A stretch of DNA of 64,000 nucleotides from Clostridium sp. CAG:1000. GTDB taxonomy: Bacteria; Bacillota_I; Bacilli_A; RF39; UBA660. Of this stretch, positions 1-64,000 are shown one piece after another. The notes below the pieces were generated by a model. That model made no database searches. It was not told the DNA's origin and worked only from the letters and a program-made list of their open reading frames with translations. The DNA is taken from NCBI GenBank assembly GCA_000436975.1, contig HG000345.1, forward strand, positions 3,518 through 67,517, given 5' to 3'. The stretch's first letter is position 1. Every line of letters starts with the position of its first letter. Both the position numbers and the translations under genes were made by a program.

Positions 1-2415
1 TTCAATTTCTTGTTTACCATTAGTTCCAGAATCTTTAATTGCTTTTAATGTTTGCTCGTAGATTTTGCTCTCTGGAGAAACAATTTCACCTTCTCGTTTG
101 TTATCACCAATGATTGCTAATTGAGGGTTGTTTGCTTTTGCATAACCACCTTGGGCAAGTTTTGGAATTTTTGGAAAAAATGAAGGCAATTTTTTATTAA
201 CTTTATCAACAAAATTAGTATTTAACCATTTTTTTATCGATCCAGTAACTTCTCCTATCTTGATTTTTAAAGACAAAGATTTGTCTCCCCACCAAGACTT
301 AATATTACTCCACCAATCAGAAACCTTTTCTTTAGTGGTTTCAAACTTATTTTTTACAACTAGTTTTTTATCCCCCCACCAAGATTTCAAAGATGAATAC
401 CAATCAGAAACATGTTGCTTAGTAGTTTCCCACTTTGCTTGCACCTTTGGAGCAATATCTGAAAACCATGATTTAACGTCTTCCCATCTTTCTTTAAACC
501 ATTCTTTTTTAGATAAAATGCCTTCCCATAATCCTTCAATTATATATTTACCTAAATCTTTAAATATTTTACTAGGACTATGAATTTCAAATGCTTCTTT
601 AAAACCTTTTACAAAAGCTTCTTTAAATTCATTCCATTTTTCTTTTATCCAATTTCCAATTCCTAGAATACCTTCCCATAATCCTTCAATTATATTTTTT
701 CCAATTTCTTTAAGATCGATTTCAGAAAGCCATGTTTTGAAATCTTCCCATTTTTTAGGAACTGTTTCAGTGAAAAATTTTTTAATAGCATTTGGTGCAT
801 CGATTATTAAAAATTTAGCAATTTTACCATAAATTTTACCTATCAATTCACCTGTTTTTGAGGGCAAATCTTCAAAAAAGTTTAAAATCTTATTTTTCAA
901 TTTACTAAAATCTAATTTTTTAGTTGCTTTATCGTATTCTGGCGCTGTTTCTTTTGCAAACTTTCCTATTTTTGATAATATTTTTGAAATTGTATTAAGA
1001 GTATCCACTATTTCATCACCTGTCCATTTTGCAAGTGGTTTAAGAAAATTATCCCATAACCATTCTAGTTGTGGTTGCCAGTAATCAATTGCTCCACCTA
1101 ACCAGTCAATTGCTCCACTTAGTAAATTTAAAAAACTTGGTATTAATTTTTCAATTGAAAATTCTGCAAATGGCACTAATATATTAAAATAAAACCATTC
1201 TAGTCCTTTAAATAGACTTTTGTTAAATGGTTCCAAAGACTTTTTTAATTTCTTAAAAGAATTTATCAGTGGTCCAAAGTCAATTTTTGTTAATGGTTCA
1301 ATATATTTCTTAATATTATCAGAAGTTGCTTTTAATGCAGAATCAATAGGATTTTCAGTTTTTTTAATTGGGTGATTAGAAATTGTACCAGAACCGCCAC
1401 CCGTATTTGTTGAATTTTTATTTTTGTCATTATTAATTGTGTGTATCTCATCAAGCCCACTAAATGCTTTATTCATCTTTTTAGCAGAACTAACAGCATC
1501 TTTTGCAGCAGTCTTACTTGATTCACCAACACCAGCTATACTATTTGTTGTTTTTGATATTACATTCGGCATTTTTAACCCGAATGCACTCATAACCACT
1601 TGTATTTTTTCAAATAATTTTGTAATAGCAGTAATAGCAGTATTTATAACTGGTATAAATAATTGTGCTATTGGTGTTACAACCTTACCTATCGCAACTG
1701 TCATCTGATTAAAATTAAATTTTAATTGTTGAATTTGTCCTGCAAAAGTCTTTGTATAGTTTGCTGCATCTCCAACTTGAAATTTGGTTTCATTCATGAT
1801 GCCTTTATATTCTGCTTGAATCTTCTCCTGCTGTGTTAATGCAGTAGAAGATTTACCAACACTTTTAGCATATTCTTCCCACATTTTAGCTACATTCTTT
1901 GTAACGCCTGCATTATCTACAAGTATTGAATTTTCATTTTTTAAACCTTCAGTAGCAGTAACTACTGCTTCACCTAAATCATATGATGCTTGTCTACCAA
2001 AGGCAGCACTATCTTTTAGTCTAGTAAGAGTATCTTCAATTTGAGAAGTGTCATATCCTCTAGATAATAGATTTTTATATGCAGTAGCAGTCTCTTCTAT
2101 AGATACTAAACCATCAGCAGTATACTTTTTAATAAAATCTTGTGCTTCTGAAAATGAATTGCCAGTACCTTGTACAATACTATTTAAACCAGTGAATGCA
2201 CTTTGAACTTTGCTTGCACTATCAATGCATTTTTTCGTAAAATTAGCAACAGTTTTTACTGCAAAAGCACCAGCAACCAATGCTCCAATTTTTCCAAATG
2301 AACTTGAAAAAGCACTCTCGGTTCCCTTTACTTTATTGTTCAATTGTTTATCATAATTAGAAGAGTTTAATTTAAGTTCTAAATCAACTGCTGCTACATT
2401 CGTCGATTTTGCCAT
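1..2415 (-). CDS. tail tape measure protein, N-terminal ~805 codons (C-terminus beyond window start)
   Basis: ATG at 2415 lies behind GGAGGTGA (revcomp of 2419-2426). The frame stays open to position 1: no terminated minus ORF is reported here, only plus-strand shadow ORFs. Translation starts MAKSTNVAAVDLELK. It has an Ala/Gly/Ser-rich core and W-rich tandem repeats (IIEGLWEGIL x2, SDW..S.KSWWGDK x2), and sits directly after the tail chaperone pair. Confidence 0.85.
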   Translation of the reverse strand, partial: MAKSTNVAAVDLELKLNSSNYDKQLNNKVKGTESAFSSSFGKIGALVAGAFAVKTVANFTKKCIDSASKVQSAFTGLNSIVQGTGNSFSEAQDFIKKYTADGLVSIEETATAYKNLLSRGYDTSQIEDTLTRLKDSAAFGRQASYDLGEAVVTATEGLKNENSILVDNAGVTKNVAKMWEEYAKSVGKSSTALTQQEKIQAEYKGIMNETKFQVGDAANYTKTFAGQIQQLKFNFNQMTVAIGKVVTPIAQLFIPVINTAITAITKLFEKIQVVMSAFGLKMPNVISKTTNSIAGVGESSKTAAKDAVSSAKKMNKAFSGLDEIHTINNDKNKNSTNTGGGSGTISNHPIKKTENPIDSALKATSDNIKKYIEPLTKIDFGPLINSFKKLKKSLEPFNKSLFKGLEWFYFNILVPFAEFSIEKLIPSFLNLLSGAIDWLGGAIDYWQPQLEWLWDNFLKPLAKWTGDEIVDTLNTISKILSKIGKFAKETAPEYDKATKKLDFSKLKNKILNFFEDLPSKTGELIGKIYGKIAKFLIIDAPNAIKKFFTETVPKKWEDFKTWLSEIDLKEIGKNIIEGLWEGILGIGNWIKEKWNEFKEAFVKGFKEAFEIHSPSKIFKDLGKYIIEGLWEGILSKKEWFKERWEDVKSWFSDIAPKVQAKWETTKQHVSDWYSSLKSWWGDKKLVVKNKFETTKEKVSDWWSNIKSWWGDKSLSLKIKIGEVTGSIKKWLNTNFVDKVNKKLPSFFPKIPKLAQGGYAKANNPQLAIIGDNKREGEIVSPESKIYEQTLKAIKDSGTNGKQEIE

Positions 2416-2425
2416 ATTTCACCTC

Positions 2426-2737
2426 CTATCTAAATATTGAAGAAAATACTTTTGATATATCTTCTTTCTTTAATTCGATTTTTTGTTGCTTTTTATTTTT
2501 TAATTTAAACTGATTCCATTCATTCCTTATTTCTTTTTCTTTTTTTGTCATTTCACGAATTTTTTTAGAATCAGTTTCAGATCTAATTTGAACAACATAT
2601 CCAAGAGGTGTATCTCCATTTAGCCCACTCAATAATTGTCTAAATTCTTGACACGAAATTTGATCATATTCATAGTAAAGTCTTATTCCATATTGCTGGG
2701 CAAAACTAGATACAATTAAATCCCGGTCATATTCCAT
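2426..2737 (-). CDS. tail assembly chaperone, frameshift-extension (T) part; probably expressed as a G-T fusion with 2761..3096
   Basis: Lies between the chaperone G ORF and the tape measure. It is in the -1 frame relative to 2761..3096, with no stop between the slippery site and its ATG. Confidence 0.6.
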   Translation of the reverse strand: MEYDRDLIVSSFAQQYGIRLYYEYDQISCQEFRQLLSGLNGDTPLGYVVQIRSETDSKKIREMTKKEKEIRNEWNQFKLKNKKQQKIELKKEDISKVFSSIFR

Positions 2738-2760
2738 ATCGTAGAAAGTTTCCGGGATTA

Positions 2761-3096
2761 TTAGTTTTTTCTTGCTTGTTCCTTAGCGATTCGTTGTAGT
2801 TCTTTTGGATCATCACCAGTAATAGCACCCATAATGCAAAAACTTAAATATATTGATGATTCAACTGGTAAATCTAAATTAATCACTTCTAATGCATTCT
2901 CTTTGCCTAAAGCAAGTTCATAAATTTGATTAGTTTTTTCTTCTTCACTCAATTCTACATTGCTTTGAACTTTTTGTATTTTGTCAAATGTTTTTTGTCT
3001 GTTATCAACAGTGTATAGTTTATCTCCTATTTTTAATTGTGGTTGGTTATCTCCACTTAATATTTCTTTTGTAATTCCTGTATCTATAATTCTCAT
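2761..3096 (-). CDS. tail assembly chaperone (G-like)
   Basis: 111-aa acidic ORF between the major tail protein and the tape measure. It ends in the slippery heptamer. Confidence 0.65.
   Translation of the reverse strand: MRIIDTGITKEILSGDNQPQLKIGDKLYTVDNRQKTFDKIQKVQSNVELSEEEKTNQIYELALGKENALEVINLDLPVESSIYLSFCIMGAITGDDPKELQRIAKEQARKN
2764..2770 (-). promoter_or_regulatory. programmed -1 ribosomal frameshift slippery heptamer A_AAA_AAC
   Basis: The minus strand reads AGA AAA AAC TAA at the end of ORF 2761..3096. A -1 slip gives AAA AAA CTA ATA ATC CCG GAA ACT TTC TAC GAT ATG GAA, which runs without a stop into the frame of ORF 2426..2737. Confidence 0.6.
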
Positions 3097-3175
3097 AATT
3101 TGTTTTCCTTTCTTATATAAAAAAATAAGGGCAAAGATTTTTTATAAATCTTCACCCTCTATTTATTTGTTTAAA

Positions 3176-3622
3176 TTAACTAGCTGGTGTAAATGTAGGT
3201 TTTCCTTTACCTGTTAAATCACCGCTTAATGGTGCAACATCAGTAGCAGCACCTAATATGTCTGTTAAAGCAGTAACTGCTGTAAATTCTAATTTAGATC
3301 CATCTGGAAATTCAATTTGCCAGTCTGCTTCAGCAGATTTACCCATTTTATATCTTAAACTTTCAAGATAATCATTTCCAGTATCTCCTAATGTTCTCTT
3401 ACCACTAAATGAACCAGTTAATGCTTTTGCAGTTAGCAATGCATTTTGCCATCCACCATCTTTAATTGAATACCAAGTTTCAGTATTGTTTTCTAAACTT
3501 AAACTTACTTCTTCTAAATCTGCAATTTCGCTATAAACTGCTGGTTGATCACTTGCAGCAGATGTTTTAACTTTAACTTTGCATTCACTAACAGCATATT
3601 GTCCTACAGTAACTGTAGCCAT
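3176..3622 (-). CDS. major tail protein
   Basis: 148 aa with a strong RBS. It occupies the canonical position after the neck genes and before the chaperones. The Thr/Ser/Gly-rich beta-type sequence begins MATVTVGQYAVSECKVKV. Confidence 0.7.
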   Translation of the reverse strand: MATVTVGQYAVSECKVKVKTSAASDQPAVYSEIADLEEVSLSLENNTETWYSIKDGGWQNALLTAKALTGSFSGKRTLGDTGNDYLESLRYKMGKSAEADWQIEFPDGSKLEFTAVTALTDILGAATDVAPLSGDLTGKGKPTFTPAS

Positions 3623-3632
3623 TATTAATCAC

Positions 3633-4019
3633 TCACCTTTCTTCGTACGAATCAAATTCAATTGAATATTCATATACATTGTTATCATCAGTTCCCAAAC
3701 TAATAGGGTTTTCATATAGCATTTGAATAAATATTCTTTTTTCTTCAATAAAAAATGACTTCTCATTAAAGAAATCATATATTTTTTGTGCCATTATTTC
3801 GGCATCATTTTGGTTTTTAGTATATCTTAATAGAATAGTTATAGGTTTAATAGTTGTGGATTTATTTCTATTCCCCCCAATAATTCCAACATAAGGTTGT
3901 GTTCTTTTATCGTAGAAACAAATTGCTTTCTCTTTATTATTATCAATTTTTCCAATACTGATAGATTCAGTCCATTTGAAGTTATCTTTAAAATAATCTT
4001 TATATTGCTTTAATGTCAT
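3633..4019 (-). CDS. tail completion / tail terminator-like protein
   Basis: Synteny (immediately upstream of the major tail gene) and start/stop overlap with its neighbour. Confidence 0.5.
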   Translation of the reverse strand: MTLKQYKDYFKDNFKWTESISIGKIDNNKEKAICFYDKRTQPYVGIIGGNRNKSTTIKPITILLRYTKNQNDAEIMAQKIYDFFNEKSFFIEEKRIFIQMLYENPISLGTDDNNVYEYSIEFDSYEER

Positions 4020-4396
4020 TTTAATTTACCTTTCATAATTTTAGCAAATTTCTTTTTAGCAAAATCTTTTTTATTTCCATTAATGTATGATTCAAACCAT
4101 TCACCGCCTGCATTTTTGTTTTTATCTTTTCTAAAATTATATTCAGGATGCATATATAACCTTCTTGCATATGGTGTGTCTGATACAATGAATACTTTTC
4201 CACTATTCTTTTTAGAATCATCTACAAATGTACTTCTATTTTGCAGTTCTCCAGTATCAAATGGCATAGTTTGGCTTCTTTGCAAATCGCCTTTTACTGC
4301 ATCAGCAGTTTCTACTAATGATTGAACAGCAATTTGTTTGATCACAGCATTATTTTTTAAATTGATCTTGCCTTTTACTTTTGCATTTAATTTCAT
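4016..4396 (-). CDS. HK97 gp10-like neck/head-tail joining protein
   Basis: Synteny, overlapping stop/start with neighbours, and a PFDTGELQ motif typical of gp10-family proteins. Confidence 0.5.
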   Translation of the reverse strand: MKLNAKVKGKINLKNNAVIKQIAVQSLVETADAVKGDLQRSQTMPFDTGELQNRSTFVDDSKKNSGKVFIVSDTPYARRLYMHPEYNFRKDKNKNAGGEWFESYINGNKKDFAKKKFAKIMKGKLK

Positions 4397-4740
4397 TTTA
4401 TTTCAAACTCCGTATGATGAACTGTACCATTAGGATTTCTAGGCCTATAACCAGCATATATCTCATAACTATTGCCATTTATAGTAATAGCACCATCACT
4501 AACATTTTTTAATGATGGTGCTATATCACCTTTTATAATAACTTTTCCAAGTAAAGTAATTTGTTTACCTTCAGCATCAATAATTCTTTTTGCTTTTTCA
4601 CTGAATATACATTTACCACTTGTTTTTAAACCTTCAAGAGGACTTCCTTCTTCTGAAATTCCTTCTTGATTTAAAATAAGTGAATAATCAGTTTTTAATA
4701 GCCAGTCTGGAAAAGGTAATACACTAATTTTATTAGCCAT
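4393..4740 (-). CDS. head closure / head-tail adaptor protein
   Basis: Synteny in the SPP1/A118-like neck module; translationally coupled to both neighbours. Confidence 0.5.
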   Translation of the reverse strand: MANKISVLPFPDWLLKTDYSLILNQEGISEEGSPLEGLKTSGKCIFSEKAKRIIDAEGKQITLLGKVIIKGDIAPSLKNVSDGAITINGNSYEIYAGYRPRNPNGTVHHTEFEIK

Positions 4741-5126
4741 TATCTCAATTCGCTATCTAAACCAGTCTTATGAACATAATCATAAGCCATTTCAGACATG
4801 TTTTTCCTTTGTGCTATTGTTTTATTGCTATTAGAATTATCTACGCTTACAGATATGTCTAACACGCTATAAGAAGACACATCTCTATTATCTTCATTGT
4901 TATATCCATTTACATAGATATATTCTGCTTGATAACAAATTGCATCTTTTATCTTTTCTTGTTGGAATTTAGTTAAATTATTAAATCCTATTGCAACTAT
5001 TCTATTGAATGTTATACTATCAATTTTTTCTTGCGCTAATCTCAAATACTTTTCAATTTCATTTATTGGTACTTTATTACCTTTAAATTCATCAGAATAG
5101 TATTTTTTATCAAAATAAAGTGTCAT
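4740..5126 (-). CDS. head-tail connector protein (gp6-like)
   Basis: Synteny: it is the first neck gene after the capsid. 128 aa. Confidence 0.5.
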   Translation of the reverse strand: MTLYFDKKYYSDEFKGNKVPINEIEKYLRLAQEKIDSITFNRIVAIGFNNLTKFQQEKIKDAICYQAEYIYVNGYNNEDNRDVSSYSVLDISVSVDNSNSNKTIAQRKNMSEMAYDYVHKTGLDSELR

Positions 5127-5145
5127 ATTGCCACCTCCTAGATGG

Positions 5146-5298
5146 CTATTCTGCCACCATCTTATTTTTTTCTTTTTTAGGATTAGATTTATTGTCTTCT
5201 TTCATCTCTTCAAAATTAGGATTATTTCTTAATTTATCAATATAAAAGTTTAAGTTTTCAACAATAATCTTTCCAGTTTTCTTATTCTTGAACTTTGC
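5146..5298 (-). CDS. small Lys-rich hypothetical protein (start trimmed to MAKFKNKK)
   Basis: ORF-track ORF 5146..5346. The internal ATG at 5298 follows AAAGGATGATGAAA. No recognisable motif. Confidence 0.35.
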   Translation of the reverse strand, partial: AKFKNKKTGKIIVENLNFYIDKLRNNPNFEEMKEDNKSNPKKEKNKMVAE

Positions 5299-5389
5299 CA
5301 TTTTCATCATCCTTTTTAGGTTGATTTTTTGGTTCTTTCTTATCATCCTTTTTAGGTTGATTTTTTATAATTAATCCAACAGTTCTCAT
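5279..5389 (-). CDS. 36-aa repeat-containing small ORF (MRTVGLIIKNQPKKDDKKEPKNQPKKDDENGKVQE)
   Basis: ATG at 5389 is preceded by AGGAGGAAAAA, directly after the capsid stop. It contains the translated 25-nt direct repeat. It is below the ORF-track size cutoff and was read by eye. Confidence 0.3.
5306..5366. repeat. perfect 25-nt direct repeat atcatcctttttaggttgatttttt (5306-5330 and 5342-5366)
   Basis: Read directly from the sequence; the period is 36 nt. Confidence 0.9.
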
Positions 5390-5401
5390 TTTTTCCTCCT
5401 A

Positions 5402-6313
5402 TTATGCAGTTGGTGCTGCTTTATGATGTAAGTAGATTCCTGCTACTTTATTTTCATAAACATCAGCAAGTCCATATTTTCTGTAACCGAACTTCCAAGC
5501 ATCAGCATCTTGGTTTGCTTCTGGTGTTATTACTTTTGGTGCTATATGTTTATTGTATTGCATTACAGCATCCTTTTGAATAATCATGAAATTAATATCA
5601 GCACCGTTTGTATCTCCACTTTCAGAACCTTTAGCATGTCTCTTATATCCACCTTTAGTTTCACCACTAGATTTACCATCTAACATATCTATTGCAGTAT
5701 AGAATCTTGTTTGTGGAACTAAAATAACTTGTTCAAATCTAGATAATACTTCTTTTGATTTAGTAGTATCTAAGTCATCAATAAGTCCTTTTAATGTTGG
5801 AGTAATGAATAAGTATCTTCTTTCGTAAGTTACTTCATCCTCATCCATCTTATTTGTTGCAGTTCTTAAAGCATTAATTACATCAGCACCTGTTGATAGA
5901 GTAGCTGGTGTTGCAACCTTTGAAATACCACTTGTTCCAGCGTATGTAGCGAATCTAAACGCGTCACCTTCTGGAGCAACTTTAGTTCTGATAAATTCAC
6001 TTGCTAATTTACCATAAGCAATTCCAGCTGTTTCTTCATTGTCCATTGCATCAACACTGAACATTCTTCCTCTTTCATAATTGAATTTTACTGTTTCATT
6101 TGTCATAGTTACATCACCATTTGTGTAACCACTACTTCTATCATAATCTCCTAAAGCATCCATATCGATTTTAGGAATTATGATTTCATTTGCATTAGCT
6201 CCTTCTTGTGCTAGTGAAGAGTCACTATCTAATACTGAAGTTAACGCAGCTTGTTTGTACACTTCATCAAGTAAAGGTACATACTTTTTGAATTTTGTAA
6301 TATTATTTGCCAT
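5402..6313 (-). CDS. major capsid protein
   Basis: 303 aa, following the scaffold gene. The size and position are typical for SPP1/A118-like heads. Confidence 0.8.
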   Translation of the reverse strand: MANNITKFKKYVPLLDEVYKQAALTSVLDSDSSLAQEGANANEIIIPKIDMDALGDYDRSSGYTNGDVTMTNETVKFNYERGRMFSVDAMDNEETAGIAYGKLASEFIRTKVAPEGDAFRFATYAGTSGISKVATPATLSTGADVINALRTATNKMDEDEVTYERRYLFITPTLKGLIDDLDTTKSKEVLSRFEQVILVPQTRFYTAIDMLDGKSSGETKGGYKRHAKGSESGDTNGADINFMIIQKDAVMQYNKHIAPKVITPEANQDADAWKFGYRKYGLADVYENKVAGIYLHHKAAPTA

Positions 6314-6357
6314 TATAAATCATCTCCTTTTCCATTTTTGGCAATAAAAAATGAGAT

Positions 6358-6951
6358 TTATTTCAATCCCATTATTTTTCGCATCTCTGCAAGTTCATCT
6401 TTTTGTTCTTCTTTTCCGTCATCACCAATTTTATAACCTTTTTTATTTTCTTCAGTTTTTGAAATTAGTTCTGGAAAATCTTTTAATAGATCTTCAATTT
6501 CAGTATTTAGTTTGCTTTCATCTAAAGATCCATCTTTGTCAAGAATATTCTTTTTGTCTACGAGTCTAACTGCCCTAGTGATTTTTTCTTCCTTGACATT
6601 TTTTCTTAATAAAGCATTCTCAATCTTGGCATTAACTGCTTCAAGAGTTGCTTTTTCAGCTCTCTTAATAGCTTCTTGTGTTTTTTCATCAACACTTTTG
6701 TTTTTTTCTTCATCTTCTCTTGCTTTTGCAAGAATAGATTTAGCTTTTTCAACATCATCTATGCCTAAATCTTTTAATTGCTTTGCTAAAGCTTTTTGTT
6801 CGTTTTTTAAACTGATATCATTTAATTCTTTATCTGTGTACTTTTTTTCTTCTACTTTTTTATCAGTTTCTTTAGTTCCCTCATCTTTAGCATTCTTTGT
6901 AGTATCTTTTTCTTCTTCTACATTAGAAGTTTGAACATTGTCTTCGTTCAT
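6358..6951 (-). CDS. capsid scaffolding protein (start trimmed to MNEDNVQTS)
   Basis: Highly charged Lys/Glu-rich coiled-coil-like protein immediately upstream of the capsid gene. ATG at 6951 is preceded by AAAAGGAGAG. Confidence 0.75.
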   Translation of the reverse strand: MNEDNVQTSNVEEEKDTTKNAKDEGTKETDKKVEEKKYTDKELNDISLKNEQKALAKQLKDLGIDDVEKAKSILAKAREDEEKNKSVDEKTQEAIKRAEKATLEAVNAKIENALLRKNVKEEKITRAVRLVDKKNILDKDGSLDESKLNTEIEDLLKDFPELISKTEENKKGYKIGDDGKEEQKDELAEMRKIMGLK

Positions 6952-7030
6952 TTTTCTCTCCTTTTTCTTGTTGGATAAGGTCATCCACACTCCGTTTATT
7001 CGCTCCGGTCAAACGATATTTTAGTGCAAT

Positions 7031-7152
7031 AAAAAAGCCGATATTTCTACCAACTTAATGTTTATAAGCACTATAGAATAGATAATGTAGTCGGCTATCT
7101 AGCTCACCGTAGTAGTTTGTTATCTATTCTATGCTACTTATAAAGTAGCACT
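7031..7152 (-). promoter_or_regulatory. compound terminator/attenuator-like RNA structure inside the late operon
   Basis: Three elements on the minus strand. Hairpin GCTACTT/AAGTAGC at 7133-7150. A 13-bp perfect inverted repeat at 7073-7085 / 7120-7132. A GCCGA..CTAC / GTAG..TCGGC stem (7037-7050 / 7087-7095) followed by TTTTTT (plus-strand A-run 7031-7036). Confidence 0.45.
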
Positions 7153-7155
7153 TTA

Positions 7156-7290
7156 TTATTTTTTCTTATTTAATACGTTTACTATTTCTCTATTTTCTAA
7201 TCTTGTTTTTTCAAGCTCTAATCTTATTGCAGATAATACACACATTATAAAAAATAAAAAAATAGCAATTATTATTAGTATTGCTATCAT
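7156..7290 (-). CDS. 44-aa small membrane protein (MIAILIIIIAIFLFFIMCVLSAIRLELEKTRLENREIVNVLNKKK)
   Basis: ATG at 7290 follows AAAGGAAAAAAT. It has a single hydrophobic helix. It is below the ORF-track cutoff and was read by eye. Confidence 0.35.
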   Translation of the reverse strand: MIAILIIIAIFLFFIMCVLSAIRLELEKTRLENREIVNVLNKKK

Positions 7291-7336
7291 ATTTTTTCCT
7301 TTCTTAAAATCTAATTATTTTGTTAAGATAATCATT

Positions 7337-7573
7337 TTATATTTCAAAGTTTTCATAGTCCTCATCTTCTTTATATAAAATATGATAAGGAATTTTCAAT
7401 TTTATACATTTTTCTAATTGTTCAAAAAGATAATCATAATCATCACACAGTGCTGTAGTAAAATCATCATTATAACCAAAAATATTTTTATATTCTTTTT
7501 CAAGTTCGTTTAACCTTTTTAATTCTTTATCAGGTTCCTTTTTTTCTAATTTATCTAACCAATTTATATTCAT
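7337..7573 (-). CDS. small acidic protein, candidate immunity/partner of the MuF C-terminal domain
   Basis: 78 aa. Its start overlaps the stop of the MuF gene (ATGA-type coupling). Acidic and helical-looking. Confidence 0.55.
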   Translation of the reverse strand: MNINWLDKLEKKEPDKELKRLNELEKEYKNIFGYNDDFTTALCDDYDYLFEQLEKCIKLKIPYHILYKEDEDYENFEI

Positions 7574-9354
7574 ATGCTTTTTCCTTTCTTAATTAGTGAA
7601 TCTTTAAAATGGTTATATGCATTTGGAAACATTTGCTTTATATATGTTAATTCTTCTATATCTTTTCTTATTGAAGCACTACTAAAATGTGCGAATGCTT
7701 CTCTTCCTAATTTTCCTTTACTATTCCAATATTTTGTTGAATGTTTTGCTCCACCAACACATTTATTTTTTGTTATACCACTTATGATATCCGAAATAGA
7801 ATTAGCTTTTTTGTCCATTTTTAAAATACTTCCAATTCGGTTATAAGTTTCTGATTCACTTAATTTATATTTTATCATATATTTGTTCTTTATTTTTTCA
7901 AAATCATCAATTAATAGTTTTTCAAATGTTCCATCTTGTGAAATATTTCCTAATAAATGATCTAATTTGTGTGACATTTCATGAAACAAAGTCCTATAGT
8001 TATTATTTTTATCTTTATTCAAGTTTATTTTTATATTGTCAAATAAAGGGCTATATCTTGCTGTTTTCCTTGTTTTTATATTTTTGAAGTTAAATTTATT
8101 TATATTAGTATTTAATATTTTTTTCATAGTTGCTGGTGCGTTATCAACAATATTTTTTATTGTTAAATAATGTTCACTAGGAAGTTCATACAATTTTAAC
8201 GGTTTGCGTTCATTTGTTCTTATTTCATAAATATAATCAAGTATTTTTTTCTTTGTTGTTTCACATTTTGTTTTTTTATTTTTTGAACTATTAATATTAC
8301 TAGGTGCCAACGATCCTTTTTCTAACCTATTAAATCTTTTAATATTTCTATCAATATAATTTAATTCACCATTTGTTAATTCATTTATTCTATTATTAAT
8401 CCAATTAATATCTTCTTCATATTCTTCATCGGTATAATCTTCTATATCTTCTAATTCTGGATAATATGTTGTTAAACCATGACGACATGAAGGGTGTAAG
8501 AACCCCTGCTTCATTGCATCACTCAATAACATATACTTACCATCTTTTTTAGTTCCACCAGAATAAACATCATCAATGAATATCTTATTTTCCCATTTTT
8601 GGCATATAGGACATGCACCACCATGAGAAGTTGATTGAACTAATACTCTACCTATTGATTTTCTAAAATCACCTTCGCCCATTAATTGAGCTCTTAAACT
8701 TGCAGTTCTAACAGCCATTTGAGAATAACTGGCAATGTTGACTCTTCTTCCATCTTTATATTCTATACAATTAAAACCTCTATTTAAGAAGTCTTTATTT
8801 GCTTCATCTATTGCAAGTTTAATCTTTTGTAATTCAGTTAATTTTTTGGTTGCCATATTAGCAGCTTGCTTTTCTGTAAAAACTCCATTGGCAACAAAAA
8901 AAGCACTTTTATGAATAACTTGTCTATATTGATCATTAGCCATTCTTAAAACTGCTGTATTAGCTGTTTTTAAGTCATTATTTACTACTTTTATTAAAGC
9001 ATTGACTTTTCTACCATTGGTTCTAAAAAAACTGTGATTCATTATTTTATTAGGCTTTAGGCTCTTACCCATTACTTTGTTATATTGATTAATTGCTTTA
9101 ATTGAACCTTCCTTAAGCTCGTTATTTAAATGCTTAGATATTTCTTTAGGTAGCCCCTTAGTATAACCACTTATGATATTCTTATTCTCTCTTTGATACC
9201 TTTTTAGTTCCTTTAGTTTTTCTGCTTGCCATTGAGAATATTGAAATCCAGTTTTACCTTCTTCTTTAAGATGCCTTTTATAGTTTCTTTTCATAGAAGC
9301 TATTAACTCTATTTCCATATCTTCATATAACTTTTTAATATTATAATCATTCAT
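7570..9354 (-). CDS. minor head protein of the MuF / SPP1 gp7 family with a ~290-aa C-terminal HExxH domain
   Basis: Follows the portal gene. The MuF-type motif CPICQKW...HPSCRHG lies at residues ~248-292. The C-terminal extension carries HEMSH (7969-7983) and a downstream REAFAHF segment. Confidence 0.8.
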   Translation of the reverse strand: MNDYNIKKLYEDMEIELIASMKRNYKRHLKEEGKTGFQYSQWQAEKLKELKRYQRENKNIISGYTKGLPKEISKHLNNELKEGSIKAINQYNKVMGKSLKPNKIMNHSFFRTNGRKVNALIKVVNNDLKTANTAVLRMANDQYRQVIHKSAFFVANGVFTEKQAANMATKKLTELQKIKLAIDEANKDFLNRGFNCIEYKDGRRVNIASYSQMAVRTASLRAQLMGEGDFRKSIGRVLVQSTSHGGACPICQKWENKIFIDDVYSGGTKKDGKYMLLSDAMKQGFLHPSCRHGLTTYYPELEDIEDYTDEEYEEDINWINNRINELTNGELNYIDRNIKRFNRLEKGSLAPSNINSSKNKKTKCETTKKKILDYIYEIRTNERKPLKLYELPSEHYLTIKNIVDNAPATMKKILNTNINKFNFKNIKTRKTARYSPLFDNIKINLNKDKNNNYRTLFHEMSHKLDHLLGNISQDGTFEKLLIDDFEKIKNKYMIKYKLSESETYNRIGSILKMDKKANSISDIISGITKNKCVGGAKHSTKYWNSKGKLGREAFAHFSSASIRKDIEELTYIKQMFPNAYNHFKDSLIKKGKSI

Positions 9355-9566
9355 TAATTATCACTACTTTGAATTATTTTAATATCAGAATACTTACAAT
9401 TAACTGTTGTTGATACCGTATTATCTTTTTTCTCAGTAAAACTTACTCTTTCATTACCATCCCAATTAGATATATTAAAATAAATTATATTTTCATAAGT
9501 CTTACCATCATATTTAATCTTTAGCCCTTTTATTGGTTTCTCTTTACTCTCTATCATTTGTATCAC
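9354..9566 (-). CDS. hypothetical small protein
   Basis: 70-aa ORF between the portal and MuF genes; it overlaps the portal 3' end. Confidence 0.4.
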   Translation of the reverse strand: MIQMIESKEKPIKGLKIKYDGKTYENIIYFNISNWDGNERVSFTEKKDNTVSTTVNCKYSDIKIIQSSDN

Positions 9567-11073
9567 CTACCTTTGAATTTAATATATCTTCATTTTCAAT
9601 TAAATCTAAATCATCATTAATTGATGGCTCTTCCATATCTACAATACCTTGTTCATTTTTTATTCTTTGAACTTCTTCTTGTTTCCATTTATCATCCTTA
9701 GTATCTCCGTAAAGCTCTTCTACACTAGTTTCTATACTCATGATTCCATTTATTTTAGCTTTTCCTATTGTTTCAATTTGAGCTTCAAAAGAAGGATTAG
9801 CATAACCACCAAATGAAGCAGTTCCTTGAATATCAGTAATTTCATTTTGATTCATAGTATCATACACTTTAAATGTTATGTTAACCATATCATTTATAAC
9901 TTTTGTTAATACTTCAACAATTTGATTTCTCTTATATAATGTTGTTTTTTCTTTTTCTCTTGTTGCTTCTGCATTATCTATCTTCTTTGTATCAATTCCT
10001 AAAGTGCTAGGACTAATTAAACCAGTTAAACATTGATCTAATGCAGTAATATATGTATTTAATAATGCTTCATATTGTATTTGTCCCTGTGTTGTTTCTA
10101 TTTTATTCTTACTTGAACCATCTTCTGAAATTGTTTCTTCAACTGATATAAAATCATTGTCTAAATCACTGCCTCTTAATAACAAACCAGTTTCTGGATC
10201 TCTTGGTAATAATGATTCAGGAATATAAGTTTTAATTTGCCCTTTTCTTAATGCTAACATCCATTGTGACCACACTTCATCAAAGGCATCAAAGTTATCC
10301 AATTTTCCATCAAATAATGATTTTCCTCTACCAATATACTTTTTTGATTTTCTAAACATAACTGGAAGAGCCATCATAAATTCATTAGGATTTATAACTG
10401 TCTTATATTTATTAATTAATTCTGGATAATCTTCTATCTTGCATTCTTTTCCTTCTTTATTAACTAACTTATAAGTTATATCTTTTTTAGAATATCTTTC
10501 AAGAAGTGTATATCTTTGCTTATTAATTAATTTTTTAGTTTTAAATATAACTGCAATTAATCTTCCTCTTTCATATTCAAAATCAACTCTTGAACCATCA
10601 TAATATTCAATGATTGGATATTGACTAATATCAGTATCAATAGACCACTTAAAAGCTCCATCTCCACACACTAATGCTCCAACCACTGCATCTCTAAGCA
10701 ATGCTTTAGGATTGTTTTCTTCTGCTATCTTATTCCATTCTTCTTGTCTATCTCCGGCTTCAATTTTATCTAAGTCATCTGTAGAAATATCAGCCAATGT
10801 GTCTACTATCATAGAAGGTAACCCAGTATGTATTTTTCTTATGTTCATTCCAACTGTAGGCTTACTACCCCAAAAATGTTTATTTCCAAGTTTATCATTT
10901 AATTGTTCATATAGTTGTTGTATTTCATTTGGATCACCCCTATACCATATGTTATTAATAAATGCTTGGCTTTCATAATTATTTAATTGTTCAATATCTA
11001 TTTGTATTGAATCAGGGCTTTTAATTTCTAACCAATTTCTTATCATATTTTTCATCCATCCCATCTTTATCAC
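9544..11073 (-). CDS. portal protein
   Basis: 509 aa immediately after terL, with an acidic C-terminus. SPP1 gp6-like position and size. Confidence 0.85.
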   Translation of the reverse strand: MIKMGWMKNMIRNWLEIKSPDSIQIDIEQLNNYESQAFINNIWYRGDPNEIQQLYEQLNDKLGNKHFWGSKPTVGMNIRKIHTGLPSMIVDTLADISTDDLDKIEAGDRQEEWNKIAEENNPKALLRDAVVGALVCGDGAFKWSIDTDISQYPIIEYYDGSRVDFEYERGRLIAVIFKTKKLINKQRYTLLERYSKKDITYKLVNKEGKECKIEDYPELINKYKTVINPNEFMMALPVMFRKSKKYIGRGKSLFDGKLDNFDAFDEVWSQWMLALRKGQIKTYIPESLLPRDPETGLLLRGSDLDNDFISVEETISEDGSSKNKIETTQGQIQYEALLNTYITALDQCLTGLISPSTLGIDTKKIDNAEATREKEKTTLYKRNQIVEVLTKVINDMVNITFKVYDTMNQNEITDIQGTASFGGYANPSFEAQIETIGKAKINGIMSIETSVEELYGDTKDDKWKQEEVQRIKNEQGIVDMEEPSINDDLDLIENEDILNSKVGDTNDRE

Positions 11074-12488
11074 TCTCCAGTGTCTGCATCTTTTATCATT
11101 TGTTTAATCATTTCCCAATTACCTATTAATTTCTTAAATGGTAACCAAGCATATTGACAACCTTGTATATGATGGTCATTTCCATCTTCAAGTTGTCCAT
11201 CTTCTGTGAAACTGTACACATTCGTTTCACCTATATAATCTTTGCATGTTTCAACAATTAAAAAATCCTCGGTATTTAACCAGGACTGTTGTAGTTGAAC
11301 TCTCGTTAAGTTCTTTGTTTTCTTCCATGCACCTTCAAATATGTAAATACATCCAGTTTTTCTTTTGTATTTTTTTGCTTCTGCTATTGTTCCAGCATCA
11401 GCATTATCTATAAAAATGTATCTTGCAAATCCCCATTTGCTTTTACATTTTTCAGCAAAATTAATTAATTTAGGTATAACATCTGATGGAGCAAATGGTA
11501 TTTCTCTATCTTTGTTGTTGTATCCTTCTTCTTCTAGTAAAATACATTTTCTATCTTCCGTTATTCCTACAAATTCAAATGTAAGTTTATCGTGTGATTT
11601 CTTTGAATAAGATGTATCACAACCGATTGCATATCGTACAAACTTTCTTTTCTTTCTAGGATTAGTTTCTTTCCAATCTTCAAACATTGCTTGTTTTTCA
11701 CTTATAATATGTTTTTCAGCAATTATATTGAATACTAATCCTGTTGCTTTTCCTCTCAAACCTTGTATTTTATTTTTATATAATTTAGTTCCAACTGGTA
11801 CAGATTCTATTATTTGCTTCTTTTTCTCATCAGTTAGACTTAAATTATGGTTAAATGTGAAATACCACCAAGTCCAATCAGCAACTCGTTGTTCATTTAA
11901 CATTTTTAATAATTCTATTGGTCCATCATTTTTATATTTATCTATTGGTCTAGATTTATTAACAAATTCTTTATAGCATTCTTTATTTGGATCATCTGGG
12001 TTCATTGTACATAGTCTATAATCAGCCCTCATAAATGCTTCTCGTATAAACTCCATATCAGCAATATTAAATTCATCTATGAATAAGCCATACACTTGGC
12101 CACCTAAAGCTTTCTTCCAACGAGCCTTATTATCATATCCCAATACATAAATTGTCTTGTTCCCATTTTGAGTATGAAAGAGTATGTGTGGAAGACTTAT
12201 TTTGCCTTTACCATTGGGATTGTATTCTACACATCCACCTTCTTTATAATCTCCAAATATTTCAATTAACCCTTTATCAGAGTTAATAATATTTTTTTCA
12301 ATTGTTCCTAAATCAAGTCCTGCTATAATACTAGGTTTTGTTCCTTTATAATCAGCAATTTTAAACATAAATTTAGGAATGCCTACAGTTGTTTTCCCAG
12401 CAAATGTAGTGCCTTCAAGAAATTCCGTACTACAATCATACTTTAAGAAATCAATGTATTTCTCACTTAATGGGAAATCATTATTCAT
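11070..12488 (-). CDS. terL: terminase large subunit (start trimmed to MNNDFPL)
   Basis: Walker A-like segment GTTFAGKTT, a C-terminal nuclease-type region, and overlap with terS and the portal gene. ATG at 12488 follows GGTGG. Confidence 0.85.
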   Translation of the reverse strand: MNNDFPLSEKYIDFLKYDCSTEFLEGTTFAGKTTVGIPKFMFKIADYKGTKPSIIAGLDLGTIEKNIINSDKGLIEIFGDYKEGGCVEYNPNGKGKISLPHILFHTQNGNKTIYVLGYDNKARWKKALGGQVYGLFIDEFNIADMEFIREAFMRADYRLCTMNPDDPNKECYKEFVNKSRPIDKYKNDGPIELLKMLNEQRVADWTWWYFTFNHNLSLTDEKKKQIIESVPVGTKLYKNKIQGLRGKATGLVFNIIAEKHIISEKQAMFEDWKETNPRKKRKFVRYAIGCDTSYSKKSHDKLTFEFVGITEDRKCILLEEEGYNNKDREIPFAPSDVIPKLINFAEKCKSKWGFARYIFIDNADAGTIAEAKKYKRKTGCIYIFEGAWKKTKNLTRVQLQQSWLNTEDFLIVETCKDYIGETNVYSFTEDGQLEDGNDHHIQGCQYAWLPFKKLIGNWEMIKQMIKDADTGE

Positions 12489-12882
12489 TCTTACCACCTA
12501 GTTGTTTTGAAATAGATGATAATATTTTAGTCGCATTAGGGTTTTCAACACTAACTTCATCTTTAGGTTTTTCACCTACTGTATCTCTTAATGAATTAAA
12601 CGCTTGATAATCTCCTTTTAAAGCTCTTTGCCACATAGCAATTATCATAGCCATTTGATTGTCTATATTCTCTTCGTCTATGCCTAATTGTTTAAACGTA
12701 GTTCTAATCTTCTTTCCAGTCTTATCACTAACATCTGGAAATGGTAAAGATAATAACAATGATATCTGGTCTTTCATTAATTTCTTCTTTCTTCTCACTT
12801 CACCAGATTTAATTCCACCATTGCGGCCTTTTCTTTTCGCTTCTTCTGTGCTTTGTATTGGTTTTAAATCACTTGCACTCAT
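12481..12882 (-). CDS. terS: terminase small subunit (start trimmed to MSASDLK)
   Basis: Basic N-terminal segment KRKGRNGGIKSGEVRRKKK. It lies directly upstream of and overlapping terL. AAGGAG sits 9 nt before the ATG at 12882. Confidence 0.75.
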   Translation of the reverse strand: MSASDLKPIQSTEEAKRKGRNGGIKSGEVRRKKKLMKDQISLLLSLPFPDVSDKTGKKIRTTFKQLGIDEENIDNQMAMIIAMWQRALKGDYQAFNSLRDTVGEKPKDEVSVENPNATKILSSISKQLGGKNE

Positions 12883-12920
12883 TGTTATCATCTCCTTCCA
12901 TTATTTTTACAATTAATTTT

Positions 12921-12950
12921 AAAATAAAAAACAACCATTTAAGGTTGTTT
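12921..12950 (-). terminator. intrinsic terminator upstream of terS
   Basis: Stem AAACAACC/GGTTGTTT (12929-12936 / 12943-12950), followed on the minus strand by TTTTTTATTTT. Confidence 0.65.
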
Positions 12951-12954
12951 AATT

Positions 12955-13572
12955 TCAAAATGGCGCCGTGCTATAGGCTAGGTACCCAGTTGGCGGCGCA
13001 GACAAACTCTTTTGGAGCGACCTAATAGTATCTTTAATAGATACTGTCTAATGATATAAAGGTTTATGTTATATGCCTATAACACTTTGTGGTGTCCTCC
13101 AAGAGAATTGTAAGTATAGAAACCACACTACTAACTTACTTTATTACCTTTTGCCCCTAGACTTTTATATATCACTAGACACTACCTACTAGAGATAGTG
13201 CTGCGTGTAGTTGATGGCTACACTTACAAAAAATACAAGAATACACAATCAAATTTGTATTCAAAATTTGAACAGGAGAACTAATTATAACTCCTGTTAG
13301 TGTCTTATAGACACCATATCAAGTAAATATAGAATAGCAATTTACTAAGTGTTTAAACTTTCATAAACTAACATCACTATTCTTCTCGTTAGCAAAGGTA
13401 TATTTACTCAATATGCTACCTATAAAGATAGCATTTCATACTCACTTAAATCTCAACGAAAAAACTTAATATTATTGTATGATTTACACTGCTTTGTTCG
13501 TTGACAGGGTTTTCCAGTAGTTTTCCCTTTGGCTCGCTAGGAGCATTGTTAATGCCTTTTATAAGCACCATA
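12955..13572 (-). ncRNA. candidate large structured phage ncRNA (main body); class unassigned, GOLLD/ROOL-like context
   Basis: No credible ORF on either strand. It contains local GC-rich patches in an otherwise AT-rich phage. Many stems are present: 12963-12968/12994-12999, 13027-13033/13039-13045, 13067-13073/13078-13084, 13205-13210/13218-13223, 13239-13245/13256-13262, 13272-13278/13291-13297, 13300-13305/13309-13314, 13414-13419/13430-13435. A minus-strand promoter and terminators bracket the region. Confidence 0.4.
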
Positions 13573-13670
13573 GGATGAATATAGCAGGGCTCGAACCTAC
13601 AACTCGCGTGTCCTGGTTATTAAGATTTGCGTACGCACCACACTCTACCAATTGAGTTATATATTCACCC
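13573..13670 (-). ncRNA. tRNA-like element (canonical acceptor, D and T arms; non-canonical 40-nt segment in place of anticodon/variable arms)
   Basis: Minus strand reads GGGTGAATATA-TA-ACTC-AATTGGTA-GAGT-G-[40 nt]-GTAGG-TTCGAGC-CCTGC-TATATTCATCC. The T-loop is TTCGAGC and the D-loop AATTGGTA. The acceptor helix is 7 bp, extendable to 11 bp. I could not fold a 5-bp/7-nt anticodon arm by eye. Confidence 0.4.
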
Positions 13671-13673
13671 TAT

Positions 13674-13878
13674 GCTACTCATAAATATGAATAGCACATT
13701 TGAAAGGATGTGTTATTATGAACACAATAGAATAGATATATTATTACAACAACGTTGTCCTATTTACTATAGCATAGGATATATCTACTCTATATTATTC
13801 ATAATTATTCATAAAGGCATTGCTTAACCCTTCCAACTAGCCTATATATGCCTTTCCTAGTTCCCGTTTTATTCTCCC
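13674..13878 (-). ncRNA. 5' hairpin-rich portion of the same candidate transcript
   Basis: A 9-bp stem at 13674-13682/13687-13695 and a 15-bp stem at 13727-13741/13779-13793. Each has one position that is G-U on the minus-strand RNA but A-C on the plus strand. Nested CCTAT/ATAGG and CAACGTTG elements are also present. Confidence 0.35.
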
Positions 13879-13909
13879 ATAAAAAAGAAATCTTTATAAG
13901 AGATTTCTT
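13879..13909 (-). terminator. intrinsic terminator-like hairpin downstream of the late activator gene and ~70 nt downstream of the late promoter
   Basis: Stem AAGAAATCT/AGATTTCTT (13885-13893 / 13901-13909) with loop ttataag. On the minus strand it is followed by a T-run and then ATGGG. Confidence 0.6.
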
Positions 13910-13976
13910 TCAGTTTTGACATAGATCTAAAACTTAAGAATTAATATTACCTCACGTATAATAATTCCATGATACC

Positions 13977-14051
13977 ATTATACCAAAAATTTTGTGACAT
14001 TTCGTGACATCTTTATTTTTTGGTTCATAAAAATGTGACATTTCGTGACAT
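13977..14051 (-). promoter_or_regulatory. activator-type (late) promoter: extended -10 TGGTATAAT plus two 17-nt direct repeats
   Basis: On the minus strand, ATGTCACGAAATGTCAC occurs at 14051-14035 and 14010-13994, four ATGTCAC units in all. TGGTATAAT lies at 13985-13977. There is no good -35 hexamer. Confidence 0.5.
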
Positions 14052-14449
14052 TACAAATCTTTTTCATATAGTCTATGGCATTGTCTAGAACTATAATGAG
14101 TTAATTTTGATATTTCATCCCACTTTTTCTTTTCAACATCTCTATAGTATCTCACTAGTTCACTTCCCCCATACTTAGAAATTCTTTTCATTTCTTTAAT
14201 GATATAGTTTTCATAAGCATTAATACTTTCTTGCAATGAATATATTTCACTGTCAAGCTCTTCATCTTTTATAATATAATGTGCGAATTTATCAAATATT
14301 GCTTTGCCATCATTTTTACCAGTAATAATATCTTTCATAATTGGACTCCCTGGTTGAGATTTTATAAAATTAATTTTCTTTTTTTGCAAATACAATTCTA
14401 ATGTATCTTGCAATTTATCAATTTCATTTTTGGCTTTTAATATATTCAT
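14051..14449 (-). CDS. candidate late-gene transcriptional activator (ArpU/RinA/sigma-region-4-like)
   Basis: 132 aa and the last gene before the packaging region. The C-terminal HTH-like segment is WDEISKLTHYSSRQCHRLYEK. Confidence 0.45.
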   Translation of the reverse strand: MNILKAKNEIDKLQDTLELYLQKKKINFIKSQPGSPIMKDIITGKNDGKAIFDKFAHYIIKDEELDSEIYSLQESINAYENYIIKEMKRISKYGGSELVRYYRDVEKKKWDEISKLTHYSSRQCHRLYEKDL

Positions 14450-15072
14450 TACTCACCTCTATCAAAATGCTCTTCGAGTTTACCATTCTTCATTCTGACA
14501 TATTTTGAAATAATATTCTTATAATTTATTACAAATCCTTCAACATCCCTTTTAACTTTATTAGTGTATTTCTCATAAACACTATCTAAATGTTCTTTTG
14601 TAGGTAGAATATTAAGCACTGTAACTTCTGGAACTATACCTATAAATTTTGGTATTTCTTGATTTAAAAATGGATATTTAAATAGTTCATGATCATAAAT
14701 TAGGTTATATAAGTTATATTCATCATCAATATTTGCTTTTGCGAACATGTACCATCTTTTGTCAAACTCGCTTACATCATACTTTAATTTGCCCATACCA
14801 AGCCATTCTCCACATATTGCTGAATCATTAATTAATTGTTCTTGTAAATAATCTTTATTATCTAACAACCACTGATATAATCCTTTATATAATTTATCTT
14901 TTACTTCTTTTAACTCATTGATATTAATAATTGTTTTTCTTTGAGCAAAATACAACTCATCATTTTTCTTAAAGAATACTAAATTACTTCCATCTAGTTT
15001 TTCAGTTACATATACCTTATCTCCTAAGCAACTAACTCTTTTAGTTTTTGGATATATTTCTTTCTTTATCAT
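14449..15072 (-). CDS. ATP-dependent RNA ligase-like nucleotidyltransferase (minimal, 207 aa)
   Basis: Covalent nucleotidyltransferase motifs appear in order: I TEKLDGSN (Lys25), III CGEWLG, IV EGFVI, V KYVRMK. Confidence 0.65.
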   Translation of the reverse strand: MIKKEIYPKTKRVSCLGDKVYVTEKLDGSNLVFFKKNDELYFAQRKTIININELKEVKDKLYKGLYQWLLDNKDYLQEQLINDSAICGEWLGMGKLKYDVSEFDKRWYMFAKANIDDEYNLYNLIYDHELFKYPFLNQEIPKFIGIVPEVTVLNILPTKEHLDSVYEKYTNKVKRDVEGFVINYKNIISKYVRMKNGKLEEHFDRGE

Positions 15073-15241
15073 AACTTTTCCTTTCTAATTCTTCTTCTAA
15101 CTTTTTAATCTTACATTTAATCTTAAGCTTTTCCTTAAACAAATCAGTTCTTCTATCAGATACTGCTATTAGTCTATTTATTTCTTTTAAATTTTGTTTA
15201 TGTTTTACCAATTCCCTCCTGATATCATATAAACTTCTCAT
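15041..15241 (-). CDS. hypothetical small coiled-coil protein
   Basis: 66-aa Lys/Glu-rich ORF in the tightly packed early operon. Confidence 0.45.
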   Translation of the reverse strand: MRSLYDIRRELVKHKQNLKEINRLIAVSDRRTDLFKEKLKIKCKIKKLEEELERKSYDKERNISKN

Positions 15242-15279
15242 TTCACTCCTTTAAGTTCTAATTTCATTATTTACCCCCC

Positions 15280-15516
15280 TTAATTTTCAATTCTGTAAGT
15301 ATTTTCAACAGTTATTAAATATCTAGGAATATGGTCTATTGTTTGCTGTTCACTAAATATCCTAATACTCTTCATCAACTCTGTTATATAATTATCCTTT
15401 TTAGACAACAATTCTCTATTGAACTCATTAACTTTTTCTCTAATCATTTTTTCAATTTCATCATTAGCAATTTGTTCTATTTGTTTTTTCATAATTGTTT
15501 CAAAATTTATATTCAT
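15280..15516 (-). CDS. hypothetical protein
   Basis: 78-aa ORF in the same orientation as its neighbours. Confidence 0.5.
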   Translation of the reverse strand: MNINFETIMKKQIEQIANDEIEKMIREKVNEFNRELLSKKDNYITELMKSIRIFSEQQTIDHIPRYLITVENTYRIEN

Positions 15517-15522
15517 TATTTA

Positions 15523-15732
15523 TCATCTCCTATTATTTTTTTTTGATAATTGTATATAAGCATTATGTAAATCAAAATACCTACGTACTATTTCTTCTTT
15601 TTCCATACTTAATAGTGCTTTATATTTACTTCTTTCACCTGTACAAAATGTAACAGTTTGTCCTGTAAGTAATCGATATTTACTTTCATATTCAAGTAAT
15701 TTCTTATATCTTTTATTTGATAGTATTTTCAT
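15523..15732 (-). CDS. hypothetical protein (MKILSNK N-terminus shared with 17318..17551)
   Basis: 69-aa ORF. Its first 21 nt are identical to those of ORF 17318..17551. Confidence 0.5.
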   Translation of the reverse strand: MKILSNKRYKKLLEYESKYRLLTGQTVTFCTGERSKYKALLSMEKEEIVRRYFDLHNAYIQLSKKNNRR

Positions 15733-16184
15733 TCTGATACTCCTATTATACTTTTGTATTTTTGTAAAATTTCCTCGATAGTATCATAACTACCCTCTTC
15801 GTATATATCTTTGTTATCGAATAATTTTAAATAATCTTCTAAATACTTTATAAACTCTTTTTGTTGAGATAGACATTCATTTAATTCTCTTTCATACCTA
15901 TCTCTTTTAGATGTTCTATTATGTAAATCACATCTTACAAGTTCTAACTCTTCACTTATATCTTCAACTTGTCTTTTTAATTCATTTTTCTCTGCCATAG
16001 TAGTTTCATAATCTGCTGCTGCATTTAGATATTTTTGTTTTAATTCTTGATTTTCTTTTAAAAGTTCATTAAATTTTTGCTGTTTTAAAGCATTATATTG
16101 TAGTTCTATTTGATTAAGTTCATTTTTAACAAGTTCGTCTTGTACAAGTGTTGTACTGTCTTTATGTAAATAATTTGCTTCCAT
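15729..16184 (-). CDS. hypothetical coiled-coil protein
   Basis: 151-aa ORF with heptad-like Glu/Lys/Leu content; it overlaps its neighbour. Confidence 0.55.
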   Translation of the reverse strand: MEANYLHKDSTTLVQDELVKNELNQIELQYNALKQQKFNELLKENQELKQKYLNAAADYETTMAEKNELKRQVEDISEELELVRCDLHNRTSKRDRYERELNECLSQQKEFIKYLEDYLKLFDNKDIYEEGSYDTIEEILQKYKSIIGVSE

Positions 16185-16206
16185 TTACTCATCACTATCT
16201 ACCTTT

Positions 16207-16554
16207 CTAAGCATCAGCATAAATAATAATTGCTTCATAGTGTGGTACTTTTTTTGCCTTCTTTTGCATTTCTTTTTCATATTCTGCATCAGTCATATTG
16301 GAATATCTAACATCATCAGCAAAATAATCACATAAATCTTCTACATAATCATCTTCGGAAGTATAGATAGTATCGTTTATATCACTTTCATAAATAACAC
16401 CTTTTTCTACTCTTCTAAATTTCATAAAAGTATAACTATAGTCATCGCATATATCTTCACTGCTACAAAAGAATACCAATGGTAATGTAGGATACTCTTT
16501 TACCAATTTTAATAATTCTTTGTTTTGTTTTTCATTTGTTAATTTATTCATCAC
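16207..16554 (-). CDS. hypothetical strongly acidic protein
   Basis: 115 aa with roughly 25 Asp+Glu against 15 Lys+Arg. Confidence 0.55.
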   Translation of the reverse strand: MMNKLTNEKQNKELLKLVKEYPTLPLVFFCSSEDICDDYSYTFMKFRRVEKGVIYESDINDTIYTSEDDYVEDLCDYFADDVRYSNMTDAEYEKEMQKKAKKVPHYEAIIIYADA

Positions 16555-16864
16555 TATAACTTCCTTGTTCTAATTCTTGCATTTTATCTAAAAGGTCATC
16601 AATTTCAAACCATAAGCCACCATTATAACATTTCTTTTTTATACCACTATGCATTTTTGCTATTTTTTTCAAGTTATTCCAATTATCTTTTAGTTGTTTG
16701 TTTTCTTGTTGTAATTGTTCTATATGATTTACTAATAATGCTCCTTGATATTTGCCTAAATCATAAATAAAAGCACCATTTTTAAAACTTGTATATTTAT
16801 CTATATCTTTTAAATCAGTTATTAAGTTATCTAGTGTTTGTTTTTCAAATTCTTCTTCATTCAT
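16544..16864 (-). CDS. hypothetical protein
   Basis: 106-aa ORF overlapping both neighbours. Confidence 0.55.
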   Translation of the reverse strand: MNEEEFEKQTLDNLITDLKDIDKYTSFKNGAFIYDLGKYQGALLVNHIEQLQQENKQLKDNWNNLKKIAKMHSGIKKKCYNGGLWFEIDDLLDKMQELEQGSYSDE

Positions 16865-17315
16865 TTTCTTTATCTCCTAATATTTTCATTATTTTTTCTA
16901 ATTCGTTTGTATCTGCCATTGTATAACATTTATATCCTACTTCTTTTGATATTTTTTCATTTACACAATGCTTATTTATATAATCTCTTACTTTTCTTTT
17001 TTCTTCTTTTTGTTTTTTATTTTCTTGTTGTGATTTACACAATAACTCGCTTAATTTTGAATTTTCCTCTAATTCATCAATATATTTATTAATCGCTTCT
17101 TTTTGCTTTTTTATAACAATTGCTCTACCTTTTTTAAAATCATTATCAGTTAATTCAAACCAACTATTATCTTCTCGCCAGCAACTATAATAATTTTTAA
17201 ATTTTCCAAAGCCTAATCTATCTTCATAATTAATAAATCTAACTTTTGCAATAACATTATTTCCTACTGCCGAGTTTCTAATTGTTTTAATATAATCTCC
17301 TACTTTAGGTTTCAT
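16857..17315 (-). CDS. hypothetical protein
   Basis: 152-aa ORF in the early operon. Confidence 0.55.
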   Translation of the reverse strand: MKPKVGDYIKTIRNSAVGNNVIAKVRFINYEDRLGFGKFKNYYSCWREDNSWFELTDNDFKKGRAIVIKKQKEAINKYIDELEENSKLSELLCKSQQENKKQKEEKRKVRDYINKHCVNEKISKEVGYKCYTMADTNELEKIMKILGDKENE

Positions 17316-17317
17316 AA

Positions 17318-17551
17318 TTATTTTCCTTTCTCAATAAATCTAATTATTTCCTTAAGTTTTGCAATAATAGTATCTTTTTTAATATCAGAAGTTAGGACTA
17401 TGTCAACTAACTTACTATGTATTGAGTCTATTTTTAGTTCATAGTCCTTATTTTCAACCATTAATACTTTTACATCTTGATCGTAAGTATCTTGTAAGCA
17501 CTTTATTTCATTTGTTAAATCAGAATATTGTTTATTTGATAGTATTTTCAT
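17318..17551 (-). CDS. hypothetical protein (MKILSNK N-terminus)
   Basis: 77-aa ORF. Confidence 0.5.
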   Translation of the reverse strand: MKILSNKQYSDLTNEIKCLQDTYDQDVKVLMVENKDYELKIDSIHSKLVDIVLTSDIKKDTIIAKLKEIIRFIEKGK

Positions 17552-17804
17552 CTATAAAATAAATCCTTTCTATTTTGTATCTTTTAGTTCTTATTTTTCC
17601 TTTTGAGATATAAGAATCAATTGTCTTTTTGTTAGAACTGAAAAATTTAGCACAGTTCTTTGAATTTGAAAATATAGCTATCAATTTTTCATTGTCTAAC
17701 ACATCATAAACTGCTATTACACTTTTTCTTTTCATCTCGTCCGGATCACTATTGCATATAGCACGTAATAAATCTAAATATGGTTCATAGATTTTCTTTG
17801 ACAT
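17532..17804 (-). CDS. hypothetical protein, possible small DNA-binding (NUMOD1-like) segment
   Basis: The segment SNSKNCAKFFSSNKKTIDSYISKGK resembles homing-endonuclease-associated HTH modules. Weak, by-eye call. The start was trimmed to MSKKIYEPY. Confidence 0.35.
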   Translation of the reverse strand: MSKKIYEPYLDLLRAICNSDPDEMKRKSVIAVYDVLDNEKLIAIFSNSKNCAKFFSSNKKTIDSYISKGKIRTKRYKIERIYFIDENTIK

Positions 17805-18225
17805 ATTTAATTGCTCTGCTTTCATTAGCACTACTTCTGATACTAGTTTTAATAGTATTTGGAGTTCTTCCTGGACTTAACTTTTTGAGAATATATCTTT
17901 TACTTAAAAGTATATCTTTCTCTTTTATTTGACCTGTAAGTACTTTAACTTGATTTCTTAATTTATTAATTTCTTTAGTAAGTCCACCTTTTGAAGTATT
18001 AGCGCTTTTTAATTTAGTTTCTAACTCTTCTTTTTCTTTTAATATTTTTTCTTTATCCGAAAGTTGATTATTCAAAATGTTGATTTCTTTTAACTGCTCT
18101 ATGTATTTGCTATTCAAACTACTCATAGCTTGTTTATGCTCAGCTTTGTAATTTTCAAACTCTTTTTTTAATTTATTTTTTTCTTCCAAAACCCCATAAA
18201 AATCTTTTTTGTAAAAAATTTTCAT
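17785..18225 (-). CDS. hypothetical coiled-coil protein
   Basis: 146-aa ORF. Confidence 0.5.
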   Translation of the reverse strand: MKIFYKKDFYGVLEEKNKLKKEFENYKAEHKQAMSSLNSKYIEQLKEINILNNQLSDKEKILKEKEELETKLKSANTSKGGLTKEINKLRNQVKVLTGQIKEKDILLSKRYILKKLSPGRTPNTIKTSIRSSANESRAIKYVKENL

Positions 18226-18251
18226 AGTTTTAATTCCTTTCTTTCTTTAGC

Positions 18252-18682
18252 CTAGAAGGGCAAATCATCATCATTGAGATGTATTCCCTCGTTGCTATAT
18301 TCAGTTTTGTAATTTTGTGGTACTTCGTTTAAAACAGAATTATCTGAATTACTAGTTTCGGTTGTTTCCTTTTTACTATCACCAGTAAATTCAGCATTAT
18401 CTACAACTACTTCGCTTACAAATCTTTTATTTCCATCTTTGTCATCATAATTTCTAGTTTGTATTCTTCCAGAAACAGCAATCATTTGACCTTTTAAAAA
18501 GTATTTATTGATAAATTCTCCTGTTCCATGAAATGCTATGCAATTTATAAAATCTGCATCGTATTGACCATCTTTATTTTTGAAATTTCTGTTAACAGCA
18601 ATATTAAAATTTGTAACTGTAGTTTCATTTATTTTTTTTAATTCCGGATTTTTTGTTAATCTTCCGACTAAAATCACTTTAT

Positions 18683-18686
<4 letters not shown>
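18252..18686 (-). CDS. ssb: single-stranded DNA-binding protein
   Basis: OB-fold N-terminus MNKVILVGRLTKNPELK and the canonical acidic tail DDDLPF. Confidence 0.95.
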
Positions 18687-20074
<1,388 letters not shown>

Positions 20075-20084
20075 TTTTCTCCTC

Positions 20085-20312
20085 CTAAATAAAATCTCTA
20101 TCGCTAATACCAACTTGCTCTGCAATTGATATAGGTTTATAGTTATCTTCAATATCTTTTTTATAATCTTCAAATTTTTTTTTCAAAATGTGATAATTAC
20201 TAACTAAATCTTCTAATATGCTAATAACATCATCTTCTTCTAAAGTCATAGGTTCTATTTCATAATCTACTATTTTTTCAATGCCTTTTTTTAAGCTATG
20301 ATCTATATCCAT
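20085..20312 (-). CDS. hypothetical acidic protein
   Basis: 75-aa ORF. Confidence 0.5.
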   Translation of the reverse strand: MDIDHSLKKGIEKIVDYEIEPMTLEEDDVISILEDLVSNYHILKKKFEDYKKDIEDNYKPISIAEQVGISDRDFI

Positions 20313-21143
20313 TTAAGCCACCTTTTCATAACTCATACCATTAGTTTCAATGAATTTTCTTAATGCAAGTAATTGATTCTTTTTACCAGTTATCTTTAAT
20401 GTAAATGTTAGAACTGGTTCTTCTTCTTTTATTTCTACTATTGTTTCAGCCATTTCTTGCATTTTTTCTTCTTTTTGTTCTTCAATTACTTTTTTAGTTT
20501 CTTCTACTTGATTTTTTAAAGCTTCTTCTCTTTGAATTAACTCGCTATTCTTTCTGATAATCATTCCTAAATCAAAATTGTTTAAATAGTCATTTTTAAG
20601 TTCAATTTCGTATTTACTGTGTAATTCACTTATTGTGATTAAATCGTTCCTTATTTTTTCTAATTTGCTTATTAAATCTTTTTCTACATCTTCAATTTTG
20701 AAAGTTTTATTTAAGTATCTTTCATCAAATACTTTTTCAAATTTAAGAACGTCTTTTAATTCTTTTACTTCACTTTCAAAGATTACTAAAATTGCTTTCT
20801 TTTTCTCTTCTTTGTCTTTATTCTCAACTTCTTTAACTATTTCATCAATCTTGCTTGATGAATCTTTTATCATTTCAGTAATTTCTTTTACAACTGTCTT
20901 AAATTCGTCAAATGGTTTCATAAATTCTTTTTCTAACTTAATTCTTTCATCATTTAATTTCTTAGCAGTTCTGTTAAGCATAGCTTTATCTTCTTTTGCT
21001 TTATCAATAGAATTAATATCATAATTCTCAGCTTTATAATCTTCTAACTTATTTTTTATTTCTTCTTTAATTTTTAGTGCATTAGTAGTTAATTCTCCTA
21101 ATGTTAAATTTTCAACTTTTAATTCTAATTTTTGCTCTTCCAT
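20313..21143 (-). CDS. DUF1351-like phage protein (commonly paired with Erf/RecT)
   Basis: Charged coiled-coil protein immediately downstream of erf. The N-terminal pattern is LELKVENLTLGELTTNALKIKEEI. The start was trimmed to MEEQKLELK. Confidence 0.5.
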   Translation of the reverse strand: MEEQKLELKVENLTLGELTTNALKIKEEIKNKLEDYKAENYDINSIDKAKEDKAMLNRTAKKLNDERIKLEKEFMKPFDEFKTVVKEITEMIKDSSSKIDEIVKEVENKDKEEKKKAILVIFESEVKELKDVLKFEKVFDERYLNKTFKIEDVEKDLISKLEKIRNDLITISELHSKYEIELKNDYLNNFDLGMIIRKNSELIQREEALKNQVEETKKVIEEQKEEKMQEMAETIVEIKEEEPVLTFTLKITGKKNQLLALRKFIETNGMSYEKVA

Positions 21144-21144
21144 T

Positions 21145-21861
21145 TTAAAATATGTCTCCTTCATTTTTTATATTTACTTTTGGTTTCTTTTCTAAATGTT
21201 TTACCGCTTGTTCCAATTGCGTAATTGACATTTTTGTATTATTTTCAACTTTATAGGTTTGATAGATTAATTCTTTATTAGTATTGGTTTCTCTTGCTAA
21301 TCTATCAAGTTTCACTATAAGTTCAGTTTTCTTTTTTAATTCCTCCTCTTTTGTCAATCTTTTTACAGCTTGAGGTTTTTGATTTTCTTCATCACCTGTT
21401 TCAACTTTATATGCTTTTAATAATGCGTATTTGTCTGCGTAAGTTAATGCCTTTCCGGGTGCTTTATCTTGACTATCAATTCCATCCCCATAACTTTTAA
21501 TCTCAATATATTCTTCTGGTTTATCCACATTTACAAATCGATATGTTATTTCAAGCCTTATCACAAAATTCTCGACATCTCCGTATTTAGTGTTAAAGGT
21601 TAGTCTATCCTGACTAATTATTTTTCTTTCGGTTGGATAACTATATATTCCTAATTTATTTTCAATAGGCTTAACAGCATTCAAGATGTCAGCTTCTTTT
21701 GTTGCTTTATATTCTGATTTAGTTCCTTCACCAACTTTTAAGTTCTTTTTTACTTTTTGAATTTCCACTGTTGCAAGTGACATTTTTTGAAAAATGTTTA
21801 ATTTAGAATAATCAACATTTTCAACATTTTTTATTTCATTTATTTGTTTTTGTTCTTCCAT
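21145..21861 (-). CDS. erf: Erf-family single-strand annealing protein
   Basis: Contains the Erf-type motif GKALTYADKYALLKAY. 238 aa. Confidence 0.8.
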   Translation of the reverse strand: MEEQKQINEIKNVENVDYSKLNIFQKMSLATVEIQKVKKNLKVGEGTKSEYKATKEADILNAVKPIENKLGIYSYPTERKIISQDRLTFNTKYGDVENFVIRLEITYRFVNVDKPEEYIEIKSYGDGIDSQDKAPGKALTYADKYALLKAYKVETGDEENQKPQAVKRLTKEEELKKKTELIVKLDRLARETNTNKELIYQTYKVENNTKMSITQLEQAVKHLEKKPKVNIKNEGDIF

Positions 21862-22127
21862 ATTTTTTCATTTTCATCCTTTCTAAAATTCCAAATTGAT
21901 ACATAATTTGTAATATTTCTAATTGTAATTTCATCCCAGCCTAATTTTTCGAGGTCAGTTTCAAAATCATTTAAATTTTTCTTCTTTTTAAATAATCTTT
22001 TGTATAATCCAATTATTCGATTTCTATCGATTTTTCTTTTGATGTACAAACTATCTAAATACATATCGAATAATTTCAATTCTTCTTCACTTGTTTTCAT
22101 TCGACACCTGCTATTACATGTTTCCAA
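21840..22127 (-). CDS. hypothetical protein
   Basis: 95-aa basic ORF. Confidence 0.45.
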   Translation of the reverse strand: METCNSRCRMKTSEEELKLFDMYLDSLYIKRKIDRNRIIGLYKRLFKKKKNLNDFETDLEKLGWDEITIRNITNYVSIWNFRKDENEKIWKNKNK

Positions 22128-22630
22128 TAAAGATTTATTCCTTCTTTTTCTTTTTGAGTTAGAATATTTTTCTGTTTTTCCTCTGCGACTATTCTTTTAA
22201 TAAATTTTGGGTATCTTTCATTTATAGTTTCCAATGTTACAGTTCTTAAATCTTCAAATATTTCTGAAGGATTAAATCCTAACTTGCCGCTCATCTTTTT
22301 GATGTACTTTAGATCTAAATCTCTTTCATAGCACTTATCTGCTTCTTCCATCGATTTAAACTTCTTGCCACAATTTGAACATACATATAGTCCCTGAATG
22401 TTTGCTTCCTCTTTTTGAGTAAATGTTTTGAGCGGATAAATAAGAATGCTCAGTGTAGGTGTTTCCTTATCTCCAGAATTAACATAGTTATCAAACTCTT
22501 CTAAGACTTCGTTAAACTCGTAGTCTTTCAATTTGCTGGACCAATTCTCAATTACATCTTCAGTTATGGAGAAGTAAGGATAGAAACTTTTGATTATTTT
22601 TAATAACTTTTCAACTTGTGCTCTATTCAT
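22097..22630 (-). CDS. G39P-like helicase loader candidate with zinc-ribbon-like CSNCGKKF segment
   Basis: The N-terminal pattern VEKLLKIIKSFYPYFSITEDVIENWSSKLKDYEF resembles SPP1 G39P-type loaders. It follows the DnaD-like gene. Confidence 0.35.
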   Translation of the reverse strand: MNRAQVEKLLKIIKSFYPYFSITEDVIENWSSKLKDYEFNEVLEEFDNYVNSGDKETPTLSILIYPLKTFTQKEEANIQGLYVCSNCGKKFKSMEEADKCYERDLDLKYIKKMSGKLGFNPSEIFEDLRTVTLETINERYPKFIKRIVAEEKQKNILTQKEKEGINLYWKHVIAGVE

Positions 22631-23378
22631 TTTCTTCACCCATCCTTGCTCTTGCTCTTGCAAATACTGCATCTAGTTTTCTTTCACTAGCAGACCTTTT
22701 ACCCTTTTTCAAATCTTCTTCAATTTTTTCTAAAGTATCTAATCCGCAATCTTTCCAAGTACTAAGAATGCCTTTAATGTAACTCAGTTTGTTGTGCCCT
22801 TGCTCAAATGCAATCTTATAGGCTTTTAAAATAATTGGTTCTGAATAAGTTTCTACTAAGTTGCTCACTTCTTCAAATTCATAAGGCGTTAAGCTTCTTC
22901 CATAGTTTTTTTCGACAAAATCTAAAATCGAATTTGGGAATGTTTCTTTCTCTTCCTCTTTCCCTGCAACCCTATCTCTATTACTATCTTCATTAGTATT
23001 ACTTTCTTTAGATATAATATTTTTTTTATTTTTATTAAGAGTATTATTATTAACAACTACAATTACATCTGATGTTGTTATTGTTTCGCTTTCATTTTCG
23101 CTTTTGATTTCGCTTTCCACTTCGGTTTTTTTATTTCTCCTAGGACGACCACCTTTAGAACCATTTACTACCTTACTTTTGTACGAAATTATGGGCTTTG
23201 TGATATTTATCCACACATCTTCTTCGTAAGAATTAGGTTCTAAATTAGGTTTTTTATCTTTAAAATACCAATCGAATAATTTACCTAAAAATTCATCTCT
23301 TTTTTCAACATTTTCAATCCTATCAATTAACCGAAACATTTCTATATAAATTGTAAATTGCTTAGGCTGTTTGTTCAT
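22623..23378 (-). CDS. phage replisome organizer with DnaD/DnaB_2 C-terminal domain
   Basis: C-terminal repeat FVEKNYGRSLTPYEFEEV...ILKAYKIAFEQGHNKLSYIKGILSTWKDCGL. Confidence 0.7.
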   Translation of the reverse strand: MNKQPKQFTIYIEMFRLIDRIENVEKRDEFLGKLFDWYFKDKKPNLEPNSYEEDVWINITKPIISYKSKVVNGSKGGRPRRNKKTEVESEIKSENESETITTSDVIVVVNNNTLNKNKKNIISKESNTNEDSNRDRVAGKEEEKETFPNSILDFVEKNYGRSLTPYEFEEVSNLVETYSEPIILKAYKIAFEQGHNKLSYIKGILSTWKDCGLDTLEKIEEDLKKGKRSASERKLDAVFARARARMGEENE

Positions 23379-23379
23379 A

Positions 23380-23637
23380 TTAACCTCTTAAATGAGCATT
23401 GCAGAAAGATTCACTATTCCCACCATTAATACAGCTCTCAACTGCTCTATCGCTCATAGCAACTAATATTTTTATTATTAAAATAACTATTATTGCTCCT
23501 AATATTAAAAGAGTTATTAATGTATTCTTTTCATCTTTTTCTTCTTTGATTTGCTCATCTTTTAATAATGCTCTTTCTCTATTTCTTCTTAACTCTTCTG
23601 AACTTACTATAAATTCTGGTTCATCTATTTTTTTCAT
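23380..23637 (-). CDS. hypothetical single-pass membrane protein
   Basis: 85 aa with a central hydrophobic helix LITLLILGAIIVILIIKILVA. Confidence 0.5.
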   Translation of the reverse strand: MKKIDEPEFIVSSEELRRNRERALLKDEQIKEEKDEKNTLITLLILGAIIVILIIKILVAMSDRAVESCINGGNSESFCNAHLRG

Positions 23638-23766
23638 GTTTAATTTTTCCTTTCAAATATATTTTTTTTGACATAGATTTAACCCCTGTAATTGATTTAT
23701 TCTTCACTTTTTGATATAATTATCAGTGAAGAACTTTTGCGTATGTTCTTCTTTTTTTATGTACAT

Positions 23767-23958
23767 TTAATCGCTCCTTTCTGGTTCTTTAATTAACATC
23801 TTTTTTTCAAAGTACCATTTAGGAACTTTTGCTTTTATAATTATCGTTCCTGGATATTCTCTTTTAAGTCTTGTATTTAATTCTTTAATTAATTTATAAC
23901 TTGCTGATTTTCCCAACCCAGTTAACTTGATAATCTCTTTTGAATCATAAAATTCCAT
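23767..23958 (-). CDS. small HTH DNA-binding protein (excisionase/AlpA-like)
   Basis: 63 aa with the segment SKEIIKLTGLGKSASYKLIKELN. Confidence 0.5.
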   Translation of the reverse strand: MEFYDSKEIIKLTGLGKSASYKLIKELNTRLKREYPGTIIIKAKVPKWYFEKKMLIKEPERSD

Positions 23959-23984
23959 GTTCTCAACTCCTTTCTTTTTATTTC

Positions 23985-24002
23985 AGCGTGGATATTGATA
24001 TT
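23985..24002. repeat. 18-bp element agcgtggatattgatatt (copy 1 of an inverted pair)
   Basis: Its perfect reverse complement occurs at 26613-26630. Confidence 0.9.
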
Positions 24003-24044
24003 TTTCTTATTCTCCTTTACAATGTTTTTGAAAGGAGGTTTTTA

Positions 24045-24416
24045 ATGTCTGATACTATTTGGGTTGCTATCATAGCTGCTGCATCTGCAATTATTCCTCA
24101 ATCGATAAATGCTTATATAAACTATAAAAAAGATGTCAAACTAAAATCGCAAGATATTTATAACCAAAATCGTTTAGATGCAATAAATGAGTTTCTTGAC
24201 TCTACTGGAAGTATTTATTCAGAAGTTGGAATGTCTTTAAAAGAAAAATATAATTTTCAAAAATCTGCTCAAAAATTGTTATTATATTTTCCAAATATTA
24301 GCACCGAAACTTTTAACGAAATATTTGCATCAACCAAAGAATGGAATCCGCAGAAAAGACTTGATACTTTACAGCCATTAATTAAACAACTATCCAAATC
24401 AATAAAAGAAAAATAA
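24045..24416 (+). CDS. membrane-anchored hypothetical protein (lysogeny-direction moron; superinfection-exclusion candidate)
   Basis: ATG at 24045 follows GAAAGGAGG. It has an N-terminal TM helix IWVAIIAAASAIIPQSI. It has its own TTGATA-17-TACAAT promoter (23996-24024) and is oriented opposite to the surrounding early genes. Confidence 0.6.
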   Translation: MSDTIWVAIIAAASAIIPQSINAYINYKKDVKLKSQDIYNQNRLDAINEFLDSTGSIYSEVGMSLKEKYNFQKSAQKLLLYFPNISTETFNEIFASTKEWNPQKRLDTLQPLIKQLSKSIKEK

Positions 24417-24546
24417 TGTATGCTATGATTAAAGATATTGATAAAATTTTAATAGTTTCTCTATCATTATCTTTTTTTCTTTCATTGAAAATAAATATTA
24501 AGTAATATATCGCAATTAATATACTCACTATAATTTTAAATGTCAT
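24382..24546 (-). CDS. 54-aa two-helix hydrophobic peptide downstream of cro-like gene
   Basis: ATG at 24546 follows GGGGGAATAA. The sequence is MTFKIIVSILIAIYYLIFIFNERKKDNDRETIKILSISLIIAYIIFLLLIWIVV. It overlaps the 3' end of 24045..24416 by 35 nt, convergently. It is below the ORF-track cutoff. Confidence 0.35.
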   Translation of the reverse strand: MTFKIIVSILIAIYYLIFIFNERKKDNDRETIKILSISLIIAYIIFLLLIWIVV

Positions 24547-24559
24547 TTATTCCCCCTTA

Positions 24560-24802
24560 TTATCCTTCTTTTTCTTCACTTTGAGTGAAATAAAGTGGTA
24601 AAAAAAATTCATTAATATTGCATCCAATAACACTAGCAATTTCATTTAATTTATTTATTGAATAATTAAATGGATGATTCTTAATATTTATATAAGTTCT
24701 TTCAGTTATATTAAGTTTGCCAGCAATGTCGCTATCTAACAAGCCATATCTTTTTTGGACTGATTTAATATTTCTTATCACTTGCTCTTCATTTGTTTCC
24801 AT
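24560..24802 (-). CDS. Cro-like XRE-family HTH regulator
   Basis: 80 aa, the first gene of the leftward early operon. HTH segment DSDIAGKLNITERTYINIKN. Confidence 0.75.
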   Translation of the reverse strand: METNEEQVIRNIKSVQKRYGLLDSDIAGKLNITERTYINIKNHPFNYSINKLNEIASVIGCNINEFFLPLYFTQSEEKEG

Positions 24803-24823
24803 TTATACCTCCTAACTAATTCA

Positions 24824-24909
24824 ATTGTAATTCACTCAAAGTGAATTGTCAAGCATTTTTCACAAAAAGTGAAAAAAATATTGTAAATTAGTGAAATTTA
24901 TTGTATAAT
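24824..24909. promoter_or_regulatory. divergent lysis/lysogeny switch: leftward TTGACA-17-TACAAT, rightward TTGTAA-17-TGTATAAT, with TTCAC-N5-GTGAA operators
   Basis: The leftward -35 is the revcomp of 24847-24852 and the -10 the revcomp of 24824-24829. Operator ttcactcaaagtgaa (24831-24845) fills that spacer exactly. A second operator, ttcacaaaaagtgaa, is at 24859-24873. A half-site agtgaa lies at 24890-24895. The rightward -35 is at 24881-24886 and the -10 at 24904-24909. An extra copy, ttcactttgagtgaa, lies at 24575-24589. Confidence 0.6.
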
Positions 24910-24930
24910 TCTGTTGTAAGGAGGGGAAGT

Positions 24931-25287
24931 ATGAAGAATTATTTCGCTAAAAATATTAGTTATCTTATTGATAATAATATAATAAGTGTTGAAACAATTT
25001 TGAAAATTACAAATCACAATAGTCCTGGACTAATATCTATGTGGAAATCTGGTGAGCGAAATATAATGACAAATGACTTAATTGCAATCGCAAATTTTTT
25101 AAATTACACAGTAGATGATTTAATAAATAAAGATTTAAGCAAAAAAGATTCAGAACTATCAAAAAGCGAATTAGATGTTCTATTTGATAAACACAAGGAT
25201 ATATTAACTGATGATGATAAAGAAACTATTAAGTTCATTATAGAAAAAAGGAAACGAGAAATTGATAAGGAGTTGGATGGTGAATAA
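24931..25287 (+). CDS. CI-like XRE-family repressor (ImmR-like)
   Basis: ATG at 24931 follows AGGAGGGGAAGT. HTH-type N-terminus. First gene of the rightward operon that ends with the integrase. Confidence 0.7.
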   Translation: MKNYFAKNISYLIDNNIISVETILKITNHNSPGLISMWKSGERNIMTNDLIAIANFLNYTVDDLINKDLSKKDSELSKSELDVLFDKHKDILTDDDKETIKFIIEKRKREIDKELDGE

Positions 25288-26201
25288 TGGATTGTTTTAG
25301 CAAAAAAGATAAACTAATAACACTGATTCTCTGTATAATGCTCGGTTTTATAGGAATCCATCATTTCTATTGTGGAAATATCAAAAGAGGTTTTTTGTAC
25401 TTATTTACTTTTGGTTTATTCGGTCTTGGATGGTTTGTAGATATAATCATTTTACTCATAATGAATTTAGGAAAACAAAATTCAAAAAAAATGACGACAG
25501 GTTTAAATTCTAATTATGTAACAAAAAATATTTCAGTTACATCAAGTTATACTGTAGCTAATAATCCATATGCCAATGCTGTTCCTTACGAAGCATATTC
25601 AACATCCTATTCAAGTAGAAAAACAAATAAAATTGTTAATGATTATATAGTGTTTGATACCGAAACCACAGGTTTAGAACCTGAAATTGATAAGATTATT
25701 GAATTATCCGCTATAAAATTTATAAATAATAAAGAAGTTGATAGATTTTCAATGCTAGTTAATCCAAATCAAGAAATAGATCCATTTATAACATCATTAA
25801 CTGGTATAAAACAGCTAGATTTAAATTCACAACCAACAATAAACTATGTTCTTCCAAAGTTTTTTGAATTTATTGAAGATTATACTTTAGTAGCGCATAA
25901 TGCTCCATTTGATATAAAAATGCTAGCATGTGAATGTTATAGAAACAATATTAAACTATGTGATAACAAGATAATAGACACTGTTACACTAGCAAAAAGA
26001 ATAATTCCAAGTGATAATGTAGAAAATTACAAATTAGAAACACTAAAAAATTATTTAGGGCTAGATAATATTTCTCACAGAGCTTTAGCAGATTGTGAAG
26101 TATGTTCTAAAATATATAAATTATATTTGTCAAAACAACAAAATAGAAAAATATTAATTATAGATGATAATACTGGAGAAGTATTAGATGAATTAAAATA
26201 A
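25287..26201 (+). CDS. TM2-domain membrane anchor fused to DnaQ-like DEDDh 3'-5' exonuclease
   Basis: The N-terminal TM2-like segment is LILCIMLGFIGIHHFYCGNIKRGFLYLFTFGLFGLGWFVDIIILL. Exo motifs are FDTETTG, HNAPFD and HRALADCE. Its ATG shares one nucleotide with the repressor stop (TAATG). Confidence 0.8.
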   Translation: MDCFSKKDKLITLILCIMLGFIGIHHFYCGNIKRGFLYLFTFGLFGLGWFVDIIILLIMNLGKQNSKKMTTGLNSNYVTKNISVTSSYTVANNPYANAVPYEAYSTSYSSRKTNKIVNDYIVFDTETTGLEPEIDKIIELSAIKFINNKEVDRFSMLVNPNQEIDPFITSLTGIKQLDLNSQPTINYVLPKFFEFIEDYTLVAHNAPFDIKMLACECYRNNIKLCDNKIIDTVTLAKRIIPSDNVENYKLETLKNYLGLDNISHRALADCEVCSKIYKLYLSKQQNRKILIIDDNTGEVLDELK

Positions 26202-26257
26202 TAAGTATGCTAGTATAGGTACTTAATATAAATATAAAGAATAAAGAGGTATTAAGT

Positions 26258-26566
26258 ATGGTCATAGAATTATTAAAAGGAAACATGACTCAACAAGAGT
26301 TATTAAATTATTACAATGCTAACATCACTTATGTTAGTTTGAGTAAAGGTATAAATGGATTCGTTTTCAATCATAGAGGTATATACAATATAATTATTAA
26401 TTCTAACCTATCCTATTATAAAAAAAGAAAGTCAATATTGCATGAACTTGCTCATATTGAACTTTCACATTTGGACCAAGATAAAACAATGTTAGAATTT
26501 AATAGAAATGGTTATGAAGATGAAGCAGATAGATATATTAAATACATTAAAGATAATTTAAAATAA
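26258..26566 (+). CDS. ImmA/IrrE-like zinc metallopeptidase (short form)
   Basis: Contains HELAH in SILHELAHIELSH. It lies in an operon with an XRE repressor and the integrase. Confidence 0.55.
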   Translation: MVIELLKGNMTQQELLNYYNANITYVSLSKGINGFVFNHRGIYNIIINSNLSYYKKRKSILHELAHIELSHLDQDKTMLEFNRNGYEDEADRYIKYIKDNLK

Positions 26567-26612
26567 AAAATAGCACCTGCGGCAACAGGTACTACAAATT
26601 AGAAAAACTTTG

Positions 26613-26630
26613 AATATCAATATCCACGCT
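26613..26630. repeat. 18-bp element aatatcaatatccacgct (copy 2, inverted)
   Basis: Perfect reverse complement of 23985-24002. It lies ~80 nt upstream of the integrase start. Confidence 0.9.
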
Positions 26631-26712
26631 AATAGAATTGAGTTTTTTAAATGTTTTTCTATACACGATTATACTAAATTAAAAAATTAAAATCAAGAAA
26701 GGAGAATGAAAA

Positions 26713-27834
26713 ATGAATAAAATATATGAAAAAACAAGATATGCAAACATATACAGACATAGTAAAAATGGAAACTATGTAATAAGGCATGATAGCACTA
26801 CTATATCTAAAATAAATAGTCAAAAAATATATGACATTAAAGTTGCTAAAGATTATAAAGCAAAACTGGAATTAAATATTAAAAAAATAGAACAATCAAA
26901 TAATTCTTATCTTTTCAAAGATTTATGGAATGAATATATATATCACTGTAAGGAAATATCAAAACTGTCTTATAATACATTAAAAAAGAAAAATGTAATA
27001 TATAATTGTTATTTAAAAGATTTAGAAAATTTTAGAATTGACAAAATGGTTAAAGAAAATATCATTGATTTTATGAATCAAGTTATTGCTTCTGATAAAA
27101 CAAAAAACGAAATATTAAAATTATTAAAAGCATTTATTAATTGGTGTTATGAAGAAAAAGATCTGATTAACAAAAAGCCAACTTTAGGAATTAAAAGTTT
27201 TAAAGTCGCAAAAGTAGAAATGAAATATTGGACTATTGAAGAATTTAAAAGATTTATGAAATATATGGCAAATCAAAAAGGCGACTTAGCATATCGCATA
27301 AGAATATTAGTATTAATTGAATTGCATTTAGGTGATAGAATTGGTGAAACAAGAGCATTAACATGGAGCTCTATAAATGAAGAACATTCTACAATTAAAA
27401 TATCTCATTCAATTAATTATGATAGTAAATCTAATGACTTCTTATCCAACACAAAGAATTATGGTTCAGATAGAATCGTTGATGTTAGTAATTTGTTAAT
27501 AGAGGAATTATTTAAATACAAGCGATATCTTATAGAGCAGCAAATTAATATTAACGATATAATATTTTATAATTATAACACAAATAAGCCATACTCAGAT
27601 TCAAGTTTAAGAAAACAATTTTATCGTTTCTCAAAAGAGGCAGGAGTTTCAAAAATAAGATTATATGATTTAAGACATACATATGTCGCATTAATGATGA
27701 GCGAGGGTTGGGAATTATATCATATTTCAAGAAGAATCGGTCACACCAATTATTCCACAACAGTAAACAAGTATGGTCATTTAGAAAATAATATTAGAAA
27801 GGAGATAGCAAAAACTACCGATAAATATTTTTAA
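26713..27834 (+). CDS. int: tyrosine recombinase / phage integrase
   Basis: C-terminal catalytic pattern GDRIGETRAL...RLYDLRHTY...GHTNYSTTVNKYGHL (R..HxxR..Y). Confidence 0.9.
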   Translation: MNKIYEKTRYANIYRHSKNGNYVIRHDSTTISKINSQKIYDIKVAKDYKAKLELNIKKIEQSNNSYLFKDLWNEYIYHCKEISKLSYNTLKKKNVIYNCYLKDLENFRIDKMVKENIIDFMNQVIASDKTKNEILKLLKAFINWCYEEKDLINKKPTLGIKSFKVAKVEMKYWTIEEFKRFMKYMANQKGDLAYRIRILVLIELHLGDRIGETRALTWSSINEEHSTIKISHSINYDSKSNDFLSNTKNYGSDRIVDVSNLLIEELFKYKRYLIEQQININDIIFYNYNTNKPYSDSSLRKQFYRFSKEAGVSKIRLYDLRHTYVALMMSEGWELYHISRRIGHTNYSTTVNKYGHLENNIRKEIAKTTDKYF

Positions 27835-27956
27835 TGGAAATTTCAGTGGTAAAAAAATAATAAATTAAGTAATAATAAGGGCAAAATGAGAAATGATGTT
27901 ACCCATCACCTGCTCCATTTGTAAAAATCGTCGGAACAACCGATGTTGAGATAAAG

Positions 27957-27983
27957 CTTAATTAGAAATAATTAAGTTTTTTT
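27957..27983 (+). terminator. intrinsic terminator
   Basis: Stem CTTAATT/AATTAAG (27957-27963 / 27970-27976) followed by TTTTTTT. Confidence 0.55.
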
Positions 27984-28007
27984 GTGTCTAAGAAAGGTTG
28001 TGATGAT

Positions 28008-28289
28008 ATGTTAAATATTATTAAAGAAAAACTTGATTTAAGCCCTGATTTAAAGAAAAAGATTGATTGGGCTAAGAATTATACTTCTACTTCAATAACT
28101 CTTGAGAAAGGTCATTTAATTAGATTAGAACCTAGTAATCTTGCTTATGTAGATCCACATAAAGTTAAAATCAATAATTATACTTTCTTGTTCTTCAATG
28201 GTGTTAATACTTTCTATGTTAATAACCTAAATGACGGGCATAATCTATCAGAACTAGAAAAATTCTTTAAACTAGCTAAATGCTCTTAA
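28008..28289 (+). CDS. hypothetical protein
   Basis: 93-aa ORF (start trimmed to MLNIIKEK). No recognisable motif. Confidence 0.45.
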   Translation: MLNIIKEKLDLSPDLKKKIDWAKNYTSTSITLEKGHLIRLEPSNLAYVDPHKVKINNYTFLFFNGVNTFYVNNLNDGHNLSELEKFFKLAKCS

Positions 28290-28310
28290 TACTATTCCCT
28301 CAATAAGGAA

Positions 28311-28338
28311 TTGACAAATATTTAAAAAGTGATATTAT
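28311..28338 (+). promoter_or_regulatory. sigma-A-type promoter TTGACA-16-TGaTATTAT
   Basis: TTGACA at 28311-28316 and an extended -10 at 28330-28338. Confidence 0.5.
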
Positions 28339-28382
28339 AAATAACCAATGAAAGAGGTAACTCTAGAAATGGAGGTACATCT

Positions 28383-28460
28383 ATGAAAATAAAACACAAT
28401 ATATCGAAATTTTATAATATTGAATTTAATGAGGAGTCAGTAGTATTTAGACTTTACTAG
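28383..28460 (+). CDS. 25-aa leader peptide MKIKHNISKFYNIEFNEESVVFRLY
   Basis: GGAGG lies 8 nt upstream of the ATG. The last ten codons cover the 5' arm and loop of the downstream terminator. Confidence 0.35.
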   Translation: MKIKHNISKFYNIEFNEESVVFRLY

Positions 28461-28482
28461 ATACTATTGTCTCCTCTTTTTT
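28431..28482 (+). terminator. strong intrinsic terminator/attenuator immediately upstream of the serine recombinase RBS
   Basis: 16-bp stem gaggagtcagtagtat / atactattgtctcctc (one mismatch, one G-U) followed by TTTTTT. Confidence 0.7.
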
Positions 28483-28487
28483 AGTAA

Positions 28488-30338
<1,851 letters not shown>

Positions 30339-30353
30339 TCCTTAGACCACGAA

Positions 30354-30380
30354 ATCTTGTATGGAGAATCCGTACAAGAT
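30354..30380 (+). promoter_or_regulatory. candidate oriT (RS_A-like inverted repeat)
   Basis: atcttgtatgg-agaat-ccgtacaagat (11-bp arms, one G-T) lies 70 nt upstream of mob. A second imperfect inverted repeat, atatcttgg...ccagatat, is at 30394-30416. Confidence 0.45.
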
Positions 30381-30452
30381 ATCTAGGGGGTTATATATCT
30401 TGGATGTCCCAGATATGGTCCAAAATAACCCACACTAAAAAGGAGGAATTAT

Positions 30453-31865
30453 ATGGCTGAATTACCTTATTCATTTCATCTTGGAAGTAATAAAAATAGA
30501 AAAGCATCAGCAAGAAGTAATGCTAGAAATAATGTAAGTGGTTCTTCTTCTCTAGCTAATAATGGAATACAAAATTATCAACAATTATCAAAAGTAAATA
30601 ATCATGATTTTAGAAAATACGAAAATGATAATGATTATATTTATCAATTAAAAGGAACTAATGATATTGTTTATGATGTTAAAGAATTCTATAAAACTGA
30701 ATTTGAAGAAGCAAGAATCGAATACAACAATAAGCAATCTAGACCTAGTAGAAGAATTGATGATTATTTTGAATATGTTAATAAAGATGAGAAAAGAGAT
30801 CTTGCTTGTGAGATTATAATTGAACTTGGAAATAAAGAATATTGGGATTCAAAAGATTTTGAATTTAAAAGAGAAATGGTTAGTGTATATGAAGAACATT
30901 TACACGATTTAGAAAGACTTGTTCCAGAATTTAAAATAACAAATGCTGTTGTTCATTTAGATGAAACTTCTCCTCACATGCATATAGTTGGAGTTCCAGT
31001 TAAAGATGGTTGTAAAACAGGTTTATCAAAACAAGTAAATAAATCATCAGTTTTTACTAAAGAAAGACTTGAAAATATACAAAATGTAATGAGAGAAAAA
31101 TGTATTGATACTTTTAATAAATACTTTGAAAAAGAAAATGCTACTCTTAAGACTAAAGAAAAAGGAAGAAATAAAGATATTCACGTTAAAGATATGGTTA
31201 ATTATCAAGAATTAAAAAAAGAACTTGAAATTAATAAAAGAAGTATTGATAAAAACAATGATAAGATAAAATCGATAAACAACTCTTCAAAAGAGTTGAG
31301 AGATTTATTATCAGGTTTAGAAGAATCGAGACTTGGTGGTTATAAACTTAATAATAAACAAAAAGAAAGATTACAAGATTTAATTAAAGATGTTGAATCC
31401 ATAACTAATTATTTTGATAATTATAAAAATATAATTAATAATATATCTTCAATTAATGATAATTTAAAATATCAAAAAGATAGAAATAATAAAGTTGAAA
31501 ATGACAATAATAAACTTATTAAAGAAAATCAAAAACTTAAAATAAAAAATACCGAATTAAAAGAAGATAGAGATTTTGTTCATGCAGTTATGGATAAGAG
31601 AATGGATGAAAGAAAAGACTTTATAACTTATCTATGTAAAAATGCTAACAGCAAAGATCCAACTACCTCTAGATTTTTTAGACAAGTTGTTAATGATATG
31701 AATAGCAAAAACTTAATAACTGATAAAGAACATAGAGTTATATTAAATCCACCTAGAACCATTAATAAATCAGAAATAAATAAAGCACTTAGTTCTATTA
31801 ATAGAAAAATGGATGAAGCTGCTGAAGAATTTTATCAAACAAAAAAGGACGATTATTATTTATAA
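30453..31865 (+). CDS. mob: MobV-family (Mob/Pre) relaxase
   Basis: Contains the signature HLDETSPHMH and an N-terminal NNHDFRKYEN (HxxR-type) motif. The C-terminal half is a long coiled coil. Confidence 0.85.
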   Translation: MAELPYSFHLGSNKNRKASARSNARNNVSGSSSLANNGIQNYQQLSKVNNHDFRKYENDNDYIYQLKGTNDIVYDVKEFYKTEFEEARIEYNNKQSRPSRRIDDYFEYVNKDEKRDLACEIIIELGNKEYWDSKDFEFKREMVSVYEEHLHDLERLVPEFKITNAVVHLDETSPHMHIVGVPVKDGCKTGLSKQVNKSSVFTKERLENIQNVMREKCIDTFNKYFEKENATLKTKEKGRNKDIHVKDMVNYQELKKELEINKRSIDKNNDKIKSINNSSKELRDLLSGLEESRLGGYKLNNKQKERLQDLIKDVESITNYFDNYKNIINNISSINDNLKYQKDRNNKVENDNNKLIKENQKLKIKNTELKEDRDFVHAVMDKRMDERKDFITYLCKNANSKDPTTSRFFRQVVNDMNSKNLITDKEHRVILNPPRTINKSEINKALSSINRKMDEAAEEFYQTKKDDYYL

Positions 31866-31871
31866 TCAGTC

Positions 31872-32984
31872 CTATTTTTTTGTTTCTATAGCTATTAATG
31901 GAACAAGTATTTCATCATCTGTATAACCTGCATGCTGTGATTTCAATTCTTCACTACCAATATATAATAAAGTTTTATTTGTTTTTCCAATAGCTAAATA
32001 ATCACCTAAAGTATCTCTAAATATTTCATTTTCTTCTCCATCACCAAATAGTTTTGAATTAATTACATCTTCCATAGAATACAAATCAAAATCATTACTA
32101 AAATATTTATTAAATAATGATTCAAAGATTTCTTTCTTATCTGGTTTAATAAAAAAGTTAACTGCTCTTGGTTCTAATGAAGTGTTTCTTAATAAACACT
32201 CTTCAATATCTGGATAATCTTTTATAAATAGATTCTCAACATTATGATGTCCATGATCTGCTACAACAAATACTATTGTATCTGATAGTTTATTACTTAG
32301 TTCTTCAATTCTTCTATTTATATCTTTTATTATGTTTTTTATTTCTGGTTTATCACAACCAATTTCGTGCATTGTATGATCTGGATCAGTATCATAAGCA
32401 TAAATATACTTTTTTCCATCTTCATTACATAACTTTTCTATTCTTTCATACATTTCATCTAAATTAGAATAAGCTTTTTCTCCAAATGGAAATAAACTAT
32501 ATCCTTTATACAAACCTTTTTCATTTATTTCTTTACTAATTGTTTTTCTTATCATATGTTTATTATTATATTCAATAGCTTCATCTAAAGGTTTATATTC
32601 AAAATCTCCTTTTTCAGAGTTCATAAATACAGTTATAGTCTTATCTATGTCTTTATAATACATATCCCAACCTAACATTCCTGTCTCAACTGGATTTAAT
32701 CCTGTCATCATTGATGTAGTTGCAGCAACTGTTGTTGCTGGAAAAACAGTTGTTATTGGTTTGATTCTATTTTTTATTAAAAATGTATCTTTATCAAGCA
32801 TTCTATCCATTATGTTAGAACCCATACCATCACATAAAATAGTTACAACATTTTTTGGTTTATATTCTTCTAATATTCTATCAATATAATCTAAAGTTTT
32901 ATGTTTATAATCTAAATCAAAATACTTTCTAATTGAACACGCTAAATTAGTTAAACATTCATTGTAATTATTTTTTACTTCCAT
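31872..32984 (-). CDS. alkaline-phosphatase-superfamily phosphodiesterase/nucleotide pyrophosphatase-like protein
   Basis: Motifs CDGMG, FPATTVAATTSMMTG and VVADHGH. Confidence 0.6.
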   Translation of the reverse strand: MEVKNNYNECLTNLACSIRKYFDLDYKHKTLDYIDRILEEYKPKNVVTILCDGMGSNIMDRMLDKDTFLIKNRIKPITTVFPATTVAATTSMMTGLNPVETGMLGWDMYYKDIDKTITVFMNSEKGDFEYKPLDEAIEYNNKHMIRKTISKEINEKGLYKGYSLFPFGEKAYSNLDEMYERIEKLCNEDGKKYIYAYDTDPDHTMHEIGCDKPEIKNIIKDINRRIEELSNKLSDTIVFVVADHGHHNVENLFIKDYPDIEECLLRNTSLEPRAVNFFIKPDKKEIFESLFNKYFSNDFDLYSMEDVINSKLFGDGEENEIFRDTLGDYLAIGKTNKTLLYIGSEELKSQHAGYTDDEILVPLIAIETKK

Positions 32985-32999
32985 AGTTTTTTCTCCTTT

Positions 33000-34238
33000 T
33001 TATTGTAATTCAACTTTTAAAAATACTTTCTTACCTTTTTGAACAATTAATTCTCCATTGTTAAAATCATCTTTAGTTATTATTCTATCAATATTACTTT
33101 CTTTTTCTTGATTAATACTAATACCATTTTGTTCCATTAATCTTCTTGCTTCTGATTTTGAAGATACTATTTTAATATCAACTAATAAATCTAAAACATT
33201 AATATCTAATTTATTAGAATCAAACTTAACTGATGGCATATTTTCAGATATACCTTTATTACTAAATAATTCTTCAGCAGTTTGTCTAGCTTTAATTGCT
33301 TCTTCTTCACCATGTACTAGCTTAGTTACTTCAAATGCTAATAATTTTTTAGCTTCTCTAATATCTTTCTTACATAATTCTTTTATATCAGATATTTCCA
33401 TTCTAGTAAAGAATGATAAACTTCTTTCAACATCTTCATCAAATGAATTAATCCATGCTTGAAAGAAATCAAATGGTGTAGTTTTGTCTCTTGATACCCA
33501 TAATGTACCAGTAGCTGTTTTACCCATTTTTTCTCCATCTGCTTTAATTAATAATGGACAAGTAAATCCAAATAATGGATCTATCTTTTTACCCTCACTA
33601 AATCCTATTTTTCTAGATAAATCAGCACCAGCTAAAATATTTCCCCATTGATCTGAACCACCAATTTGTAATCTACATCCAAATTCTTTATTTAAATGTA
33701 CAAAGTCAAATGCTTGCATTAACATATATCCCATCTCTAAAAATGTTAATCCACCATTTTCTAATCTCTTTTTGTAACAATCTGCAGCAAGCATATTATT
33801 AACATTGAAGTGAACTCCAATATCTCTCATAAAATCAACATAAGTTTGATCCATAATCCAATCAGCATTATCAACTATAATTGCTGGATTATCTCCATCA
33901 GTTCTTACAAATCTTTTTACTAATTCTTTAACTTCTGCTTTATTATGAGCAACTTCTTCTTTTGATAGCATTTTTCTCATATCACTTTTACCAGTTGGAT
34001 CTCCAATTAAAGCAGTAGCTCCACCAATTAGTATAATTCCATGATGACCAAAATCTTGTAGCCATCTAAACATAGTTAATGCAAAGAAGTGTCCTATGTG
34101 TAATGAATCTGCAGTAGGGTCAATTCCTAAGTAGAATGTCATAGGTTCTCCATTAACTAAATCAATAATTTCTTGTTCATGTGTAAGGTCTTTAACATAA
34201 CCTCTTTCTTTTAAAATATCAAATAATTTCTTTTCCAT
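33000..34238 (-). CDS. tyrS: tyrosine--tRNA ligase
   Basis: HIGH motif (SLHIGHF), KMSKS variant (KMGKT) and a C-terminal S4-like domain. Confidence 0.95.
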   Translation of the reverse strand: MEKKLFDILKERGYVKDLTHEQEIIDLVNGEPMTFYLGIDPTADSLHIGHFFALTMFRWLQDFGHHGIILIGGATALIGDPTGKSDMRKMLSKEEVAHNKAEVKELVKRFVRTDGDNPAIIVDNADWIMDQTYVDFMRDIGVHFNVNNMLAADCYKKRLENGGLTFLEMGYMLMQAFDFVHLNKEFGCRLQIGGSDQWGNILAGADLSRKIGFSEGKKIDPLFGFTCPLLIKADGEKMGKTATGTLWVSRDKTTPFDFFQAWINSFDEDVERSLSFFTRMEISDIKELCKKDIREAKKLLAFEVTKLVHGEEEAIKARQTAEELFSNKGISENMPSVKFDSNKLDINVLDLLVDIKIVSSKSEARRLMEQNGISINQEKESNIDRIITKDDFNNGELIVQKGKKVFLKVELQ

Positions 34239-34317
34239 TTCTATTTCCTCCTAAATAATTTGTACAGTTAATTAAATTACAATCATCAAAGTAATAATAG
34301 TAATAGTCACTATCCAT
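34219..34317 (-). CDS. 32-codon upstream ORF MDSDYYYYYFDDCNLINCTNYLGGNRNGKEII (five consecutive Tyr codons)
   Basis: GGAGGTGA lies 8 nt before the ATG at 34317. The codons TAT TAC TAT TAT TAC are at 34305-34291. The stop TGA (34221-34219) lies 20 nt inside tyrS. Confidence 0.4.
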   Translation of the reverse strand: MDSDYYYYYFDDCNLINCTNYLGGNRNGKEII

Positions 34318-34337
34318 ACAAATCACCTCCTCGAAAA

Positions 34338-34545
34338 TAAAAAGAGCAATCCATCCATAAAGGACGAATTGCTCGTGGTACCACCTTTGTTTGTAATAAT
34401 AGTTTATTACCTCTTATTGATAACGGATACTATCCGACTTAAAATCATCATTTGTAATTCATTATTTTAATTTTGTTTGTTTCCACCAACCACAAACTCT
34501 CTATAAATAATAATAAAATAATTACTTCGAATGAATCGCTTTTTA
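34338..34545 (-). promoter_or_regulatory. T-box riboswitch leader, Tyr specifier (UAC)
   Basis: The minus strand shows AGCGATTCATTCGAAGTA (stem I base) and an AGAGAG box. GAATTACAAA holds TAC at 34456-34454. The T-box core is AAAGGTGGTACCACGAGC. The terminator GAGCAATTC...GGATTGCTC is followed by TTTTT. Confidence 0.85.
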
Positions 34546-34558
34546 ATTAACTGCATTG

Positions 34559-34587
34559 ATTATAACATACTTTATGTTTTTTTGCAA
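34559..34587 (-). promoter_or_regulatory. promoter of the tyrS leader: TTGCAA-17-TATAAT
   Basis: -35 at 34582-34587 and -10 as the revcomp of 34559-34564. Confidence 0.6.
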
Positions 34588-34639
34588 ATATTGACACTAT
34601 AGTAGTATTGTAATAAACTCTAAAATATGATATATTTAA

Positions 34640-34776
34640 TATGTAATTGAGTTTTATCTCGTTACATTTGTAGTAAAATGTTTCTCAAACGAGATACACA
34701 ATTGCTCCATAAGATAAAATCGTCGCACCAATGCGGCGTTAATGATTAAGTCAACTAGTAATAGTTGATTTTTTTT
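34640..34776 (+). ncRNA. candidate small RNA or orphan leader with its own terminator
   Basis: A TTGACA at 34591-34596 lies upstream. A nested long hairpin spans 34655-34663/34688-34696, with inner stem 34664-34669/34676-34681. A GC hairpin is at 34721-34726/34733-34738. The terminator TCAACTA/TAGTTGA (34751-34757/34762-34768) is followed by T8. Confidence 0.3.
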
Positions 34777-34810
34777 GTGCGTTATTGCGAAGAAGGGTGT
34801 TAATGATATT

Positions 34811-34897
34811 ATGGTCTTTTCATTAATTAATTTTTTTTATTCAATATCAATTATCCTTTCTATAGTTGGACTTGTATTAACCGTTACTATTTTTTGA
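34811..34897 (+). CDS. 28-aa hydrophobic peptide MVFSLINFFYSISIILSIVGLVLTVTIF (type I toxin-like); weak RBS
   Basis: Read by eye. One predicted TM helix. The only RBS-like element is AAGGGTG, 11 nt upstream. Confidence 0.2.
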   Translation: MVFSLINFFYSISIILSIVGLVLTVTIF

Positions 34898-35069
34898 TTT
34901 ATTTAAAAGTATATTTTGCAAATTAAGATTTCCCATACATATACTAAATTAAAATTACCTTTTTCAATATTCAGTTTAATCTAAGCCTATAAACCCGTCA
35001 GATTAATTTTTCATATATTATCATTATATATTCCATGTTTAAAATCAAATATTGTTTTAATCATAACTT

Positions 35070-35693
35070 TTAATTAATATTACTGATTTGTATAATTTTA
35101 TTATCATCATTGTATACAACTTTATATACTCCAGGGCTTTTAGGATTTCCTTCAATTATAACTTCATTATTATGTTTTACTAATATTTTATTTTCATTAT
35201 ATTCAAATTCGCAATTATTTTGTAAAAAAGATAATAAAATAATACCATGAATAACAAGAATAGTCTTATCATTTTCTTTTAAAATATTTTTTATAAAATC
35301 ATTAAATCTGGAATCCACATCATTTAGCGTTTCTCCATCATAAACCTTAAAATTTTTATCGTTAAATGAATGTTTTGTATAATCATCAGGAAGATCACTT
35401 ATATATTTAACCCCTAAATTTCTTTCATTTATTTGATCATCTAATTTAATTTTAGTATTATTTAATTCACTTAAATACTTAGCTGTTCCAATTGCTCTAA
35501 ATGAATTACTCGAATATATGTTTTTAATGTTTTTTAATTCTTTTATATCACATAATTTTTTAGCCTTTTCTTCTCCTTCAACAGATAATATCATGTTTTT
35601 ATTATATTCATCCCATAAAACATTTTTATAATCATTATAATTTTCTATTTCTACGAAAGGACTCGAATGTCTTATTAAATATATATACTTCAT
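35070..35693 (-). CDS. histidine phosphatase family protein (phosphoglycerate mutase-like)
   Basis: Contains YLIRHS (an RHG-type motif) near the N-terminus and LVIHG later. ATG at 35693 follows AGGAGA. Confidence 0.6.
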   Translation of the reverse strand: MKYIYLIRHSSPFVEIENYNDYKNVLWDEYNKNMILSVEGEEKAKKLCDIKELKNIKNIYSSNSFRAIGTAKYLSELNNTKIKLDDQINERNLGVKYISDLPDDYTKHSFNDKNFKVYDGETLNDVDSRFNDFIKNILKENDKTILVIHGIILLSFLQNNCEFEYNENKILVKHNNEVIIEGNPKSPGVYKVVYNDDNKIIQISNIN

Positions 35694-35851
35694 TTTTTTC
35701 TCCTGATGTTCTCTTATACTTAATATTATAAAAAAAATATATATATTCAATATTTTATACTTTAATTTGTAAAACTTATTATAATATCCAACTTTTTTTG
35801 ATATAATGTTAATTAGACAAAATACAAATAATATTTTAGGAGCTGATATAA

Positions 35852-36553
35852 ATGGCTTTTATAGAATTCAAAAATGTTAATAAAATATACAAAATGGGTG
35901 AAATTGAAATAAATGCTTTAAGAGACACTTCCTTTGAAATTGAAAAAGGTGAACTTGTTTGTATACTTGGACCATCTGGTGCTGGTAAGACAACATGTTT
36001 GAATATTTTAGGTGGAATGGATAGACTAACAAGTGGTTCAGTAATAGTCGACAACGTTAGAATCGATAAATTAAATGAAAAAGAACTTATAAAATATAGA
36101 AGGAATGATATTGGATTTGTTTTTCAATTTTATAATTTAATTCAAAATATGAATGTTCTTGAAAATGTTGAACTTGCTACACAATTATGTAAAAATTCAT
36201 TAAATCCGAATGAAATATTAAATAAAGTGGGTTTAAAGATGAGGACAAACAATTTTCCAGCACAACTATCTGGTGGTGAACAACAAAGAGTTGCAATTGC
36301 AAGAGCAATATGTAAAAATCCGAAATTATTGCTGTGTGATGAACCAACAGGCGCATTAGACTATCAAACTGGAAAGCAAATATTAAAGCTGTTGCAAGAT
36401 ACATGTAGAAATGAAAAAATGACAATAATAATAATTACACATAATTCTGCAATTAGTCCAATGGCTGATAAAATAATTAAATTCAAAAATGGTTCAGTAA
36501 GCAATGTTATTATAAATGAAAATCCAACCAATATAGAGGATATTGAGTGGTAA
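35852..36553 (+). CDS. ABC transporter ATP-binding protein (MacB/LolD-type)
   Basis: Walker [10 protein letters not shown], signature LSGGEQQR, Walker B LLLCDEPT. Confidence 0.9.
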
Positions 36554-36554
36554 T

Positions 36555-39017
36555 ATGAAAAGCATGTTAATTAAACATATCTTTATGAAAATTAAAGATA
36601 ATTATAAAAGATTTTTATCATTATTATCTATGGCACTTCTTGGCGTAGGATTTTATGCTGGAATTCAAGCATGCAGCCCTGATATGTTAGAAACATTAGA
36701 TGACTTTTATGATAAAAATAATGTTTTTGATATAGAAATAGTTTCAAACCTTGGATTAACAGATAATGACGTAAAAGCCTTATCAAATATTAATAACATA
36801 GATAAAATCATCGGAATATATTCTAAAGATGAATATTTGAACACAATTAATGAGCAATATGTAATAAGATTAATTGGTCTAAGCAACAATATTAATAACG
36901 TTTATTTAGAAGAAGGAAGACTTCCTAAAAATAATAATGAAATAGTTGTTGAAAAAGCATTGTTAAAAGACAATAACATAAAAATTAATGACAACATTAT
37001 TATTAATAATGTGAATTATAAAATAGTTGGAACAGTATTAAGCCCTTTATACTTCTCTACAGAAAAGCCAACAACGACTTTAGGAAGTGGAAAAGTAGAT
37101 TACTATGCATATACACTAGATGGTAATATTAAAAACGATGTATATACAAATATATATATCACTGTATCAAATGCGAAAGACGAATTAACAAATAGCAATA
37201 AATATAAATCATTAATAGAAAATGTTAAAAATGATATTGATAAAATTAAAGAATCAAGAGAAAAAATTAGATATAATGAACTTTATGACGATATTATACA
37301 AAATAGTAATAAATATGGAATTGAAATTGACAAATCTAAACTAATAGAACCAAAATGGTATATTTTAAATCGACTTGATAATGAATCTTATAAAGAATTA
37401 ATAAATGCAAGTGACAATATTAAAAAATTAGGCAATGTTTTCCCATTAATATTTTTTGCTATCTCTATATTGATAAGTCTTATTTCAATGATGAGAATGA
37501 TTGAAGAAGATAGAACTGAGAACGGAACTTTAAAATCTCTTGGTTATAACAATTTTGAAATCACCTTAAAATATATAATATATTCATTATTAGCAACAAC
37601 TATAGGCGGAACATTAGGCGTATTTATTGGTTCGTATTTGATTCCTTATGTTATATGGAATATATATAAAAAACTATTTCTTATTCCTACATTCATATAT
37701 GCAATTAATAGTTTTTCTAATGCACTTGGCTTGTTGATATGCATATTATGTATATGTGGTACAGCAATATTCGTATGTATTCATGAATTAAAAGATGTCC
37801 CTGCTAATTTAATGAGACCAAAAAATCCAAAAAGTGGTAAAAAAATAGCTTTAGAAAAAATATCGATTATTTGGAAAAAACTAAAATTTTCAGACAAAAT
37901 TACTATTAGAAATATTTTTAGATATAAAACAAGGGTATTTACAACTATTTTCGGTATTGCAGGATGTACAGCACTTATTTTGGCTGGCTTTGGATTAAAA
38001 GACTCAATTAAAAATGTAACTAATTATCAATTTAATACTATATTTAAATTTGATAAAATATTAATGATAAATGAAAATGCTAACTATGATATTATAAAAA
38101 GCAATTTATTGAATAATAACAATATAAATAAAATAGTCGAAGTTAACATGCAAAATATAAAAGTATCAAACAATAATGAAAGACAAGATACAACTTTAAT
38201 AGTACCAGATAACTTAAAACAATTAGAAAGCGTTATTTCACTTATTAATATTGATAATCAAGAAAAAATTACCAACATTGAAAAAAACACTTGTGTCATA
38301 AGTGAAAAAACAGCAAAATTATTGAACCTTAAAGTTCAAGACTCAATAACTATATTAGATAATGAAAACAATGAAAAAAAATTAAAAATATCTTATATTA
38401 CAAAAAACTATATCAATCAATACATTTATATAACAAAAGATACATATAACAATTTATTTAAAAATTATTCTATCAATTCAATTCTAGTAGATTTAAACAA
38501 AACAAACATTAAAGATAGCAATAACTTTGATAAAGAATATATAAATAATAATTATGTAACCACTATTGTTAATAATAAAGATATTGAAAATTATATGAAT
38601 GATATGTTATCATCAATTAATTCAATTGTAGCAATTTTGATTATTGCCGCTACAGCACTTGCATTCGTTGTCTTGTATAATCTTTCAAATATTAATATTA
38701 GTGAAAGAAAACGTGAAATTGCAACTCTTAAAGTACTAGGCTTTTATCCAAAAGAAGTTGATAAATATATAAACAATGAAACGATTATATTAACTACCAT
38801 AGGTATTTGCTTAGGACTTATCTTCGGTTCATATTTAAGTCATTTCATTATCTCAACATGTGAACCAGATTATATAACATTTGATAGACAAGTATATACA
38901 TTAAGTTATATTTATTCGGCATTAATAACTATTATGTTTACTTTTATTGTAAATATTGTAACTCATTTTAATTTAAAAAAGATTAATATGATTACTTCAT
39001 TAAAAAATGTAGAATGA
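36555..39017 (+). CDS. ABC transporter permease with two FtsX-like domains (MacB-type)
   Basis: ~820 aa with two 4-TM FtsX-like blocks separated by large extracytoplasmic segments. It is adjacent to the ATPase gene. Confidence 0.8.
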   Translation: MKSMLIKHIFMKIKDNYKRFLSLLSMALLGVGFYAGIQACSPDMLETLDDFYDKNNVFDIEIVSNLGLTDNDVKALSNINNIDKIIGIYSKDEYLNTINEQYVIRLIGLSNNINNVYLEEGRLPKNNNEIVVEKALLKDNNIKINDNIIINNVNYKIVGTVLSPLYFSTEKPTTTLGSGKVDYYAYTLDGNIKNDVYTNIYITVSNAKDELTNSNKYKSLIENVKNDIDKIKESREKIRYNELYDDIIQNSNKYGIEIDKSKLIEPKWYILNRLDNESYKELINASDNIKKLGNVFPLIFFAISILISLISMMRMIEEDRTENGTLKSLGYNNFEITLKYIIYSLLATTIGGTLGVFIGSYLIPYVIWNIYKKLFLIPTFIYAINSFSNALGLLICILCICGTAIFVCIHELKDVPANLMRPKNPKSGKKIALEKISIIWKKLKFSDKITIRNIFRYKTRVFTTIFGIAGCTALILAGFGLKDSIKNVTNYQFNTIFKFDKILMINENANYDIIKSNLLNNNNINKIVEVNMQNIKVSNNNERQDTTLIVPDNLKQLESVISLINIDNQEKITNIEKNTCVISEKTAKLLNLKVQDSITILDNENNEKKLKISYITKNYINQYIYITKDTYNNLFKNYSINSILVDLNKTNIKDSNNFDKEYINNNYVTTIVNNKDIENYMNDMLSSINSIVAILIIAATALAFVVLYNLSNINISERKREIATLKVLGFYPKEVDKYINNETIILTTIGICLGLIFGSYLSHFIISTCEPDYITFDRQVYTLSYIYSALITIMFTFIVNIVTHFNLKKINMITSLKNVE

Positions 39018-39028
39018 TATGTATTAAT

Positions 39029-39346
39029 TTATTTTCTATTCATTTTATCATATAATTTATACAAACACTGTACACCATTTTCTAAATAATAATAATGGAT
39101 TATATAAAATATCAAACATATTAATAATATTATATTCACAAAAATAAAAGCAAAATGGTATTTAATCATATATACACTCAAAAAAACTAATATTGAAAAT
39201 GATAAAGTTACTATTAAATGTACCAATCTTTCATGTTGAAAAAAATTAATTTTTATCAAAATTTCTTCTTTTAATTCTTTTACATCTTTCTTATTATTAA
39301 GTTTATCACTTACTTCATTAATATATTCATATAAATATCGTTTCAT
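39029..39346 (-). CDS. hypothetical membrane protein
   Basis: Two hydrophobic helices. The start was trimmed to MKRYLYEY, which follows AGGAGAG. Confidence 0.5.
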   Translation of the reverse strand: MKRYLYEYINEVSDKLNNKKDVKELKEEILIKINFFQHERLVHLIVTLSFSILVFLSVYMIKYHFAFIFVNIILLICLIFYIIHYYYLENGVQCLYKLYDKMNRK

Positions 39347-39451
39347 ATTCTCTCCTATTCTATAATCATACATAAATACATTATATCTAAAAAATATTAA
39401 ATTGACAATTAATATTACTATGTTATAATATTGAGAACAAGGAGGAATCTT

Positions 39452-39772
39452 ATGTTAAAACAAACCATTAAATTAAATGATAATACCAAATTAGTTTTAA
39501 CATGTTCATATAATGATATGAATGATGTTATAATTAATGCAATGGTTAGTTATAGAACACACGAACAATATGATCTAGGATATGTTATCGCTAAAAGCAA
39601 TTCAAATATGTGCGAAACTGGATATTTCTTTTGGGATGATAAACATATATATTTATGTGATGATGACAATAATTGCTATGAAATGTTTAATTTTATAGAA
39701 AAACAATACATAAAAAATATCTATCTTTCACAAAACACTTTCAAAAAAAGAATTCTAACAAATAAAAATTAA
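39452..39772 (+). CDS. hypothetical protein
   Basis: ATG at 39452 follows AAGGAGG. Confidence 0.5.
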   Translation: MLKQTIKLNDNTKLVLTCSYNDMNDVIINAMVSYRTHEQYDLGYVIAKSNSNMCETGYFFWDDKHIYLCDDDNNCYEMFNFIEKQYIKNIYLSQNTFKKRILTNKN

Positions 39773-39791
39773 GTTCTACAACTTAATTTTT

Positions 39792-40085
39792 TTATTTGAC
39801 ATTAGACCAAATTAATTTCTTATTAAATAGCCAAAATTCCCCACCATATATTGAACTGGGCTCAAAATTTTCTTTAGTTTGAGGCTCTCTTGTAAGATAT
39901 CTCATAGAATAAAATATTCCATCATATCTAACATAACTATCTGTATATTCCTCATTTATTGTAATAATTGGCTTTGTATTATATTGTTCTTCCTTCAAAC
40001 GAGAAGAATCCATAACAATTAAAACAACAACAGCAAATACTATTATCATAAATACTTCTAAAAATTTTTTCATATCATTCACCAT
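39792..40085 (-). CDS. hypothetical signal-anchored small protein
   Basis: N-terminal hydrophobic helix. Confidence 0.45.
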   Translation of the reverse strand: MVNDMKKFLEVFMIIVFAVVVLIVMDSSRLKEEQYNTKPIITINEEYTDSYVRYDGIFYSMRYLTREPQTKENFEPSSIYGGEFWLFNKKLIWSNVK

Positions 40086-40145
40086 TCCAATTTTAACATA
40101 TTTATTTTTAATATATATGTATACTTAATTTTTTTTACATTTACT

Positions 40146-40445
40146 TTACTTATCTATATGATCTACAAATGATTCGGCCGCATCATTAATAAGTTCATCA
40201 AATGTTTTATCTTTTAATTTACTTTTATCGTATCTAGTTTTCTTTGGAATAACACTTTCTTCTTTCTTTACAGTTTTATACGAAAGACCTGTTCCTGGAA
40301 GTGAAAGAGTTTTCTCAGTTTTACCTTTTGCTGTTTTGCCTATTCTAAATCCTTTAACTCCAAAGCTATATCCAATTCCCGATTTGCTTAAATTAATTTT
40401 AAAATGTTTTCCAATATTAAATGACTTTTTAAATCTAAATCCCAT
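40146..40445 (-). CDS. DUF4236-like protein
   Basis: N-terminal pattern MGFRFKKSFNIGKHFKINLSKSGIGYSFGVKGFRIG. Confidence 0.55.
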   Translation of the reverse strand: MGFRFKKSFNIGKHFKINLSKSGIGYSFGVKGFRIGKTAKGKTEKTLSLPGTGLSYKTVKKEESVIPKKTRYDKSKLKDKTFDELINDAAESFVDHIDK

Positions 40446-40453
40446 AATTACTC

Positions 40454-40885
40454 CTACTTTTTCTTTAACAAATCTCTTATTTCACTTAGTAAAATTACTT
40501 CCTCACTCTTTTTAGGTTCTTCTGTTTTCTCTTCTTTGTGTCGTTCTAACTTATTAAAAAGTTTAACCAATATAAATACACAAAACGCTATTATTAAAAA
40601 GTTAATAATATTTTGTATAAACATACCATATTTAAGATTTGATTCACCCACTTTAATAGATAAGTTACTAAAATCATACCCACCTATTATCACACCAATC
40701 AAAGGCATTAAAATGTCATCAACTAGCGAAGATACTATCTTACTAAAAGCACCACCTATTACTACACCTACCGCCAAATCAATAACACTGCCTCTTTTTA
40801 TAAATTCTTTAAACTCATTTATAAGTCCTTTTGATTTCCCTTCCATTTCTTTTAATTTTTTATTATTAATTTCTATTTTTTTCAT
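40454..40885 (-). CDS. mscL: large-conductance mechanosensitive channel
   Basis: Contains FKEFIKRGSVIDLAVGVVIGGAF...LMPLIG. The exact start is uncertain. Confidence 0.9.
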   Translation of the reverse strand: MKKIEINNKKLKEMEGKSKGLINEFKEFIKRGSVIDLAVGVVIGGAFSKIVSSLVDDILMPLIGVIIGGYDFSNLSIKVGESNLKYGMFIQNIINFLIIAFCVFILVKLFNKLERHKEEKTEEPKKSEEVILLSEIRDLLKKK

Positions 40886-40930
40886 ACTATCACCAAATTA
40901 ATTATATCAAAAATTATAAATTTATTATAG

Positions 40931-41770
40931 TCAAATTATTAATATATACGTTCCTGCTACAATTAATATAAGTCCAATAATAGATCTCTTAGTCATTCTT
41001 TCTTTTAGCAATATATAAGATAAACCTATACTTACAACGACACTTAATTTTTCGATTGGGAAAACAATGCTTGCTTCCCCTTCTTTAAGAGCATTAAAAT
41101 AATATATCCAAGATAAACTCGTTGTAATACCAGATAATATTAAATATAACCATGATTTCTTATTTATAGATTTTATATGTTTTTGTTTTTTCTTTAATAA
41201 AACTATAAGCCACATAAATATAAAAACAAATATGGTTCTATATAAATTTCCTAAATTTGGTTCAATATCTCTTAAACCTATTTTACTAATTATCGCAGAT
41301 ACACTTGTGAATATTGCAGTTAAGATAGCATACTTTATCCATCTTTTATTGTTAGAATGCTCTTCTTTATTCACCATTAAAAATGCTCCAGATATTATTA
41401 AAATACTAGATATAATTTTTATAACAGTTATTTTCTCATTCAAAAATATACAAGACAGTATTAGTGTTAAAACAATACTGGTCTTATCAACTGGCGTAAC
41501 TTCATTGACATTACCTAAATCAAGTGCTTTAAAATAATTTAACCAAAGTAAAGTAGTAGATACACCAGATAATATAAGAAATGTAATTGTTTTAAAATTT
41601 ACCTTATCAAATGAACTAAAAAGTATAACTATAAGAAAAGACATTAGTAATACAACTGTTGTTCTAATAGAACTGCCCAGTATAGAGTCAACATTTTTAA
41701 CGCCTTTTTTCGCACAAATAGTTGTTAATCCGGAAAAAAGAGCCGAAAGCAATGCAAAAACTATCCACAT
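40931..41770 (-). CDS. EamA/DMT-family transporter
   Basis: Ten hydrophobic segments arranged as two EamA-like repeats. Confidence 0.7.
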   Translation of the reverse strand: MWIVFALLSALFSGLTTICAKKGVKNVDSILGSSIRTTVVLLMSFLIVILFSSFDKVNFKTITFLILSGVSTTLLWLNYFKALDLGNVNEVTPVDKTSIVLTLILSCIFLNEKITVIKIISSILIISGAFLMVNKEEHSNNKRWIKYAILTAIFTSVSAIISKIGLRDIEPNLGNLYRTIFVFIFMWLIVLLKKKQKHIKSINKKSWLYLILSGITTSLSWIYYFNALKEGEASIVFPIEKLSVVVSIGLSYILLKERMTKRSIIGLILIVAGTYILII

Positions 41771-41878
41771 ATTATTCACCAATAATATTATGTTTAATTT
41801 ACTATAATTTTACACTTAAATTTTATTATTGATATAATAAATACAATTAAATGATATAATTATCTCAAGGAGGAACTT

Positions 41879-43237
41879 ATGTTAAAATACGAAAGTGATT
41901 CAAGAAAAGTACAAAAAGGACAAATATTTGTTGCTTTGAATGGCCTAACTGTAGATGGACATGATTTTATTCCGTCTGCTACTGAAAAAGGAGCTAGTAA
42001 AATTATTTGTGATAGAAAGATTGACTATGATATTCCATATGAAATAGTTCAGGATACAGATAAATATTTAAAAGAAGCGTTAAAGAAAGAATATGGCACT
42101 ATAATTAATAAACTTAAATTAATTGGTGTTACAGGCACAAATGGTAAAACAACAAGTTGTTACTTAACATACCAAATGTTGAATATGTTAGGATTAAATA
42201 CAGCTTATATTGGAACTATAGGTTACTATCATAAAGATGATTATATTTCTCTTAATAATACTACTCCAGATATATTGACCATATATAAATTATTGGTTAA
42301 TGCATATGAAAATGGGGCTGAATGTGTTGTTATGGAAGTAAGTTCACAAGCTCTATCATATGATAGATTATCAGGCATAGACTATTCATTAATAGCATTT
42401 ACTAATTTAACTGAAGATCATCTTGATTATCATAAAACAATGAAAAATTATCTTAATGCTAAACTATTAATATTAGATCATTTAAAGGAAAATGCAAAAA
42501 TAATAGTTAATAAAGATGATGAATATTCAAAATATTTTAATAAAAAAGGATATGAAAGATACACCCTTGGTATTAATGGTGACTATAATATTAAAGAATA
42601 TGAAACTTATCCAAACAAAACAAATATAATATTTAGTTATAACAAGAACGAGTATAAAACAACTATTCCATTAACAAGTAAATTTAATATATATAATTAT
42701 CTAACTTGTTTAGCAATATGTAATCAATTAGGTTTTAAAATAGATGATATATTAAATAAGACAAAATATATAAAAGCACCAAAAGGAAGATGCGAAGCAT
42801 ATGAGGTAAATAATGGCTTTGCTGTAATAGACTATGCTCATACACCTGATGCTGAAGAAAAAGTTATAAACGCTTATAATGAATTAAAAAAGAATAGAGT
42901 TATCACTATAATAGGTTGTGGTGGAGATAGAGATCCCAAAAAAAGACCAATAATGGGTAAAATTGCAACTAATTTATCAGATTATGTAATATTCACAAAT
43001 GATAACCCTAGAACTGAAAAACCAGAAAATATTATGAAAGATATACTAAGTGGAGTTACTAAAAATAATTATGAAGTTATTTTAGATAGAAAAGAAGCTA
43101 TAAAAAAAGGAATAGATATTATGGAAAAAAATGATATTCTTCTAATATTAGGAAAAGGTCACGAAAACTATCAAATAATTGGAAAAACAAAATATCATTT
43201 AGATGATGCAGAAGAGGTATTAAATTATAAAAAGTAA
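41879..43237 (+). CDS. murE: UDP-N-acetylmuramoyl-L-alanyl-D-glutamate--2,6-diaminopimelate ligase
   Basis: Contains GVTGTNGKTT and the Mur ligase domains. A DNPR motif (TNDNPRT) suggests DAP specificity. Confidence 0.85.
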   Translation: MLKYESDSRKVQKGQIFVALNGLTVDGHDFIPSATEKGASKIICDRKIDYDIPYEIVQDTDKYLKEALKKEYGTIINKLKLIGVTGTNGKTTSCYLTYQMLNMLGLNTAYIGTIGYYHKDDYISLNNTTPDILTIYKLLVNAYENGAECVVMEVSSQALSYDRLSGIDYSLIAFTNLTEDHLDYHKTMKNYLNAKLLILDHLKENAKIIVNKDDEYSKYFNKKGYERYTLGINGDYNIKEYETYPNKTNIIFSYNKNEYKTTIPLTSKFNIYNYLTCLAICNQLGFKIDDILNKTKYIKAPKGRCEAYEVNNGFAVIDYAHTPDAEEKVINAYNELKKNRVITIIGCGGDRDPKKRPIMGKIATNLSDYVIFTNDNPRTEKPENIMKDILSGVTKNNYEVILDRKEAIKKGIDIMEKNDILLILGKGHENYQIIGKTKYHLDDAEEVLNYKK

Positions 43238-43510
43238 TACCTTTTTTTATATATAAAAAGAACACATTTGATCATGTGTTCTTAAAAGTTTATTATAAGC
43301 AGTAAGGTAGGAATATTTACATATATTCACATTTATTAATTTATTCATTTTTAGTAAAATGTTTTCAAGTTCACATTTTATTTTCTATAGGCATCTCTCC
43401 TTTCATATTTATAAGTATAGACGAAAAATGTTAAAATTTTGTGAACAAAAAGTCAAAATTAAAGAAAAAAGTCAAAATTATATGATATAATTCTAATAGT
43501 AGGTGGTAGT

Positions 43511-44386
43511 ATGAATAAAAAAGTAAAATTTATTTTGTTAGGTCTGTGTACATTATTGGTTGGTTCATTGTTTTTATTTAACATGGATGGAATCAAAGCT
43601 GATAGTGGATGGGATGTAGACTTCGATACTGGAGGTTCAAGTTGGGGAGGAAGTTCTGACTGGGGAAGTTCTGACTGGGATCACGATTATTCTCATTCAA
43701 GTTCGGGTGTATCGGGAAGTGGTTCTAGCTTTGCAATAGTGTTCACTATAATAGTAATTGTAATAATTATTTATGCCGCATCAAAAGCAAACGGTACATC
43801 CATATCAAGATACATTCCAAATTATACATATTCTCCTATAGATGAGGAATACATCAAAAAATACATTGATGACTTTAATAAACAAAAATTCTTAGATGAT
43901 GCATATCAAATGTATTTAGACACACAAAAAGCATGGAGTAATTTTGATACTAAGTCATTAAGAAATCTATTATCAGACGAACTTTTTAACACATATAATA
44001 TGCAATTAAAAGCATTAAAAGCCAAGAAACAAAAGAATATAATGAGCGACTTTGCTCTTGAAAAAATTGATACAATTGGAATAAATGTATCAAATGATAA
44101 AGTTACTATGAAAGTTATGTTAGCTGTTAGTTTCTATGATTATGTTGTTGATGCAAATAACAAAGTATTAAGGGGAAACAAAAATCACAAAGTATCAGTT
44201 ACATATGAATTAACATTTATAAGCACAATAAATAAGAAGGAAACTAAAAATTGTCCAAGCTGTGGTGCTCCAATAAGCAAAGGTCATGCATCTAACGTTT
44301 GTGAATATTGTGGAAGTACTCTTGTTAAAAACACATATAACTGGGTACTAGCTAAAAAAGAAAATAAAAGACAGGAGTATAAATGA
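43511..44386 (+). CDS. membrane protein with Trp/Ser/Asp-rich ectodomain, Tim44-like domain and C-terminal zinc ribbon
   Basis: Signal/TM segment, then GGSSWGGSSDWGSSDWDHDY, a second TM, a Tim44-like region, and CPSCGAP...CEYCGS. Confidence 0.6.
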   Translation: MNKKVKFILLGLCTLLVGSLFLFNMDGIKADSGWDVDFDTGGSSWGGSSDWGSSDWDHDYSHSSSGVSGSGSSFAIVFTIIVIVIIIYAASKANGTSISRYIPNYTYSPIDEEYIKKYIDDFNKQKFLDDAYQMYLDTQKAWSNFDTKSLRNLLSDELFNTYNMQLKALKAKKQKNIMSDFALEKIDTIGINVSNDKVTMKVMLAVSFYDYVVDANNKVLRGNKNHKVSVTYELTFISTINKKETKNCPSCGAPISKGHASNVCEYCGSTLVKNTYNWVLAKKENKRQEYK

Positions 44387-44919
44387 TACAAGAATTAGAA
44401 AAAATAGATAAAAGTTTCTCAGAAGGAACGTTTCTTACAAAAGTAGATCATATATTTATAATGATATTAAATGGAATAATGGATAACGATATGACATCTG
44501 TTAAACATTATTTATCTAAAAATATTTATGATAAGTTATGTGGAATGACTGAAAAATATAAAAGTATGAATGCAACTAGATTATTTGATGAAATGAATGT
44601 TAGTTCAACAAAAATAACAAATATAAATATAACAGACACTGAGATATTAGTTAATGTAACTATTGAATCTAAATATATGGATTACCTAATCGATGAAAAT
44701 GGAAACTTCTTAAGTGGTGTTAATGATCATAGAATAGTTAAAAATCATAATATACTTTTTTCCAAAAAAAGAAATGCGACTAACCTTTCAGAAATAAGAA
44801 GATGTCCTAACTGTGGTGCAAGTCTTGATCTTAACGATTCTGCAGTGTGTAAATATTGTAGTCAACCTTTTGATATGAGTGATTATGATTATATAATTAA
44901 AGAAATTGACGAAATTTAA
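44383..44919 (+). CDS. soluble Tim44-like domain protein with C-terminal zinc ribbon
   Basis: ATGA overlap with the upstream gene. Zinc-ribbon motif CPNCGAS...CKYCSQ. Confidence 0.6.
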   Translation: MIQELEKIDKSFSEGTFLTKVDHIFIMILNGIMDNDMTSVKHYLSKNIYDKLCGMTEKYKSMNATRLFDEMNVSSTKITNINITDTEILVNVTIESKYMDYLIDENGNFLSGVNDHRIVKNHNILFSKKRNATNLSEIRRCPNCGASLDLNDSAVCKYCSQPFDMSDYDYIIKEIDEI

Positions 44920-44946
44920 AAACTTCACATTTGTGAAGTTTTATTT
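44918..44946. terminator. bidirectional terminator hairpin
   Basis: AAAACTTCACA/TGTGAAGTTTT lies between convergent genes and is flanked by A- and T-runs. Confidence 0.6.
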
Positions 44947-44953
44947 TGAAATA

Positions 44954-47299
44954 CTATTTCCATGTCCAGTTTCTAATCTCTGGCATATCTTCTCCATATT
45001 CACTTATATATTGTTTATGCTCTATAAGTTTATTTTTACACCACTCATTTAAAGCGCTTCTTTTATCACCTAATTGAGGCAAATATTTAAGTGCATCCAT
45101 TACTAAATGGAATCTATCTAGTTTATTTTGGACTTTCATATCAAAAGTGGTTGTAATAGTTCCCTCTTCTATATACCCATGAACATGCATACTTTTATTT
45201 GATCTCTTATATGATAACTGGTGTATTAAGTGAGGGTAACCGTGGAATGCAAAAATAATTGGTTTCTTTTTAGTAAATAGATTATCATACTCCTCATCAT
45301 CTAAACCGTGTGGGTGATTATCAGGACTAACTAATTTCATTAAATCAACCACATTAATTACTCTAATTTTAAGTTTTGGAAAGTTTTCTCTAAGAATTTT
45401 AACTGCTGCTAAAGTTTCTATGGTAGGAGTTTCTCCAGCACATGCCATAACTAAATCAGGCTCTAATCCTTCATCATTACAAGCAAATTCTAATCTACCT
45501 AAACCTTTAGTACAATGTTTAATTGCCTCATTCATATTAAACCATTGAAGTCTTGGATGTTTAGATGCAACTATAACATTAATATAATTTTTAGTTTTAA
45601 TACAATGATTAAAACAAGAAATCAATGTATTAGTATCAGGTGGCAAATATATTCTAATGGTATCTGCTTTCTTAGTCACAAGATGATTTAAGAATCCTGG
45701 ATCTTGATGTGTAAATCCATTATGGTCTTGTTGCCATACATATGATGTTAATATATAGTTTAATGATGATATTTCTTTTCTCCATGGTAATTCTTTTGTC
45801 ACTTTTAACCACTTAGCATGTTGAGACGCCATAGAGTCAATTATTCTTATAAATGCTTCATAGCTATGAATAAATCCATGTCTGCCAGTTAATAGATAAC
45901 CTTCAAGCATACCTTCGCATAAATGTTCGGACAATACTGAATCAATTACCCTACCACTAGTACTTAAATATTCATCTGTATCATATTTGATACCATTCCA
46001 TTGTCTATTGGTTGCTTCAAATACATGATTAAGCCTGTTTGATAATGCTTCATCAGGTCCAAAAATCCTAAAGTTCTTTTTATTTTCATTTAATTTGATT
46101 ATATCTCTTATGAATATTCCAAGTTGCATCATATCTTGTGCTACAACGCTACCCGGTTCTTTTACATCTAAACCATAGTCTCTAAAGTCTGGTATTTGTA
46201 ATTCTTCTAGAAGCAGTCCCCCATTAGTATGTGGATTCATACCCATTCTTAACTCTTTAGGAGGTATTAAAGCTTTTAATCCTTTTATTAATGTACCATT
46301 ACTGTCGAATAACTCTTCAGGTTTATAACTTTTTAACCATGCTTCTAATATTGGTAGATTTTCTTCATGCTCCTTATTAACAACAACAGGAACCTGATGA
46401 GATCTAAAACTACCTTCTATTAGCTTCTTTTCAACCATTTTAGGGCCAGTCCATCCCTTAGGGGTTTTTAATATTATCATTGGATAAGTTGCTCGTTTAT
46501 TTAATCTAGTTTTACTCTTTATTATTTTTATATCTGATATACATTTGTCCAAAGTTTTAGCCATCAATTCATGAATTTTATCAGTAGTTGATGCTTCAAC
46601 AATATATGGGGCCCATCCACATCCTTCAAAATATTTAACTAGTTCATCTTCAGGTATTCTTGCCAATATAGTTGGATTAGCTATTTTAAATCCATTAAGA
46701 TGCAATATTGGTAAAACGATACCATCTGTTAATGGATTAATAATTTTATTTAACTGCCATGATGCTGCTAAAGGGCCTGTTTCAGCTTCACCATCTCCAA
46801 CAACACAAGCAGCAATCATATCAGGATTATCAAGAACTGCTCCGAAAGCATGTGCAAGACTGTATCCAAGCTCTCCACCTTCATTTATGCTTCCTGGTGT
46901 TTCTGGCGCTACATGTGAGGAAATACCGCCTGGGAAACTAAATTGTTTACATAATTTTTTAAGTCCATCCAAATCCTCTGTAATATTAGGATAAATTTCA
47001 CTATAACTTCCTTCTAAATATGTATTTGCAACCATAGCCTGTCCACCATGTCCTGGACCCGATACATAAATCATATCTAATTTGTATTTTTTAATTATTC
47101 TATTTAAATGTGCATAAATAAAGTTTTGACCAGGAGCTGTACCCCAGTGCCCTACTACATTTGGTTTAATATGCTCCATAGTGAGTTTTTCTCTCAACAA
47201 TGGATTGTCTTTTAAATATAATTGTGCTACTGATAAATAATCAGTAGCTCTTACAAAAGCTTTTATATTCTCTAATTCTTTATCACTTAATGCTTTCAT
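44954..47299 (-). CDS. xfp: phosphoketolase (xylulose-5-P/fructose-6-P)
   Basis: 781 aa with the signatures [11 protein letters not shown] and EGGELGY. Confidence 0.9.
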
Positions 47300-47357
47300 T
47301 AGACCTCCTTATTATTCTAGTTATATTTTACAATATTTTGATATAAAAAAAAAGAGT

Positions 47358-47810
47358 TTATAATACTCTTTCACATAGATCTTCGTATTTACTACCATGA
47401 GGAGTAATAGTAATTTGTCTAGTATTCTCATCAATCATTCTAAATTTAATGTCTAATCTATTTTTAGGTAAAATACCTTCAATTAAATCTGCCCATTCTA
47501 TTATGCAAACTCCTCTTTTAGTAAAATATTCAGTAATACCTAAATCCTGTTTGATATCACTAAGTCTATAGACATCCATATGAAATAATTTCATTTCAGC
47601 ATTATCATATTCTTTAATAATATTGAATGTCGGAGATGTGATATTATCTGTTATTCCTAATGAAGAGGCAAATGCTTTAGCAAAAACTGTCTTACCGCAT
47701 CCTAGATCACCCACTAAGCAAATAACCATGTTAGGAAACTTTTCAGACTCAATATTTTGAGCTAATTCAATTGTTTCATCTTCAGAATATGATGTTATTT
47801 TATATTGCAT
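47358..47810 (-). CDS. tsaE: tRNA t6A37 biosynthesis ATPase TsaE
   Basis: Contains GDLGCGKTVFAKAF, SPTFNI and HMDVYRL. Confidence 0.85.
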   Translation of the reverse strand: MQYKITSYSEDETIELAQNIESEKFPNMVICLVGDLGCGKTVFAKAFASSLGITDNITSPTFNIIKEYDNAEMKLFHMDVYRLSDIKQDLGITEYFTKRGVCIIEWADLIEGILPKNRLDIKFRMIDENTRQITITPHGSKYEDLCERVL

Positions 47811-47946
47811 TTTTATCACCATAACCATTGTATCATTAAAGGAAAAATATATACAAGTATTTTTGTATATTTTACATTTTTTTAATGAAACAGTCTATAC
47901 ATTAGTCAAAAGCCTTACATACAATAGTCTAGGAGGAATGAAGAAA

Positions 47947-48432
47947 ATGTATTTTGATGAAAATAATAATTATTTTGATATTATGTCTAATGAAGAAGAA
48001 TTTGAATTTAACAAAAATTATACAAAAAACGAAATAAACGATGTAGATGTTAATATCGACAGCATTAATTTTAATAGAGGAGATGATTTATATTCGCCTA
48101 TAGAAGGATTTAATAAAGGTAATATGTTTAAAAAATTATACTCACAATATAAAAATCATGTGTATAAATTAAAGGTGAGCAGTAAAAGAGATGAATTACT
48201 ATATCAAATTCAAATGTATATGTTCGCAATGAAAGATATTAATCTATATTTAGATTTACATCCAGAAGATGATAAAATGCTAAAGCTATTCTATGATTAC
48301 AAATACAAATATAATGAATTAAAAAAGAAATATGAGTCTCTCTATAGTCCGTTATGTATAGAAAATGTAACGAGTACTAGTAAATGGACTTGGATAAATA
48401 ATCCTTGGCCATGGGACAAAGGAGGTAACTAA
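47947..48432 (+). CDS. cotJB: spore coat protein CotJB with N-terminal CotJA-like region (apparent fusion)
   Basis: CotJB motif ELLYQIQMYMFAMKDINLYLDLHPED. The N-terminal YSPIEGFNKGNMFKKLY resembles CotJA. It lies directly upstream of cotJC. Confidence 0.7.
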   Translation: MYFDENNNYFDIMSNEEEFEFNKNYTKNEINDVDVNIDSINFNRGDDLYSPIEGFNKGNMFKKLYSQYKNHVYKLKVSSKRDELLYQIQMYMFAMKDINLYLDLHPEDDKMLKLFYDYKYKYNELKKKYESLYSPLCIENVTSTSKWTWINNPWPWDKGGN

Positions 48433-48433
48433 T

Positions 48434-48994
48434 ATGTTTAAATATGAAAAAACACTGGAATATCCTGTTAATGTAAAGAAAAAAGATTTAAGAATGGCAA
48501 AACTTCTTGTAGATCAACTTGGTGGTCCATCAGGAGAATTAGGTGCATGTCTAAGATACTTACTTCAAAGATTCACTATGCCAGATGATAAAGGAAAAGC
48601 ATTATTATCAGACATTGGATGCGAAGAAATAGGACATTGTGAAATGATTTGTACCATGATAAATCAACTAATAAAAGACGCTAGCATTAATGAACTAAAA
48701 TTAGCCGGATTAGACAGTTGGTATACACAACACAATAAAGGTGTTTATCCAAGCGATTCAAATGGAGTACCTTTTACAGCAGCTTATATCGCATCAACTG
48801 GAAATCCAATCGTTGATTTAACTGAAGATCTTGCTGCCGAAGAAAAAGCAAGAGTAACATACGAAAACTTAATGGATTTAACAACCGATGAAAGTATTTT
48901 AGGTCCACTTAGTTTCTTAAGACAACGTGAAGTAGTACACTATGCTAGGTTTAATGAGCTTCTCAATTATTACAAGAAAAAAGGATATAAATAA
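48434..48994 (+). CDS. cotJC: spore coat protein CotJC (manganese-catalase family)
   Basis: Contains LGGPSGELGACLRYLLQRF...CEEIGHCEM. Confidence 0.9.
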   Translation: MFKYEKTLEYPVNVKKKDLRMAKLLVDQLGGPSGELGACLRYLLQRFTMPDDKGKALLSDIGCEEIGHCEMICTMINQLIKDASINELKLAGLDSWYTQHNKGVYPSDSNGVPFTAAYIASTGNPIVDLTEDLAAEEKARVTYENLMDLTTDESILGPLSFLRQREVVHYARFNELLNYYKKKGYK

Positions 48995-49003
48995 TATCTT
49001 TTT

Positions 49004-49717
49004 TTATATCCTAATATCTTTTTTATTAAACATCTTATTTCCTAAGATATAATACAATATAGAATAGATAATATCTATTATAATACCATTTCTAAGACTT
49101 AGGTTACAACCTAAATCTTGATTTATACTGTAAAACATCATTTTATCATCAAATAAGTTTAATTCTAAATATGGGAAAGGAGTATATTCTATTAAAACAA
49201 AGCCATAACCTAATAAAATTTGAGAAACTATAAATGAAAAGATTGTTATAAACATATTTATTCCAACTACAAGAGCAGTATTTTTAAATAAAGTTGAAAA
49301 AAATATAATGTGAGTACCAATAAATATTAATGATGAACTATATAAAATAAATTTATACATGTATGAGGTATCAAACTTCTTAATAAAAATTAAATTAACA
49401 AGGATAAGGAACACCACAAGAATAAGCATATACAAAAATATAGAAATTATTTTGGAGAAATATATTTTCCATCTTTTTACAGGTTTAGTCAAATAGTAAC
49501 GGAAATTACCATTAGTGTATTCTGTGGAAATAATACCACTAAATAATATAGAAGAACTCACACCCACAAATGGTATCAAATTGAATGATTTATTTAAGGC
49601 AACATCTAAACTATTATATTTGTAAAGTAAACATACTATTATAAAGAAAGTAATAAACATAATTATAATTTTATAAAAACCAATTTTAATATATTCATTT
49701 TTAACAAGCCTAATCAT
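49004..49717 (-). CDS. ABC-2 type transporter permease
   Basis: Six hydrophobic segments. It overlaps the upstream ATPase gene. Confidence 0.7.
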   Translation of the reverse strand: MIRLVKNEYIKIGFYKIIIMFITFFIIVCLLYKYNSLDVALNKSFNLIPFVGVSSSILFSGIISTEYTNGNFRYYLTKPVKRWKIYFSKIISIFLYMLILVVFLILVNLIFIKKFDTSYMYKFILYSSSLIFIGTHIIFFSTLFKNTALVVGINMFITIFSFIVSQILLGYGFVLIEYTPFPYLELNLFDDKMMFYSINQDLGCNLSLRNGIIIDIIYSILYYILGNKMFNKKDIRI

Positions 49718-50579
49718 TATTCACCATCGAGAAAAAATCGTTTTTAAGACTATCATTTTCATATATCCTATATACTTTTATATTATTAAATACAAGTTTT
49801 TCAGTTAGCTTACTTATAGTTTCATCTGTTTCATATACTTCTAGATTATCATTTATACAATAATTATAAAGCAATAATTTAGCCTTAGAAAAATCATTAA
49901 CTTCAAATGTAACATTCTTTTTATTTGAGGACTTATCAAGTGTTTTAATGGAAACTATTTTCCCACTATTTATGAAAATGACTCTATCACATAACTGTTC
50001 TATTTCACTTAATAGATGTGATGATATTAATATTGTTGTACCTTTCATTTCTTTTAACAAATTCATAACATTTTTAACACCGATAGGATCAAGACCATTA
50101 GTAGGCTCATCTAAAATTAATATTTTAGGTTTATTTATCAATGACGCTGCAATACCAAGACGCTCCTTCATACCGAGTGAATAAGTCTTGAATTTTTTAC
50201 CCAAATGCTTTTCCATTTCTACTATTTCAACTATTTCCTTGATTCTTTTTTCATCTACGTCTTTAAACATTGATTTAAATAATTCTAAATTATCAAAACC
50301 GGATAAATTCTTATATAGATCAGGGCTTTCTATTAAAGTACCAACCAAGGACATAGCTTTTTCGTAATTATGTTTTAAATCAATTGAATAGTATTCAACC
50401 AACCCTTCATCATTCGGATATAAACCACTCATTATCTTTAACAATGTGCTTTTACCTGCCCCGTTAGGACCTACTAAACCAACAATTTCCCCTTCATAAA
50501 TATCAAAATTAATATTATCAAGAATTTTTCTACCATTAATTTCCTTACTTACATTTCTTACTTTTATAGCTTTTTTCAT
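49710..50579 (-). CDS. ABC transporter ATP-binding protein
   Basis: Walker A GPNGAGKST, signature YSLGMKER, Walker B ILILDEPT. ATG at 50579 follows AAAGGAG. Confidence 0.9.
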   Translation of the reverse strand: MKKAIKVRNVSKEINGRKILDNINFDIYEGEIVGLVGPNGAGKSTLLKIMSGLYPNDEGLVEYYSIDLKHNYEKAMSLVGTLIESPDLYKNLSGFDNLELFKSMFKDVDEKRIKEIVEIVEMEKHLGKKFKTYSLGMKERLGIAASLINKPKILILDEPTNGLDPIGVKNVMNLLKEMKGTTILISSHLLSEIEQLCDRVIFINSGKIVSIKTLDKSSNKKNVTFEVNDFSKAKLLLYNYCINDNLEVYETDETISKLTEKLVFNNIKVYRIYENDSLKNDFFSMVNND

Positions 50580-50751
50580 AAATACTCCTTTCACGATGAA
50601 AGTATATAATTTTACATTACTTAATGCAAATCAATGAAAATAAGTTTTAAGTAACAAAGTATAATAAAAAAATGAAAATATTTTGTCAAAAAATTATTTT
50701 CACTTTAATTAACATTATTCAAAAATTTAAAATATAAGTTTTTAAATTTTT

Positions 50752-51720
50752 TTACATATCGCTTAAATCAACATTCTCTTCTATAATAATATCTTTAAAA
50801 ATTTCTTTAAATCTAGCTATTTCTTTAACTTTAGCATCTTCATAAACAGATTTTGTTCTGCATATTGCTTTATAGAAATGCTTTAACTTTACTTCTTTGC
50901 TATTTTCATATAAAGCCATTGAAAAAGCACTCATCACTACAGTTAAAGCTATATCTGGATATCTATTACCAATTTCATATATTCTTTTATATTCATCAGT
51001 TAATTCAACGATAAATCTAAATATTTTTTCTTTTACAAAATCAGTATAATTTAGTTTAACGCCTGTTCTTTTTTCATATTTTGGATATGTTCCCATTAAT
51101 ATTTGAACGCATTGATCCTCTGTTGGTTCTAAAACATCTACTCTTAAGAATCTTCTTAAAAACGCCCTATCTCTTAATATATATGCCTCATATTCTTCAT
51201 CAGTTGTTGCACCAATCATTTTGATATCACCACGATCAAGGCCAGGTTTTAACATATTAGCAAAGTCAATACTCATATTGGCAGTATTTCTATTTACTAA
51301 TAAATGAACTTCATCTATAAATAATAATATATTCTTTTTTGTTTTTAATTCATCTATTAGTAATTGTAATCTATTCTCATTTTGCCCATCGCTAACAGCT
51401 TCACCAAGCAAACTAGAAATATTAATTTTAATTAATTCATATGGTTTTAATGCATCTGGAACATTGCCAGTTTTCATCCTATAACCTATTCCTTCAACTA
51501 TGGCAGTTTTACCTATACCAGCTTTTCCAACTAAAAGTGCACTCTTTTCTGGAGTTAATAAAATCATAATAGTTTGTTCTATTTCACTATCTCTACCAAT
51601 AGCTGGATTAGTAATATATTCTTTTTTACTTAAGTTTTCGCCATAAGTATCTAAAATACTAAGTTTTTTAGATGTCTCTTCTTTTGCATTACCATCTTCA
51701 TTTATTTCAATAATTTCCAT
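50752..51720 (-). CDS. stand-alone AAA+ ATPase related to the ClpA/ClpB/ClpC D1 module
   Basis: Contains AIGRDSEIEQTIMIL, Walker A GKAGIGKTA, Walker B LLFIDEVH, and GATTDEEY...RAFLRRF. Confidence 0.75.
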   Translation of the reverse strand: MEIIEINEDGNAKEETSKKLSILDTYGENLSKKEYITNPAIGRDSEIEQTIMILLTPEKSALLVGKAGIGKTAIVEGIGYRMKTGNVPDALKPYELIKINISSLLGEAVSDGQNENRLQLLIDELKTKKNILLFIDEVHLLVNRNTANMSIDFANMLKPGLDRGDIKMIGATTDEEYEAYILRDRAFLRRFLRVDVLEPTEDQCVQILMGTYPKYEKRTGVKLNYTDFVKEKIFRFIVELTDEYKRIYEIGNRYPDIALTVVMSAFSMALYENSKEVKLKHFYKAICRTKSVYEDAKVKEIARFKEIFKDIIIEENVDLSDM

Positions 51721-51779
51721 ATCATCACCTATTTTCAATATAATTTTATCAATTTTTATATTAAAAGTCTACATTTTTA

Positions 51780-51808
51780 TTGACAAATGGCAATACCGAA
51801 GTTATAAT
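51780..51808 (+). promoter_or_regulatory. promoter TTGACA-17-TATAAT for tRNA-Asn
   Basis: -35 at 51780-51785 and -10 at 51803-51808. Confidence 0.65.
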
Positions 51809-51821
51809 TATTTATGCAAGT

Positions 51822-51897
51822 GCCTGATTAGCTCAGTCGGTAGAGCGCACGGCTGTTAACCGTTAGGTCGCAGGTTCGAGTCCTGCATCAGGCGCCA
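51822..51897 (+). tRNA. tRNA-Asn (anticodon GTT), CCA encoded
   Basis: Cloverleaf read by eye: GCCTGAT-TA-GCTC-AGTCGGTA-GAGC-G-CACGG-CTGTTAA-CCGTT-AGGTC-GCAGG-TTCGAGT-CCTGC-ATCAGGC-G-CCA. Confidence 0.95.
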
Positions 51898-51907
51898 GTT
51901 AGAAAAT

Positions 51908-51933
51908 AAACTCAAGTTCTCTTGAGTTTTTTT
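51908..51933 (+). terminator. intrinsic terminator after tRNA-Asn
   Basis: AAACTCAAG-ttct-CTTGAGTTT followed by a T-run. Confidence 0.8.
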
Positions 51934-51934
51934 A

Positions 51935-53908
51935 TTATATAATTATATTTAATAATAATAGAAACACTATTCCGGTTAACAGTGGTATTATAAATGAATA
52001 AATCATCCATTTAGTACCAACTTCGCTTTTAATAGTTGCTAGTGTGGTTGCACATGGAAAATGCATAATAGAAAATAATATTGTACACATAGCTGTAACA
52101 ATAGTCCATCCATTATCAATTAAAATATTCTTTATTGTTAAATAATTACTAATTAAAGATACGGATGTTTCATTTAGATAACCCATAATCATTAAAGGCA
52201 TAACTATCTCATTTGCCGGAAAGCCCAAAATAAATGATGTAAGAATAGTTCCATCAAGACCAAGTAGTTTAGCAAAAGAATCTAAAAAGCAAGATATATA
52301 AACTAACAATGATACATTATTTATATTTACCTTAGTTAGTATATAAATTATTAACCCTGCAGGCAAAGATATTAATACTGCTTTTTTTAAAATACTTAAA
52401 GACTTGTAAACAAAACTAGTTTTAATAACACTTCTTATTTTTACTTTTTTGTAATCAGGAAGTTCTAAGACAAAAAATCCAGAATATCCTTTTAATATTG
52501 TTTTAGATAATATAAACGATGTTAAAAAAGACATAAATATTGCAAAAATAACAAACATAGTCAAATATAAAGCAATCATTATCTTATTATTACTATTAAC
52601 AAAAAACATACTTATAATGGCTATAATCATAGGAAATCTTCCATTACATGGTATAAATGAATTAGTAAGTATTGCTAATAATTTATCTCTTTTACTATCA
52701 ATTATCCTACTTCCAACTACTGCACATGCATTACATCCAAAACCTGAACATATAGTTAACGACTGTTTTCCATGACAGTTTGCTTTAGAACATATTTTAT
52801 CAAAATTAAATGCTATCCTTGGCAAAAGCCCACTTTCTTCCGCATAGGTAAATAAAAAGAAAAATATAACAAGAGGTGGAAACATAACAGATATTATAAA
52901 AGAAACAACTCTATATACTCCAAAAATAATTGGTTCATATACTAATTTTGGTATATTTAATAGATTTGATAATTTAAACAGAAATTTTTCAATACATATA
53001 AATAAATTACTTAATAGTTCACTTGGATAATTAGCTAAAACAATAGTTGTTAAAAATATCATAAATAGCATTAGAAGCATTAAAGGAACTGCATATATTT
53101 TACTTGTTAATATTTTATCTAATTTATTAATTCCTTTCTTGTTACTTTTTTTAACACTTCTATCGCAAATCTCTTTACTGAAATTGTTAATAATGATTGA
53201 TATATTGTCAGCTATTTCCTCACTATTTATTGACATTATATATTTTTTAATATTTTCATTTATTATATTATCACCATTTATTTTTTGAATTGCCTCAATT
53301 ATATTTAAATCTCTTTCTAAAATTTTAATAGCAATAAATCTATTTTTATATGGTTCATCCAAATAATTAATTATATTTGATATATGCTTTTCAATTTCAT
53401 CGTTATAAATTATATTATAGTTTAAGTAAGAATGTTTATCCAACGATAGCAATAGCGTGTCAATTCCAATATTACTTTTAGTAGAGCACTCTATTACTTC
53501 TATTCCTAATATTTTTTTTAATAAATCTACGTCAATATTTATTTGTTTGCTTTTTAATTCATCAACCATATTTAAACACAATATAATATTTTTATTTATT
53601 TCAGATATTTGTAATAATAAATTTAAATTCTTTTCTAAATTGGAAGCATCACATACATATATTATTTTTTCATATTCTGTAAAATACATAGTATTTCTAG
53701 CAACTATTTCTTCATCACTTAAACTAGATAATGAATAAATACCTGGTAAATCTATTAATTTATAATCAGTATTTTTTATTGCCTTACTCGTTATTTCCAC
53801 TGTTTTACCAGTCCAATTGCCCGTATGCTCATGTGATTTAGTTAATATATTATACAAAGATGATTTACCTACATTTGGGTTACCACATAATAAAATGTTT
53901 TTACTCAT
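51935..53908 (-). CDS. feoB: ferrous iron transporter FeoB
   Basis: N-terminal GTPase motif GNPNVGKSSLYN followed by a polytopic membrane domain. The start was trimmed to MSKNILLCG, which overlaps the feoA stop. Confidence 0.9.
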   Translation of the reverse strand: MSKNILLCGNPNVGKSSLYNILTKSHEHTGNWTGKTVEITSKAIKNTDYKLIDLPGIYSLSSLSDEEIVARNTMYFTEYEKIIYVCDASNLEKNLNLLLQISEINKNIILCLNMVDELKSKQINIDVDLLKKILGIEVIECSTKSNIGIDTLLLSLDKHSYLNYNIIYNDEIEKHISNIINYLDEPYKNRFIAIKILERDLNIIEAIQKINGDNIINENIKKYIMSINSEEIADNISIIINNFSKEICDRSVKKSNKKGINKLDKILTSKIYAVPLMLLMLFMIFLTTIVLANYPSELLSNLFICIEKFLFKLSNLLNIPKLVYEPIIFGVYRVVSFIISVMFPPLVIFFFLFTYAEESGLLPRIAFNFDKICSKANCHGKQSLTICSGFGCNACAVVGSRIIDSKRDKLLAILTNSFIPCNGRFPMIIAIISMFFVNSNNKIMIALYLTMFVIFAIFMSFLTSFILSKTILKGYSGFFVLELPDYKKVKIRSVIKTSFVYKSLSILKKAVLISLPAGLIIYILTKVNINNVSLLVYISCFLDSFAKLLGLDGTILTSFILGFPANEIVMPLMIMGYLNETSVSLISNYLTIKNILIDNGWTIVTAMCTILFSIMHFPCATTLATIKSEVGTKWMIYSFIIPLLTGIVFLLLLNIII

Positions 53909-54125
53909 ATGACACCTCAATTTTATAGGCATCCTCTTTTCTTAATGCAATAAATGTATCTTTTACTTTATAGCAAGAAGGGCTACCAAAAACAGAGTCA
54001 TACATTTTTTCTATTAACTGTCCCGGTATAAAACCCAAATCATATAGCCTTCTCTTTTTTATTCCATGAAAACCTATATATTTAATTATAGCTTTTTTAT
54101 TTATATCTAGATTACCTAAGTTCAT
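53901..54125 (-). CDS. feoA: FeoA
   Basis: 74 aa of SH3-like FeoA type (RLYDLGFIPG), upstream of feoB. Confidence 0.85.
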   Translation of the reverse strand: MNLGNLDINKKAIIKYIGFHGIKKRRLYDLGFIPGQLIEKMYDSVFGSPSCYKVKDTFIALRKEDAYKIEVSYE

Positions 54126-54193
54126 AATAGTTCACCCACCTATGATAATATATGATTTCTTTCTTTTTTTGATATAAAAACATATTATTAACT

Positions 54194-54574
54194 ATGAAAG
54201 AAAGTTTTCATGACATATTTAATACTAATCCAAGATATTCAACAACAGTTGGATTTATTTTGGGTTTATTACTTGTTGATGACTTAACTGCTCCAGAACA
54301 AAATTTGTTAGGGAACTGGATAATTTTAATAGGACAAACCATTTTAACAAATGCCTCTTCTCAAAATATTATAGAATCAAGAATAAGTGGCAATATAATA
54401 AATATAAATTCAAAAGAAATAAAATGTATATATAATCCTCCTATCTATAATATTAAAAAAATAAGAAAAATTATTAAAGATTTATACCCTAATAGTCAAG
54501 CAGAATTAGATGTTTTAAAAAAAAGCATTTGTGCTTTACAAGAAGAAATAAACAAATTAAAAAAGAATAGCTAA
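54194..54574 (+). CDS. hypothetical protein
   Basis: 126-aa ORF with one hydrophobic segment. Confidence 0.5.
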   Translation: MKESFHDIFNTNPRYSTTVGFILGLLLVDDLTAPEQNLLGNWIILIGQTILTNASSQNIIESRISGNIININSKEIKCIYNPPIYNIKKIRKIIKDLYPNSQAELDVLKKSICALQEEINKLKKNS

Positions 54575-55782
54575 TTTATAACCACTCTTTCTAAATCTTT
54601 TTTATTACCTATTATTTTAACAGTATATCTTGATAGTTCATCTGAATCATATATTTTATTTTCTTTTAAATTTTCAATATAAACACTTAGTTTATCTCTA
54701 TAATCTTGTTTTAAAGATATATAAACATTATGATTACTTTTTTTGTTATAAAAATTGTAGTAGCACTCATAATACTTTACCTCAACACCAATCTTTCCAT
54801 TCATGCTTTCGTTGTATTCCAGTTCATACTTAGTTTTATAATTACTATTAAAATATATATAAAACTTTTTTGATTCATTTTGAGGTAAATTATATTCTTC
54901 ATATTTTCTTGTAAAATTATATTTATCGCTTACATCCTTAACAGTATCTATTTTACTCATTTTATAAGCAGTTAAAGCAATACCAAAACCTAATATAAAT
55001 AAAATAACTAACAATGATATAAACCATATCATTTTGTCCATTTTTTTCTTAAATAATGTTCTATTGACTAATAATAAAGCCCATAGAGTTAATAACATAA
55101 GTGAAAATAATATAATATTAATTCCATATATTTTAACACCATCTAATATAGCAAATAAGCCTGCTATAAAGGCAATAGAAGCCCATAACCATAAGAATAA
55201 TAGTGTTATAACAACTAATACTTTTAAAACCTTAATAAACATTCTATGTTTTCTTTCTTTTTTAGTTTCAAATAACTTTTTATCTGTAGGAATACTACTA
55301 ATAATAGATATTTCGTTTTTAATATTTTCTTTTAATTCAGAAGATGCCTCCTTAATATTATCAGAAATATTTTTAGTATCTTTTTCAATTTTTTCTTTAA
55401 CAGTTTCAATATTATTTTTAATTTTTTGAGTTTTCATCTTTTTCTTAAACATTAAATTAAATTTATCATCGAAATCATTAATTTTATCTTCAAACTCTTT
55501 TATTTTACTTTTCTTACCTTTATCTTTGCTCTTTTTATTAAAAATATTTTTAATTTTAAAAGGTAAATCACTTTTTTTGTTAAGCTCTATTTCTTTTTTG
55601 GCAATCTCTTCAATATTTCCAAAAGACTTAATTATTACAGTTATCTTTTTACCATTCTTTTTTTCTTCTTCAATAATATTTTTATATTTTAAAAGAATAG
55701 CATCTTTCTTTTTAGTATTCATATTGCCTAGCTTTTCATTTAACTCGTTTAAAAACTTTTGATCTTTTTTCATCTCATTCAC
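54571..55782 (-). CDS. DUF1700-like membrane protein
   Basis: The N-terminal pattern FLNELNEKLGNM...IIKSFGNIEEIAKKE is followed by a charged linker and 4 TM helices. Confidence 0.45.
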   Translation of the reverse strand: MNEMKKDQKFLNELNEKLGNMNTKKKDAILLKYKNIIEEEKKNGKKITVIIKSFGNIEEIAKKEIELNKKSDLPFKIKNIFNKKSKDKGKKSKIKEFEDKINDFDDKFNLMFKKKMKTQKIKNNIETVKEKIEKDTKNISDNIKEASSELKENIKNEISIISSIPTDKKLFETKKERKHRMFIKVLKVLVVITLLFLWLWASIAFIAGLFAILDGVKIYGINIILFSLMLLTLWALLLVNRTLFKKKMDKMIWFISLLVILFILGFGIALTAYKMSKIDTVKDVSDKYNFTRKYEEYNLPQNESKKFYIYFNSNYKTKYELEYNESMNGKIGVEVKYYECYYNFYNKKSNHNVYISLKQDYRDKLSVYIENLKENKIYDSDELSRYTVKIIGNKKDLERVVIN

Positions 55783-55822
55783 CTTTATTTAAAATATATG
55801 ATATTCTATTAAACAATATTTG

Positions 55823-56440
55823 TCAATTAAATAATTTATTAATTTCTTTTTTTATTGTCTTCTTTATAGATTTAATTATATCATCAATTAAATCATTAAT
55901 AAAGTCTGTAATAATTTGTGAAATGCTTTTACCCTCACTCTCAGTATTTTCTTTAGTATATGAAGTATCATTGCTTACACTCCATACGCCTATCTTTTTA
56001 TTTTTAACACTATGCTCAATATCTTTCAATTCATCAGTGTATAGATAATTTCCATAAATATAAGCCACTTTAGCATAACCCTTTTCAATTAATTCTTTTT
56101 GTAGTAAAGAGTTATCTACATATATCCACCCTAAAGTCCTTTTATATTTATCTGTTTTGTCACTTCCAGGATCATATTCAAGTTCTAGCTTTTTAGCATT
56201 CTTAACTCTATTGCAAGTATAATTACTTGCCTCTTTACCAAAAGGTTCAACTTTCTTTTTAGGGTGAACTGTCTCAGGTGTATCAACCGCAAGAAATCTA
56301 ATAGTTGAAACGTCCCCGTCTATTTTAGCTTTTATCGTATCCCCGTCAACACAAGAATCAAAATCAATTTTGATTCTTTCAGCTTTTATACTTAATGGAA
56401 ATATCATCAAAATAAAAAATATTATTACTACTTTTTTCAT
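55823..56440 (-). CDS. secreted thermonuclease (staphylococcal nuclease family)
   Basis: Signal peptide plus DGDTIKAKIDG...IRFLAVDTPE...EPFGKEAS. Confidence 0.85.
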   Translation of the reverse strand: MKKVVIIFFILMIFPLSIKAERIKIDFDSCVDGDTIKAKIDGDVSTIRFLAVDTPETVHPKKKVEPFGKEASNYTCNRVKNAKKLELEYDPGSDKTDKYKRTLGWIYVDNSLLQKELIEKGYAKVAYIYGNYLYTDELKDIEHSVKNKKIGVWSVSNDTSYTKENTESEGKSISQIITDFINDLIDDIIKSIKKTIKKEINKLFN

Positions 56441-56479
56441 AATAATATTTTATCATATTTATATTTCTTTTAAAATACT

Positions 56480-56788
56480 TTAACTAAGTTCTGATAATTT
56501 TTTGCTATATTTCGTAAACGATTTTTCAATATTTTTTTCATCCTCTTGAGTTACTGAATACCATCCTTTTGAAAACATAAAGTTATATATTTCTCTAGCT
56601 ATATTTTTAGTATCTTCAAATATATTCATAACCTCTTTATATAAATATTTGTTACTCATTTCATTTATCGCAACACTATAATTATTAGATATATTTTTTT
56701 CACTAAGCATTATATCATTTAATATATCTTCTTCATTCATAAATTCATCTTTTATTACTTGATCACTTTCATTTTTAATAATTTTCAT
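56480..56788 (-). CDS. CotF-like spore coat protein
   Basis: Coat_F-type pattern ILNDIMLSEKNISNNYSVAINEMSN. Confidence 0.6.
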   Translation of the reverse strand: MKIIKNESDQVIKDEFMNEEDILNDIMLSEKNISNNYSVAINEMSNKYLYKEVMNIFEDTKNIAREIYNFMFSKGWYSVTQEDEKNIEKSFTKYSKKLSELS

Positions 56789-56797
56789 AATTCCTCC

Positions 56798-56995
56798 TTA
56801 TTGTAAAATATTTAGTAAATCTTGATAGTGTTTAGAGTGCATCTTTTTAGTTTTAATAAGCAATTTTTTAATTTCTTCATCTTCTATGCATTCTAAATAT
56901 GAATAAATTTTCTTATTCATAATAAAATTCCAATTTAACATATCCTCTATGTATAATAAATCTTTCACGGATATTATATTAGGTGTTTCTTTCAT
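56798..56995 (-). CDS. small hypothetical protein co-oriented with the CotF-like gene
   Basis: 65-aa ORF. Confidence 0.4.
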   Translation of the reverse strand: MKETPNIISVKDLLYIEDMLNWNFIMNKKIYSYLECIEDEEIKKLLIKTKKMHSKHYQDLLNILQ

Positions 56996-57065
56996 ATTTT
57001 TTACCTCCTAGTTATATTATTTACAAAAGTGAATATAATAATAATGTAAAAAAATTCCAAAAATT

Positions 57066-57092
57066 TTAGCACTTTCTATTGACAAGTGCTAA
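57066..57092 (+). promoter_or_regulatory. CIRCE (HrcA operator) overlapping the hsp20 promoter
   Basis: TTAGCACTT-N9-AAGTGCTAA. TTGACA at 57079-57084 and TATAAT at 57101-57106. Confidence 0.75.
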
Positions 57093-57130
57093 TTATTGAG
57101 TATAATTATAATTGTAAGGAGATGATAATA

Positions 57131-57529
57131 ATGAGTTTATTACCAGGAAAATTTTATTTAGATGATTTCTTTGATGATTTCGCATTACCTAAAATGCCAA
57201 AAATGGAATTGATGAAGACTGATGTCTATGAGAAAGGTGGTAACATTCATATTGAAATGGATGTCCCAGGATTTGATAAAAATGACATTAAAATTGATGT
57301 AGATGATGGTGTATTAACTATCGAAGCAGAAAAAGAAGAATCAAAAGAAGATAAAGAAGGTAAAAATTATTATAGAAGAGAAAGATCTTATGGTTCATTC
57401 AAAAGACAATTCAATGTTGGAAGCATTAAAGAAAATGAAATCAATGCCAAATTCCACAATGGTGTGTTAAAAATCTCTTTCCCAAAAGAAGAAAAGAAAG
57501 AAACAAAGAAATTTATCGAAATAAAATAA
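57131..57529 (+). CDS. Hsp20/alpha-crystallin small heat-shock protein
   Basis: Contains DVYEKGGNIHIEMDVPGFDKNDIKI...GVLKISFPK. ATG at 57131 follows AAGGAGA. Confidence 0.9.
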   Translation: MSLLPGKFYLDDFFDDFALPKMPKMELMKTDVYEKGGNIHIEMDVPGFDKNDIKIDVDDGVLTIEAEKEESKEDKEGKNYYRRERSYGSFKRQFNVGSIKENEINAKFHNGVLKISFPKEEKKETKKFIEIK

Positions 57530-57536
57530 ATAAATC

Positions 57537-57566
57537 AAAAAGGTTCACTAATTTAGTGAACCTTTT
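57537..57566. terminator. bidirectional terminator (13-bp perfect stem)
   Basis: AAAAGGTTCACTA-att-TAGTGAACCTTTT between the convergent hsp20 and ychF genes. Confidence 0.8.
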
Positions 57567-58671
57567 ATTTTGTAACATTAAATCTAAATAAACAAATATC
57601 TCCATCCTGCATAATATAGTCTTTTCCTTCAAGTCTAGCGCGTCCTGCTTCTTTGACTTTAATTTCGCTCCCATACTTAACTAAATCATCATAACTCATT
57701 ACCTCAGCTTTAATAAATCCTTTTTGAAAATCAGTATGAATAAGCCCTGCGCATTCAGGAGCAGTCATGCCATCTTTAAATGTCCATGCTCTTACTTCAT
57801 CGCTACCAACAGTAAAAAAAGTTTTAAGACCAAGCAAATGATAAGTATTATGTATTAAAGAATCTAATCCACTGTTTTGAATTCCTAGGTCTTTTAAAAA
57901 TTCTTTTTTAGATTCTTCATCTAATTCAGATAATTCGCTTTCTATTTTGGCACACATAAGTACTACACTAGATTTTTCTTTAGAAGCATATTCTCTTACT
58001 TTATTAACATAAGGATTATCATTGGTTAATAAATCATCTTCAGAAACATTTGCTAAATATATAAAAGGTTTATTCGTAATCAAATTATATGTCTTTATTA
58101 ATTTAGATTCTTTTTCATCAAATTCTTTAAGTCTAAGCATTTTGCCAGAACTTAGAATTTCTTTTAGTTTCTTCAATAAAGAAACTTCATATAAACCTTC
58201 TTTATCATTAGAAGTTGTTGCCTTCTTTTCTATTTTAGCAAGTCTATTTTCTACTATTTCTAAATCACTTAAAATTAATTCATAATTTACAATTTCTATA
58301 TCCCTTATAGGATCAATAGTTCCTTCGACATGGATAATATCTTTATTTTCAAAGCATCTAATAACTTGAACTATTGCATCTACCTCTCTAATATTAGCAA
58401 GGAACTTATTGCCAAGACCTTCGCCTGTTGATGCACCTTTAACAAGACCTGCTATGTCTATAAACTCATATTGGGTTGCTATTAATCTTTCTGGCATATA
58501 CATATCATTTAAAACTTCAAGCCTTTTATCTGGTACTGTAACAACGCCTACATTTGGATCAATAGTCGCAAATGGATAATTTGCTGCCAAAATATTTTTC
58601 TTTGTTATTGCATTAAATAATGTACTCTTCCCTACATTAGGAAGACCAATAATACCTGCTTTAAGTGCCAT
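57565..58671 (-). CDS. ychF: ribosome-binding ATPase YchF
   Basis: Starts [20 protein letters not shown] and has a C-terminal TGS-like domain. Confidence 0.95.
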
Positions 58672-60190
58672 ATACTACCCCCGGATAAGAGCCAATACCA
58701 ATTGGTATGCCAATTAAATAGAAACCAACTAATACTATAGCCCATATTATTAATGAATATACACTGTATGGAATAAGTGTCTTAATGCTACCAAAAAGCG
58801 TAACCATTTCACCTTTATTATATTTTTCCATAAATGCTATATAAATTACAAAATACATAAATAGTGGTGTTAAACCATTAGTAATACTATCTCCTGCTAC
58901 ATAAACTAACTGAGAAAACTCAGGACTAATACTGGCATTCATAAACAATGGAACAATTACAGAAGATAACATACTCCACTTTACTATTGAACTTGGACAA
59001 AATATATTAGCAATAGCTATGCAAATCAATGTAATAAGTATTAACCCAATTCCCGTAAAATTTAAACTACCAATTAATGATGATATGAATCCTGTTATAA
59101 CAAGTCCTATGTGACTTTCTTCATAAACATTAATAAATAATGATGCAAAGAATATAAGAACTATAATACTGCCGATATCGTCAAGGGAGTGACCTAAACT
59201 ATCAGTAACATCTTTATTATTCTTAATAGTCTTTGTCATAAAACCATATCCTATACCTATTAAGAAAAATGCAAATGTCACAATAAATATAAACCCTTTG
59301 GCAAACAATGAATTATTACCAAAAATCATGTCTATATATCTTTCACCACTGTGATCAAGAAATGCTCCTGAAAGTGGTAATCCTGGTATTATCATATATA
59401 TTATCAATAAAGTATATATAATTCCAAGGCCTAATCCAATAATTAAACCTCTTAATTCTTTATTAGTTATTACAAGAACCTCTTCATCAGATTCATACCT
59501 AGGTAACTTAGGCATAACCTTTTTTTCAGTAATATATGTAAATACCACAGAAATCGCTATTAATAATACAATCATAATAAATAACGCAAAGAATATTCCA
59601 ATTTTATATTTAGGATCTAGAGTTTTAGCAGCATTAATTGTTAATGTTAAAAGACTACTATCATTTGAAGACAGAAATACATTGATACCATATCCAAATG
59701 ATAATGATGCAAATGAAGCAATAATACCCCCAAGTGGATTTCTTCTACCATATTTAAATAGTAACGCTGCAATGGGTAACATGATAACAAATCCAGAATT
59801 TCCTAATATTGAAAATAATAAACATATAAATATTAATATAAATGTAACAGTGTTTCTTTTAGAATTTCTGGTAAGTATCGTAAAAAAGCTACGCATGAAT
59901 CCAGTTTTTTCTAATATTCCAAGACCTATTAATATAATTATCAAAGTAGCCAATGGCTCAAAATTAACAAAACCATTAACAGCAGAAGTTACAATATGTT
60001 TAATACCACTAGTACTAAATAAGTTTTCTACTTCAATTACATTATTAACAACTTCATTTGAAACAGTATTAACAGTAGAATATTCTGCTTGTATGTTTAA
60101 TAAATGTAAAAATCCGCTTAATACAATTACTATAATAGTCATTATAATAAAGGTCATTATAGGACTTAGTTTAACTTTCTTTTTAAACAT
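58661..60190 (-). CDS. AbgT-family transporter
   Basis: Polytopic, 509 aa. The C-terminus FYLIGIPIGIGSYP closely resembles the E. coli AbgT end WYLVGLPIGPGIYP. Confidence 0.7.
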   Translation of the reverse strand: MFKKKVKLSPIMTFIIMTIIVIVLSGFLHLLNIQAEYSTVNTVSNEVVNNVIEVENLFSTSGIKHIVTSAVNGFVNFEPLATLIIILIGLGILEKTGFMRSFFTILTRNSKRNTVTFILIFICLLFSILGNSGFVIMLPIAALLFKYGRRNPLGGIIASFASLSFGYGINVFLSSNDSSLLTLTINAAKTLDPKYKIGIFFALFIMIVLLIAISVVFTYITEKKVMPKLPRYESDEEVLVITNKELRGLIIGLGLGIIYTLLIIYMIIPGLPLSGAFLDHSGERYIDMIFGNNSLFAKGFIFIVTFAFFLIGIGYGFMTKTIKNNKDVTDSLGHSLDDIGSIIVLIFFASLFINVYEESHIGLVITGFISSLIGSLNFTGIGLILITLICIAIANIFCPSSIVKWSMLSSVIVPLFMNASISPEFSQLVYVAGDSITNGLTPLFMYFVIYIAFMEKYNKGEMVTLFGSIKTLIPYSVYSLIIWAIVLVGFYLIGIPIGIGSYPGVVYGT

Positions 60191-60375
60191 TAGTATTCCT
60201 CAACTTTCTTAAGTTTTTTATCAAATTCAACTCTATCAATCATTATAGAGCGACCACATTTAATACACTTAATTTTTATATCAACACCCACTCTTGTTAT
60301 TTCCCACATATTAGTACCACATGGATGTTGTTTTTTCATTATAACTTTACTTCCTATTTTATATTTATTTTCCAT
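60190..60375 (-). CDS. DUF951-family small zinc-ribbon protein
   Basis: Contains HPCGTNMWEITRVGVDIKIKCIKCGR and occupies the conserved position next to parB. Confidence 0.7.
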   Translation of the reverse strand: MENKYKIGSKVIMKKQHPCGTNMWEITRVGVDIKIKCIKCGRSIMIDRVEFDKKLKKVEEY

Positions 60376-60376
60376 A

Positions 60377-61258
60377 TTAATCTATATTTACTTCGATATT
60401 TAATATCTCTAATATTCTTTCTAAATCTTTTTCACTGTTAAATGGTATAACAACTTTTTTATTTTTTATTCTTACTCTATTTCCTAATTTATCAGTCATA
60501 ATGTCTTCAACATATTTATATTCATTTTCTTGTTTAATTTTAACTATTTTGTTTTTTCTCTCAAAAACAGGGTTTGCTGCGATTGCTTCTAGGTCATGAA
60601 CAGATAAATGTTCAAATTTAACTCTTTCACATAATTGTAACATTTTTTCTTTATCTTCTAATTTGCTTAATACTCTAGCATGACCCATAGAAATATATCC
60701 ATTTAAAATATCATTTTTAATTTCTTGTGGTAATCTTAAGATACCTAACATATTAGTTACATGAGTTCTACTTTTACCAATTTTTTTAGCTAATTCTTCT
60801 TGAGTTATATTTAATGCTTTGATTATTCCAGCATATGCTTCGGCTTCTTCAATGGCTGTTAAGTCTTCTCTTTGAATATTCTCTAAAAGAGCTATCTCCA
60901 TCATTTCATTATCAGTAAAATCTTTAACTATAGCAGGTATTGTCTCTTTACCGATAAGTTCACATGCTTTAGTTCTTCTTTCACCAGCAACTATTTCATA
61001 ACCTTTTACACTTTTAGTAACTATAATAGGCTCTAATACACCATATTCTTTTATTGAATTAGCAAGTTCTACTAATTTTTCTTGATCAAATGTTCTTCTA
61101 GGTTGATATGGGTTACTTCTTAATTCTTTTATGTTTATTTCAACTACATTTTCCTTAGGAGTTGTTTCAATTATTTCCTCAATAGGATCTACATATAATG
61201 ATTCATTACTAAATAACTGTTCTAATCCTTTACCTAATGCCTTTCTTTTATTTTCCAT
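60377..61258 (-). CDS. parB: chromosome partitioning protein ParB/Spo0J
   Basis: Contains GLEQLF, NPYQPRR and IVAGERR. Confidence 0.95.
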   Translation of the reverse strand: MENKRKALGKGLEQLFSNESLYVDPIEEIIETTPKENVVEINIKELRSNPYQPRRTFDQEKLVELANSIKEYGVLEPIIVTKSVKGYEIVAGERRTKACELIGKETIPAIVKDFTDNEMMEIALLENIQREDLTAIEEAEAYAGIIKALNITQEELAKKIGKSRTHVTNMLGILRLPQEIKNDILNGYISMGHARVLSKLEDKEKMLQLCERVKFEHLSVHDLEAIAANPVFERKNKIVKIKQENEYKYVEDIMTDKLGNRVRIKNKKVVIPFNSEKDLERILEILNIEVNID

Positions 61259-62033
61259 TTCTTTCTATCACCTCTTTTGCTAAGTTTAGATATGCTAAAG
61301 CCCCTTTACTTTTTGGATCATATTCTATAATTGGTTTCCCATGAGATGGAGCCTCTACTAATTTAACTAATCTAGGTATTATTGTACTGAAAACCTTTTC
61401 ATTAAAGAACTTTCTTACATCTTCTACTACTTCTAATCCTAATAGTGTCCTTCCATCAAGCATAGTCAAAAGAACACCTTCTATATCTAAATTTGGATTT
61501 ACTTTTTTCTGTATATTTAAAATTGTATGTAATAACTGATTAACACCCTCTAGTGAATAATATTCACATTGAATAGGTATTAAAACAGAATCAGATGCTG
61601 CTAGTGCATTAGTAGTTAAAATACCTAAATTTGGTGGACAGTCTATGATAATATAATCATATCTATCTTTAATAGTTGCAAGTTGTTTTTTTAACTGTTC
61701 AGTTATTATAAATTCTTTGTCTTGAACGCTTATTTGTATTAATTCAATATCTACACCTGCAAGGTCTATTAATGCAGGTATTATACTTAAATTTTTAAAT
61801 GGTGTTTTAATAATAGTATCTTTAATATCACACTCACCCATTATTACATTATATATACTTTTTTTAATTTTAACTCTATCAATTCCAAGTCCAGTTGTAC
61901 TGTTACTTTGTGGATCTAAGTCTATTAGTAAAACCTTTTCCCCTAGATAACCCAAGGAACTAGATAAGTTTATACTAGTTGTTGTTTTTCCTACTCCACC
62001 TTTTTGATTTACTAATGATATAATTTTTCCCAC
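61248..62033 (-). CDS. parA: chromosome partitioning ATPase ParA/Soj
   Basis: Deviant Walker A NQKGGVGKTTT. Confidence 0.95.
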   Translation of the reverse strand: MGKIISLVNQKGGVGKTTTSINLSSSLGYLGEKVLLIDLDPQSNSTTGLGIDRVKIKKSIYNVIMGECDIKDTIIKTPFKNLSIIPALIDLAGVDIELIQISVQDKEFIITEQLKKQLATIKDRYDYIIIDCPPNLGILTTNALAASDSVLIPIQCEYYSLEGVNQLLHTILNIQKKVNPNLDIEGVLLTMLDGRTLLGLEVVEDVRKFFNEKVFSTIIPRLVKLVEAPSHGKPIIEYDPKSKGALAYLNLAKEVIERNGK

Positions 62034-62119
62034 GATAGTTACCTCTCTTATCTATTAAATATTTTAACATATATTGCTTTTTTTTGAAATATAAAACTAC
62101 AAATATTAAGAAAGAAAAT

Positions 62120-62150
62120 AAAAAAACTATATAAAATTTATAGTTTCTTT
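62120..62150 (-). terminator. intrinsic terminator after the FAD oxidoreductase gene
   Basis: Stem AAACTATAA/TTATAGTTT, followed on the minus strand by a T-run. Confidence 0.5.
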
Positions 62151-62176
62151 ACAATAAATATATATTTAAACTTCAA

Positions 62177-63568
62177 TTATTTTACTCTATCTAATATATC
62201 CCTAGCAGCTACTAAACCAGTTGCAGCAGCAGTAACAATATTGCCTGCTTTTCCAGAACCATCTCCTATGAAATATATATCATAATCATTTAATTTAAAT
62301 TTGTTATTTGTATCTATTTCATTACTAAAGAATTTAATTTCAGGACCATATAACAATGTCTCATCATTATTAACTCCTGGTATTATTTTATCTAACTTTT
62401 CTAATCCTTCAAGAATATTAGTAATTATCCTATGAGGAAGTACTAAAGATAAATCTCCAGCAACACAGTCTTTTAAAGTTGGCTCAATAAATCCTTTGTT
62501 TATTCTCTTCCATTCACTTCTTCTTCCTTTTTTTAAATCCCTAAGTGATTGAATAATTGGTTTACCATCTCCTAAAGTATTTGCTATTCTGGCTATACTC
62601 TCACCATAGAGTCTTGTGTTAGTAACCGGCTCAGTAAGACCAACTTTACTGATAAAAGCAAAATTAGAATTATCAGACTTAACATCCTTTAACGAATGTC
62701 CATTTACGCATATAAAACCATAATAGTTTTCTTTCGCCACAAAACCACCTGGGTTAGTACAAAAAGTTCTTATCTCATCTGTATATGTATCTGTTTTAAT
62801 AAATATAGTTGGATCATAAATAATATTAGTAATATCTTCTAATATTTCTTTTCTTACCTCGACTCTTACACCAATTTCAATACTTTGACTAGTGTATGGA
62901 ATATTGTATTTATCAGCAAGTTCTTGTACCCATTTGGCACCAGTTCTACCGGGAGCTATTATGACATGTTTAGCAATTAAATTATCTTTATTTTCAATTA
63001 CTATTTCATGTTCTTCTTTCTTTTTACTAATTATATCAATAACATTAGATGTCTCATAAACATCCACACCTCTGTTTTCTAAATAATCAGTAAAATCCTT
63101 AATGTATGCTGGTAACTTATCACTACCAAGGTGTTTTTGCTTAATAATTAATAGTCTAGCTCCTGTTTTAGCAACTTCTTTCTTTATTTCGTTTGCTTCA
63201 TTCATGTTTGATGGATACACATCACTATCCATCTTAAATCTATTAAATATTTTCTCAGTGTCATCTATTAATTTATTAGCTTCACTTTGACTCATATATT
63301 TAAATAAATCACTCTTACCCAATTTTGGTATAAAGTTAAGTTTACCATCGGAGAATGTACCTGCGCCACCATATCCAGATAAAATTTGACATGTTTTGCA
63401 ATTAACACATTTACCACCATTAACTTTCATTGGACACATTCTTGACTCAGCCCTGTGTCCTTTATCAACAATAGCAACTTTTAATTTATTATTTTTTTCA
63501 ATAAGTTCATACGCCGCGAATAAACCAGCAGGGCCTGCTCCGACTATAACAACATCATACTTTTTCAT
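62177..63568 (-). CDS. FAD-dependent oxidoreductase (uncharacterised dehydrogenase family)
   Basis: Dinucleotide-binding motif YDVVIVGAGPAGLFAA and C-terminal GDGSGKAG. ATG at 63568 follows AAGGAGA. Confidence 0.7.
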   Translation of the reverse strand: MKKYDVVIVGAGPAGLFAAYELIEKNNKLKVAIVDKGHRAESRMCPMKVNGGKCVNCKTCQILSGYGGAGTFSDGKLNFIPKLGKSDLFKYMSQSEANKLIDDTEKIFNRFKMDSDVYPSNMNEANEIKKEVAKTGARLLIIKQKHLGSDKLPAYIKDFTDYLENRGVDVYETSNVIDIISKKKEEHEIVIENKDNLIAKHVIIAPGRTGAKWVQELADKYNIPYTSQSIEIGVRVEVRKEILEDITNIIYDPTIFIKTDTYTDEIRTFCTNPGGFVAKENYYGFICVNGHSLKDVKSDNSNFAFISKVGLTEPVTNTRLYGESIARIANTLGDGKPIIQSLRDLKKGRRSEWKRINKGFIEPTLKDCVAGDLSLVLPHRIITNILEGLEKLDKIIPGVNNDETLLYGPEIKFFSNEIDTNNKFKLNDYDIYFIGDGSGKAGNIVTAAATGLVAARDILDRVK

Positions 63569-63593
63569 AATTTCTCCTTTTTTATACACATAT

Positions 63594-64000
63594 TTAATCT
63601 TTTGTGTTTTTATTTTCTAATTTTCTATATGCAATTTTACCAATAAGTGTTTTTGGTAATGACTCTCTAAATTCATATTCATATGGCAAGGAATATTTTG
63701 CTAGATTAATCTCACAATGATGTCTAATCTTTTTTTCTATTTCTTTTGATGGCTTAATTCCATCTTTTAAAACAATATATGCTTTAGCAACCTGTACCCT
63801 TTTAGGATGAGGCACTCCAATAACTACACTCGTTAAAACATCTGGATATGTATTTAAAACATTTTCTATATATGTTGGATATAAATTATAACCATTTGAT
63901 ACTATCATTCTTTTGATTCTTTGTCTAAAAAATACAAATCCATCAGCATCCATATACCCGATGTCTCCAGTATGAAGCCATATTTTTTTATCCTGATGTT
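63594..64000 (-). CDS. AMP-dependent synthetase/ligase (acyl-CoA synthetase-like), C-terminal part; N-terminus beyond window end
   Basis: The frame stays open to 64000, reading ...WLHTGDIGYMDADGFVFF.RQ...KR. It has the C-terminal PKTLIGKI motif. Confidence 0.8.
   Translation of the reverse strand, partial: HQDKKIWLHTGDIGYMDADGFVFFRQRIKRMIVSNGYNLYPTYIENVLNTYPDVLTSVVIGVPHPKRVQVAKAYIVLKDGIKPSKEIEKKIRHHCEINLAKYSLPYEYEFRESLPKTLIGKIAYRKLENKNTKD

Follow-up and report, generated by a model that had tools for sequence, protein, structure and literature searches.

Exchangeable cassettes of putative small structured RNAs, one of them tRNA-like, in a probable late-operon leader of a Clostridium sp. CAG:1000 prophage

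The gap between positions 12,892 and 14,050 of the window (the whole 64,000-nt stretch of Clostridium sp. CAG:1000 DNA analysed here) is most likely the leader of a phage late operon, carrying a row of swappable small RNAs of which one is tRNA-like, rather than one giant RNA. Read along the minus strand, the gap presents an activator-type late promoter, a hairpin followed by a U run, a leader motif, the units A, B, E, C and D, a GC-rich insert and a terminator-like hairpin, beyond which the probable small terminase gene (terS) begins. The cassettes A to D span 105-169 nt each, and a conserved 110-nt module (E) lies between B and C. The hosts are uncultured, so the entire account is drawn from sequence.

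Coding potential, composition and structure of the region

The longest stop-to-stop frame within 12850-14100 comprises 67 codons (table 11), and frames stay below 100 codons when TGA, TAG or TAA is recoded as sense, in keeping with the sequence-only reading of this stretch as free of open reading frames. All three stop codons are in use among the phage genes, and hidden genes read through recoded stop codons, a possibility that was considered, were not found in the region. A small ORF with the conserved ATGGTG of the 3' cassette arm as its start was also discarded, its frames not being conserved among copies.

The GC-rich patches described earlier do hold the three highest-GC 40-mers of the phage part of the window (12962-13001, at 0.68, and two others within 12892-14050, at 0.55 and 0.53). 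The 78-nt GC-rich segment at 12951..13028 (minus strand; predicted G+C-rich hairpin) is nevertheless a lineage-specific insertion and not a core element, being missing from relatives in which terS is 94-95% identical.

The dense structure attributed to the region was evident under a strict inverted-repeat setting (24-nt arms, at least 80% Watson-Crick pairing, 30-160 nt spacer), which detected three axes, against none in 40 dinucleotide shuffles and none in each of six coding controls of equal length. Allowing G.U pairs added a fourth inverted-repeat pair, for four long helices overall, and several 150-nt windows of the region yielded folding z-scores of -3 to -5. Both stems singled out beforehand (13727-13741/13779-13793 and 13674-13682/13687-13695) are real and carry one minus-strand G.U pair each. 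Across the four long helices the minus strand presents 12 G.U pairs against two A.C (composition-predicted G.U share 0.56; binomial p = 0.02), and every unit folds 10-17 kcal/mol more stably on this strand than on the plus strand. The structure is hence specific to the minus, or sense, strand, as had been claimed.

Searches with cmscan against Rfam over 12700-14300 (both strands, E<=10, permissive filters) returned only tRNA and chance-level miRNA and snoRNA matches; no curated RNA family other than tRNA is matched. At gathering score, the full window together with 28 related loci gave only tRNA and one T-box. An affinity to GOLLD or ROOL, which had been raised, is thus not borne out by either search. 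A BLASTN comparison with phage genomes, likewise suggested earlier, gave no match for the region among 50,697 deposited genomes. Nothing describing such an arrangement was found in full-text literature searches, and a catalogue of candidate viral structured RNAs mentions tRNA-like candidates without this architecture (PMC10690425).

Predicted promoter, leader elements and cassettes

The gene immediately upstream of the region (14051..14449, minus strand) encodes a 132-aa protein, putatively a late regulator acting as activator or Q-like antiterminator. This protein has no match in Pfam or PHROG, and none of its 187 homologues is named, an identical protein being annotated as 'unknown [Clostridium sp. 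CAG:1000]'. Its AF2 model consists of helices only (pLDDT 81), and a Foldseek search with it returned no significant neighbour (best E-value 2.3), with ECF-sigma / sigma region 4 over-represented among the weak matches. Two exact 18-nt direct repeats, ATGTCACGAAATGTCACA (14051-14034 and 14010-13993, minus strand), overlap the -35 position and are putative regulator-binding sites. They are the only exact copies in the window, where 0.23 would be expected at up to three mismatches. Relatives present TGTCGTG..TGTCGTG, TGTCCCA..TGTCCCG or TGTCCGT..TGTCCGG in the same place, and the repeats co-vary with the 132-aa protein across relatives.

Just downstream of the repeats lies the extended -10 element of the late promoter, TGGTATAAT (13985-13977, minus strand), directly followed by a second -10-like element, TGGTATCAT (13977-13969). 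The promoter (13969..13985) shows no -35 match, and TATAAT together with GGTATCATGGAAT is conserved even where the phage regulator is only 50% identical. The repeats and TGGTATAAT agree with the activator-type minus-strand promoter that had been placed here. A putative RinA/ArpU-type late-regulator role fits the position of the 132-aa ORF upstream of terS and the co-varying promoter repeats; the label of late activator given to this gene hence draws support from position and binding-site co-variation, and none from homology.

Minus-strand terminator-like hairpins bracket the region, as previously described. The first (13878..13910), with a 10-bp stem, a 7-nt loop and a U run, lies about 60-95 nt past the promoter and is terminator- or attenuator-like. 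Hairpin and U run are visible in the sequence at 13910-13884 and were not flagged by the G+C criterion of the scan; relatives keep them at the leader position with different stem sequences. The second (12921..12950; 12950-12929 by scan), with an 8-bp stem and a U run, precedes the terS ribosome-binding site by about 30 nt and is kept upstream of both terS types (88-93% in loci L008 and L012). The gene that follows (12481..12891, minus strand) matches phrog_2412, of unknown function, and is regarded as the probable terS because it lies directly upstream of terL and the portal gene.

Following the first hairpin, a conserved leader motif, GGGAACUAGGAAAG...CUAGUUGGAAGGGUUAAGCA...CUUU (13813..13865, minus strand), comprises a possible pseudoknot (AACUAG/CUAGUU) and a co-varying stem in which AAAGGCAU/AUGCCUUU is replaced by AAAGAUAC/GUAUCUUU, with three pairs changed on both sides. 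The motif has no Rfam match, and in relatives it fills the slot held by tRNA-Ile in other phages. Next in order, cassette A (13708..13812, minus strand; arms 13812-13779 / 13741-13708) encloses a 37-nt core with two small hairpins and has an MFE of -32.4 on the sense versus -21.6 on the antisense strand. In phages of the L003 type, a 124-nt tRNA-like RNA is closed by the inner helix of this cassette.

Cassette B (13548..13697, minus strand) consists of a 5' hairpin, a 26-bp closing helix (13685-13660 / 13583-13558), a tRNA-like core (13666-13576) and a 3' hairpin. The embedded tRNA-like element noted in the sequence-only reading is recovered by the Rfam tRNA model, which scores 13666-13576 at 42.7 bits on the minus strand against a gathering score of 29. 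The core presents a 7-bp acceptor stem, a D arm (ACUC/GAGU) with AAUUGGUA and a T arm (GUAGG-UUCGAGC-CCUGC); it lacks a normal anticodon arm, having 34 nt where the tRNA model has 15, and encodes no CCA, unlike the canonical tRNAs of relatives. ARAGORN called no tRNA here at default settings, and with a relaxed threshold and introns allowed it proposed a tRNA-Leu(UAA) in which the anticodon stem has 4 bp and 12 nt are inserted at 31/32. An intron-containing tRNA was rejected, and kept only as a part of the tentative cassette-island reading discussed below, given that the call appeared only under relaxed settings, that no bulge-helix-bulge motif was seen and that the 'intron' is missing from the L050-type core. 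The anticodon-type loop proposed for cassette B is absent from the related L050/L035 core.

Leader and trailer of cassette B lengthen the 7-bp acceptor stem to at least 12 bp, with compensatory changes relative to L003 and L141. The latter was the only new relative obtained with the core pattern GTGCGTACGC..GGTTCGA, most of whose matches were ordinary tRNAs having a G+C-rich D stem. The tRNA-like cores occur in three different scaffold contexts, each time with D and T arms intact and an acceptor helix that co-varies.

Module E (13436..13545, minus strand) is unclamped, reads GGGAAAACUGCU...CAACGAAC...UUUUUUCGUUGAGAUUUAAG and occurs in many relatives just before the next cassette. Its 10 distinct variants (72-100% identity) show double changes at seven predicted pairs, and it has no Rfam match. 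Cassette C (13296..13437, minus strand) comprises a 5' hairpin, arms of helix type S1 (13425-13399 / 13331-13305), a 67-nt core and a 3' hairpin, and cassette D (13029..13197, minus strand) has arms of type S3 (13197-13168 / 13058-13029) around a 109-nt core. One more cassette of this type stands alone in an intergenic gap of the head-gene module (7061..7144, minus strand) and has a 34-nt core. For cores A, C and D of the window, the collected data include hardly any variants, and inspection by eye found no hammerhead or other small ribozyme among the cores in the scaffold.

Closing helices and modular exchange among related phages

Every cassette is closed by an imperfect 26-34 bp helix, of which the inner portion measures 13-20 bp and the outer one at least 10 bp. 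The 98 instances collected reduce to 66 distinct helices in at least four sequence families with a common geometry, defined by a fixed G.G mismatch, a G.U pair 7 bp further in, and 13-20 bp from the mismatch to the core. In a 35-sequence alignment 95.6% of the cells are paired, a percentage partly built in because the helices were gathered by inverted-repeat search, and 19 of the 26 pairs change on both sides, many copies being related by descent so that such counts are not independent events. No shuffle out of 500 reached the same level, and slid controls were 30-49% paired. The outer third of the helix can alternatively form two local hairpins, which also co-vary, so that two conformers may exist, of which the extended helix is one.

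The helices enclose cores of 37-109 nt in the gap and 34-158 nt in relatives. The type S1 arms found in cassette C enclose at least 26 unrelated core classes elsewhere, among 65 distinct sequences. Variation within a core class is compensatory but thin, with one or two double changes per class, and the co-varying long-range pairings are all local to a single cassette.

On the sense strand of the helix copies, G.U pairs outnumber A.C by 239 to 28 (composition expectation 0.56). Single-stranded DNA hairpins tolerate G.T wobble too, so this asymmetry alone does not prove an RNA. We weighed the possibility that the arms act as DNA-level inverted repeats, be it as miniature transposable elements, as single-stranded hairpin recombination sites of attC- or IS200/IS605-like type, or as conserved shuffling linkers. 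The arms do resemble terminal inverted repeats around variable interiors, they are near-identical across phages in which the regulator is only 27-50% identical, which suggests recombinational spread, and exchange breakpoints coincide with their boundaries. Nonetheless, 96 of the 98 instances run in the direction of their neighbouring genes, no instance is embedded in a long ORF, consensus T and D loops mark some cores as tRNA-like, and in relatives an arm starts 2-3 nt past the CCA of a real tRNA-Ile. The mutually unrelated interiors and the shared orientation also set the cassettes apart from MITE and Correia repeats, with which they have inverted arms in common. The arms contain no attC R-box motif, and no transposase or integron integrase was present among the genes called within 6 kb of the loci. 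Taken together, these observations make a DNA-level role unlikely.

Related prophages and viral contigs form a mosaic in which modules are present, absent, replaced or reordered independently. Locus L008 matches the window without a difference as far as 13399, exactly where its breakpoint falls, and beyond this point has another cassette core, an HNH gene and another terS. In L012 the identity extends to a breakpoint at 13028, and phages of the L003 type have no more in common with the region than the promoter, scattered arms and the final 57 nt. This independent behaviour of units in close relatives runs against the single giant ornate RNA that had been put forward. A single non-coding RNA of about 1 kb folding as a whole, whether akin to GOLLD and ROOL or representing a new class, would accord with a long ORF-free structured stretch in a Bacillota prophage beside tRNA-type sequences, and the region shares with GOLLD and ROOL a low-GC Gram-positive prophage context, nearby tRNA genes and an extensive non-coding stretch. 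Arms of one cassette could also pair with those of another, being sufficiently similar, and the core of cassette D has 11 bp of complementarity to the GC patch. Set against this are the absence of any large-RNA model match at E<=10, or at gathering score in the 28 relatives, the confinement of co-varying long-range pairings to individual cassettes, and the deletion, replacement or reordering of single modules in close relatives without compensation elsewhere. The architecture is modular and exchangeable, with no single conserved fold across homologous loci, and we judge one large RNA very unlikely.

The composition of these loci also bears on a cos or pac region recognised by the small terminase. 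In phage lambda, the R sites of cosB lie upstream of Nu1 and are bound by the small terminase, and the region analysed here likewise lies directly upstream of terS, with repeated motifs in both orientations, a GC-rich patch and, in L008, an HNH endonuclease adjoining terS. Identical arms, on the other hand, occur in phages with unrelated terS: only 13 of the 63 scaffold loci contain a homologue, and terS in L008 and L012 is of the Terminase_2 type. The GC patch, as stated, is dispensed with where terS is nearly the same, one unit lies far away in the head module, and neither tRNA-like content nor strand-specific wobble would be expected of a terminase-binding site. A packaging site appears very unlikely.

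In phages with a regulator 50% identical, the same gap holds a canonical tRNA-Ile(UAU) and a 74-nt tRNA(CAG), making the region equivalent to the tRNA-gene regions of relatives. An Rnl-type RNA ligase gene (PF09414) lies two genes upstream in this subgroup, with RtcB beside the ligase in most close relatives. An obligatory link to either was rejected, as the ligase was found in 21 and RtcB in five of 63 scaffold loci (counts limited by locus ends), and L018 has neither within 4 kb. Scanning a genome collection with an 18-mer arm gave 31 matches, of which 28 were chance matches in unrelated taxa and only L087, L092 and L094 were real. Protein searches with the ligase and terS returned distant phages only.

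Proposed processing and comparison with known systems

The reading that we favour, and to which we assign an even chance, is a late-operon 5' leader that doubles as a polycistronic small-RNA precursor with double-strand-specific processing helices. The gap would constitute the 5' leader of the single late operon of the phage (packaging, head and tail), with transcription starting at the extended -10 promoter in a manner dependent on, or modified by, the 132-aa protein encoded just upstream. It would then proceed past the promoter-proximal hairpin and U run into the leader motif and the units A, B, E, C and D. Because the hairpins and U runs at both ends would halt transcription, antitermination would presumably be required. 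The helices would be recognition and cleavage signals for an RNase III-type double-strand-specific endoribonuclease and would also insulate the folding of neighbouring units, each core being freed as a small RNA with a protective terminal stem. In related phages, the helices could offer entry points for maturing the ordinary tRNAs of the same array. Given their conservation, the arms would be the sites at which recombination swaps cores between phages.

An alternative reading, to which we give a minor share of probability, holds that the leader is purely cis-acting, governing late-mRNA timing, antitermination or stability against 5' exonuclease, and that the cores are decayed tRNA genes or functionless filler. 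The hairpin and U run at each end, with no promoter before terS, would call for read-through control, and the solitary unit of the head module sits between cistrons as a processing or stabilising site would. Sparse core co-variation points the same way, as does a tRNA-like element devoid of a normal anticodon arm and encoded CCA when the true tRNAs of relatives encode it. Filler, however, would not be expected to last as discrete conserved classes, yet one conserved helix encloses 26 distinct ones whose few changes are compensatory, and in all three contexts the tRNA-like cores have kept both the D and the T arm intact, along with the co-variation of the acceptor helix.

Processing helices of RNase III are found in the 16S/23S rRNA stalks, the intercistronic R sites of T7, the Bs-RNase III sites of SP82 and transcribed Neisseria Correia elements. 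The cassette helices resemble these in being imperfect duplexes of at least 20 bp around a stable RNA or between cistrons, with recurring sequence and a fixed internal mismatch: the predicted helices are 26-34 bp long, flank tRNA-like and other cores and, in one case, lie between cistrons. Unlike the T7 and SP82 sites, which are simple hairpins without cargo, the helices described here enclose cores, and they are putative cleavage sites. We know of no RNase III-specific determinant that sequence could reveal and, to our knowledge, a G.G mismatch with a G.U pair 7 bp away has no described counterpart; this fixed pattern may be what a nuclease or binding protein recognises.

Phage tRNA clusters provide a second parallel. 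The tRNA region of T4 includes the 'species 1 and 2' RNAs, stable tRNA-like RNAs of unknown function, and lambdoid Stx phages carry tRNA genes in the late-operon leader, as in 933W, where ileZ-argN-argO lies between Q/pR'/tR' and stx. As in these clusters, the region analysed here falls between the promoter-proximal terminator of the late regulator and the first late genes, the slot in which relatives have tRNA-Ile and tRNA(CAG). By analogy with their small stable RNAs, which are co-transcribed as a polycistronic precursor, we propose the same for the cassettes. In contrast to T4 and 933W, most units are not tRNAs, the closing helix is long and conserved in sequence, and the cores are interchangeable within one helix type; in contrast to 933W, the 132-aa protein has no detectable Q homology.

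If the cassettes are processed to stable RNAs, this phage group carries a small-RNA library, with at least 26 core classes in one helix type. Neither these classes nor the closing helix are in Rfam, and the common, recognisable scaffold offers an easy sequence-based way to find many new phage RNAs together. The cores might possibly serve as tRNA decoys or in anti-defence; antisense targets for them, sought within the window, gave chance-level matches only. More tentatively, the region could exemplify a hitherto undescribed phage system, an 'RNA cassette island', in which dozens of unrelated small structured RNAs, tRNA mimics included, share one standard processing helix in late-operon leaders of phages of uncultured gut Bacilli (CAG-1000-like hosts). 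Such RNAs would be shuffled like accessory anti-defence genes and would have trans-acting roles, such as decoy or substrate in a contest of tRNA cleavage and repair. The cassettes would also suggest that the hypervariable accessory gene regions of phages have non-coding counterparts, and they illustrate that hairpin-dense, ORF-free stretches beside terS in gut prophages can be tRNA-type arrays, as opposed to giant RNAs or cos sites.

The terminal helix and the variable module able to mimic tRNA are also reminiscent of the bacterial Y RNA YrlA, in which the 5' and 3' ends form a terminal helix next to a variable tRNA-mimicking module and whose genes often lie near RtcB operons (PMC4201824). The cassettes present no GNCGAA(N)G Ro-binding motif in the helix arms, no TROVE/Rsr gene among those called within 6 kb and no Rfam Y-RNA match. 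In YrlA the ends exit via the position of the anticodon stem and the order is T arm, closed acceptor and D arm (PMC4201824), whereas the ends of the tRNA-like core described here extend an open acceptor stem, with the D arm preceding the T arm.

Content of the gap

The region at 12892-14050 is flanked by a 132-aa gene (14051-14449, minus strand), encoding a putative late regulator, and by a 136-aa gene (12481-12891, minus), itself followed by the genes for the large terminase and the portal; an RNA-ligase gene (PF09414, 207 aa, 14449-15072, minus) lies directly upstream of the regulator. The sequence-only reading had described this gap as an ORF-free, hairpin-dense stretch with GC-rich patches, a tRNA-like element, a promoter and terminators, and the description was correct, since all these features are present. 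The longest reading frame spans 67 codons, and frames stay below 100 codons even with TGA, TAG or TAA taken as sense, all three stops being used by phage genes. The three 40-mers of highest GC content in the phage all lie inside the gap (highest 0.68, at 12962-13001). At a strict setting the gap contains three long inverted-repeat axes, whereas such axes were absent from all six coding controls and from 40 dinucleotide-shuffled sequences; a fourth emerges when G.U pairs are allowed. The proposed promoter repeats and both hairpins with a U run were also found, as was an Rfam tRNA match at 13576-13666 (minus, 42.7 bits).

Recurring helix-closed units

The 28-nt motif UUUAUAGGUAGCAUAUUGAGUAAAUAUA (13426-13399, minus) is followed, after 67 nt, by its inverted partner, and the pair recurs on dozens of contigs around mutually unrelated interiors. 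It belongs to a type of unit in which a long imperfect helix of two arms closes a variable core. On the minus strand, the gap holds units A (13812-13708, 37-nt core), B (13685-13558, tRNA-like core), C (13425-13305, 67-nt core) and D (13197-13029, 109-nt core), together with an unclamped leader motif (13865-13813, minus) and an unclamped module E (13545-13436, minus), both conserved with some covariation. The head-gene module contains a solitary fifth unit (7144-7061, minus), which follows two small ORFs and has a core of 34 nt; within this core is a GCCGA able to pair with a UCGGC, followed by a U run, just downstream.

The 98 instances collected reduce to 66 distinct helices in at least four sequence families, with inner strands AUUGAGUAAAUA/UAUUUACUUGAU, AGAGUAGAUAUA/UAUAUCUAUUCU, ACUGAUGAUAUA/UAUAUCAUUAGU and AGGGUGAAUAUA/UAUAUUCAUCCU. 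Common to all families is a G.G mismatch set in GGUAG and separated from the core by 13-20 bp, and 53 of the 66 helices present a G.U pair 7 bp inward of it. In an alignment of 35 sequences, 95.6% of cells are paired and both sides have changed in 19 of 26 pairs, a level reached by none of 500 shuffles (slid controls, 30-49% paired) but partly built in, because the units were collected by inverted-repeat search, and drawn from many copies of common ancestry. Two measures are independent of this selection: G.U outnumbers A.C by 239:28 on the sense strand, and 96 of the 98 copies are co-oriented with neighbouring genes. The minus-strand G.U asymmetry first noticed in two stems holds for the window units alone (12:2 versus a composition expectation of 0.56, p = 0.02), each of which folds 10-17 kcal/mol better as minus strand. 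The alternative that the inverted repeats act at the DNA level is one that we consider improbable.

Instead of pairing with each other, the outer helix segments can form separate local hairpins, one 5' and one 3', which also co-vary; some copies lack these hairpins and nonetheless retain the arm sequences. The extended helix and the local-hairpin conformers may both exist. In units that follow tRNA-Ile, the GGUAG of the 5' arm can pair with CUACC at the tRNA 3' end.

Exchange of cores among related phages

With one metagenome scan added, 65 distinct cores (51-162 nt) were counted within the commonest arm type alone; they fall into 26 unrelated classes, one of them tRNA-like, and no Rfam match was obtained for core classes. 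Variation within classes is small; where predicted stems differ, they do so by compensatory changes (GAUAG/CUAUC to GGCAG/CUGCC; CCUG/CAGG to UCCG/CGGA), one class having almost no such changes. For cores A, C and D of the window itself, the data contain hardly any variants. We consider it unlikely that the gap acts only in cis, as a leader whose cores are without function.

The 132-aa protein is present unchanged on hundreds of metagenomic contigs; an identical copy is labelled Clostridium sp. CAG:1000, and gut genomes named "uncultured Bacilli bacterium" (27% G+C) carry the scaffold as well. The gaps of three related loci (L001, L002, L013) are 99.7-100% identical to the window throughout. 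Locus L008 equals the window down to 13399, beyond which the cassette core differs, an HNH endonuclease gene is present and terS is of the Terminase_2 type; L012 equals the window down to 13028 and is then joined to the alternative terS of L008. In the common L003 type, what is shared is confined to the promoter, the final 57 nt and a few pieces of 37-110 nt. Exchange of this kind would not be tolerated by one co-folded RNA, and the mosaic therefore argues against the proposed giant RNA, now a very improbable reading. A GOLLD or ROOL affiliation was not borne out: across 12700-14300, Rfam searched at a permissive E<=10 returned the tRNA plus chance-level matches only, and Rfam scans of 28 related loci at gathering score gave tRNAs only. 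The L008 junction falls exactly at a cassette-arm end, and its endonuclease (NUMOD4/HNH_3, 7201-7725) is inserted between the RNA array and terS.

Identical arms accompanied by unrelated terS genes, and a dispensable GC patch, weaken the reading of the gap as a cos/pac region, the least probable of those considered. The patch is a 78-nt lineage-specific insertion (12951-13028, minus), found in only one viral contig of the same lineage, that folds into a G+C-rich hairpin; 11 nt of it (12968-12978) are complementary to the cassette D core (13075-13085).

The best-supported reading, to which we give about an even chance, is that the gap constitutes a late-operon leader and polycistronic small-RNA precursor, with helices as processing signals and swap points. 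The long conserved helices would provide double-strand-specific processing and insulating signals, and their conserved sequence would offer sites where recombination exchanges cores. A Y RNA identity was rejected on the neighbouring called genes, the arm sequences and comparison with YrlA, and our literature search found no published description of the arrangement.

tRNA content and proposed late promoter

The tRNA match of unit B carries 34 nt in place of the anticodon-arm core and is not called by ARAGORN at default settings. In loci L017-L025, whose regulator is ~50% identical, the equivalent gap encodes a canonical tRNA-Ile(UAU) and a 74-nt tRNA(CAG), both with encoded CCA; in L003-type phages their place is taken by a tRNA-like element of 124 nt. 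Given this content in relatives, the gap appears to be the tRNA/small-RNA region of this phage group. The leucine identity assigned by ARAGORN to tRNA(CAG) (L018, 5512-5585; L020, 4966-5039) is doubtful, given its length of just 74 nt, the lack of the long variable arm that leucine tRNAs of bacteria have and, in L018, an A1.A72 mismatch. L018 has a 42-codon, membrane-peptide-like ORF (5383-5510) between its tRNA(CAG) and its last cassette, so in at least one phage of the group the gap is not entirely non-coding. The palindrome GCGUACGC (13625-13632, minus), within the expanded "anticodon" region of the tRNA-like core, is retained in L050, L035 and L141 though the region otherwise differs; it could serve in loop-loop dimerisation or bind a protein. 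In the host part of the window lie a T-box leader (34357-34548, minus, 99.3 bits) and a tRNA-Asn(GUU) gene (51822-51897, plus).

An RtcB ligase gene adjoins the PF09414 ligase in most close relatives (L003, 4136-5365); the window's own phage lacks it. An RNA-repair pair beside a tRNA or tRNA-like array suggests that tRNA cleavage is contested; the link to these two ligases is suggestive, not obligatory.

Within the window, mismatch-free copies of the 18-nt promoter repeat occur at this site alone. Relatives conserve TGnTATAAT as well as the GGTATCATGGAAT after it; in them the upstream direct repeats vary together with the 132-aa protein, for which no Pfam, PHROG or significant structural match was found. 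A hairpin and U run 60-95 nt downstream of the promoter is kept in relatives with differing stem sequences; another precedes terS, before which no promoter is evident. This anatomy fits either a Q-like antiterminator or an activator resembling RinA/ArpU. Distant relatives also conserve two tandem extended -10-like elements (13969-13985, minus), TGGTATAAT then TGGTATCAT; the latter could act as a sigma-dependent pause site such as Q antiterminators use. Together with the promoter-proximal terminator, the tandem elements resemble lambda pR'-tR'.

What the first reader, a model, noticed from the sequence alone, without database searches (positions are those of the whole stretch)
25287..26201. Membrane-anchored DEDDh exonuclease translationally coupled to the prophage repressor
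A TM2-type double-helix membrane anchor is joined through a Ser/Tyr/Asn-rich linker to a complete DnaQ-like 3'-5' exonuclease (DTE, HNAPFD, HRALAD).

The gene sits between the CI-like repressor and the ImmA-like peptidase. Its ATG overlaps the repressor stop (TAATG), so it should be made in the lysogen.

A nuclease tethered to the membrane and expressed with the repressor could act as a superinfection-exclusion or defence factor that attacks incoming DNA ends. It could also modulate induction. I know of no characterised system with this architecture.
Basis: partly seen in the sequence, partly recalled or inferred. Interest (0 to 1): 0.65.

Follow-up and report, generated by a model that had tools for sequence, protein, structure and literature searches.

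The report
Membrane-tethered exonuclease in prophage immunity operon
A prophage of an uncultured gut bacterium carries, right behind its repressor gene, an optional gene for a DNA-chewing enzyme anchored to the inner face of the cell membrane; it most likely destroys foreign DNA as it enters, a defence idea so far shown for only one unrelated nuclease.

Summary
ORF 25287-26201 (+) encodes 304 aa: a TM2 two-helix anchor (E 1e-17), a disordered linker, and a complete DnaQ/PolC-type DEDDh exonuclease (E 2e-35). Its catalytic residues are invariant in 41 relatives. Its ATG overlaps the stop of an XRE-type repressor (TAATG), and an ImmA-like M78 peptidase and a tyrosine integrase follow.

New findings:
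- Membrane-anchored DnaQ-like exonucleases are a large uncharacterised family: at least 100 clusters at 50% identity, named only "Pol III epsilon".
- In all 10 contexts examined the gene lies directly downstream of a prophage (or, once, plasmid) repressor.
- It is an optional cassette. Phages with a 99%-identical repressor and identical operators lack it, with a clean ~910-bp indel.
- In related phages the same slot holds other membrane proteins, including a homologue of the characterised exclusion protein Ltp.
- The N-terminal anchor is interchangeable (TM2, unrelated TM helices, DUF4428), as in SNIPE.
- Variants with the order exo-TM2 and no signal peptide place the nuclease in the cytoplasm.

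The best explanation is a lysogen-expressed exclusion or defence nuclease that attacks entering DNA ends at the membrane. The function is inferred, not shown. I rate it a new variant of a known kind, interest 0.6.

The parts
24560..24802 (-). Cro-like small regulator (80 aa), transcribed divergently from the repressor operon
   Evidence: ORF. Weak hits to a 'control protein' model and to HipB-like HTH. The positional counterpart in the 98%-identical locus L014 (74 aa) carries HTH_3/HTH_19.
24824..24909 (.). Genetic switch: two operator-like palindromes TTCAC-N5-GTGAA (24831-24845, 24859-24873) interleaved with divergent sigma-70-like promoters. On the - strand, 24852-24824, TTGACA-17-TACAAT. 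On the + strand, 24881-24909, TTGTAA-17-TATAAT. A third palindrome lies at 24575-24589.
   Evidence: Five palindromes in the window against 0.29 expected. Promoter scan. The first 112 nt are 100% identical in the exo-less homoimmune phage L208.
24931..25287 (+). XRE-type HTH repressor (ImmR/CI-like), 118 aa. A GGAGGGG ribosome-binding site lies upstream of ATG 24931.
   Evidence: HTH_3 E 1.8e-4; phrog_8 and phrog_4 regulator/repressor. 53% identical to the L012 homologue, which has a confident HTH_3 hit. Paired with an M78 peptidase.
25287..26201 (+). The TM2-anchored DEDDh 3'-5' exonuclease gene (304 aa). Its ATG overlaps the repressor stop (TAATG).
25299..25448 (+). TM2 domain (aa 5-54): two transmembrane helices joined by a short loop; the membrane anchor.
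   Evidence: PF05154 E 1.1e-17. Hydropathy peaks at aa 10-28 and 40-58 in the 98%-identical homologue P0001. Helices in the AF2 model.
25461..25568 (+). Flexible Ser/Thr/Asn/Tyr-rich linker (aa 59-94). In many relatives this position holds a CxxC...CxxC zinc ribbon.
   Evidence: pLDDT below 50 for aa 65-80. Alignment A1.
25569..25643 (+). Conserved pre-exonuclease element NPYxNAVPxxxYxxxYxxRK (aa 95-119), modelled as packed on the exonuclease domain.
   Evidence: Alignment A1. pLDDT 88-98. Present in 13 of the 150 best representatives.
25647..26117 (+). DEDDh (DnaQ/PolC-type) exonuclease domain, aa 121-277. Catalytic residues D124, E126, D209, H264, D269.
   Evidence: PF00929 E 1.7e-35. PDB PolC exonuclease 2p1j E 3.6e-26. 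Foldseek. Catalytic residues invariant or nearly so.
26136..26198 (+). Conserved C-terminal tail KKILIIDDNTGEVLDELK (aa 284-304), modelled as a beta-hairpin; function unknown.
   Evidence: Present in most close relatives regardless of anchor type. Only 6 of the 150 representatives have it. pLDDT about 76-78.
26258..26566 (+). ImmA/IrrE-like M78 metallopeptidase (102 aa, HELAH motif), the presumed anti-repressor protease.
   Evidence: PF06114 E 1.8e-8; phrog_87 metallo-protease.
26713..27834 (+). Tyrosine integrase (373 aa); right end of the prophage.
   Evidence: PF00589 E 6e-19; phrog_1 E 8e-50.

Best explanation
The gene is an optional cargo cassette (a moron) placed in the classical superinfection-exclusion slot of a temperate siphovirus. 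It sits immediately downstream of, and is co-transcribed and translationally coupled with, the prophage repressor.

Its product is an active DnaQ/PolC-type 3'-5' exonuclease. An N-terminal TM2 hairpin and a flexible linker hold it on the cytoplasmic face of the membrane.

In the lysogen it most likely acts as an exclusion or defence nuclease. Confined to the membrane, it meets the free 3' ends of linear DNA as that DNA is injected by a superinfecting phage. Trimming or resecting those ends would prevent circularisation and establishment. The circular chromosome and the integrated prophage offer no ends at the membrane and are spared. Self and non-self are therefore told apart by location and DNA topology, as shown experimentally for the unrelated membrane-bound GIY-YIG nuclease SNIPE.

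Shown here:
- The architecture and the intact catalytic site.
- The conserved position behind repressors.
- The cassette presence/absence polymorphism.
- Slot sharing with an Ltp-type exclusion gene.
- Interchangeable anchors.
- The cytoplasmic orientation, by comparative inference.

Inferred:
- Expression in the lysogen.
- DNA (rather than RNA) as the substrate.
- Incoming phage DNA as the target.
- The protective phenotype.
For: 1. Active enzyme. The full DEDDh motif set is invariant across 41 relatives at 32-89% identity, and the DnaQ fold is modelled with confidence.

2. Conserved position. All 10 independent contexts place the gene directly downstream of the repressor, on the same strand. 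The gaps range from a 14-nt overlap to about 130 nt, with one of about 520 nt. A tyrosine or serine recombinase follows in 9 of the 10. The repressors are ImmR/ImmA-type, LexA-like S24-type or plain HTH. The same arrangement appears in a GC-rich IMG/VR contig (L113).

3. Optional cassette. IMG/VR phages with a 99%-identical repressor, a 93%-identical M78 and 100%-identical operators have the repressor abutting M78. Similarity breaks exactly at the repressor stop. Only 2 of about 25 related contigs carry the exonuclease.

4. Shared slot. In relatives the same slot holds other, mostly membrane-anchored, cargo. One is a Zn-ribbon-TM-PASTA-2xLtp protein (PF07553, E 5e-46). Ltp is a lysogeny-module exclusion protein that blocks DNA injection (PMC3952083).

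5. Interchangeable anchors. Exonuclease cores 60-70% identical to this one carry TM2, unrelated 1-2 TM helices, DUF4428, or TM plus DUF4428. Among the 150 best 50%-identity representatives, 57 are TM2+exo and 47 are other-TM+exo. SNIPE homologues show the same pattern: a conserved nuclease with a variable N-terminus of TM, PH or DUF4428.

6. Cytoplasmic orientation.
- Seven representatives have the exonuclease at the extreme N-terminus without a signal peptide, followed by a C-terminal TM2.
- Zinc ribbons or DUF4428 occur N-terminal to the anchor or in the linker.
- K+R counts are 218 on the two flanks against 89 in the loop.

7. Transcription. No terminator lies between the repressor promoter and the gene.

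8. Precedents. DEDDh models in PADLOC (Cas-associated DEDDh, candidate PDC-S48) match the domain. DEDDh exonucleases with auxiliary domains defend in prophage contexts (TONDOs).
Against: - There are no experimental data of any kind for this family, and no transcript evidence.
- The topology is inferred. Eukaryotic TM2D proteins are reported (from my own knowledge) with the opposite orientation, and the loop also carries about 2 positive charges.
- A DnaQ-type exonuclease removes nucleotides one by one from 3' ends. Whether that is fast enough to stop an injected 30-40 kb genome is unknown, as is how it would handle 5'-overhang cos ends or protein-capped ends.
- No DNA-binding or tape-measure-binding module like SNIPE's DUF4041 is recognisable.
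- The PADLOC PDC-S48 match covers only the generic exonuclease part.
- The C-terminal tail and the pre-exonuclease motif are unexplained by the model.
- TONDO-type DEDDh defence acts on RNA, so DNA is not the only possible substrate.
Confidence: 0.55

Rival explanations
1. It is a gatekeeper against transformation or conjugation rather than against phages. Transforming ssDNA enters 3' end first through ComEC (established for B. subtilis and S. pneumoniae; from my own knowledge). The membrane-tethered 3'-5' exonuclease would degrade it and so protect the prophage from being cured by recombination with prophage-free alleles.
For: The same architecture and cytoplasmic membrane location apply. The 3'-5' polarity matches the leading end of transforming DNA. 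DnaQ/PolC/DinG-type exonucleases prefer ssDNA (closest structures).
Against: The slot is shared with an Ltp-type phage-exclusion protein. Nothing is known about competence in the uncultured host. The family occurs in many taxa regardless of known competence.
Confidence: 0.1
2. It is an abortive-infection toxin. The membrane tether keeps a dangerous exonuclease away from the nucleoid. Infection (membrane perturbation or proteolytic cleavage of the linker) releases or activates it, and it degrades host and phage nucleic acids.
For: Removing the TM segment of SNIPE makes it toxic. The long disordered linker is a plausible cleavage site. An M78 protease gene is adjacent in the window.
Against: Most contexts lack an M78 protease. 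An exonuclease needs free ends and is a poor toxin for a circular chromosome. There is no sensor module.
Confidence: 0.1
3. It targets RNA or small nucleotides rather than DNA. It could be a TONDO/ISG20-like exoribonuclease trimming viral or host RNA 3' ends at the membrane, or a degrader of nucleotide second messengers.
For: DEDDh enzymes act on RNA as well as DNA. TONDOs with varied auxiliary domains in prophages defend against RNA phages. There are weak Pfam hits to the Rv2179c-like exoribonuclease family in relatives.
Against: The best sequence and structure matches are DNA proofreading exonucleases: PolC, DnaQ, DinG and Cas2-DEDDh. RNA phages of Gram-positive bacteria are essentially unknown (from my own knowledge).
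Confidence: 0.1
4. It is a housekeeping function of the phage itself, as current annotations imply ('DNA polymerase III epsilon'). It would be a proofreading or recombination accessory, or a modulator of the induction signal (ssDNA) sensed by ImmA or RecA.
For: The only names any source gives it are Pol III epsilon or DNA polymerase. It is adjacent to the repressor and anti-repressor genes.
Against: - Homoimmune phages with identical switches lack it.
- A membrane anchor is hard to reconcile with replisome proofreading.
- The equivalog cutoffs for epsilon, PolC and DinG are not reached (for example 102.8 against 222.7 bits).
- It is on the lysogenic, not the early-lytic, transcript.
- It occurs with three different repressor types.
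Confidence: 0.07
5. It is an extracellular, membrane-anchored nuclease (N-out/C-out topology) that degrades environmental DNA or DNA in the wall space.
For: Eukaryotic TM2D proteins are described with a cytoplasmic loop (from my own knowledge). The loop carries about 2 Lys/Arg. The Ser/Thr/Asn-rich linker resembles wall-spanning linkers.
Against: Exo-TM2 variants have no signal peptide. Zinc ribbons and DUF4428 occur on both sides of the anchor. The flank-to-loop charge balance is 218 to 89. The domain is rich in cysteines.
Confidence: 0.03

Closest known systems
SNIPE (membrane-bound GIY-YIG nuclease of E. coli; Saxton et al., Nature 2026, PMC13190303)
   Same: A nuclease tethered by an N-terminal transmembrane segment to the cytoplasmic face of the membrane. 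The nuclease is conserved while the N-terminal membrane-targeting module is highly variable, and DUF4428 occurs as an alternative to a TM segment. Self and non-self are told apart by location.
   Different: The catalytic fold is unrelated (GIY-YIG endonuclease against DEDDh 3'-5' exonuclease). There is no DUF4041 DNA/tape-measure-binding domain. SNIPE is from E. coli and was tested experimentally. This family sits behind prophage repressors in low-GC Gram-positive-type bacteria and is untested.
Lysogeny-module superinfection-exclusion proteins of Gram-positive phages (Ltp of S. thermophilus TP-J34, PMC3952083; Sie2009 of lactococcal phages and lambda cI-rexAB as a positional analogue, from my own knowledge)
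   Same: Encoded in the lysogeny module and transcribed with the repressor in the prophage state. Membrane-anchored. Optional cargo. An Ltp homologue occupies the very same repressor-M78 slot in a related phage (L226).
   Different: Ltp and Sie proteins are non-enzymatic blockers. Ltp is exposed on the outside of the membrane and binds the tape measure protein. This protein carries a catalytic nuclease on the inside. There is no sequence similarity.
TONDO / ISG20-like DEDDh defence exonucleases (PMC13344964, preprint 2026)
   Same: A DEDDh exonuclease joined to a variable auxiliary domain, often in prophages, with a defence phenotype that depends on the nuclease in some members.
   Different: TONDOs trim the RNA 3' ends of ssRNA phages and were picked as ISG20 homologues, mainly in proteobacteria. 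No membrane anchor is reported. The present domain is closest to DNA proofreading exonucleases. A sequence relationship was not tested.
DnaQ / PolC proofreading exonuclease domain, DinG N-terminal exonuclease, Cas2-DEDDh
   Same: The same fold and catalytic motifs. These are the best sequence and structure matches: 2p1j, 8h18, 8zef and 8fy9 at 31-35% identity (Foldseek, for the first three).
   Different: Those are soluble and act within a replisome, helicase or CRISPR-adaptation complex. This protein is a membrane-tethered stand-alone enzyme in a lysogeny operon, and it fails the NCBIfam equivalog cutoffs.
PADLOC candidate PDC-S48 and diDNases (NrnC-like DEDD nucleases in Gram-positive genomic islands, PMC11706625)
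   Same: DEDD-superfamily nucleases carried as cargo of mobile elements, with a suspected immunity role.
   Different: The PDC-S48 models (411 and 512 positions) match only over their N-terminal exonuclease part. diDNases are NrnC-type dinucleases of a different subfamily and have no membrane anchor.

Membership tests
DEDDh (DnaQ-like, PF00929 RNase_T) exonuclease superfamily | ExoI D-x-E, ExoII D and ExoIII H-x4-D motifs in order | tested here: met
   D124/E126, D209 and H264/D269. They are invariant or at least 90% conserved in 41 relatives. PF00929 E 1.7e-35 over the full model.
DEDDh (DnaQ-like, PF00929 RNase_T) exonuclease superfamily | RNase H-like alpha/beta DnaQ fold | tested here: met
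   AF2 pLDDT above 90 over the domain. Foldseek probability 1.00 and target TM-score 0.75-0.85 to PolC exonuclease, DnaQ and epsilon.
DEDDh (DnaQ-like, PF00929 RNase_T) exonuclease superfamily | Metal-dependent 3'-5' exonuclease activity | not testable with these tools
   Requires biochemistry.
TM2 domain (PF05154) | Two transmembrane helices joined by a short loop, matching the family profile above its curated cutoff | tested here: met
   64.4 bits against a cutoff of 27.9, aa 5-54. Hydropathy and AF2 helices.
DNA polymerase III epsilon / PolC / DinG (the annotation given by sources) | Reaches the curated equivalog score of the NCBIfam models (full-length architecture with polymerase- or helicase-interacting parts) | tested here: not met
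   dnaQ_proteo 102.8 against 222.7; PRK05711 100.9 against 196; PolC 151 against 873; DinG 121.7 against 789. Only the generic domain model TIGR00573 passes (104.9 against 71.5).
SNIPE | GIY-YIG nuclease domain | tested here: not met
   Pfam and PADLOC scans find only DEDDh/RNase_T.
SNIPE | DUF4041 middle domain | tested here: not met
   No hit. The region between anchor and nuclease is a disordered linker.
SNIPE | N-terminal membrane-targeting region, variable among homologues, with the nuclease in the cytoplasm | tested here: met
   TM2, other TM helices and DUF4428 are swapped on a conserved exonuclease core. Cytoplasmic orientation is inferred from exo-TM2 variants. This is an analogy, not homology.
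Prophage superinfection-exclusion genes of the lysogeny module (Ltp / Sie2009 type) | Located in the lysogeny module on the repressor transcript, as optional cargo | tested here: met
   10 of 10 contexts. Cassette indel. No terminator upstream.
Prophage superinfection-exclusion genes of the lysogeny module (Ltp / Sie2009 type) | Sequence homology to Ltp (PF07553) or other known Sie proteins | tested here: not met
   No such Pfam hit in the window protein. An Ltp homologue is an alternative occupant of the slot.
Prophage superinfection-exclusion genes of the lysogeny module (Ltp / Sie2009 type) | Blocks establishment of superinfecting phage DNA | not testable with these tools
   Requires phage challenge experiments.
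PADLOC candidate PDC-S48 | Full-length match to the PDC-S48 profiles | tested here: not met
   Only profile positions 4-173 of 411 (and 20-174 of 512) are matched.
TONDO (ISG20-like defence exonucleases) | Closer sequence relationship to ISG20/TONDOs than to other DEDDh clades; RNA 3'-end trimming | not tested
   No TONDO sequences were on hand. The paper reports no membrane anchor.

The most novel reading that the evidence does not exclude
Membrane-tethered DnaQ-type exonucleases form a widespread, previously unrecognised class of "DNA-entry gatekeepers" carried by temperate phages. They need no sequence or modification recognition. They destroy any linear nucleic acid whose 3' end emerges at the inner face of the membrane, whether from injected phage genomes or from transforming ssDNA, which enters 3' end first. 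The prophage would thereby exclude rival phages and also shut down natural transformation that could cure it. The interchangeable anchors (TM2, other TM helices, DUF4428) would target different entry portals.
Probability: 0.15. Interest if true: 0.8.

Novelty: new variant of a known kind. Interest (0 to 1): 0.6.

Why it matters
If confirmed, this would be the second, mechanistically independent example of immunity by location, after SNIPE: a nuclease that spares self because it sits at the DNA entry site. Here it would be an exonuclease, and one carried by prophages of Gram-positive-type gut bacteria.

It would assign a function to a large family that databases mislabel as "DNA polymerase III epsilon": at least 100 clusters at 50% identity among the best 150 representatives.

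It also offers naturally occurring phage pairs with and without the cassette for clean tests, and it marks the repressor-proximal slot of these phages as a place to mine further membrane-associated exclusion genes.

It may also bear on how prophages shape phage susceptibility, and possibly DNA uptake, in the human gut microbiome.

Tried and rejected
- Genome-contig scan with the family alignment. The back-translated patterns came from the exonuclease core and retrieved only generic DnaQ, DinG and PolC-like loci. None of the 80 kept loci covered the TM2 part, so it gave no taxonomic distribution of the fusion.
- Viral-contig scan with the alignment. It was mostly generic as well. Only L112, L113, L119 and L138 were informative.
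- Annotated phage collection by tblastn. No deposited phage has the full-length fusion. The C. difficile phiCDHM11-like gp33 and C. tetani phiCT9441A gp78 share only the soluble exonuclease.
- Literature searches for TM2 with exonuclease, prophage or superinfection found nothing relevant. The one hit (stlA) only mentions TM2 neighbours.
- Cluster-member look-up for organism names returned only "DNA polymerase III epsilon" and no taxa.
- TyrRS search for host identity resolved only to uncultured "Bacilli bacterium" MAGs.
- diDNases were considered and rejected as the family. They are NrnC-type and soluble.
- A canonical lipoprotein signal was considered and rejected. LILC at aa 13-16 lacks the small residue before Cys, and the segment is covered by the TM2 profile.
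- Functional coupling of the exonuclease to the M78 peptidase was rejected, because most contexts lack M78 and gene order varies.
- PDB search with the repressor gave nothing significant.
Full report
**1. What is there**

The ORF 25287..26201 (+) encodes 304 aa. Pfam finds two domains:
- a TM2 domain at aa 5-54 (E 1.1e-17, 64.4 bits against a cutoff of 27.9);
- a complete RNase_T/DEDDh exonuclease at aa 121-277 (E 1.7e-35).

In an alignment of 41 TM2-exonuclease relatives (32-89% identity), D124, D209, H264 and D269 are invariant and E126 is nearly so.

The AlphaFold2 model has mean pLDDT 87.6. It shows:
- an N-terminal helical hairpin;
- a disordered stretch at aa 65-80;
- a well-packed DnaQ fold that already begins at about aa 95;
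- a short C-terminal beta-hairpin.

By sequence and by fold, the nearest solved structures are the PolC exonuclease domain (2p1j), S. thermophilus DnaQ (8h18), S. aureus DinG, Cas2-DEDDh and Pol III epsilon. None of the NCBIfam equivalog cutoffs for epsilon, PolC or DinG is reached. Only the generic domain model passes.

**2. Setting**

The window's left 27.8 kb is a siphovirus-type prophage with major tail, major head, portal, terminase, Erf and DnaD-like loader genes, all on the minus strand. The lysogeny operon runs the other way:
- XRE-type repressor, 24931-25287;
- the exonuclease gene;
- an ImmA/IrrE-like M78 peptidase, 26258-26566;
- a tyrosine integrase, 26713-27834.

The repressor's own HTH hit is weak. 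However, it is 53% identical to a homologue with a confident HTH_3 hit, and it faces a Cro-like gene across a 128-bp switch. That switch holds two TTCAC-N5-GTGAA palindromes and divergent promoter-like sites.

The exonuclease ATG overlaps the repressor stop (TAATG). No terminator-like site lies between the repressor promoter and the end of the M78 gene. Co-expression with the repressor in the lysogen is therefore a reasonable inference, but it is untested.

The host is an uncultured gut bacterium of 25-30% GC. Its nearest named relatives are "Bacilli bacterium" MAGs.

**3. The family**

A search of 5.8 billion proteins found many clusters with the same TM2+RNase_T architecture. None has any name other than "DNA polymerase III epsilon".

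A profile search of 1.84 billion 50%-identity representatives gave the following among its best 150:

| Architecture | Representatives |
|---|---|
| TM2 + exonuclease | 57 |
| Exonuclease behind unrelated N-terminal TM helices | 47 |
| Non-TM N-terminal extension | 15 |
| Bare exonuclease | 27 |
| TM2 repeats only, no exonuclease | 4 |

Proteins whose exonuclease core is 60-70% identical to the window's carry quite different N-termini:
- one or two unrelated TM helices;
- TM plus zinc ribbon;
- DUF4428;
- TM2 plus a zinc-ribbon segment resembling DUF4428 (no Pfam DUF4428 hit);
- TM plus DUF4428.

They keep the pre-exonuclease motif NPYxNAVPxxxYxxxYxxRK and the C-terminal tail KKIIIIDEETGEVLEE. 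The constant part is thus the nuclease. The anchor is a swappable module, so TM2 itself is not the point.

**4. Topology**

No topology predictor was available, so I used comparative arguments.
- Seven representatives have the reverse order. The exonuclease starts at residue 10-40 with no signal peptide, followed by a linker and a C-terminal TM2. An N-terminal 200-aa domain without a signal peptide is cytoplasmic. The TM2 hairpin is therefore N-in/C-in, and the same orientation puts the exonuclease of the TM2-exo order in the cytoplasm.
- Zinc ribbons and DUF4428 occur N-terminal to the anchor (P0017) and in the linker.
- Lys+Arg counts over the 41 sequences are 75 in the N-tail and 143 in the C-flank, against 89 in the loop.

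Together these favour a cytoplasmic, membrane-tethered nuclease. The caveat is that eukaryotic TM2D proteins are described with the opposite orientation (from my own knowledge).

**5. Genomic behaviour**

All ten independent contexts looked up place the gene immediately downstream of a repressor on the same strand:

| Protein | Gene order |
|---|---|
| Window, P0001, P0007 | HTH-exo-M78-Int |
| P0015 | HTH-M78-exo-Int |
| P0065 | HTH-exo-Int |
| P0038 | S24 cI-exo-Int |
| P0052 | S24 cI-exo-Int |
| P0072 | S24 cI-exo-(other cargo)-Int |
| P0105 | S24 cI-exo-159 aa-serine recombinase |
| P0057 | HTH ... exo-Pmp3-Int |
| P0113 | three HTH genes, then exo, on a C. kluyveri plasmid |

A GC-rich IMG/VR contig shows S24 cI-TM-exo-Int as well (L113).

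Most telling is the comparison with related IMG/VR phages. Those whose repressor is 99% and whose M78 is 93% identical to the window's have the two genes adjacent, with no exonuclease. Only 2 of about 25 related contigs carry it. The DNA alignment is 100% identical through the operators and about 96% identical through the repressor gene. It breaks exactly after the TAA. Similarity resumes at ...AATAAGTATGCTAG just after the exonuclease stop. This is a clean ~910-bp cassette.

In other relatives the same slot holds different cargo, mostly membrane-anchored:
- a 229-aa protein with two TM helices;
- a 192-aa protein with two TM helices;
- small TM proteins of 115, 84 and 59 aa.

In L226 the slot holds a Zn-ribbon-TM-PASTA protein with two Lipoprotein_Ltp domains (PF07553, E 5e-46). 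Ltp of S. thermophilus phage TP-J34 is the prototype lysogeny-module exclusion protein. [quoted passage not shown]

**6. Mechanism**

The features are:
- an intact nuclease;
- tethering to the cytoplasmic side;
- expression with the repressor;
- dispensability for the phage;
- a slot shared with a known exclusion gene;
- interchangeable membrane-targeting modules.

Together they fit a lysogen-expressed exclusion or defence nuclease that acts on nucleic acid entering through the membrane.

The closest functional precedent is SNIPE. It is a constitutively membrane-bound GIY-YIG nuclease with its nuclease in the cytoplasm. It cleaves lambda DNA during, but not after, injection, and it becomes toxic without its TM segment. 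Its homologues have conserved nucleases and highly variable N-terminal targeting regions, including TM segments, PH domains and DUF4428 (PMC13190303). The recurrence of DUF4428 as an alternative to a TM anchor in both families is a striking parallel.

For an exonuclease, the likely action is removal of 3' overhangs or 3'-strand resection of the first DNA end to enter. That would prevent cos annealing and ligation, or recombination-dependent circularisation. The end-free chromosome and the integrated prophage would be immune. These mechanistic steps are inference.

I put 0.55 on "defence or exclusion by attacking entering DNA". The underlying structural and genomic description is much more secure, at about 0.9.

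**7. Rivals**

These are detailed, with evidence for and against, in the Rival explanations section:
- a block to transformation or conjugation, for which the 3'-5' polarity fits ssDNA that enters 3' end first;
- an abortive-infection toxin released from the membrane;
- an RNA or oligonucleotide target, as for the TONDO DEDDh defence exonucleases (PMC13344964);
- a phage housekeeping or induction role, argued against by the exo-less homoimmune phages and by the anchor;
- an extracellular nuclease, argued against by the topology evidence.

**8. Comparison and novelty**

The protein is a bona fide member of the DEDDh superfamily and of the TM2 family. It is not a member of the following:
- SNIPE: no GIY-YIG, no DUF4041;
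- Ltp or Sie families: no homology;
- Pol III epsilon, PolC or DinG equivalogs;
- PADLOC PDC-S48: only the generic exonuclease part matches.

Relationship to the TONDOs was not tested.

No paper in the searchable library describes a membrane-anchored DnaQ-like exonuclease in a lysogeny module.

It is best classed as a new variant of a known kind. The known kinds are prophage exclusion cargo and membrane-localised anti-phage nucleases. It has a new effector fold and a large, mis-annotated family behind it.

I score interest at 0.6. The concept is no longer unprecedented after SNIPE. However, the family is big, the comparative evidence is unusually clean, natural controls with and without the cassette exist, and the exonuclease chemistry raises a real mechanistic question.

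Noticed in passing
window 24045-24416 (+) and 24382-24546 (-): A 123-aa protein with an N-terminal TM helix is encoded on the + strand, amid minus-strand early genes. It is conserved at the same place in the 98%-related locus L014 (6747-7118). A 54-aa double-TM ORF lies on the - strand. The first could be a second lysogen-expressed membrane cargo gene. It has only a sub-threshold Pfam hit (YbaJ, E 0.0024).
   Followed up: partly
window 24575-24589, 24831-24845, 24859-24873: Three operator-like palindromes TTCAC-N5-GTGAA (5 matches in the window against 0.29 expected). Two lie in the repressor/cro intergenic switch and overlap the promoter-like hexamers. One lies inside the 3' end of the cro-like gene.
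   Followed up: partly
window 27984-31865: Directly beyond the prophage integrase lie a 101-aa ORF, a large serine recombinase (28494-30338) and a Mob_Pre relaxase (30453-31865). This looks like a small integrative mobilisable element inserted in tandem with the prophage, before host genes (TyrRS at 33000-34238).
   Followed up: partly
window 26570-26595: An 11-bp-stem hairpin lies just after the M78 gene. Its T-tract is on the minus strand only, so it looks like a terminator for leftward transcription, although no leftward gene ends there. Its effect on read-through from the lysogeny operon into the integrase gene is unclear.
   Followed up: no
L226 3347-4039; L219 3358-4047; L207 2369-2947; L201 2595-2942; L221 3332-3586; L225 3120-3299; L220 3339-3833: In related IMG/VR phages the repressor-M78 slot holds other cargo: a Zn-ribbon-TM-PASTA-2xLtp protein, several uncharacterised proteins with one or two TM helices, and a 164-aa soluble TPR-like protein. 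The slot is a hotspot for membrane-associated accessory genes worth mining.
   Followed up: partly
proteins P0198, P0199, P0211, P0218, P0231, P0248, P0268: Reverse-order variants (exonuclease at the N-terminus, TM2 at the C-terminus) exist as separate 50%-identity clusters. P0199 carries an additional N-terminal Cys-rich (SWIM-like) segment.
   Followed up: partly
proteins P0178, P0193, P0224, P0252: Proteins made of 6-7 tandem TM2 domains (577-757 aa) and no exonuclease ranked among the best profile hits. Their function is unknown.
   Followed up: no
window 26136-26198 (aa 284-304) and 25569-25643 (aa 95-119): Two short conserved elements, the C-terminal tail KKILIIDDNTGEVLDELK and the motif NPYxNAVPxxxYxxxYxxRK, travel with the exonuclease core whatever the anchor. 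They match no known motif I could identify and may be partner-binding sites.
   Followed up: partly
L138 4758-5345: A DUF4236+TM2 protein without an exonuclease sits between an HTH repressor and a large serine recombinase in another IMG/VR phage. TM2-anchored proteins in general may be lysogeny-module cargo.
   Followed up: no
L002 3764-4906 (C. tetani phage phiCT9441A gp78) and P0065/P0105/P0084: A sister architecture joins the exonuclease to a roughly 150-aa C-terminal domain (DEDDh_C, PF21762, weak), with or without TM2. In phiCT9441A the gene is the last one before attR, another typical moron position.
   Followed up: partly
window 14449-15072 (-): A 207-aa phage protein matches phrog_20735 (E 2e-55) and, more weakly, an RNA-ligase family (phrog_548). 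This is unusual cargo between the packaging and replication modules.
   Followed up: no

What the first reader, a model, noticed from the sequence alone, without database searches (positions are those of the whole stretch)
34219..34340. Tyr-run upstream ORF (DYYYYYF) between a Tyr-specific T-box terminator and the tyrS start codon
After the T-box terminator, the first Shine-Dalgarno (GGAGGTGA) serves a 32-codon ORF rather than tyrS. Codons 5-9 of that ORF are TAT TAC TAT TAT TAC, with a sixth Tyr later.

The uORF runs across the tyrS RBS and start and stops 20 nt inside tyrS. Ribosome progress through the Tyr codons could therefore set tyrS translation by occlusion, coupling or re-initiation.

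This would add a leader-peptide-type sensor of charged tRNA-Tyr on top of a riboswitch that senses uncharged tRNA-Tyr. AT-rich sequence makes Tyr codons common. Even so, five in a row, in frame, behind a strong RBS, upstream of the Tyr-tRNA ligase, is a striking combination.
Basis: partly seen in the sequence, partly recalled or inferred. Interest (0 to 1): 0.7.

Follow-up and report, generated by a model that had tools for sequence, protein, structure and literature searches.

The report
Tyrosine-codon leader ORF after tyrS T-box
Between a tyrosine-specific T-box riboswitch and the tyrosyl-tRNA synthetase gene lies a short reading frame with five tyrosine codons in a row; it is conserved across a whole clade of uncultured gut bacteria and folds into a hairpin with the gene's ribosome-binding region, so it probably adds a ribosome-based check on tyrosyl-tRNA supply to the riboswitch.

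Summary
A canonical Tyr T-box (specifier UAC, terminator plus U-tract) is followed by GGAGGTGA, then a 32-codon ORF, MDSDYYYYYF.... This ORF crosses the tyrS SD and ATG and stops 20 nt inside tyrS.

It is not chance. YYYYY occurs once in all six frames of the window, against about 0.07 expected. The ORF is open in 34 of 34 related genome loci, and 49 public protein clusters carry the peptide.

- The whole uORF sits in a conserved long hairpin. The terminator U-tract pairs with the tyrS SD-ATG spacer, and the SD1/ATG1 segment pairs with the 15 nt just 5' of SD2.
- The stop position is not conserved: -6, +19/20, +28, +46 or +56. In a sister clade the same MDS[D/E]YYY start is fused in frame to TyrS.
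- TyrS in the uORF clade is depleted in Tyr: 5 of 412 residues, against 11-16 in relatives.

Best reading: a translated Tyr-codon leader ORF acting by erm-like translational attenuation, stacked on the T-box. Translation and stalling are inferred, not shown, and the direction of regulation is uncertain. I found no description of a T-box stacked with a cognate-codon leader ORF. I rate it a new variant of known kinds.

The parts
34559..34588 (-). Promoter-like site (TTTGCA/TTGCAA, 17-18 nt spacer, TG-TATAAT) just upstream of the T-box
   Evidence: This is a consensus match only (10 of 12 positions, with an extended -10 TG).
34357..34548 (-). T-box leader. The Tyr specifier UAC is at 34456..34454 and the T-box sequence is AAAGGUGGUACCACG.
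   Evidence: RF00230, 99.3 bits against a gathering score of 93, E = 1.2e-20. The specifier was read from the sequence.
34333..34374 (-). T-box intrinsic terminator: a 13-bp stem at 34374..34344, then the U-tract. The U-tract plus the following C (34343..34333) is also the 5' arm of the lower helix of the downstream hairpin.
   Evidence: terminator scan; fold; the A:U pair shifts position in both arms together in 13-14 sequences.
34323..34330 (-). SD1, GGAGGTGA. It is invariant in all relatives and is a 9-nt match to the anti-SD when read as GGAGGUGAU. It is partly exposed in a 4x4 internal loop opposite SD2.
   Evidence: The anti-SD complementarity comes from general knowledge of the 16S 3' end; no 16S gene is in the window.
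34219..34317 (-). Leader ORF (uORF): 32 codons plus TGA, MDSDYYYYYFDDCNLINCTNYLGGNRNGKEII, in the +1 frame relative to tyrS
   Evidence: It is open in 34 of 34 main-clade loci. The peptide is found in 49 public protein clusters, and the exact sequence is P0029, 'unknown [Clostridium sp. CAG:1000]'.
34291..34305 (-). Tyr run, codons 5-9 (TAT TAC TAT TAT TAC)
   Evidence: Nearly all relatives keep 3-6 consecutive Tyr (two short-clade members read YDY or YNY), even where the predicted pairing partner differs or no hairpin exists.
34314..34328 (-). Middle helix, 5' arm (AGGUGAUUUGUAUGG: the 3' part of SD1, the spacer and ATG1)
   Evidence: A G:C pair becomes A:U in L023 and L030.
34253..34267 (-). 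Middle helix, 3' arm (CUGUACAAAUUAUUU), immediately 5' of the tyrS SD. It encodes the conserved LIN[Y/C]TN stretch of the peptide.
34246..34251 (-). SD2 (GGAGGA) of tyrS, mostly in the internal loop of the hairpin
34238..34248 (-). Lower helix, 3' arm (GGAAAUAGAAA: the end of SD2, the spacer and the A of the tyrS ATG), paired with the terminator U-tract
33000..34238 (-). tyrS, tyrosine-tRNA ligase, 412 aa, with only 5 Tyr residues
   Evidence: PF00579 and PF22421; Tyr counts.

Best explanation
This is a leader-peptide sensor acting at the level of translation, placed downstream of a normal transcriptional Tyr T-box.

Proposed sequence of events:
1. Uncharged tRNA-Tyr lets RNA polymerase read through the T-box terminator.
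2. The first ribosome-binding site on the readthrough RNA is the very strong SD1. It drives a short ORF whose codons 5-9 are all Tyr.
3. In the free RNA, the region from the terminator U-tract to the tyrS ATG folds into one long hairpin of about -31 kcal/mol. The SD1/ATG1 segment pairs with the 15 nt just upstream of SD2. The U-tract pairs with the tyrS SD-ATG spacer and the first base of the start codon. Both initiation regions are therefore held in helices.
4. A ribosome that loads on the uORF, most easily during transcription before the 3' arm exists, melts the hairpin.
5. If charged tRNA-Tyr is scarce, the ribosome pauses on the Tyr run. It then sits on the 5' arm and keeps the tyrS initiation region single-stranded, so new ribosomes can start on tyrS. 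It may also shield the 5' end of the mRNA from decay.
6. If Tyr-tRNA is plentiful, the ribosome runs through and terminates, and the hairpin re-closes.

The result would be a steeper, two-input response: uncharged tRNA is read by the RNA and charged tRNA is read by the ribosome. TyrS itself has been purged of Tyr codons, so it can still be made under these conditions.

Shown here: the sequence anatomy; conservation of SD1, ATG1, the frame and the Tyr run; conservation of the hairpin; restriction to tyrS; Tyr depletion of TyrS.

Inferred: that the uORF is translated, that ribosomes stall on it, and that stalling raises rather than lowers tyrS translation.
For: Anatomy.

Not chance: the only YYYYY in six frames, about 0.07 expected.

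Conservation:
- The ORF is open, with invariant AGGAGGTG and ATGGAT, in 34 of 34 loci whose TyrS is 75-94% identical.
- 49 peptide clusters all keep MDS[D/E]YYYY(Y)F...LINYTN.
- The same leader is kept in front of a tyrS whose catalytic domain has been swapped for one only about 33% identical.

Coding signature:
- Codon 4 is GAC, GAT, GAA or GAG (18, 6, 4, 1), so it is always acidic.
- Synonymous changes occur at codons 2, 3, 4, 6, 7, 10, 12, 15 and 20.
- Every indel before codon 21 is a multiple of 3, whereas indels of 1-4 nt are common after it.
- None of 59 observed variants creates a stop.

The Tyr run is kept independently of its pairing partner:
- The inner hairpin differs in L026, L029, L030, L033 and L125, yet YYYY stays.
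- The sister clade has no hairpin (z about 0) but most members keep MDS[D/E]YYY; two read YDY or YNY.

Hairpin:
- The same architecture appears in all 34 main-clade loci, plus L119 and L124-L127 (-17.6 to -33 kcal/mol, z from -2 to -6).
- 96.5% of cells are paired, against 41-57% when partners are slid, and 3 pairs covary.

Specific to tyrS: metS-like and glyQS-like T-box leaders on main-clade contigs run straight from terminator to SD-ATG.

TyrS is Tyr-poor: 5 of 412 residues, against about 18 expected from 4.5% usage and 11-16 in T-box-bearing relatives without the uORF.

The mechanism class has precedents: erm leaders (PMC5118997, PMC8274638) and ribosome roadblocks that stabilise mRNA in Bacillus (PMC3997798).
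Against: - There are no expression data of any kind. The organism is uncultured.
- Third codon positions of the uORF are as conserved as positions 1 and 2 (0.90, against 0.94 and 0.91). tyrS synonymous sites are only 0.68 identical. RNA-level selection is therefore certain, and coding selection is shown only by the finer signatures.
- The stop-avoidance test is weak once transitions and the four divergent sequences are accounted for (P between 0.014 and 0.16).
- Covariation rests on few independent events.
- SD2 sits in an internal loop rather than being paired.
- A simple thermodynamic model with a ribosome parked on codons 4/5 still predicts the U-tract:spacer helix, so it does not show opening of the tyrS initiation region.
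- In the sister clade the Tyr run is in frame with TyrS, and in one lineage the internal ATG is ATA. There, stalling would slow TyrS synthesis rather than help it.
- Codon 9 flips between Tyr and Cys in many lineages.
Confidence: 0.5

Rival explanations
1. The uORF is translated, but not to sense tyrosine. Ribosomes recruited by the very strong SD1 simply melt the hairpin, giving translational coupling, and/or act as a 5' roadblock that stabilises the tyrS mRNA after the T-box leader is processed. On this view the Tyr codons are a by-product of an AU-rich stem built from UAU/UAC repeats.
For: - The uORF always runs through SD2, and its end is always near or beyond the tyrS ATG. This includes a stop 6 nt before it (L008) and an ATGA overlap (L130).
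- SD1 is an unusually long anti-SD match and is rare in the window.
- Strong SDs and stalled ribosomes stabilise downstream mRNA in Bacillus, and T-box leaders such as thrS are cleaved upstream of the terminator (PMC3997798).
- In the window the Tyr run pairs with GAUGAUUGUAAU.
- The two TAC codons are conserved although TAC makes up only 11% of Tyr codons in the window's genes.
Against: - The Tyr run persists where its pairing partner has changed and where there is no hairpin at all.
- Other AU-rich codons (AAA, AAU, AUU, UUU) would build a stem equally well, yet the cognate amino acid of the downstream synthetase is the one repeated.
- Two other T-box leaders from the same clade lack any such ORF.
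- TyrS is Tyr-depleted.
Confidence: 0.2
2. The Tyr run is a negative gate or an N-terminal tag. The ancestral state is a TyrS with an MDS[D/E]YYY N-terminal extension. Stalling at the Tyr run lowers TyrS output when no Tyr-tRNA is available, or the tag has a role in the protein. The uORF in the window clade would then be a frameshifted descendant that works through coupling, so stalling reduces tyrS translation.
For: - In the sister clade at least 14 TyrS clusters carry the extension in frame, at 16-18 codons.
- L128 lacks the internal ATG.
- The NJ tree places the two clades as sisters.
- Stops at -6 or +20 are compatible with termination followed by re-initiation.
Against: - In the main clade the frame relative to tyrS is 0, 1 or 2 and the stop can lie as far as +46 or +56, which is too far for efficient re-initiation.
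- A negative gate contradicts the logic of the T-box immediately upstream and the Tyr depletion of TyrS.
- The in-frame clusters were found through gene calls, which favours in-frame cases. Only 3 of 3 unbiased DNA hits are in frame.
Confidence: 0.12
3. This is an RNA-only element. The conserved hairpin (a translational repressor, an RNase III or RNase J/Y target, or a stabiliser) is the functional unit, and the ORF is an accident of its sequence and is never translated.
For: - All three codon positions are equally conserved, at about 0.9.
- The hairpin is conserved with some covariation.
- RNase-mediated control layered on a T-box is known for the S. aureus met leader (PMC7913692, title and abstract only).
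Against: - An invariant SD of 8-11 nt at optimal spacing from an invariant ATG is not needed for a hairpin. An anti-SD would be the expected partner of SD2.
- SD1-ATG-MDS[D/E]YYY is conserved in the sister clade, which has no hairpin.
- Codon 4 shows the GAN signature.
- Indels preserve the frame.
- In the decayed copy lacking tyrS (L123), SD1 is mutated along with the T-box.
Confidence: 0.1
4. The 32-aa product is a functional small protein, for example a signalling or modified peptide, that merely shares the tyrS transcript.
For: The N-terminal 20 residues are conserved in 49 clusters.
Against: - The C-terminal third changes completely with the frame relative to tyrS.
- No maturation or export genes lie nearby. 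The neighbours are a histidine phosphatase family protein and a phosphodiesterase.
- The conserved residues coincide with the helix arms.
- In the sister clade the sequence is fused to TyrS.
Confidence: 0.03

Closest known systems
Classical leader-peptide attenuators (trpL, hisL, pheL; pheM of E. coli pheST; the predicted His leader peptide upstream of hisS paralogues in Bacilli, PMC2965389)
   Same: A short ORF with its own SD and a run of codons for the amino acid handled by the downstream gene. pheST and the hisS paralogues show that synthetase genes can be controlled in this way.
   Different: No terminator/antiterminator pair follows or overlaps the uORF. The only terminator is the T-box's own, upstream of SD1, so the output cannot be classical transcription attenuation. 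I know of no Tyr-codon leader peptide in the literature (own knowledge; searches found none). [quoted passage not shown] In PMC2965389 the leader peptide replaces a T-box rather than following one.
erm / cat / cmlA-type translational attenuation (PMC5118997, PMC8274638)
   Same: A leader ORF whose RNA is base-paired with the initiation region of the downstream gene. A ribosome stalled early in the leader is proposed to keep that region open. Stalling may also stabilise the mRNA (PMC3997798).
   Different: The stall signal here would be shortage of a specific aminoacyl-tRNA, not an antibiotic bound in the exit tunnel. The structure is one long two-armed hairpin rather than a four-segment switch. 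SD2 lies in an internal loop, and it is the spacer and start codon that are paired.
T-box riboswitch, transcriptional type (RF00230; B. subtilis tyrS)
   Same: The upstream element is a canonical member: stem I with a UAC specifier, the T-box sequence, and a terminator with a U-tract.
   Different: The uORF and hairpin lie outside the family model. Related tyrS T-boxes and other T-boxes of the same clade run directly into the SD-ATG.
Salmonella mgtA leader: Mg2+ riboswitch plus proline-codon uORF mgtL (PMC6460261)
   Same: One mRNA leader combines an RNA sensor with a short ORF whose codon run reports translation or aminoacyl-tRNA status.
   Different: There the two sensors read unrelated signals, and the uORF lies inside the riboswitch expression platform and affects transcription elongation. 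Here both would read the same tRNA species, uncharged and then charged. They act in series, first on transcription and then on translation.
Translational T-boxes of Actinobacteria (ileS; PMC1262725, PMC11297988)
   Same: Control of a synthetase by RNA pairing around the ribosome-binding site.
   Different: There the T-box itself sequesters the SD and no ORF is involved. Here the T-box has a terminator, and the sequestering helix is a separate element containing a uORF.

Membership tests
T-box leader (RF00230), Tyr-specific, transcriptional | Match to the covariance model above the curated threshold | tested here: met
   99.3 bits against a gathering score of 93, full-length model 1-219.
T-box leader (RF00230), Tyr-specific, transcriptional | Specifier codon for Tyr in the stem I specifier loop, and a UGGN bulge matching the tRNA NCCA end | tested here: met
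   Read from the sequence. GAA-U-UAC-A has UAC at 34456..34454, and GGUGGUACC gives UGGU, which fits discriminator A73 of tRNA-Tyr (A73 from general knowledge).
T-box leader (RF00230), Tyr-specific, transcriptional | Intrinsic terminator competing with the antiterminator | tested here: met
   13-bp stem at 34374..34344 followed by TTTTTATTTT. It is the only terminator-like site in 34100..34800.
Classical leader-peptide transcription attenuator | Short ORF with its own SD upstream of the regulated gene | tested here: met
Classical leader-peptide transcription attenuator | Run of regulatory codons cognate to the regulated gene | tested here: met
   Five consecutive Tyr codons before tyrS, and 3-6 in relatives.
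Classical leader-peptide transcription attenuator | Terminator and alternative antiterminator downstream of, or overlapping, the leader ORF | tested here: not met
   One search finds no terminator between the uORF and tyrS. The hairpin's 3' arm is followed by AUGGAAAAG, not a U-tract. The element is therefore not filed as a member.
erm-type translational attenuator | Leader ORF whose RNA pairs with the initiation region of the downstream gene | tested here: met
   The SD1/ATG1 arm pairs with the 15 nt before SD2, and the U-tract pairs with the SD2-ATG2 spacer and the first base of the ATG. Caveat: the core of SD2 lies in an internal loop.
erm-type translational attenuator | A stalled ribosome in the leader frees the downstream initiation region | tested here: inconclusive
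   Masking 29 nt around codons 4/5 lowers the fold from -31 to -8 kcal/mol, but the U-tract:spacer helix is still predicted. Steric effects of a ribosome cannot be modelled with these tools.
erm-type translational attenuator | Induction depends on stalling within the leader peptide | not testable with these tools
   This needs toeprinting, reporter assays or ribosome profiling.
Protein-coding small ORF (translated) | Substitution and indel pattern typical of coding sequence | tested here: inconclusive
   For: the GAN pattern at codon 4, frame-preserving indels, and no stop among 59 variants. Against: no excess variation at third positions, and the corrected stop-avoidance P is 0.014-0.16.

The most novel reading that the evidence does not exclude
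This is a two-tier, single-ligand control of a tRNA synthetase. The same tRNA species is read twice on one mRNA. First the T-box reads it as uncharged tRNA, which allows transcription readthrough. Then ribosomes on a cognate-codon leader ORF read it as charged tRNA, and their pausing opens a hairpin over the tyrS start. Together these form an AND-gate or amplifier. The enzyme has co-evolved to be nearly free of its own amino acid. The sister clade, where the same Tyr-run start is fused in frame to TyrS, would capture the evolutionary step from an N-terminal extension to a regulatory uORF.
Probability: 0.4. Interest if true: 0.8.

Novelty: new variant of a known kind. Interest (0 to 1): 0.68.

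Why it matters
T-boxes are the textbook way that Firmicutes control tRNA synthetases, and leader peptides are the textbook way in Proteobacteria. The two are normally treated as alternatives that replace each other. Here they appear in series on one transcript for the same amino acid, in a widespread group of uncultured gut Bacilli (records labelled Clostridium sp. CAG:1000 and Firmicutes bacterium CAG:582).

If the model holds, three things follow:
- A riboswitch decision can be 'proof-read' by the ribosome.
- It would be, to my knowledge, the first tyrosine-codon leader peptide.
- It offers a compact element of about 110 nt whose parts can be tested directly with reporters: SD1, the Tyr run, two helices and SD2.

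The element is also a natural series of evolutionary intermediates: an in-frame extension, an overlapping uORF in all three frames, decayed copies, and a swapped catalytic domain behind an unchanged leader.

Tried and rejected
- **Chance Tyr run in AT-rich DNA.** Rejected.
- **Programmed frameshift from the uORF into tyrS** (SD-like GGAGG followed by A-rich slippery sequence). Rejected, because the frame relation is 0, 1 or 2 in different relatives.
- **A general habit of T-box leaders in this clade.** Rejected. metS-like (L020) and glyQS-like (L120) T-boxes have no uORF. The window itself holds no other T-box or synthetase gene.
- **Code 4 read-through of the TGA stop.** Rejected for this genome. 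Some public gene calls do read through it, giving peptides ending ...IIWYFKRKRLC.
- **tRNA-anticodon mimic for TyrS autoregulation.** No GUA is exposed in a loop in the folds. Not pursued further.
- **Metagenome pattern scan for the 5-nt-spacer variant.** 35 of 38 hits were unrelated genes (for example MDADYFKK...). Only L089, L108 and L115 were relevant.
- **Protein search with the sister-clade N-terminus alone.** No candidates.
- **Parked-ribosome thermodynamic model.** Inconclusive.
- **Stop-avoidance statistic.** Suggestive only.
- **Rfam at a permissive threshold.** No further RNA family in the leader.
- **Literature searches for a T-box combined with a uORF or leader peptide, or for Tyr-codon leader peptides.** No description found.
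Full report
**1. What is in the window**

The feature lies on the minus strand. Reading 5' to 3' on that strand:
- A promoter-like site at 34588..34559.
- A T-box leader at 34548..34357. It matches RF00230 at 99.3 bits against a gathering score of 93. The specifier loop reads GAA-U-UAC-A, with the Tyr codon UAC at 34456..34454, and the T-box sequence is AAAGGUGGUACCACG.
- An intrinsic terminator: a 13-bp stem at 34374..34344 followed by TTTTTATTTT. It is the only terminator-like site in 34100..34800.
- GGAGGTGA at 34330..34323.
- After 5 nt, ATG at 34317. It opens a 32-codon ORF, MDSDYYYYYFDDCNLINCTNYLGGNRNGKEII (one search lists the GTG-extended 35-aa version).

Codons 5-9 are TAT TAC TAT TAT TAC. 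The ORF passes the tyrS SD (GGAGGA, 34251..34246) and the tyrS ATG (34238) in the +1 frame, and it ends at TGA 34221..34219, 20 nt into tyrS. tyrS (33000..34238) carries PF00579 and PF22421.

**2. Is it more than chance?**

The window is 26.7% G+C, and Tyr codons make up 5.8% of all trinucleotide positions. Even so, the run at 34305 is the only run of 5 or more Tyr in all six frames. The expectation is 0.08 from codon frequency and 0.065 from Markov-1 simulations per 64 kb. GGAGGTGA occurs only twice in the window. TGA is a genuine stop in this genome: 27 long ORFs contain no in-frame TGA, and 5 of them end in TGA.

**3. Conservation in relatives**

A scan of one genome per species with TyrS returned 80 loci.
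- In all 34 loci whose TyrS is 75-94% identical to the window's, the leader has the same layout: T-box, terminator, invariant AGGAGGTG, ATGGAT, and an open frame MDSDYYYY[Y/C]F[D/G/N][D/E/N]CNLI.... All are uncultured gut 'Bacilli', 'Tenericutes' or 'Firmicutes bacterium CAG:582'-type MAGs.
- A search of public protein predictions found 49 clusters of the peptide, none with a functional name. One is the exact window sequence, labelled 'unknown [Clostridium sp. CAG:1000]'.
- More distant tyrS loci (58-68% identity) have a T-box that runs straight into the SD-ATG, or have no T-box at all.

**4.

The RNA from the terminator U-tract to the tyrS ATG folds into one long hairpin. For the 112-nt segment the energy is -31 kcal/mol with z = -5.5. 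Its parts are:
- A lower helix: the 11-nt U-tract (34343..34333) pairs with the tyrS SD-ATG spacer and the A of the ATG (34248..34238).
- A 4x4 internal loop (GAGG / AGGA) in which the two SDs face each other.
- A middle helix: AGGUGAUUUGUAUGG, which is the end of SD1, the spacer and ATG1 (34328..34314), pairs with CUGUACAAAUUAUUU (34267..34253).
- An apical part in which, in the window, the Tyr run pairs with GAUGAUUGUAAU.

The lower and middle helices are predicted in every one of the 34 loci and in five further loci (L119, L124-L127). On the alignment, 96.5% of cells are paired, against 41-57% when the partners are slid. The single A in the U-tract and its U partner move together in 13-14 sequences. 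One G:C pair becomes A:U in L023 and L030. Covariation is real but rests on few events, because the sequences are so similar.

**5. RNA constraint and coding constraint**

The first 20 codons of the uORF are 92% identical between pairs. This is higher than the T-box (87%) and far higher than tyrS synonymous third positions (68%). The three codon positions are about equally conserved, at 0.94, 0.91 and 0.90. Selection on the RNA itself is therefore certain, and a simple dN/dS argument is not available.

Coding is supported by finer signals:
- SD1, its spacing and ATG1 are invariant. A hairpin whose only job was to mask SD2 would be expected to use an anti-SD instead.
- Codon 4 is GAC, GAT, GAA or GAG (18, 6, 4 and 1 distinct sequences). 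It is always acidic, with all four bases at the third position.
- Synonymous changes occur at codons 2, 3, 4, 6, 7, 10, 12, 15 and 20.
- Every indel before codon 21 is a multiple of three, whereas indels of 1-4 nt are common between codon 21 and the tyrS ATG. Some of the in-frame indels lie in the TAT repeat, where slippage by three is expected anyway.
- None of 59 observed variants creates a stop. This gives P of about 0.002 under a naive model, but only 0.014-0.16 after allowing for transitions and removing the four most divergent sequences.

**6. The Tyr run does not depend on its pairing partner**

In L026, L029, L030, L033 and L125 the apical structure is different, yet four to six consecutive Tyr codons remain. 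The strongest case is the sister clade described next.

**7. The sister clade**

An NJ tree of TyrS places a second group next to the main clade: L037, L042 and the metagenome loci L089, L108 and L115. These have the same AGGAGGTG-N5-ATGGATAGTGATTAT... start, but only 16-18 codons follow before the tyrS ATG. There is no significant structure (z about 0), and the frame is the tyrS frame.

A protein search found at least 14 TyrS clusters beginning MDS[D/E]YYY-(9-11 aa)-MNCFETLK. Three further lineages show variants:
- In L128 the internal ATG is ATA.
- In L130 the upstream ORF is degenerate (MNSDDYRNK...). SD1 is weakened, and the stop overlaps the tyrS ATG as ATGA.
- L039, L040 and L129 have lost it altogether.

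The module 'strong SD, then MDS[D/E]YYY' is therefore older than the hairpin, and its relationship to the tyrS start has changed during evolution.

**8. What is not conserved**

In the main clade the distance between the two ATGs is 73-88 nt, and all three frame relations occur. The stop lies at -6 (L008), +19 or +20 (most loci), +28, +46 or +56. The only constant is that a ribosome on the uORF must traverse the 3' arm and SD2. This argues against termination followed by re-initiation, or occlusion by the terminating ribosome, as the essential mechanism. It also excludes a programmed frameshift.

**9. Natural experiments**

- In L119-L122 the catalytic part of TyrS is a different subtype, about 33% identical, while the last roughly 75 residues are about 75% identical. 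The T-box, uORF and hairpin upstream are unchanged.
- In L123 tyrS is gone and an IS256-like transposase fragment follows the leader. Both the T-box sequence and SD1 carry mutations.
- On main-clade contigs, two other T-box leaders go directly from the terminator to the SD-ATG: one before a metS-like gene in L020 and one before a glyQS-like gene in L120.

The element is therefore tied to TyrRS function. It is not tied to a particular coding sequence or to T-boxes in general.

**10. TyrS is poor in tyrosine**

The window's TyrS has 5 Tyr in 412 residues, while 27 genes of the window use Tyr at 4.5%, which predicts about 18. Main-clade TyrS proteins have 5-8 Tyr (median 5), the sister clade has 8-12, and T-box-bearing relatives without the uORF have 11-16. 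The 32-codon uORF thus holds more Tyr codons (6) than the whole enzyme (5). This is a single phylogenetic correlation. It is nevertheless what one expects if the enzyme must be made when Tyr-tRNA is scarce and the uORF is meant to be hard to translate at that time.

**11. Most likely mechanism**

I commit to the following model, with about 0.5 confidence in the core and less in its direction. The uORF is translated. Its Tyr run makes ribosome transit depend on charged tRNA-Tyr. A ribosome paused with codon 5 or 6 in the A site covers the ATG1 arm of the middle helix, so the tyrS initiation region cannot be locked into the hairpin. The paused ribosome may also protect the 5' part of the mRNA. 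When Tyr-tRNA is ample, the ribosome runs through and the hairpin re-forms.

This works like erm-type translational attenuation (PMC5118997, PMC8274638), but keyed to an aminoacyl-tRNA as in classical leader peptides, and it sits behind a T-box. Ribosome roadblocks and strong SDs stabilise mRNAs in Bacillus, and the thrS and thrZ T-box leaders are processed upstream of their terminators (PMC3997798), so an effect on stability is plausible as well.

Weak points:
- SD2 is in a loop rather than paired.
- A simple energy model with 29 nt masked lowers the fold from -31 to -8 kcal/mol but still predicts the U-tract:spacer helix.
- In the sister clade a stall would slow, not help, synthesis of TyrS started at ATG1.

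**12. Rivals**

- A translated uORF that opens the hairpin or stabilises the mRNA without sensing Tyr (0.2).
- A negative gate, or a relic of an N-terminal extension (0.12).
- An RNA-only hairpin (0.1).
- A functional small peptide (0.03).

The evidence for and against each is given in the corresponding fields.

**13. Comparison with what is known**

- The T-box is an ordinary member of its family.
- The uORF fails one defining feature of classical attenuators, because no terminator lies downstream of it. I therefore do not file it there.
- It shares the architecture of erm-type attenuators, but stall dependence cannot be tested here.
- PMC1262725 states that synthetase genes in Firmicutes use T-boxes 'and none' classical attenuation.
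- PMC2965389 predicted His leader peptides in Bacilli that replace T-boxes.
- The Salmonella mgtA leader combines a riboswitch with a proline-codon uORF, but for unrelated signals (PMC6460261).
- My literature searches found no T-box followed by a cognate-codon leader ORF and no Tyr-codon leader peptide. Absence from the held library does not prove absence from the literature.

**14. Verdict**

The feature is real, conserved and specific to tyrS. I rate it a new variant of known kinds, with interest 0.68.

Noticed in passing
window 33000..34238 (-); loci L001-L080: TyrS of the uORF-bearing clade is strongly depleted in its own amino acid: 5-8 Tyr per roughly 412 aa, median 5. T-box-bearing relatives without the uORF have 11-16. 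A separate T-box-less clade (L054-L079) has only 3-4.
   Followed up: partly
L119:3080-4264 (also L120-L122): A hybrid tyrS. The catalytic domain is only about 33% identical to the window's TyrS (a different TyrRS subtype, with a KFGADP motif), while the C-terminal roughly 75 residues are about 75% identical. The leader and the upstream His_Phos_1 neighbour are unchanged, which suggests a recombinational domain swap.
   Followed up: partly
L123:1000-1500: A decayed copy of the leader. The T-box sequence is GGTGGTACTATGAG and SD1 is mutated to GGGAATG. It has no tyrS and is followed by an IS256-like transposase fragment (...MYTTNTIESLNRQFRKYTK).
   Followed up: no
window about 5400..31900: A prophage-like or integrative element. 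It holds a phage minor capsid protein (7570..9354), a phage-type integrase (26713..27834), a large serine recombinase (28494..30338) and a Mob_Pre relaxase (30453..31865). It ends about 1 kb downstream of tyrS.
   Followed up: no
window 13576..13666 (-): A tRNA-like Rfam match (42.7 bits) with a 34-nt insertion in place of the anticodon-arm region, inside the phage-like region. ARAGORN does not call it and finds only tRNA-Asn at 51822..51897.
   Followed up: partly
P0008, P0010, P0011, P0013, P0025 and similar clusters (public peptide clusters): Several public gene calls read through the uORF's TGA as Trp (...GKEIIWYFKRKRLC). The contigs were apparently annotated with genetic code 4. The window's own genes show that TGA is a stop.
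   Followed up: partly
L020:4010-4200; L120:3070-3250: Other T-box leaders on contigs of the same clade, before a metS-like gene and a glyQS-like gene. They lie close to tyrS and lack any leader ORF.
   Followed up: partly
L130:480-610: A sister-clade variant in which the upstream ORF has lost its Tyr run (MNSDDYRNKSNVKGDTV). SD1 is weakened, and the stop overlaps the tyrS start as ATGA, a classic translational-coupling junction.
   Followed up: no
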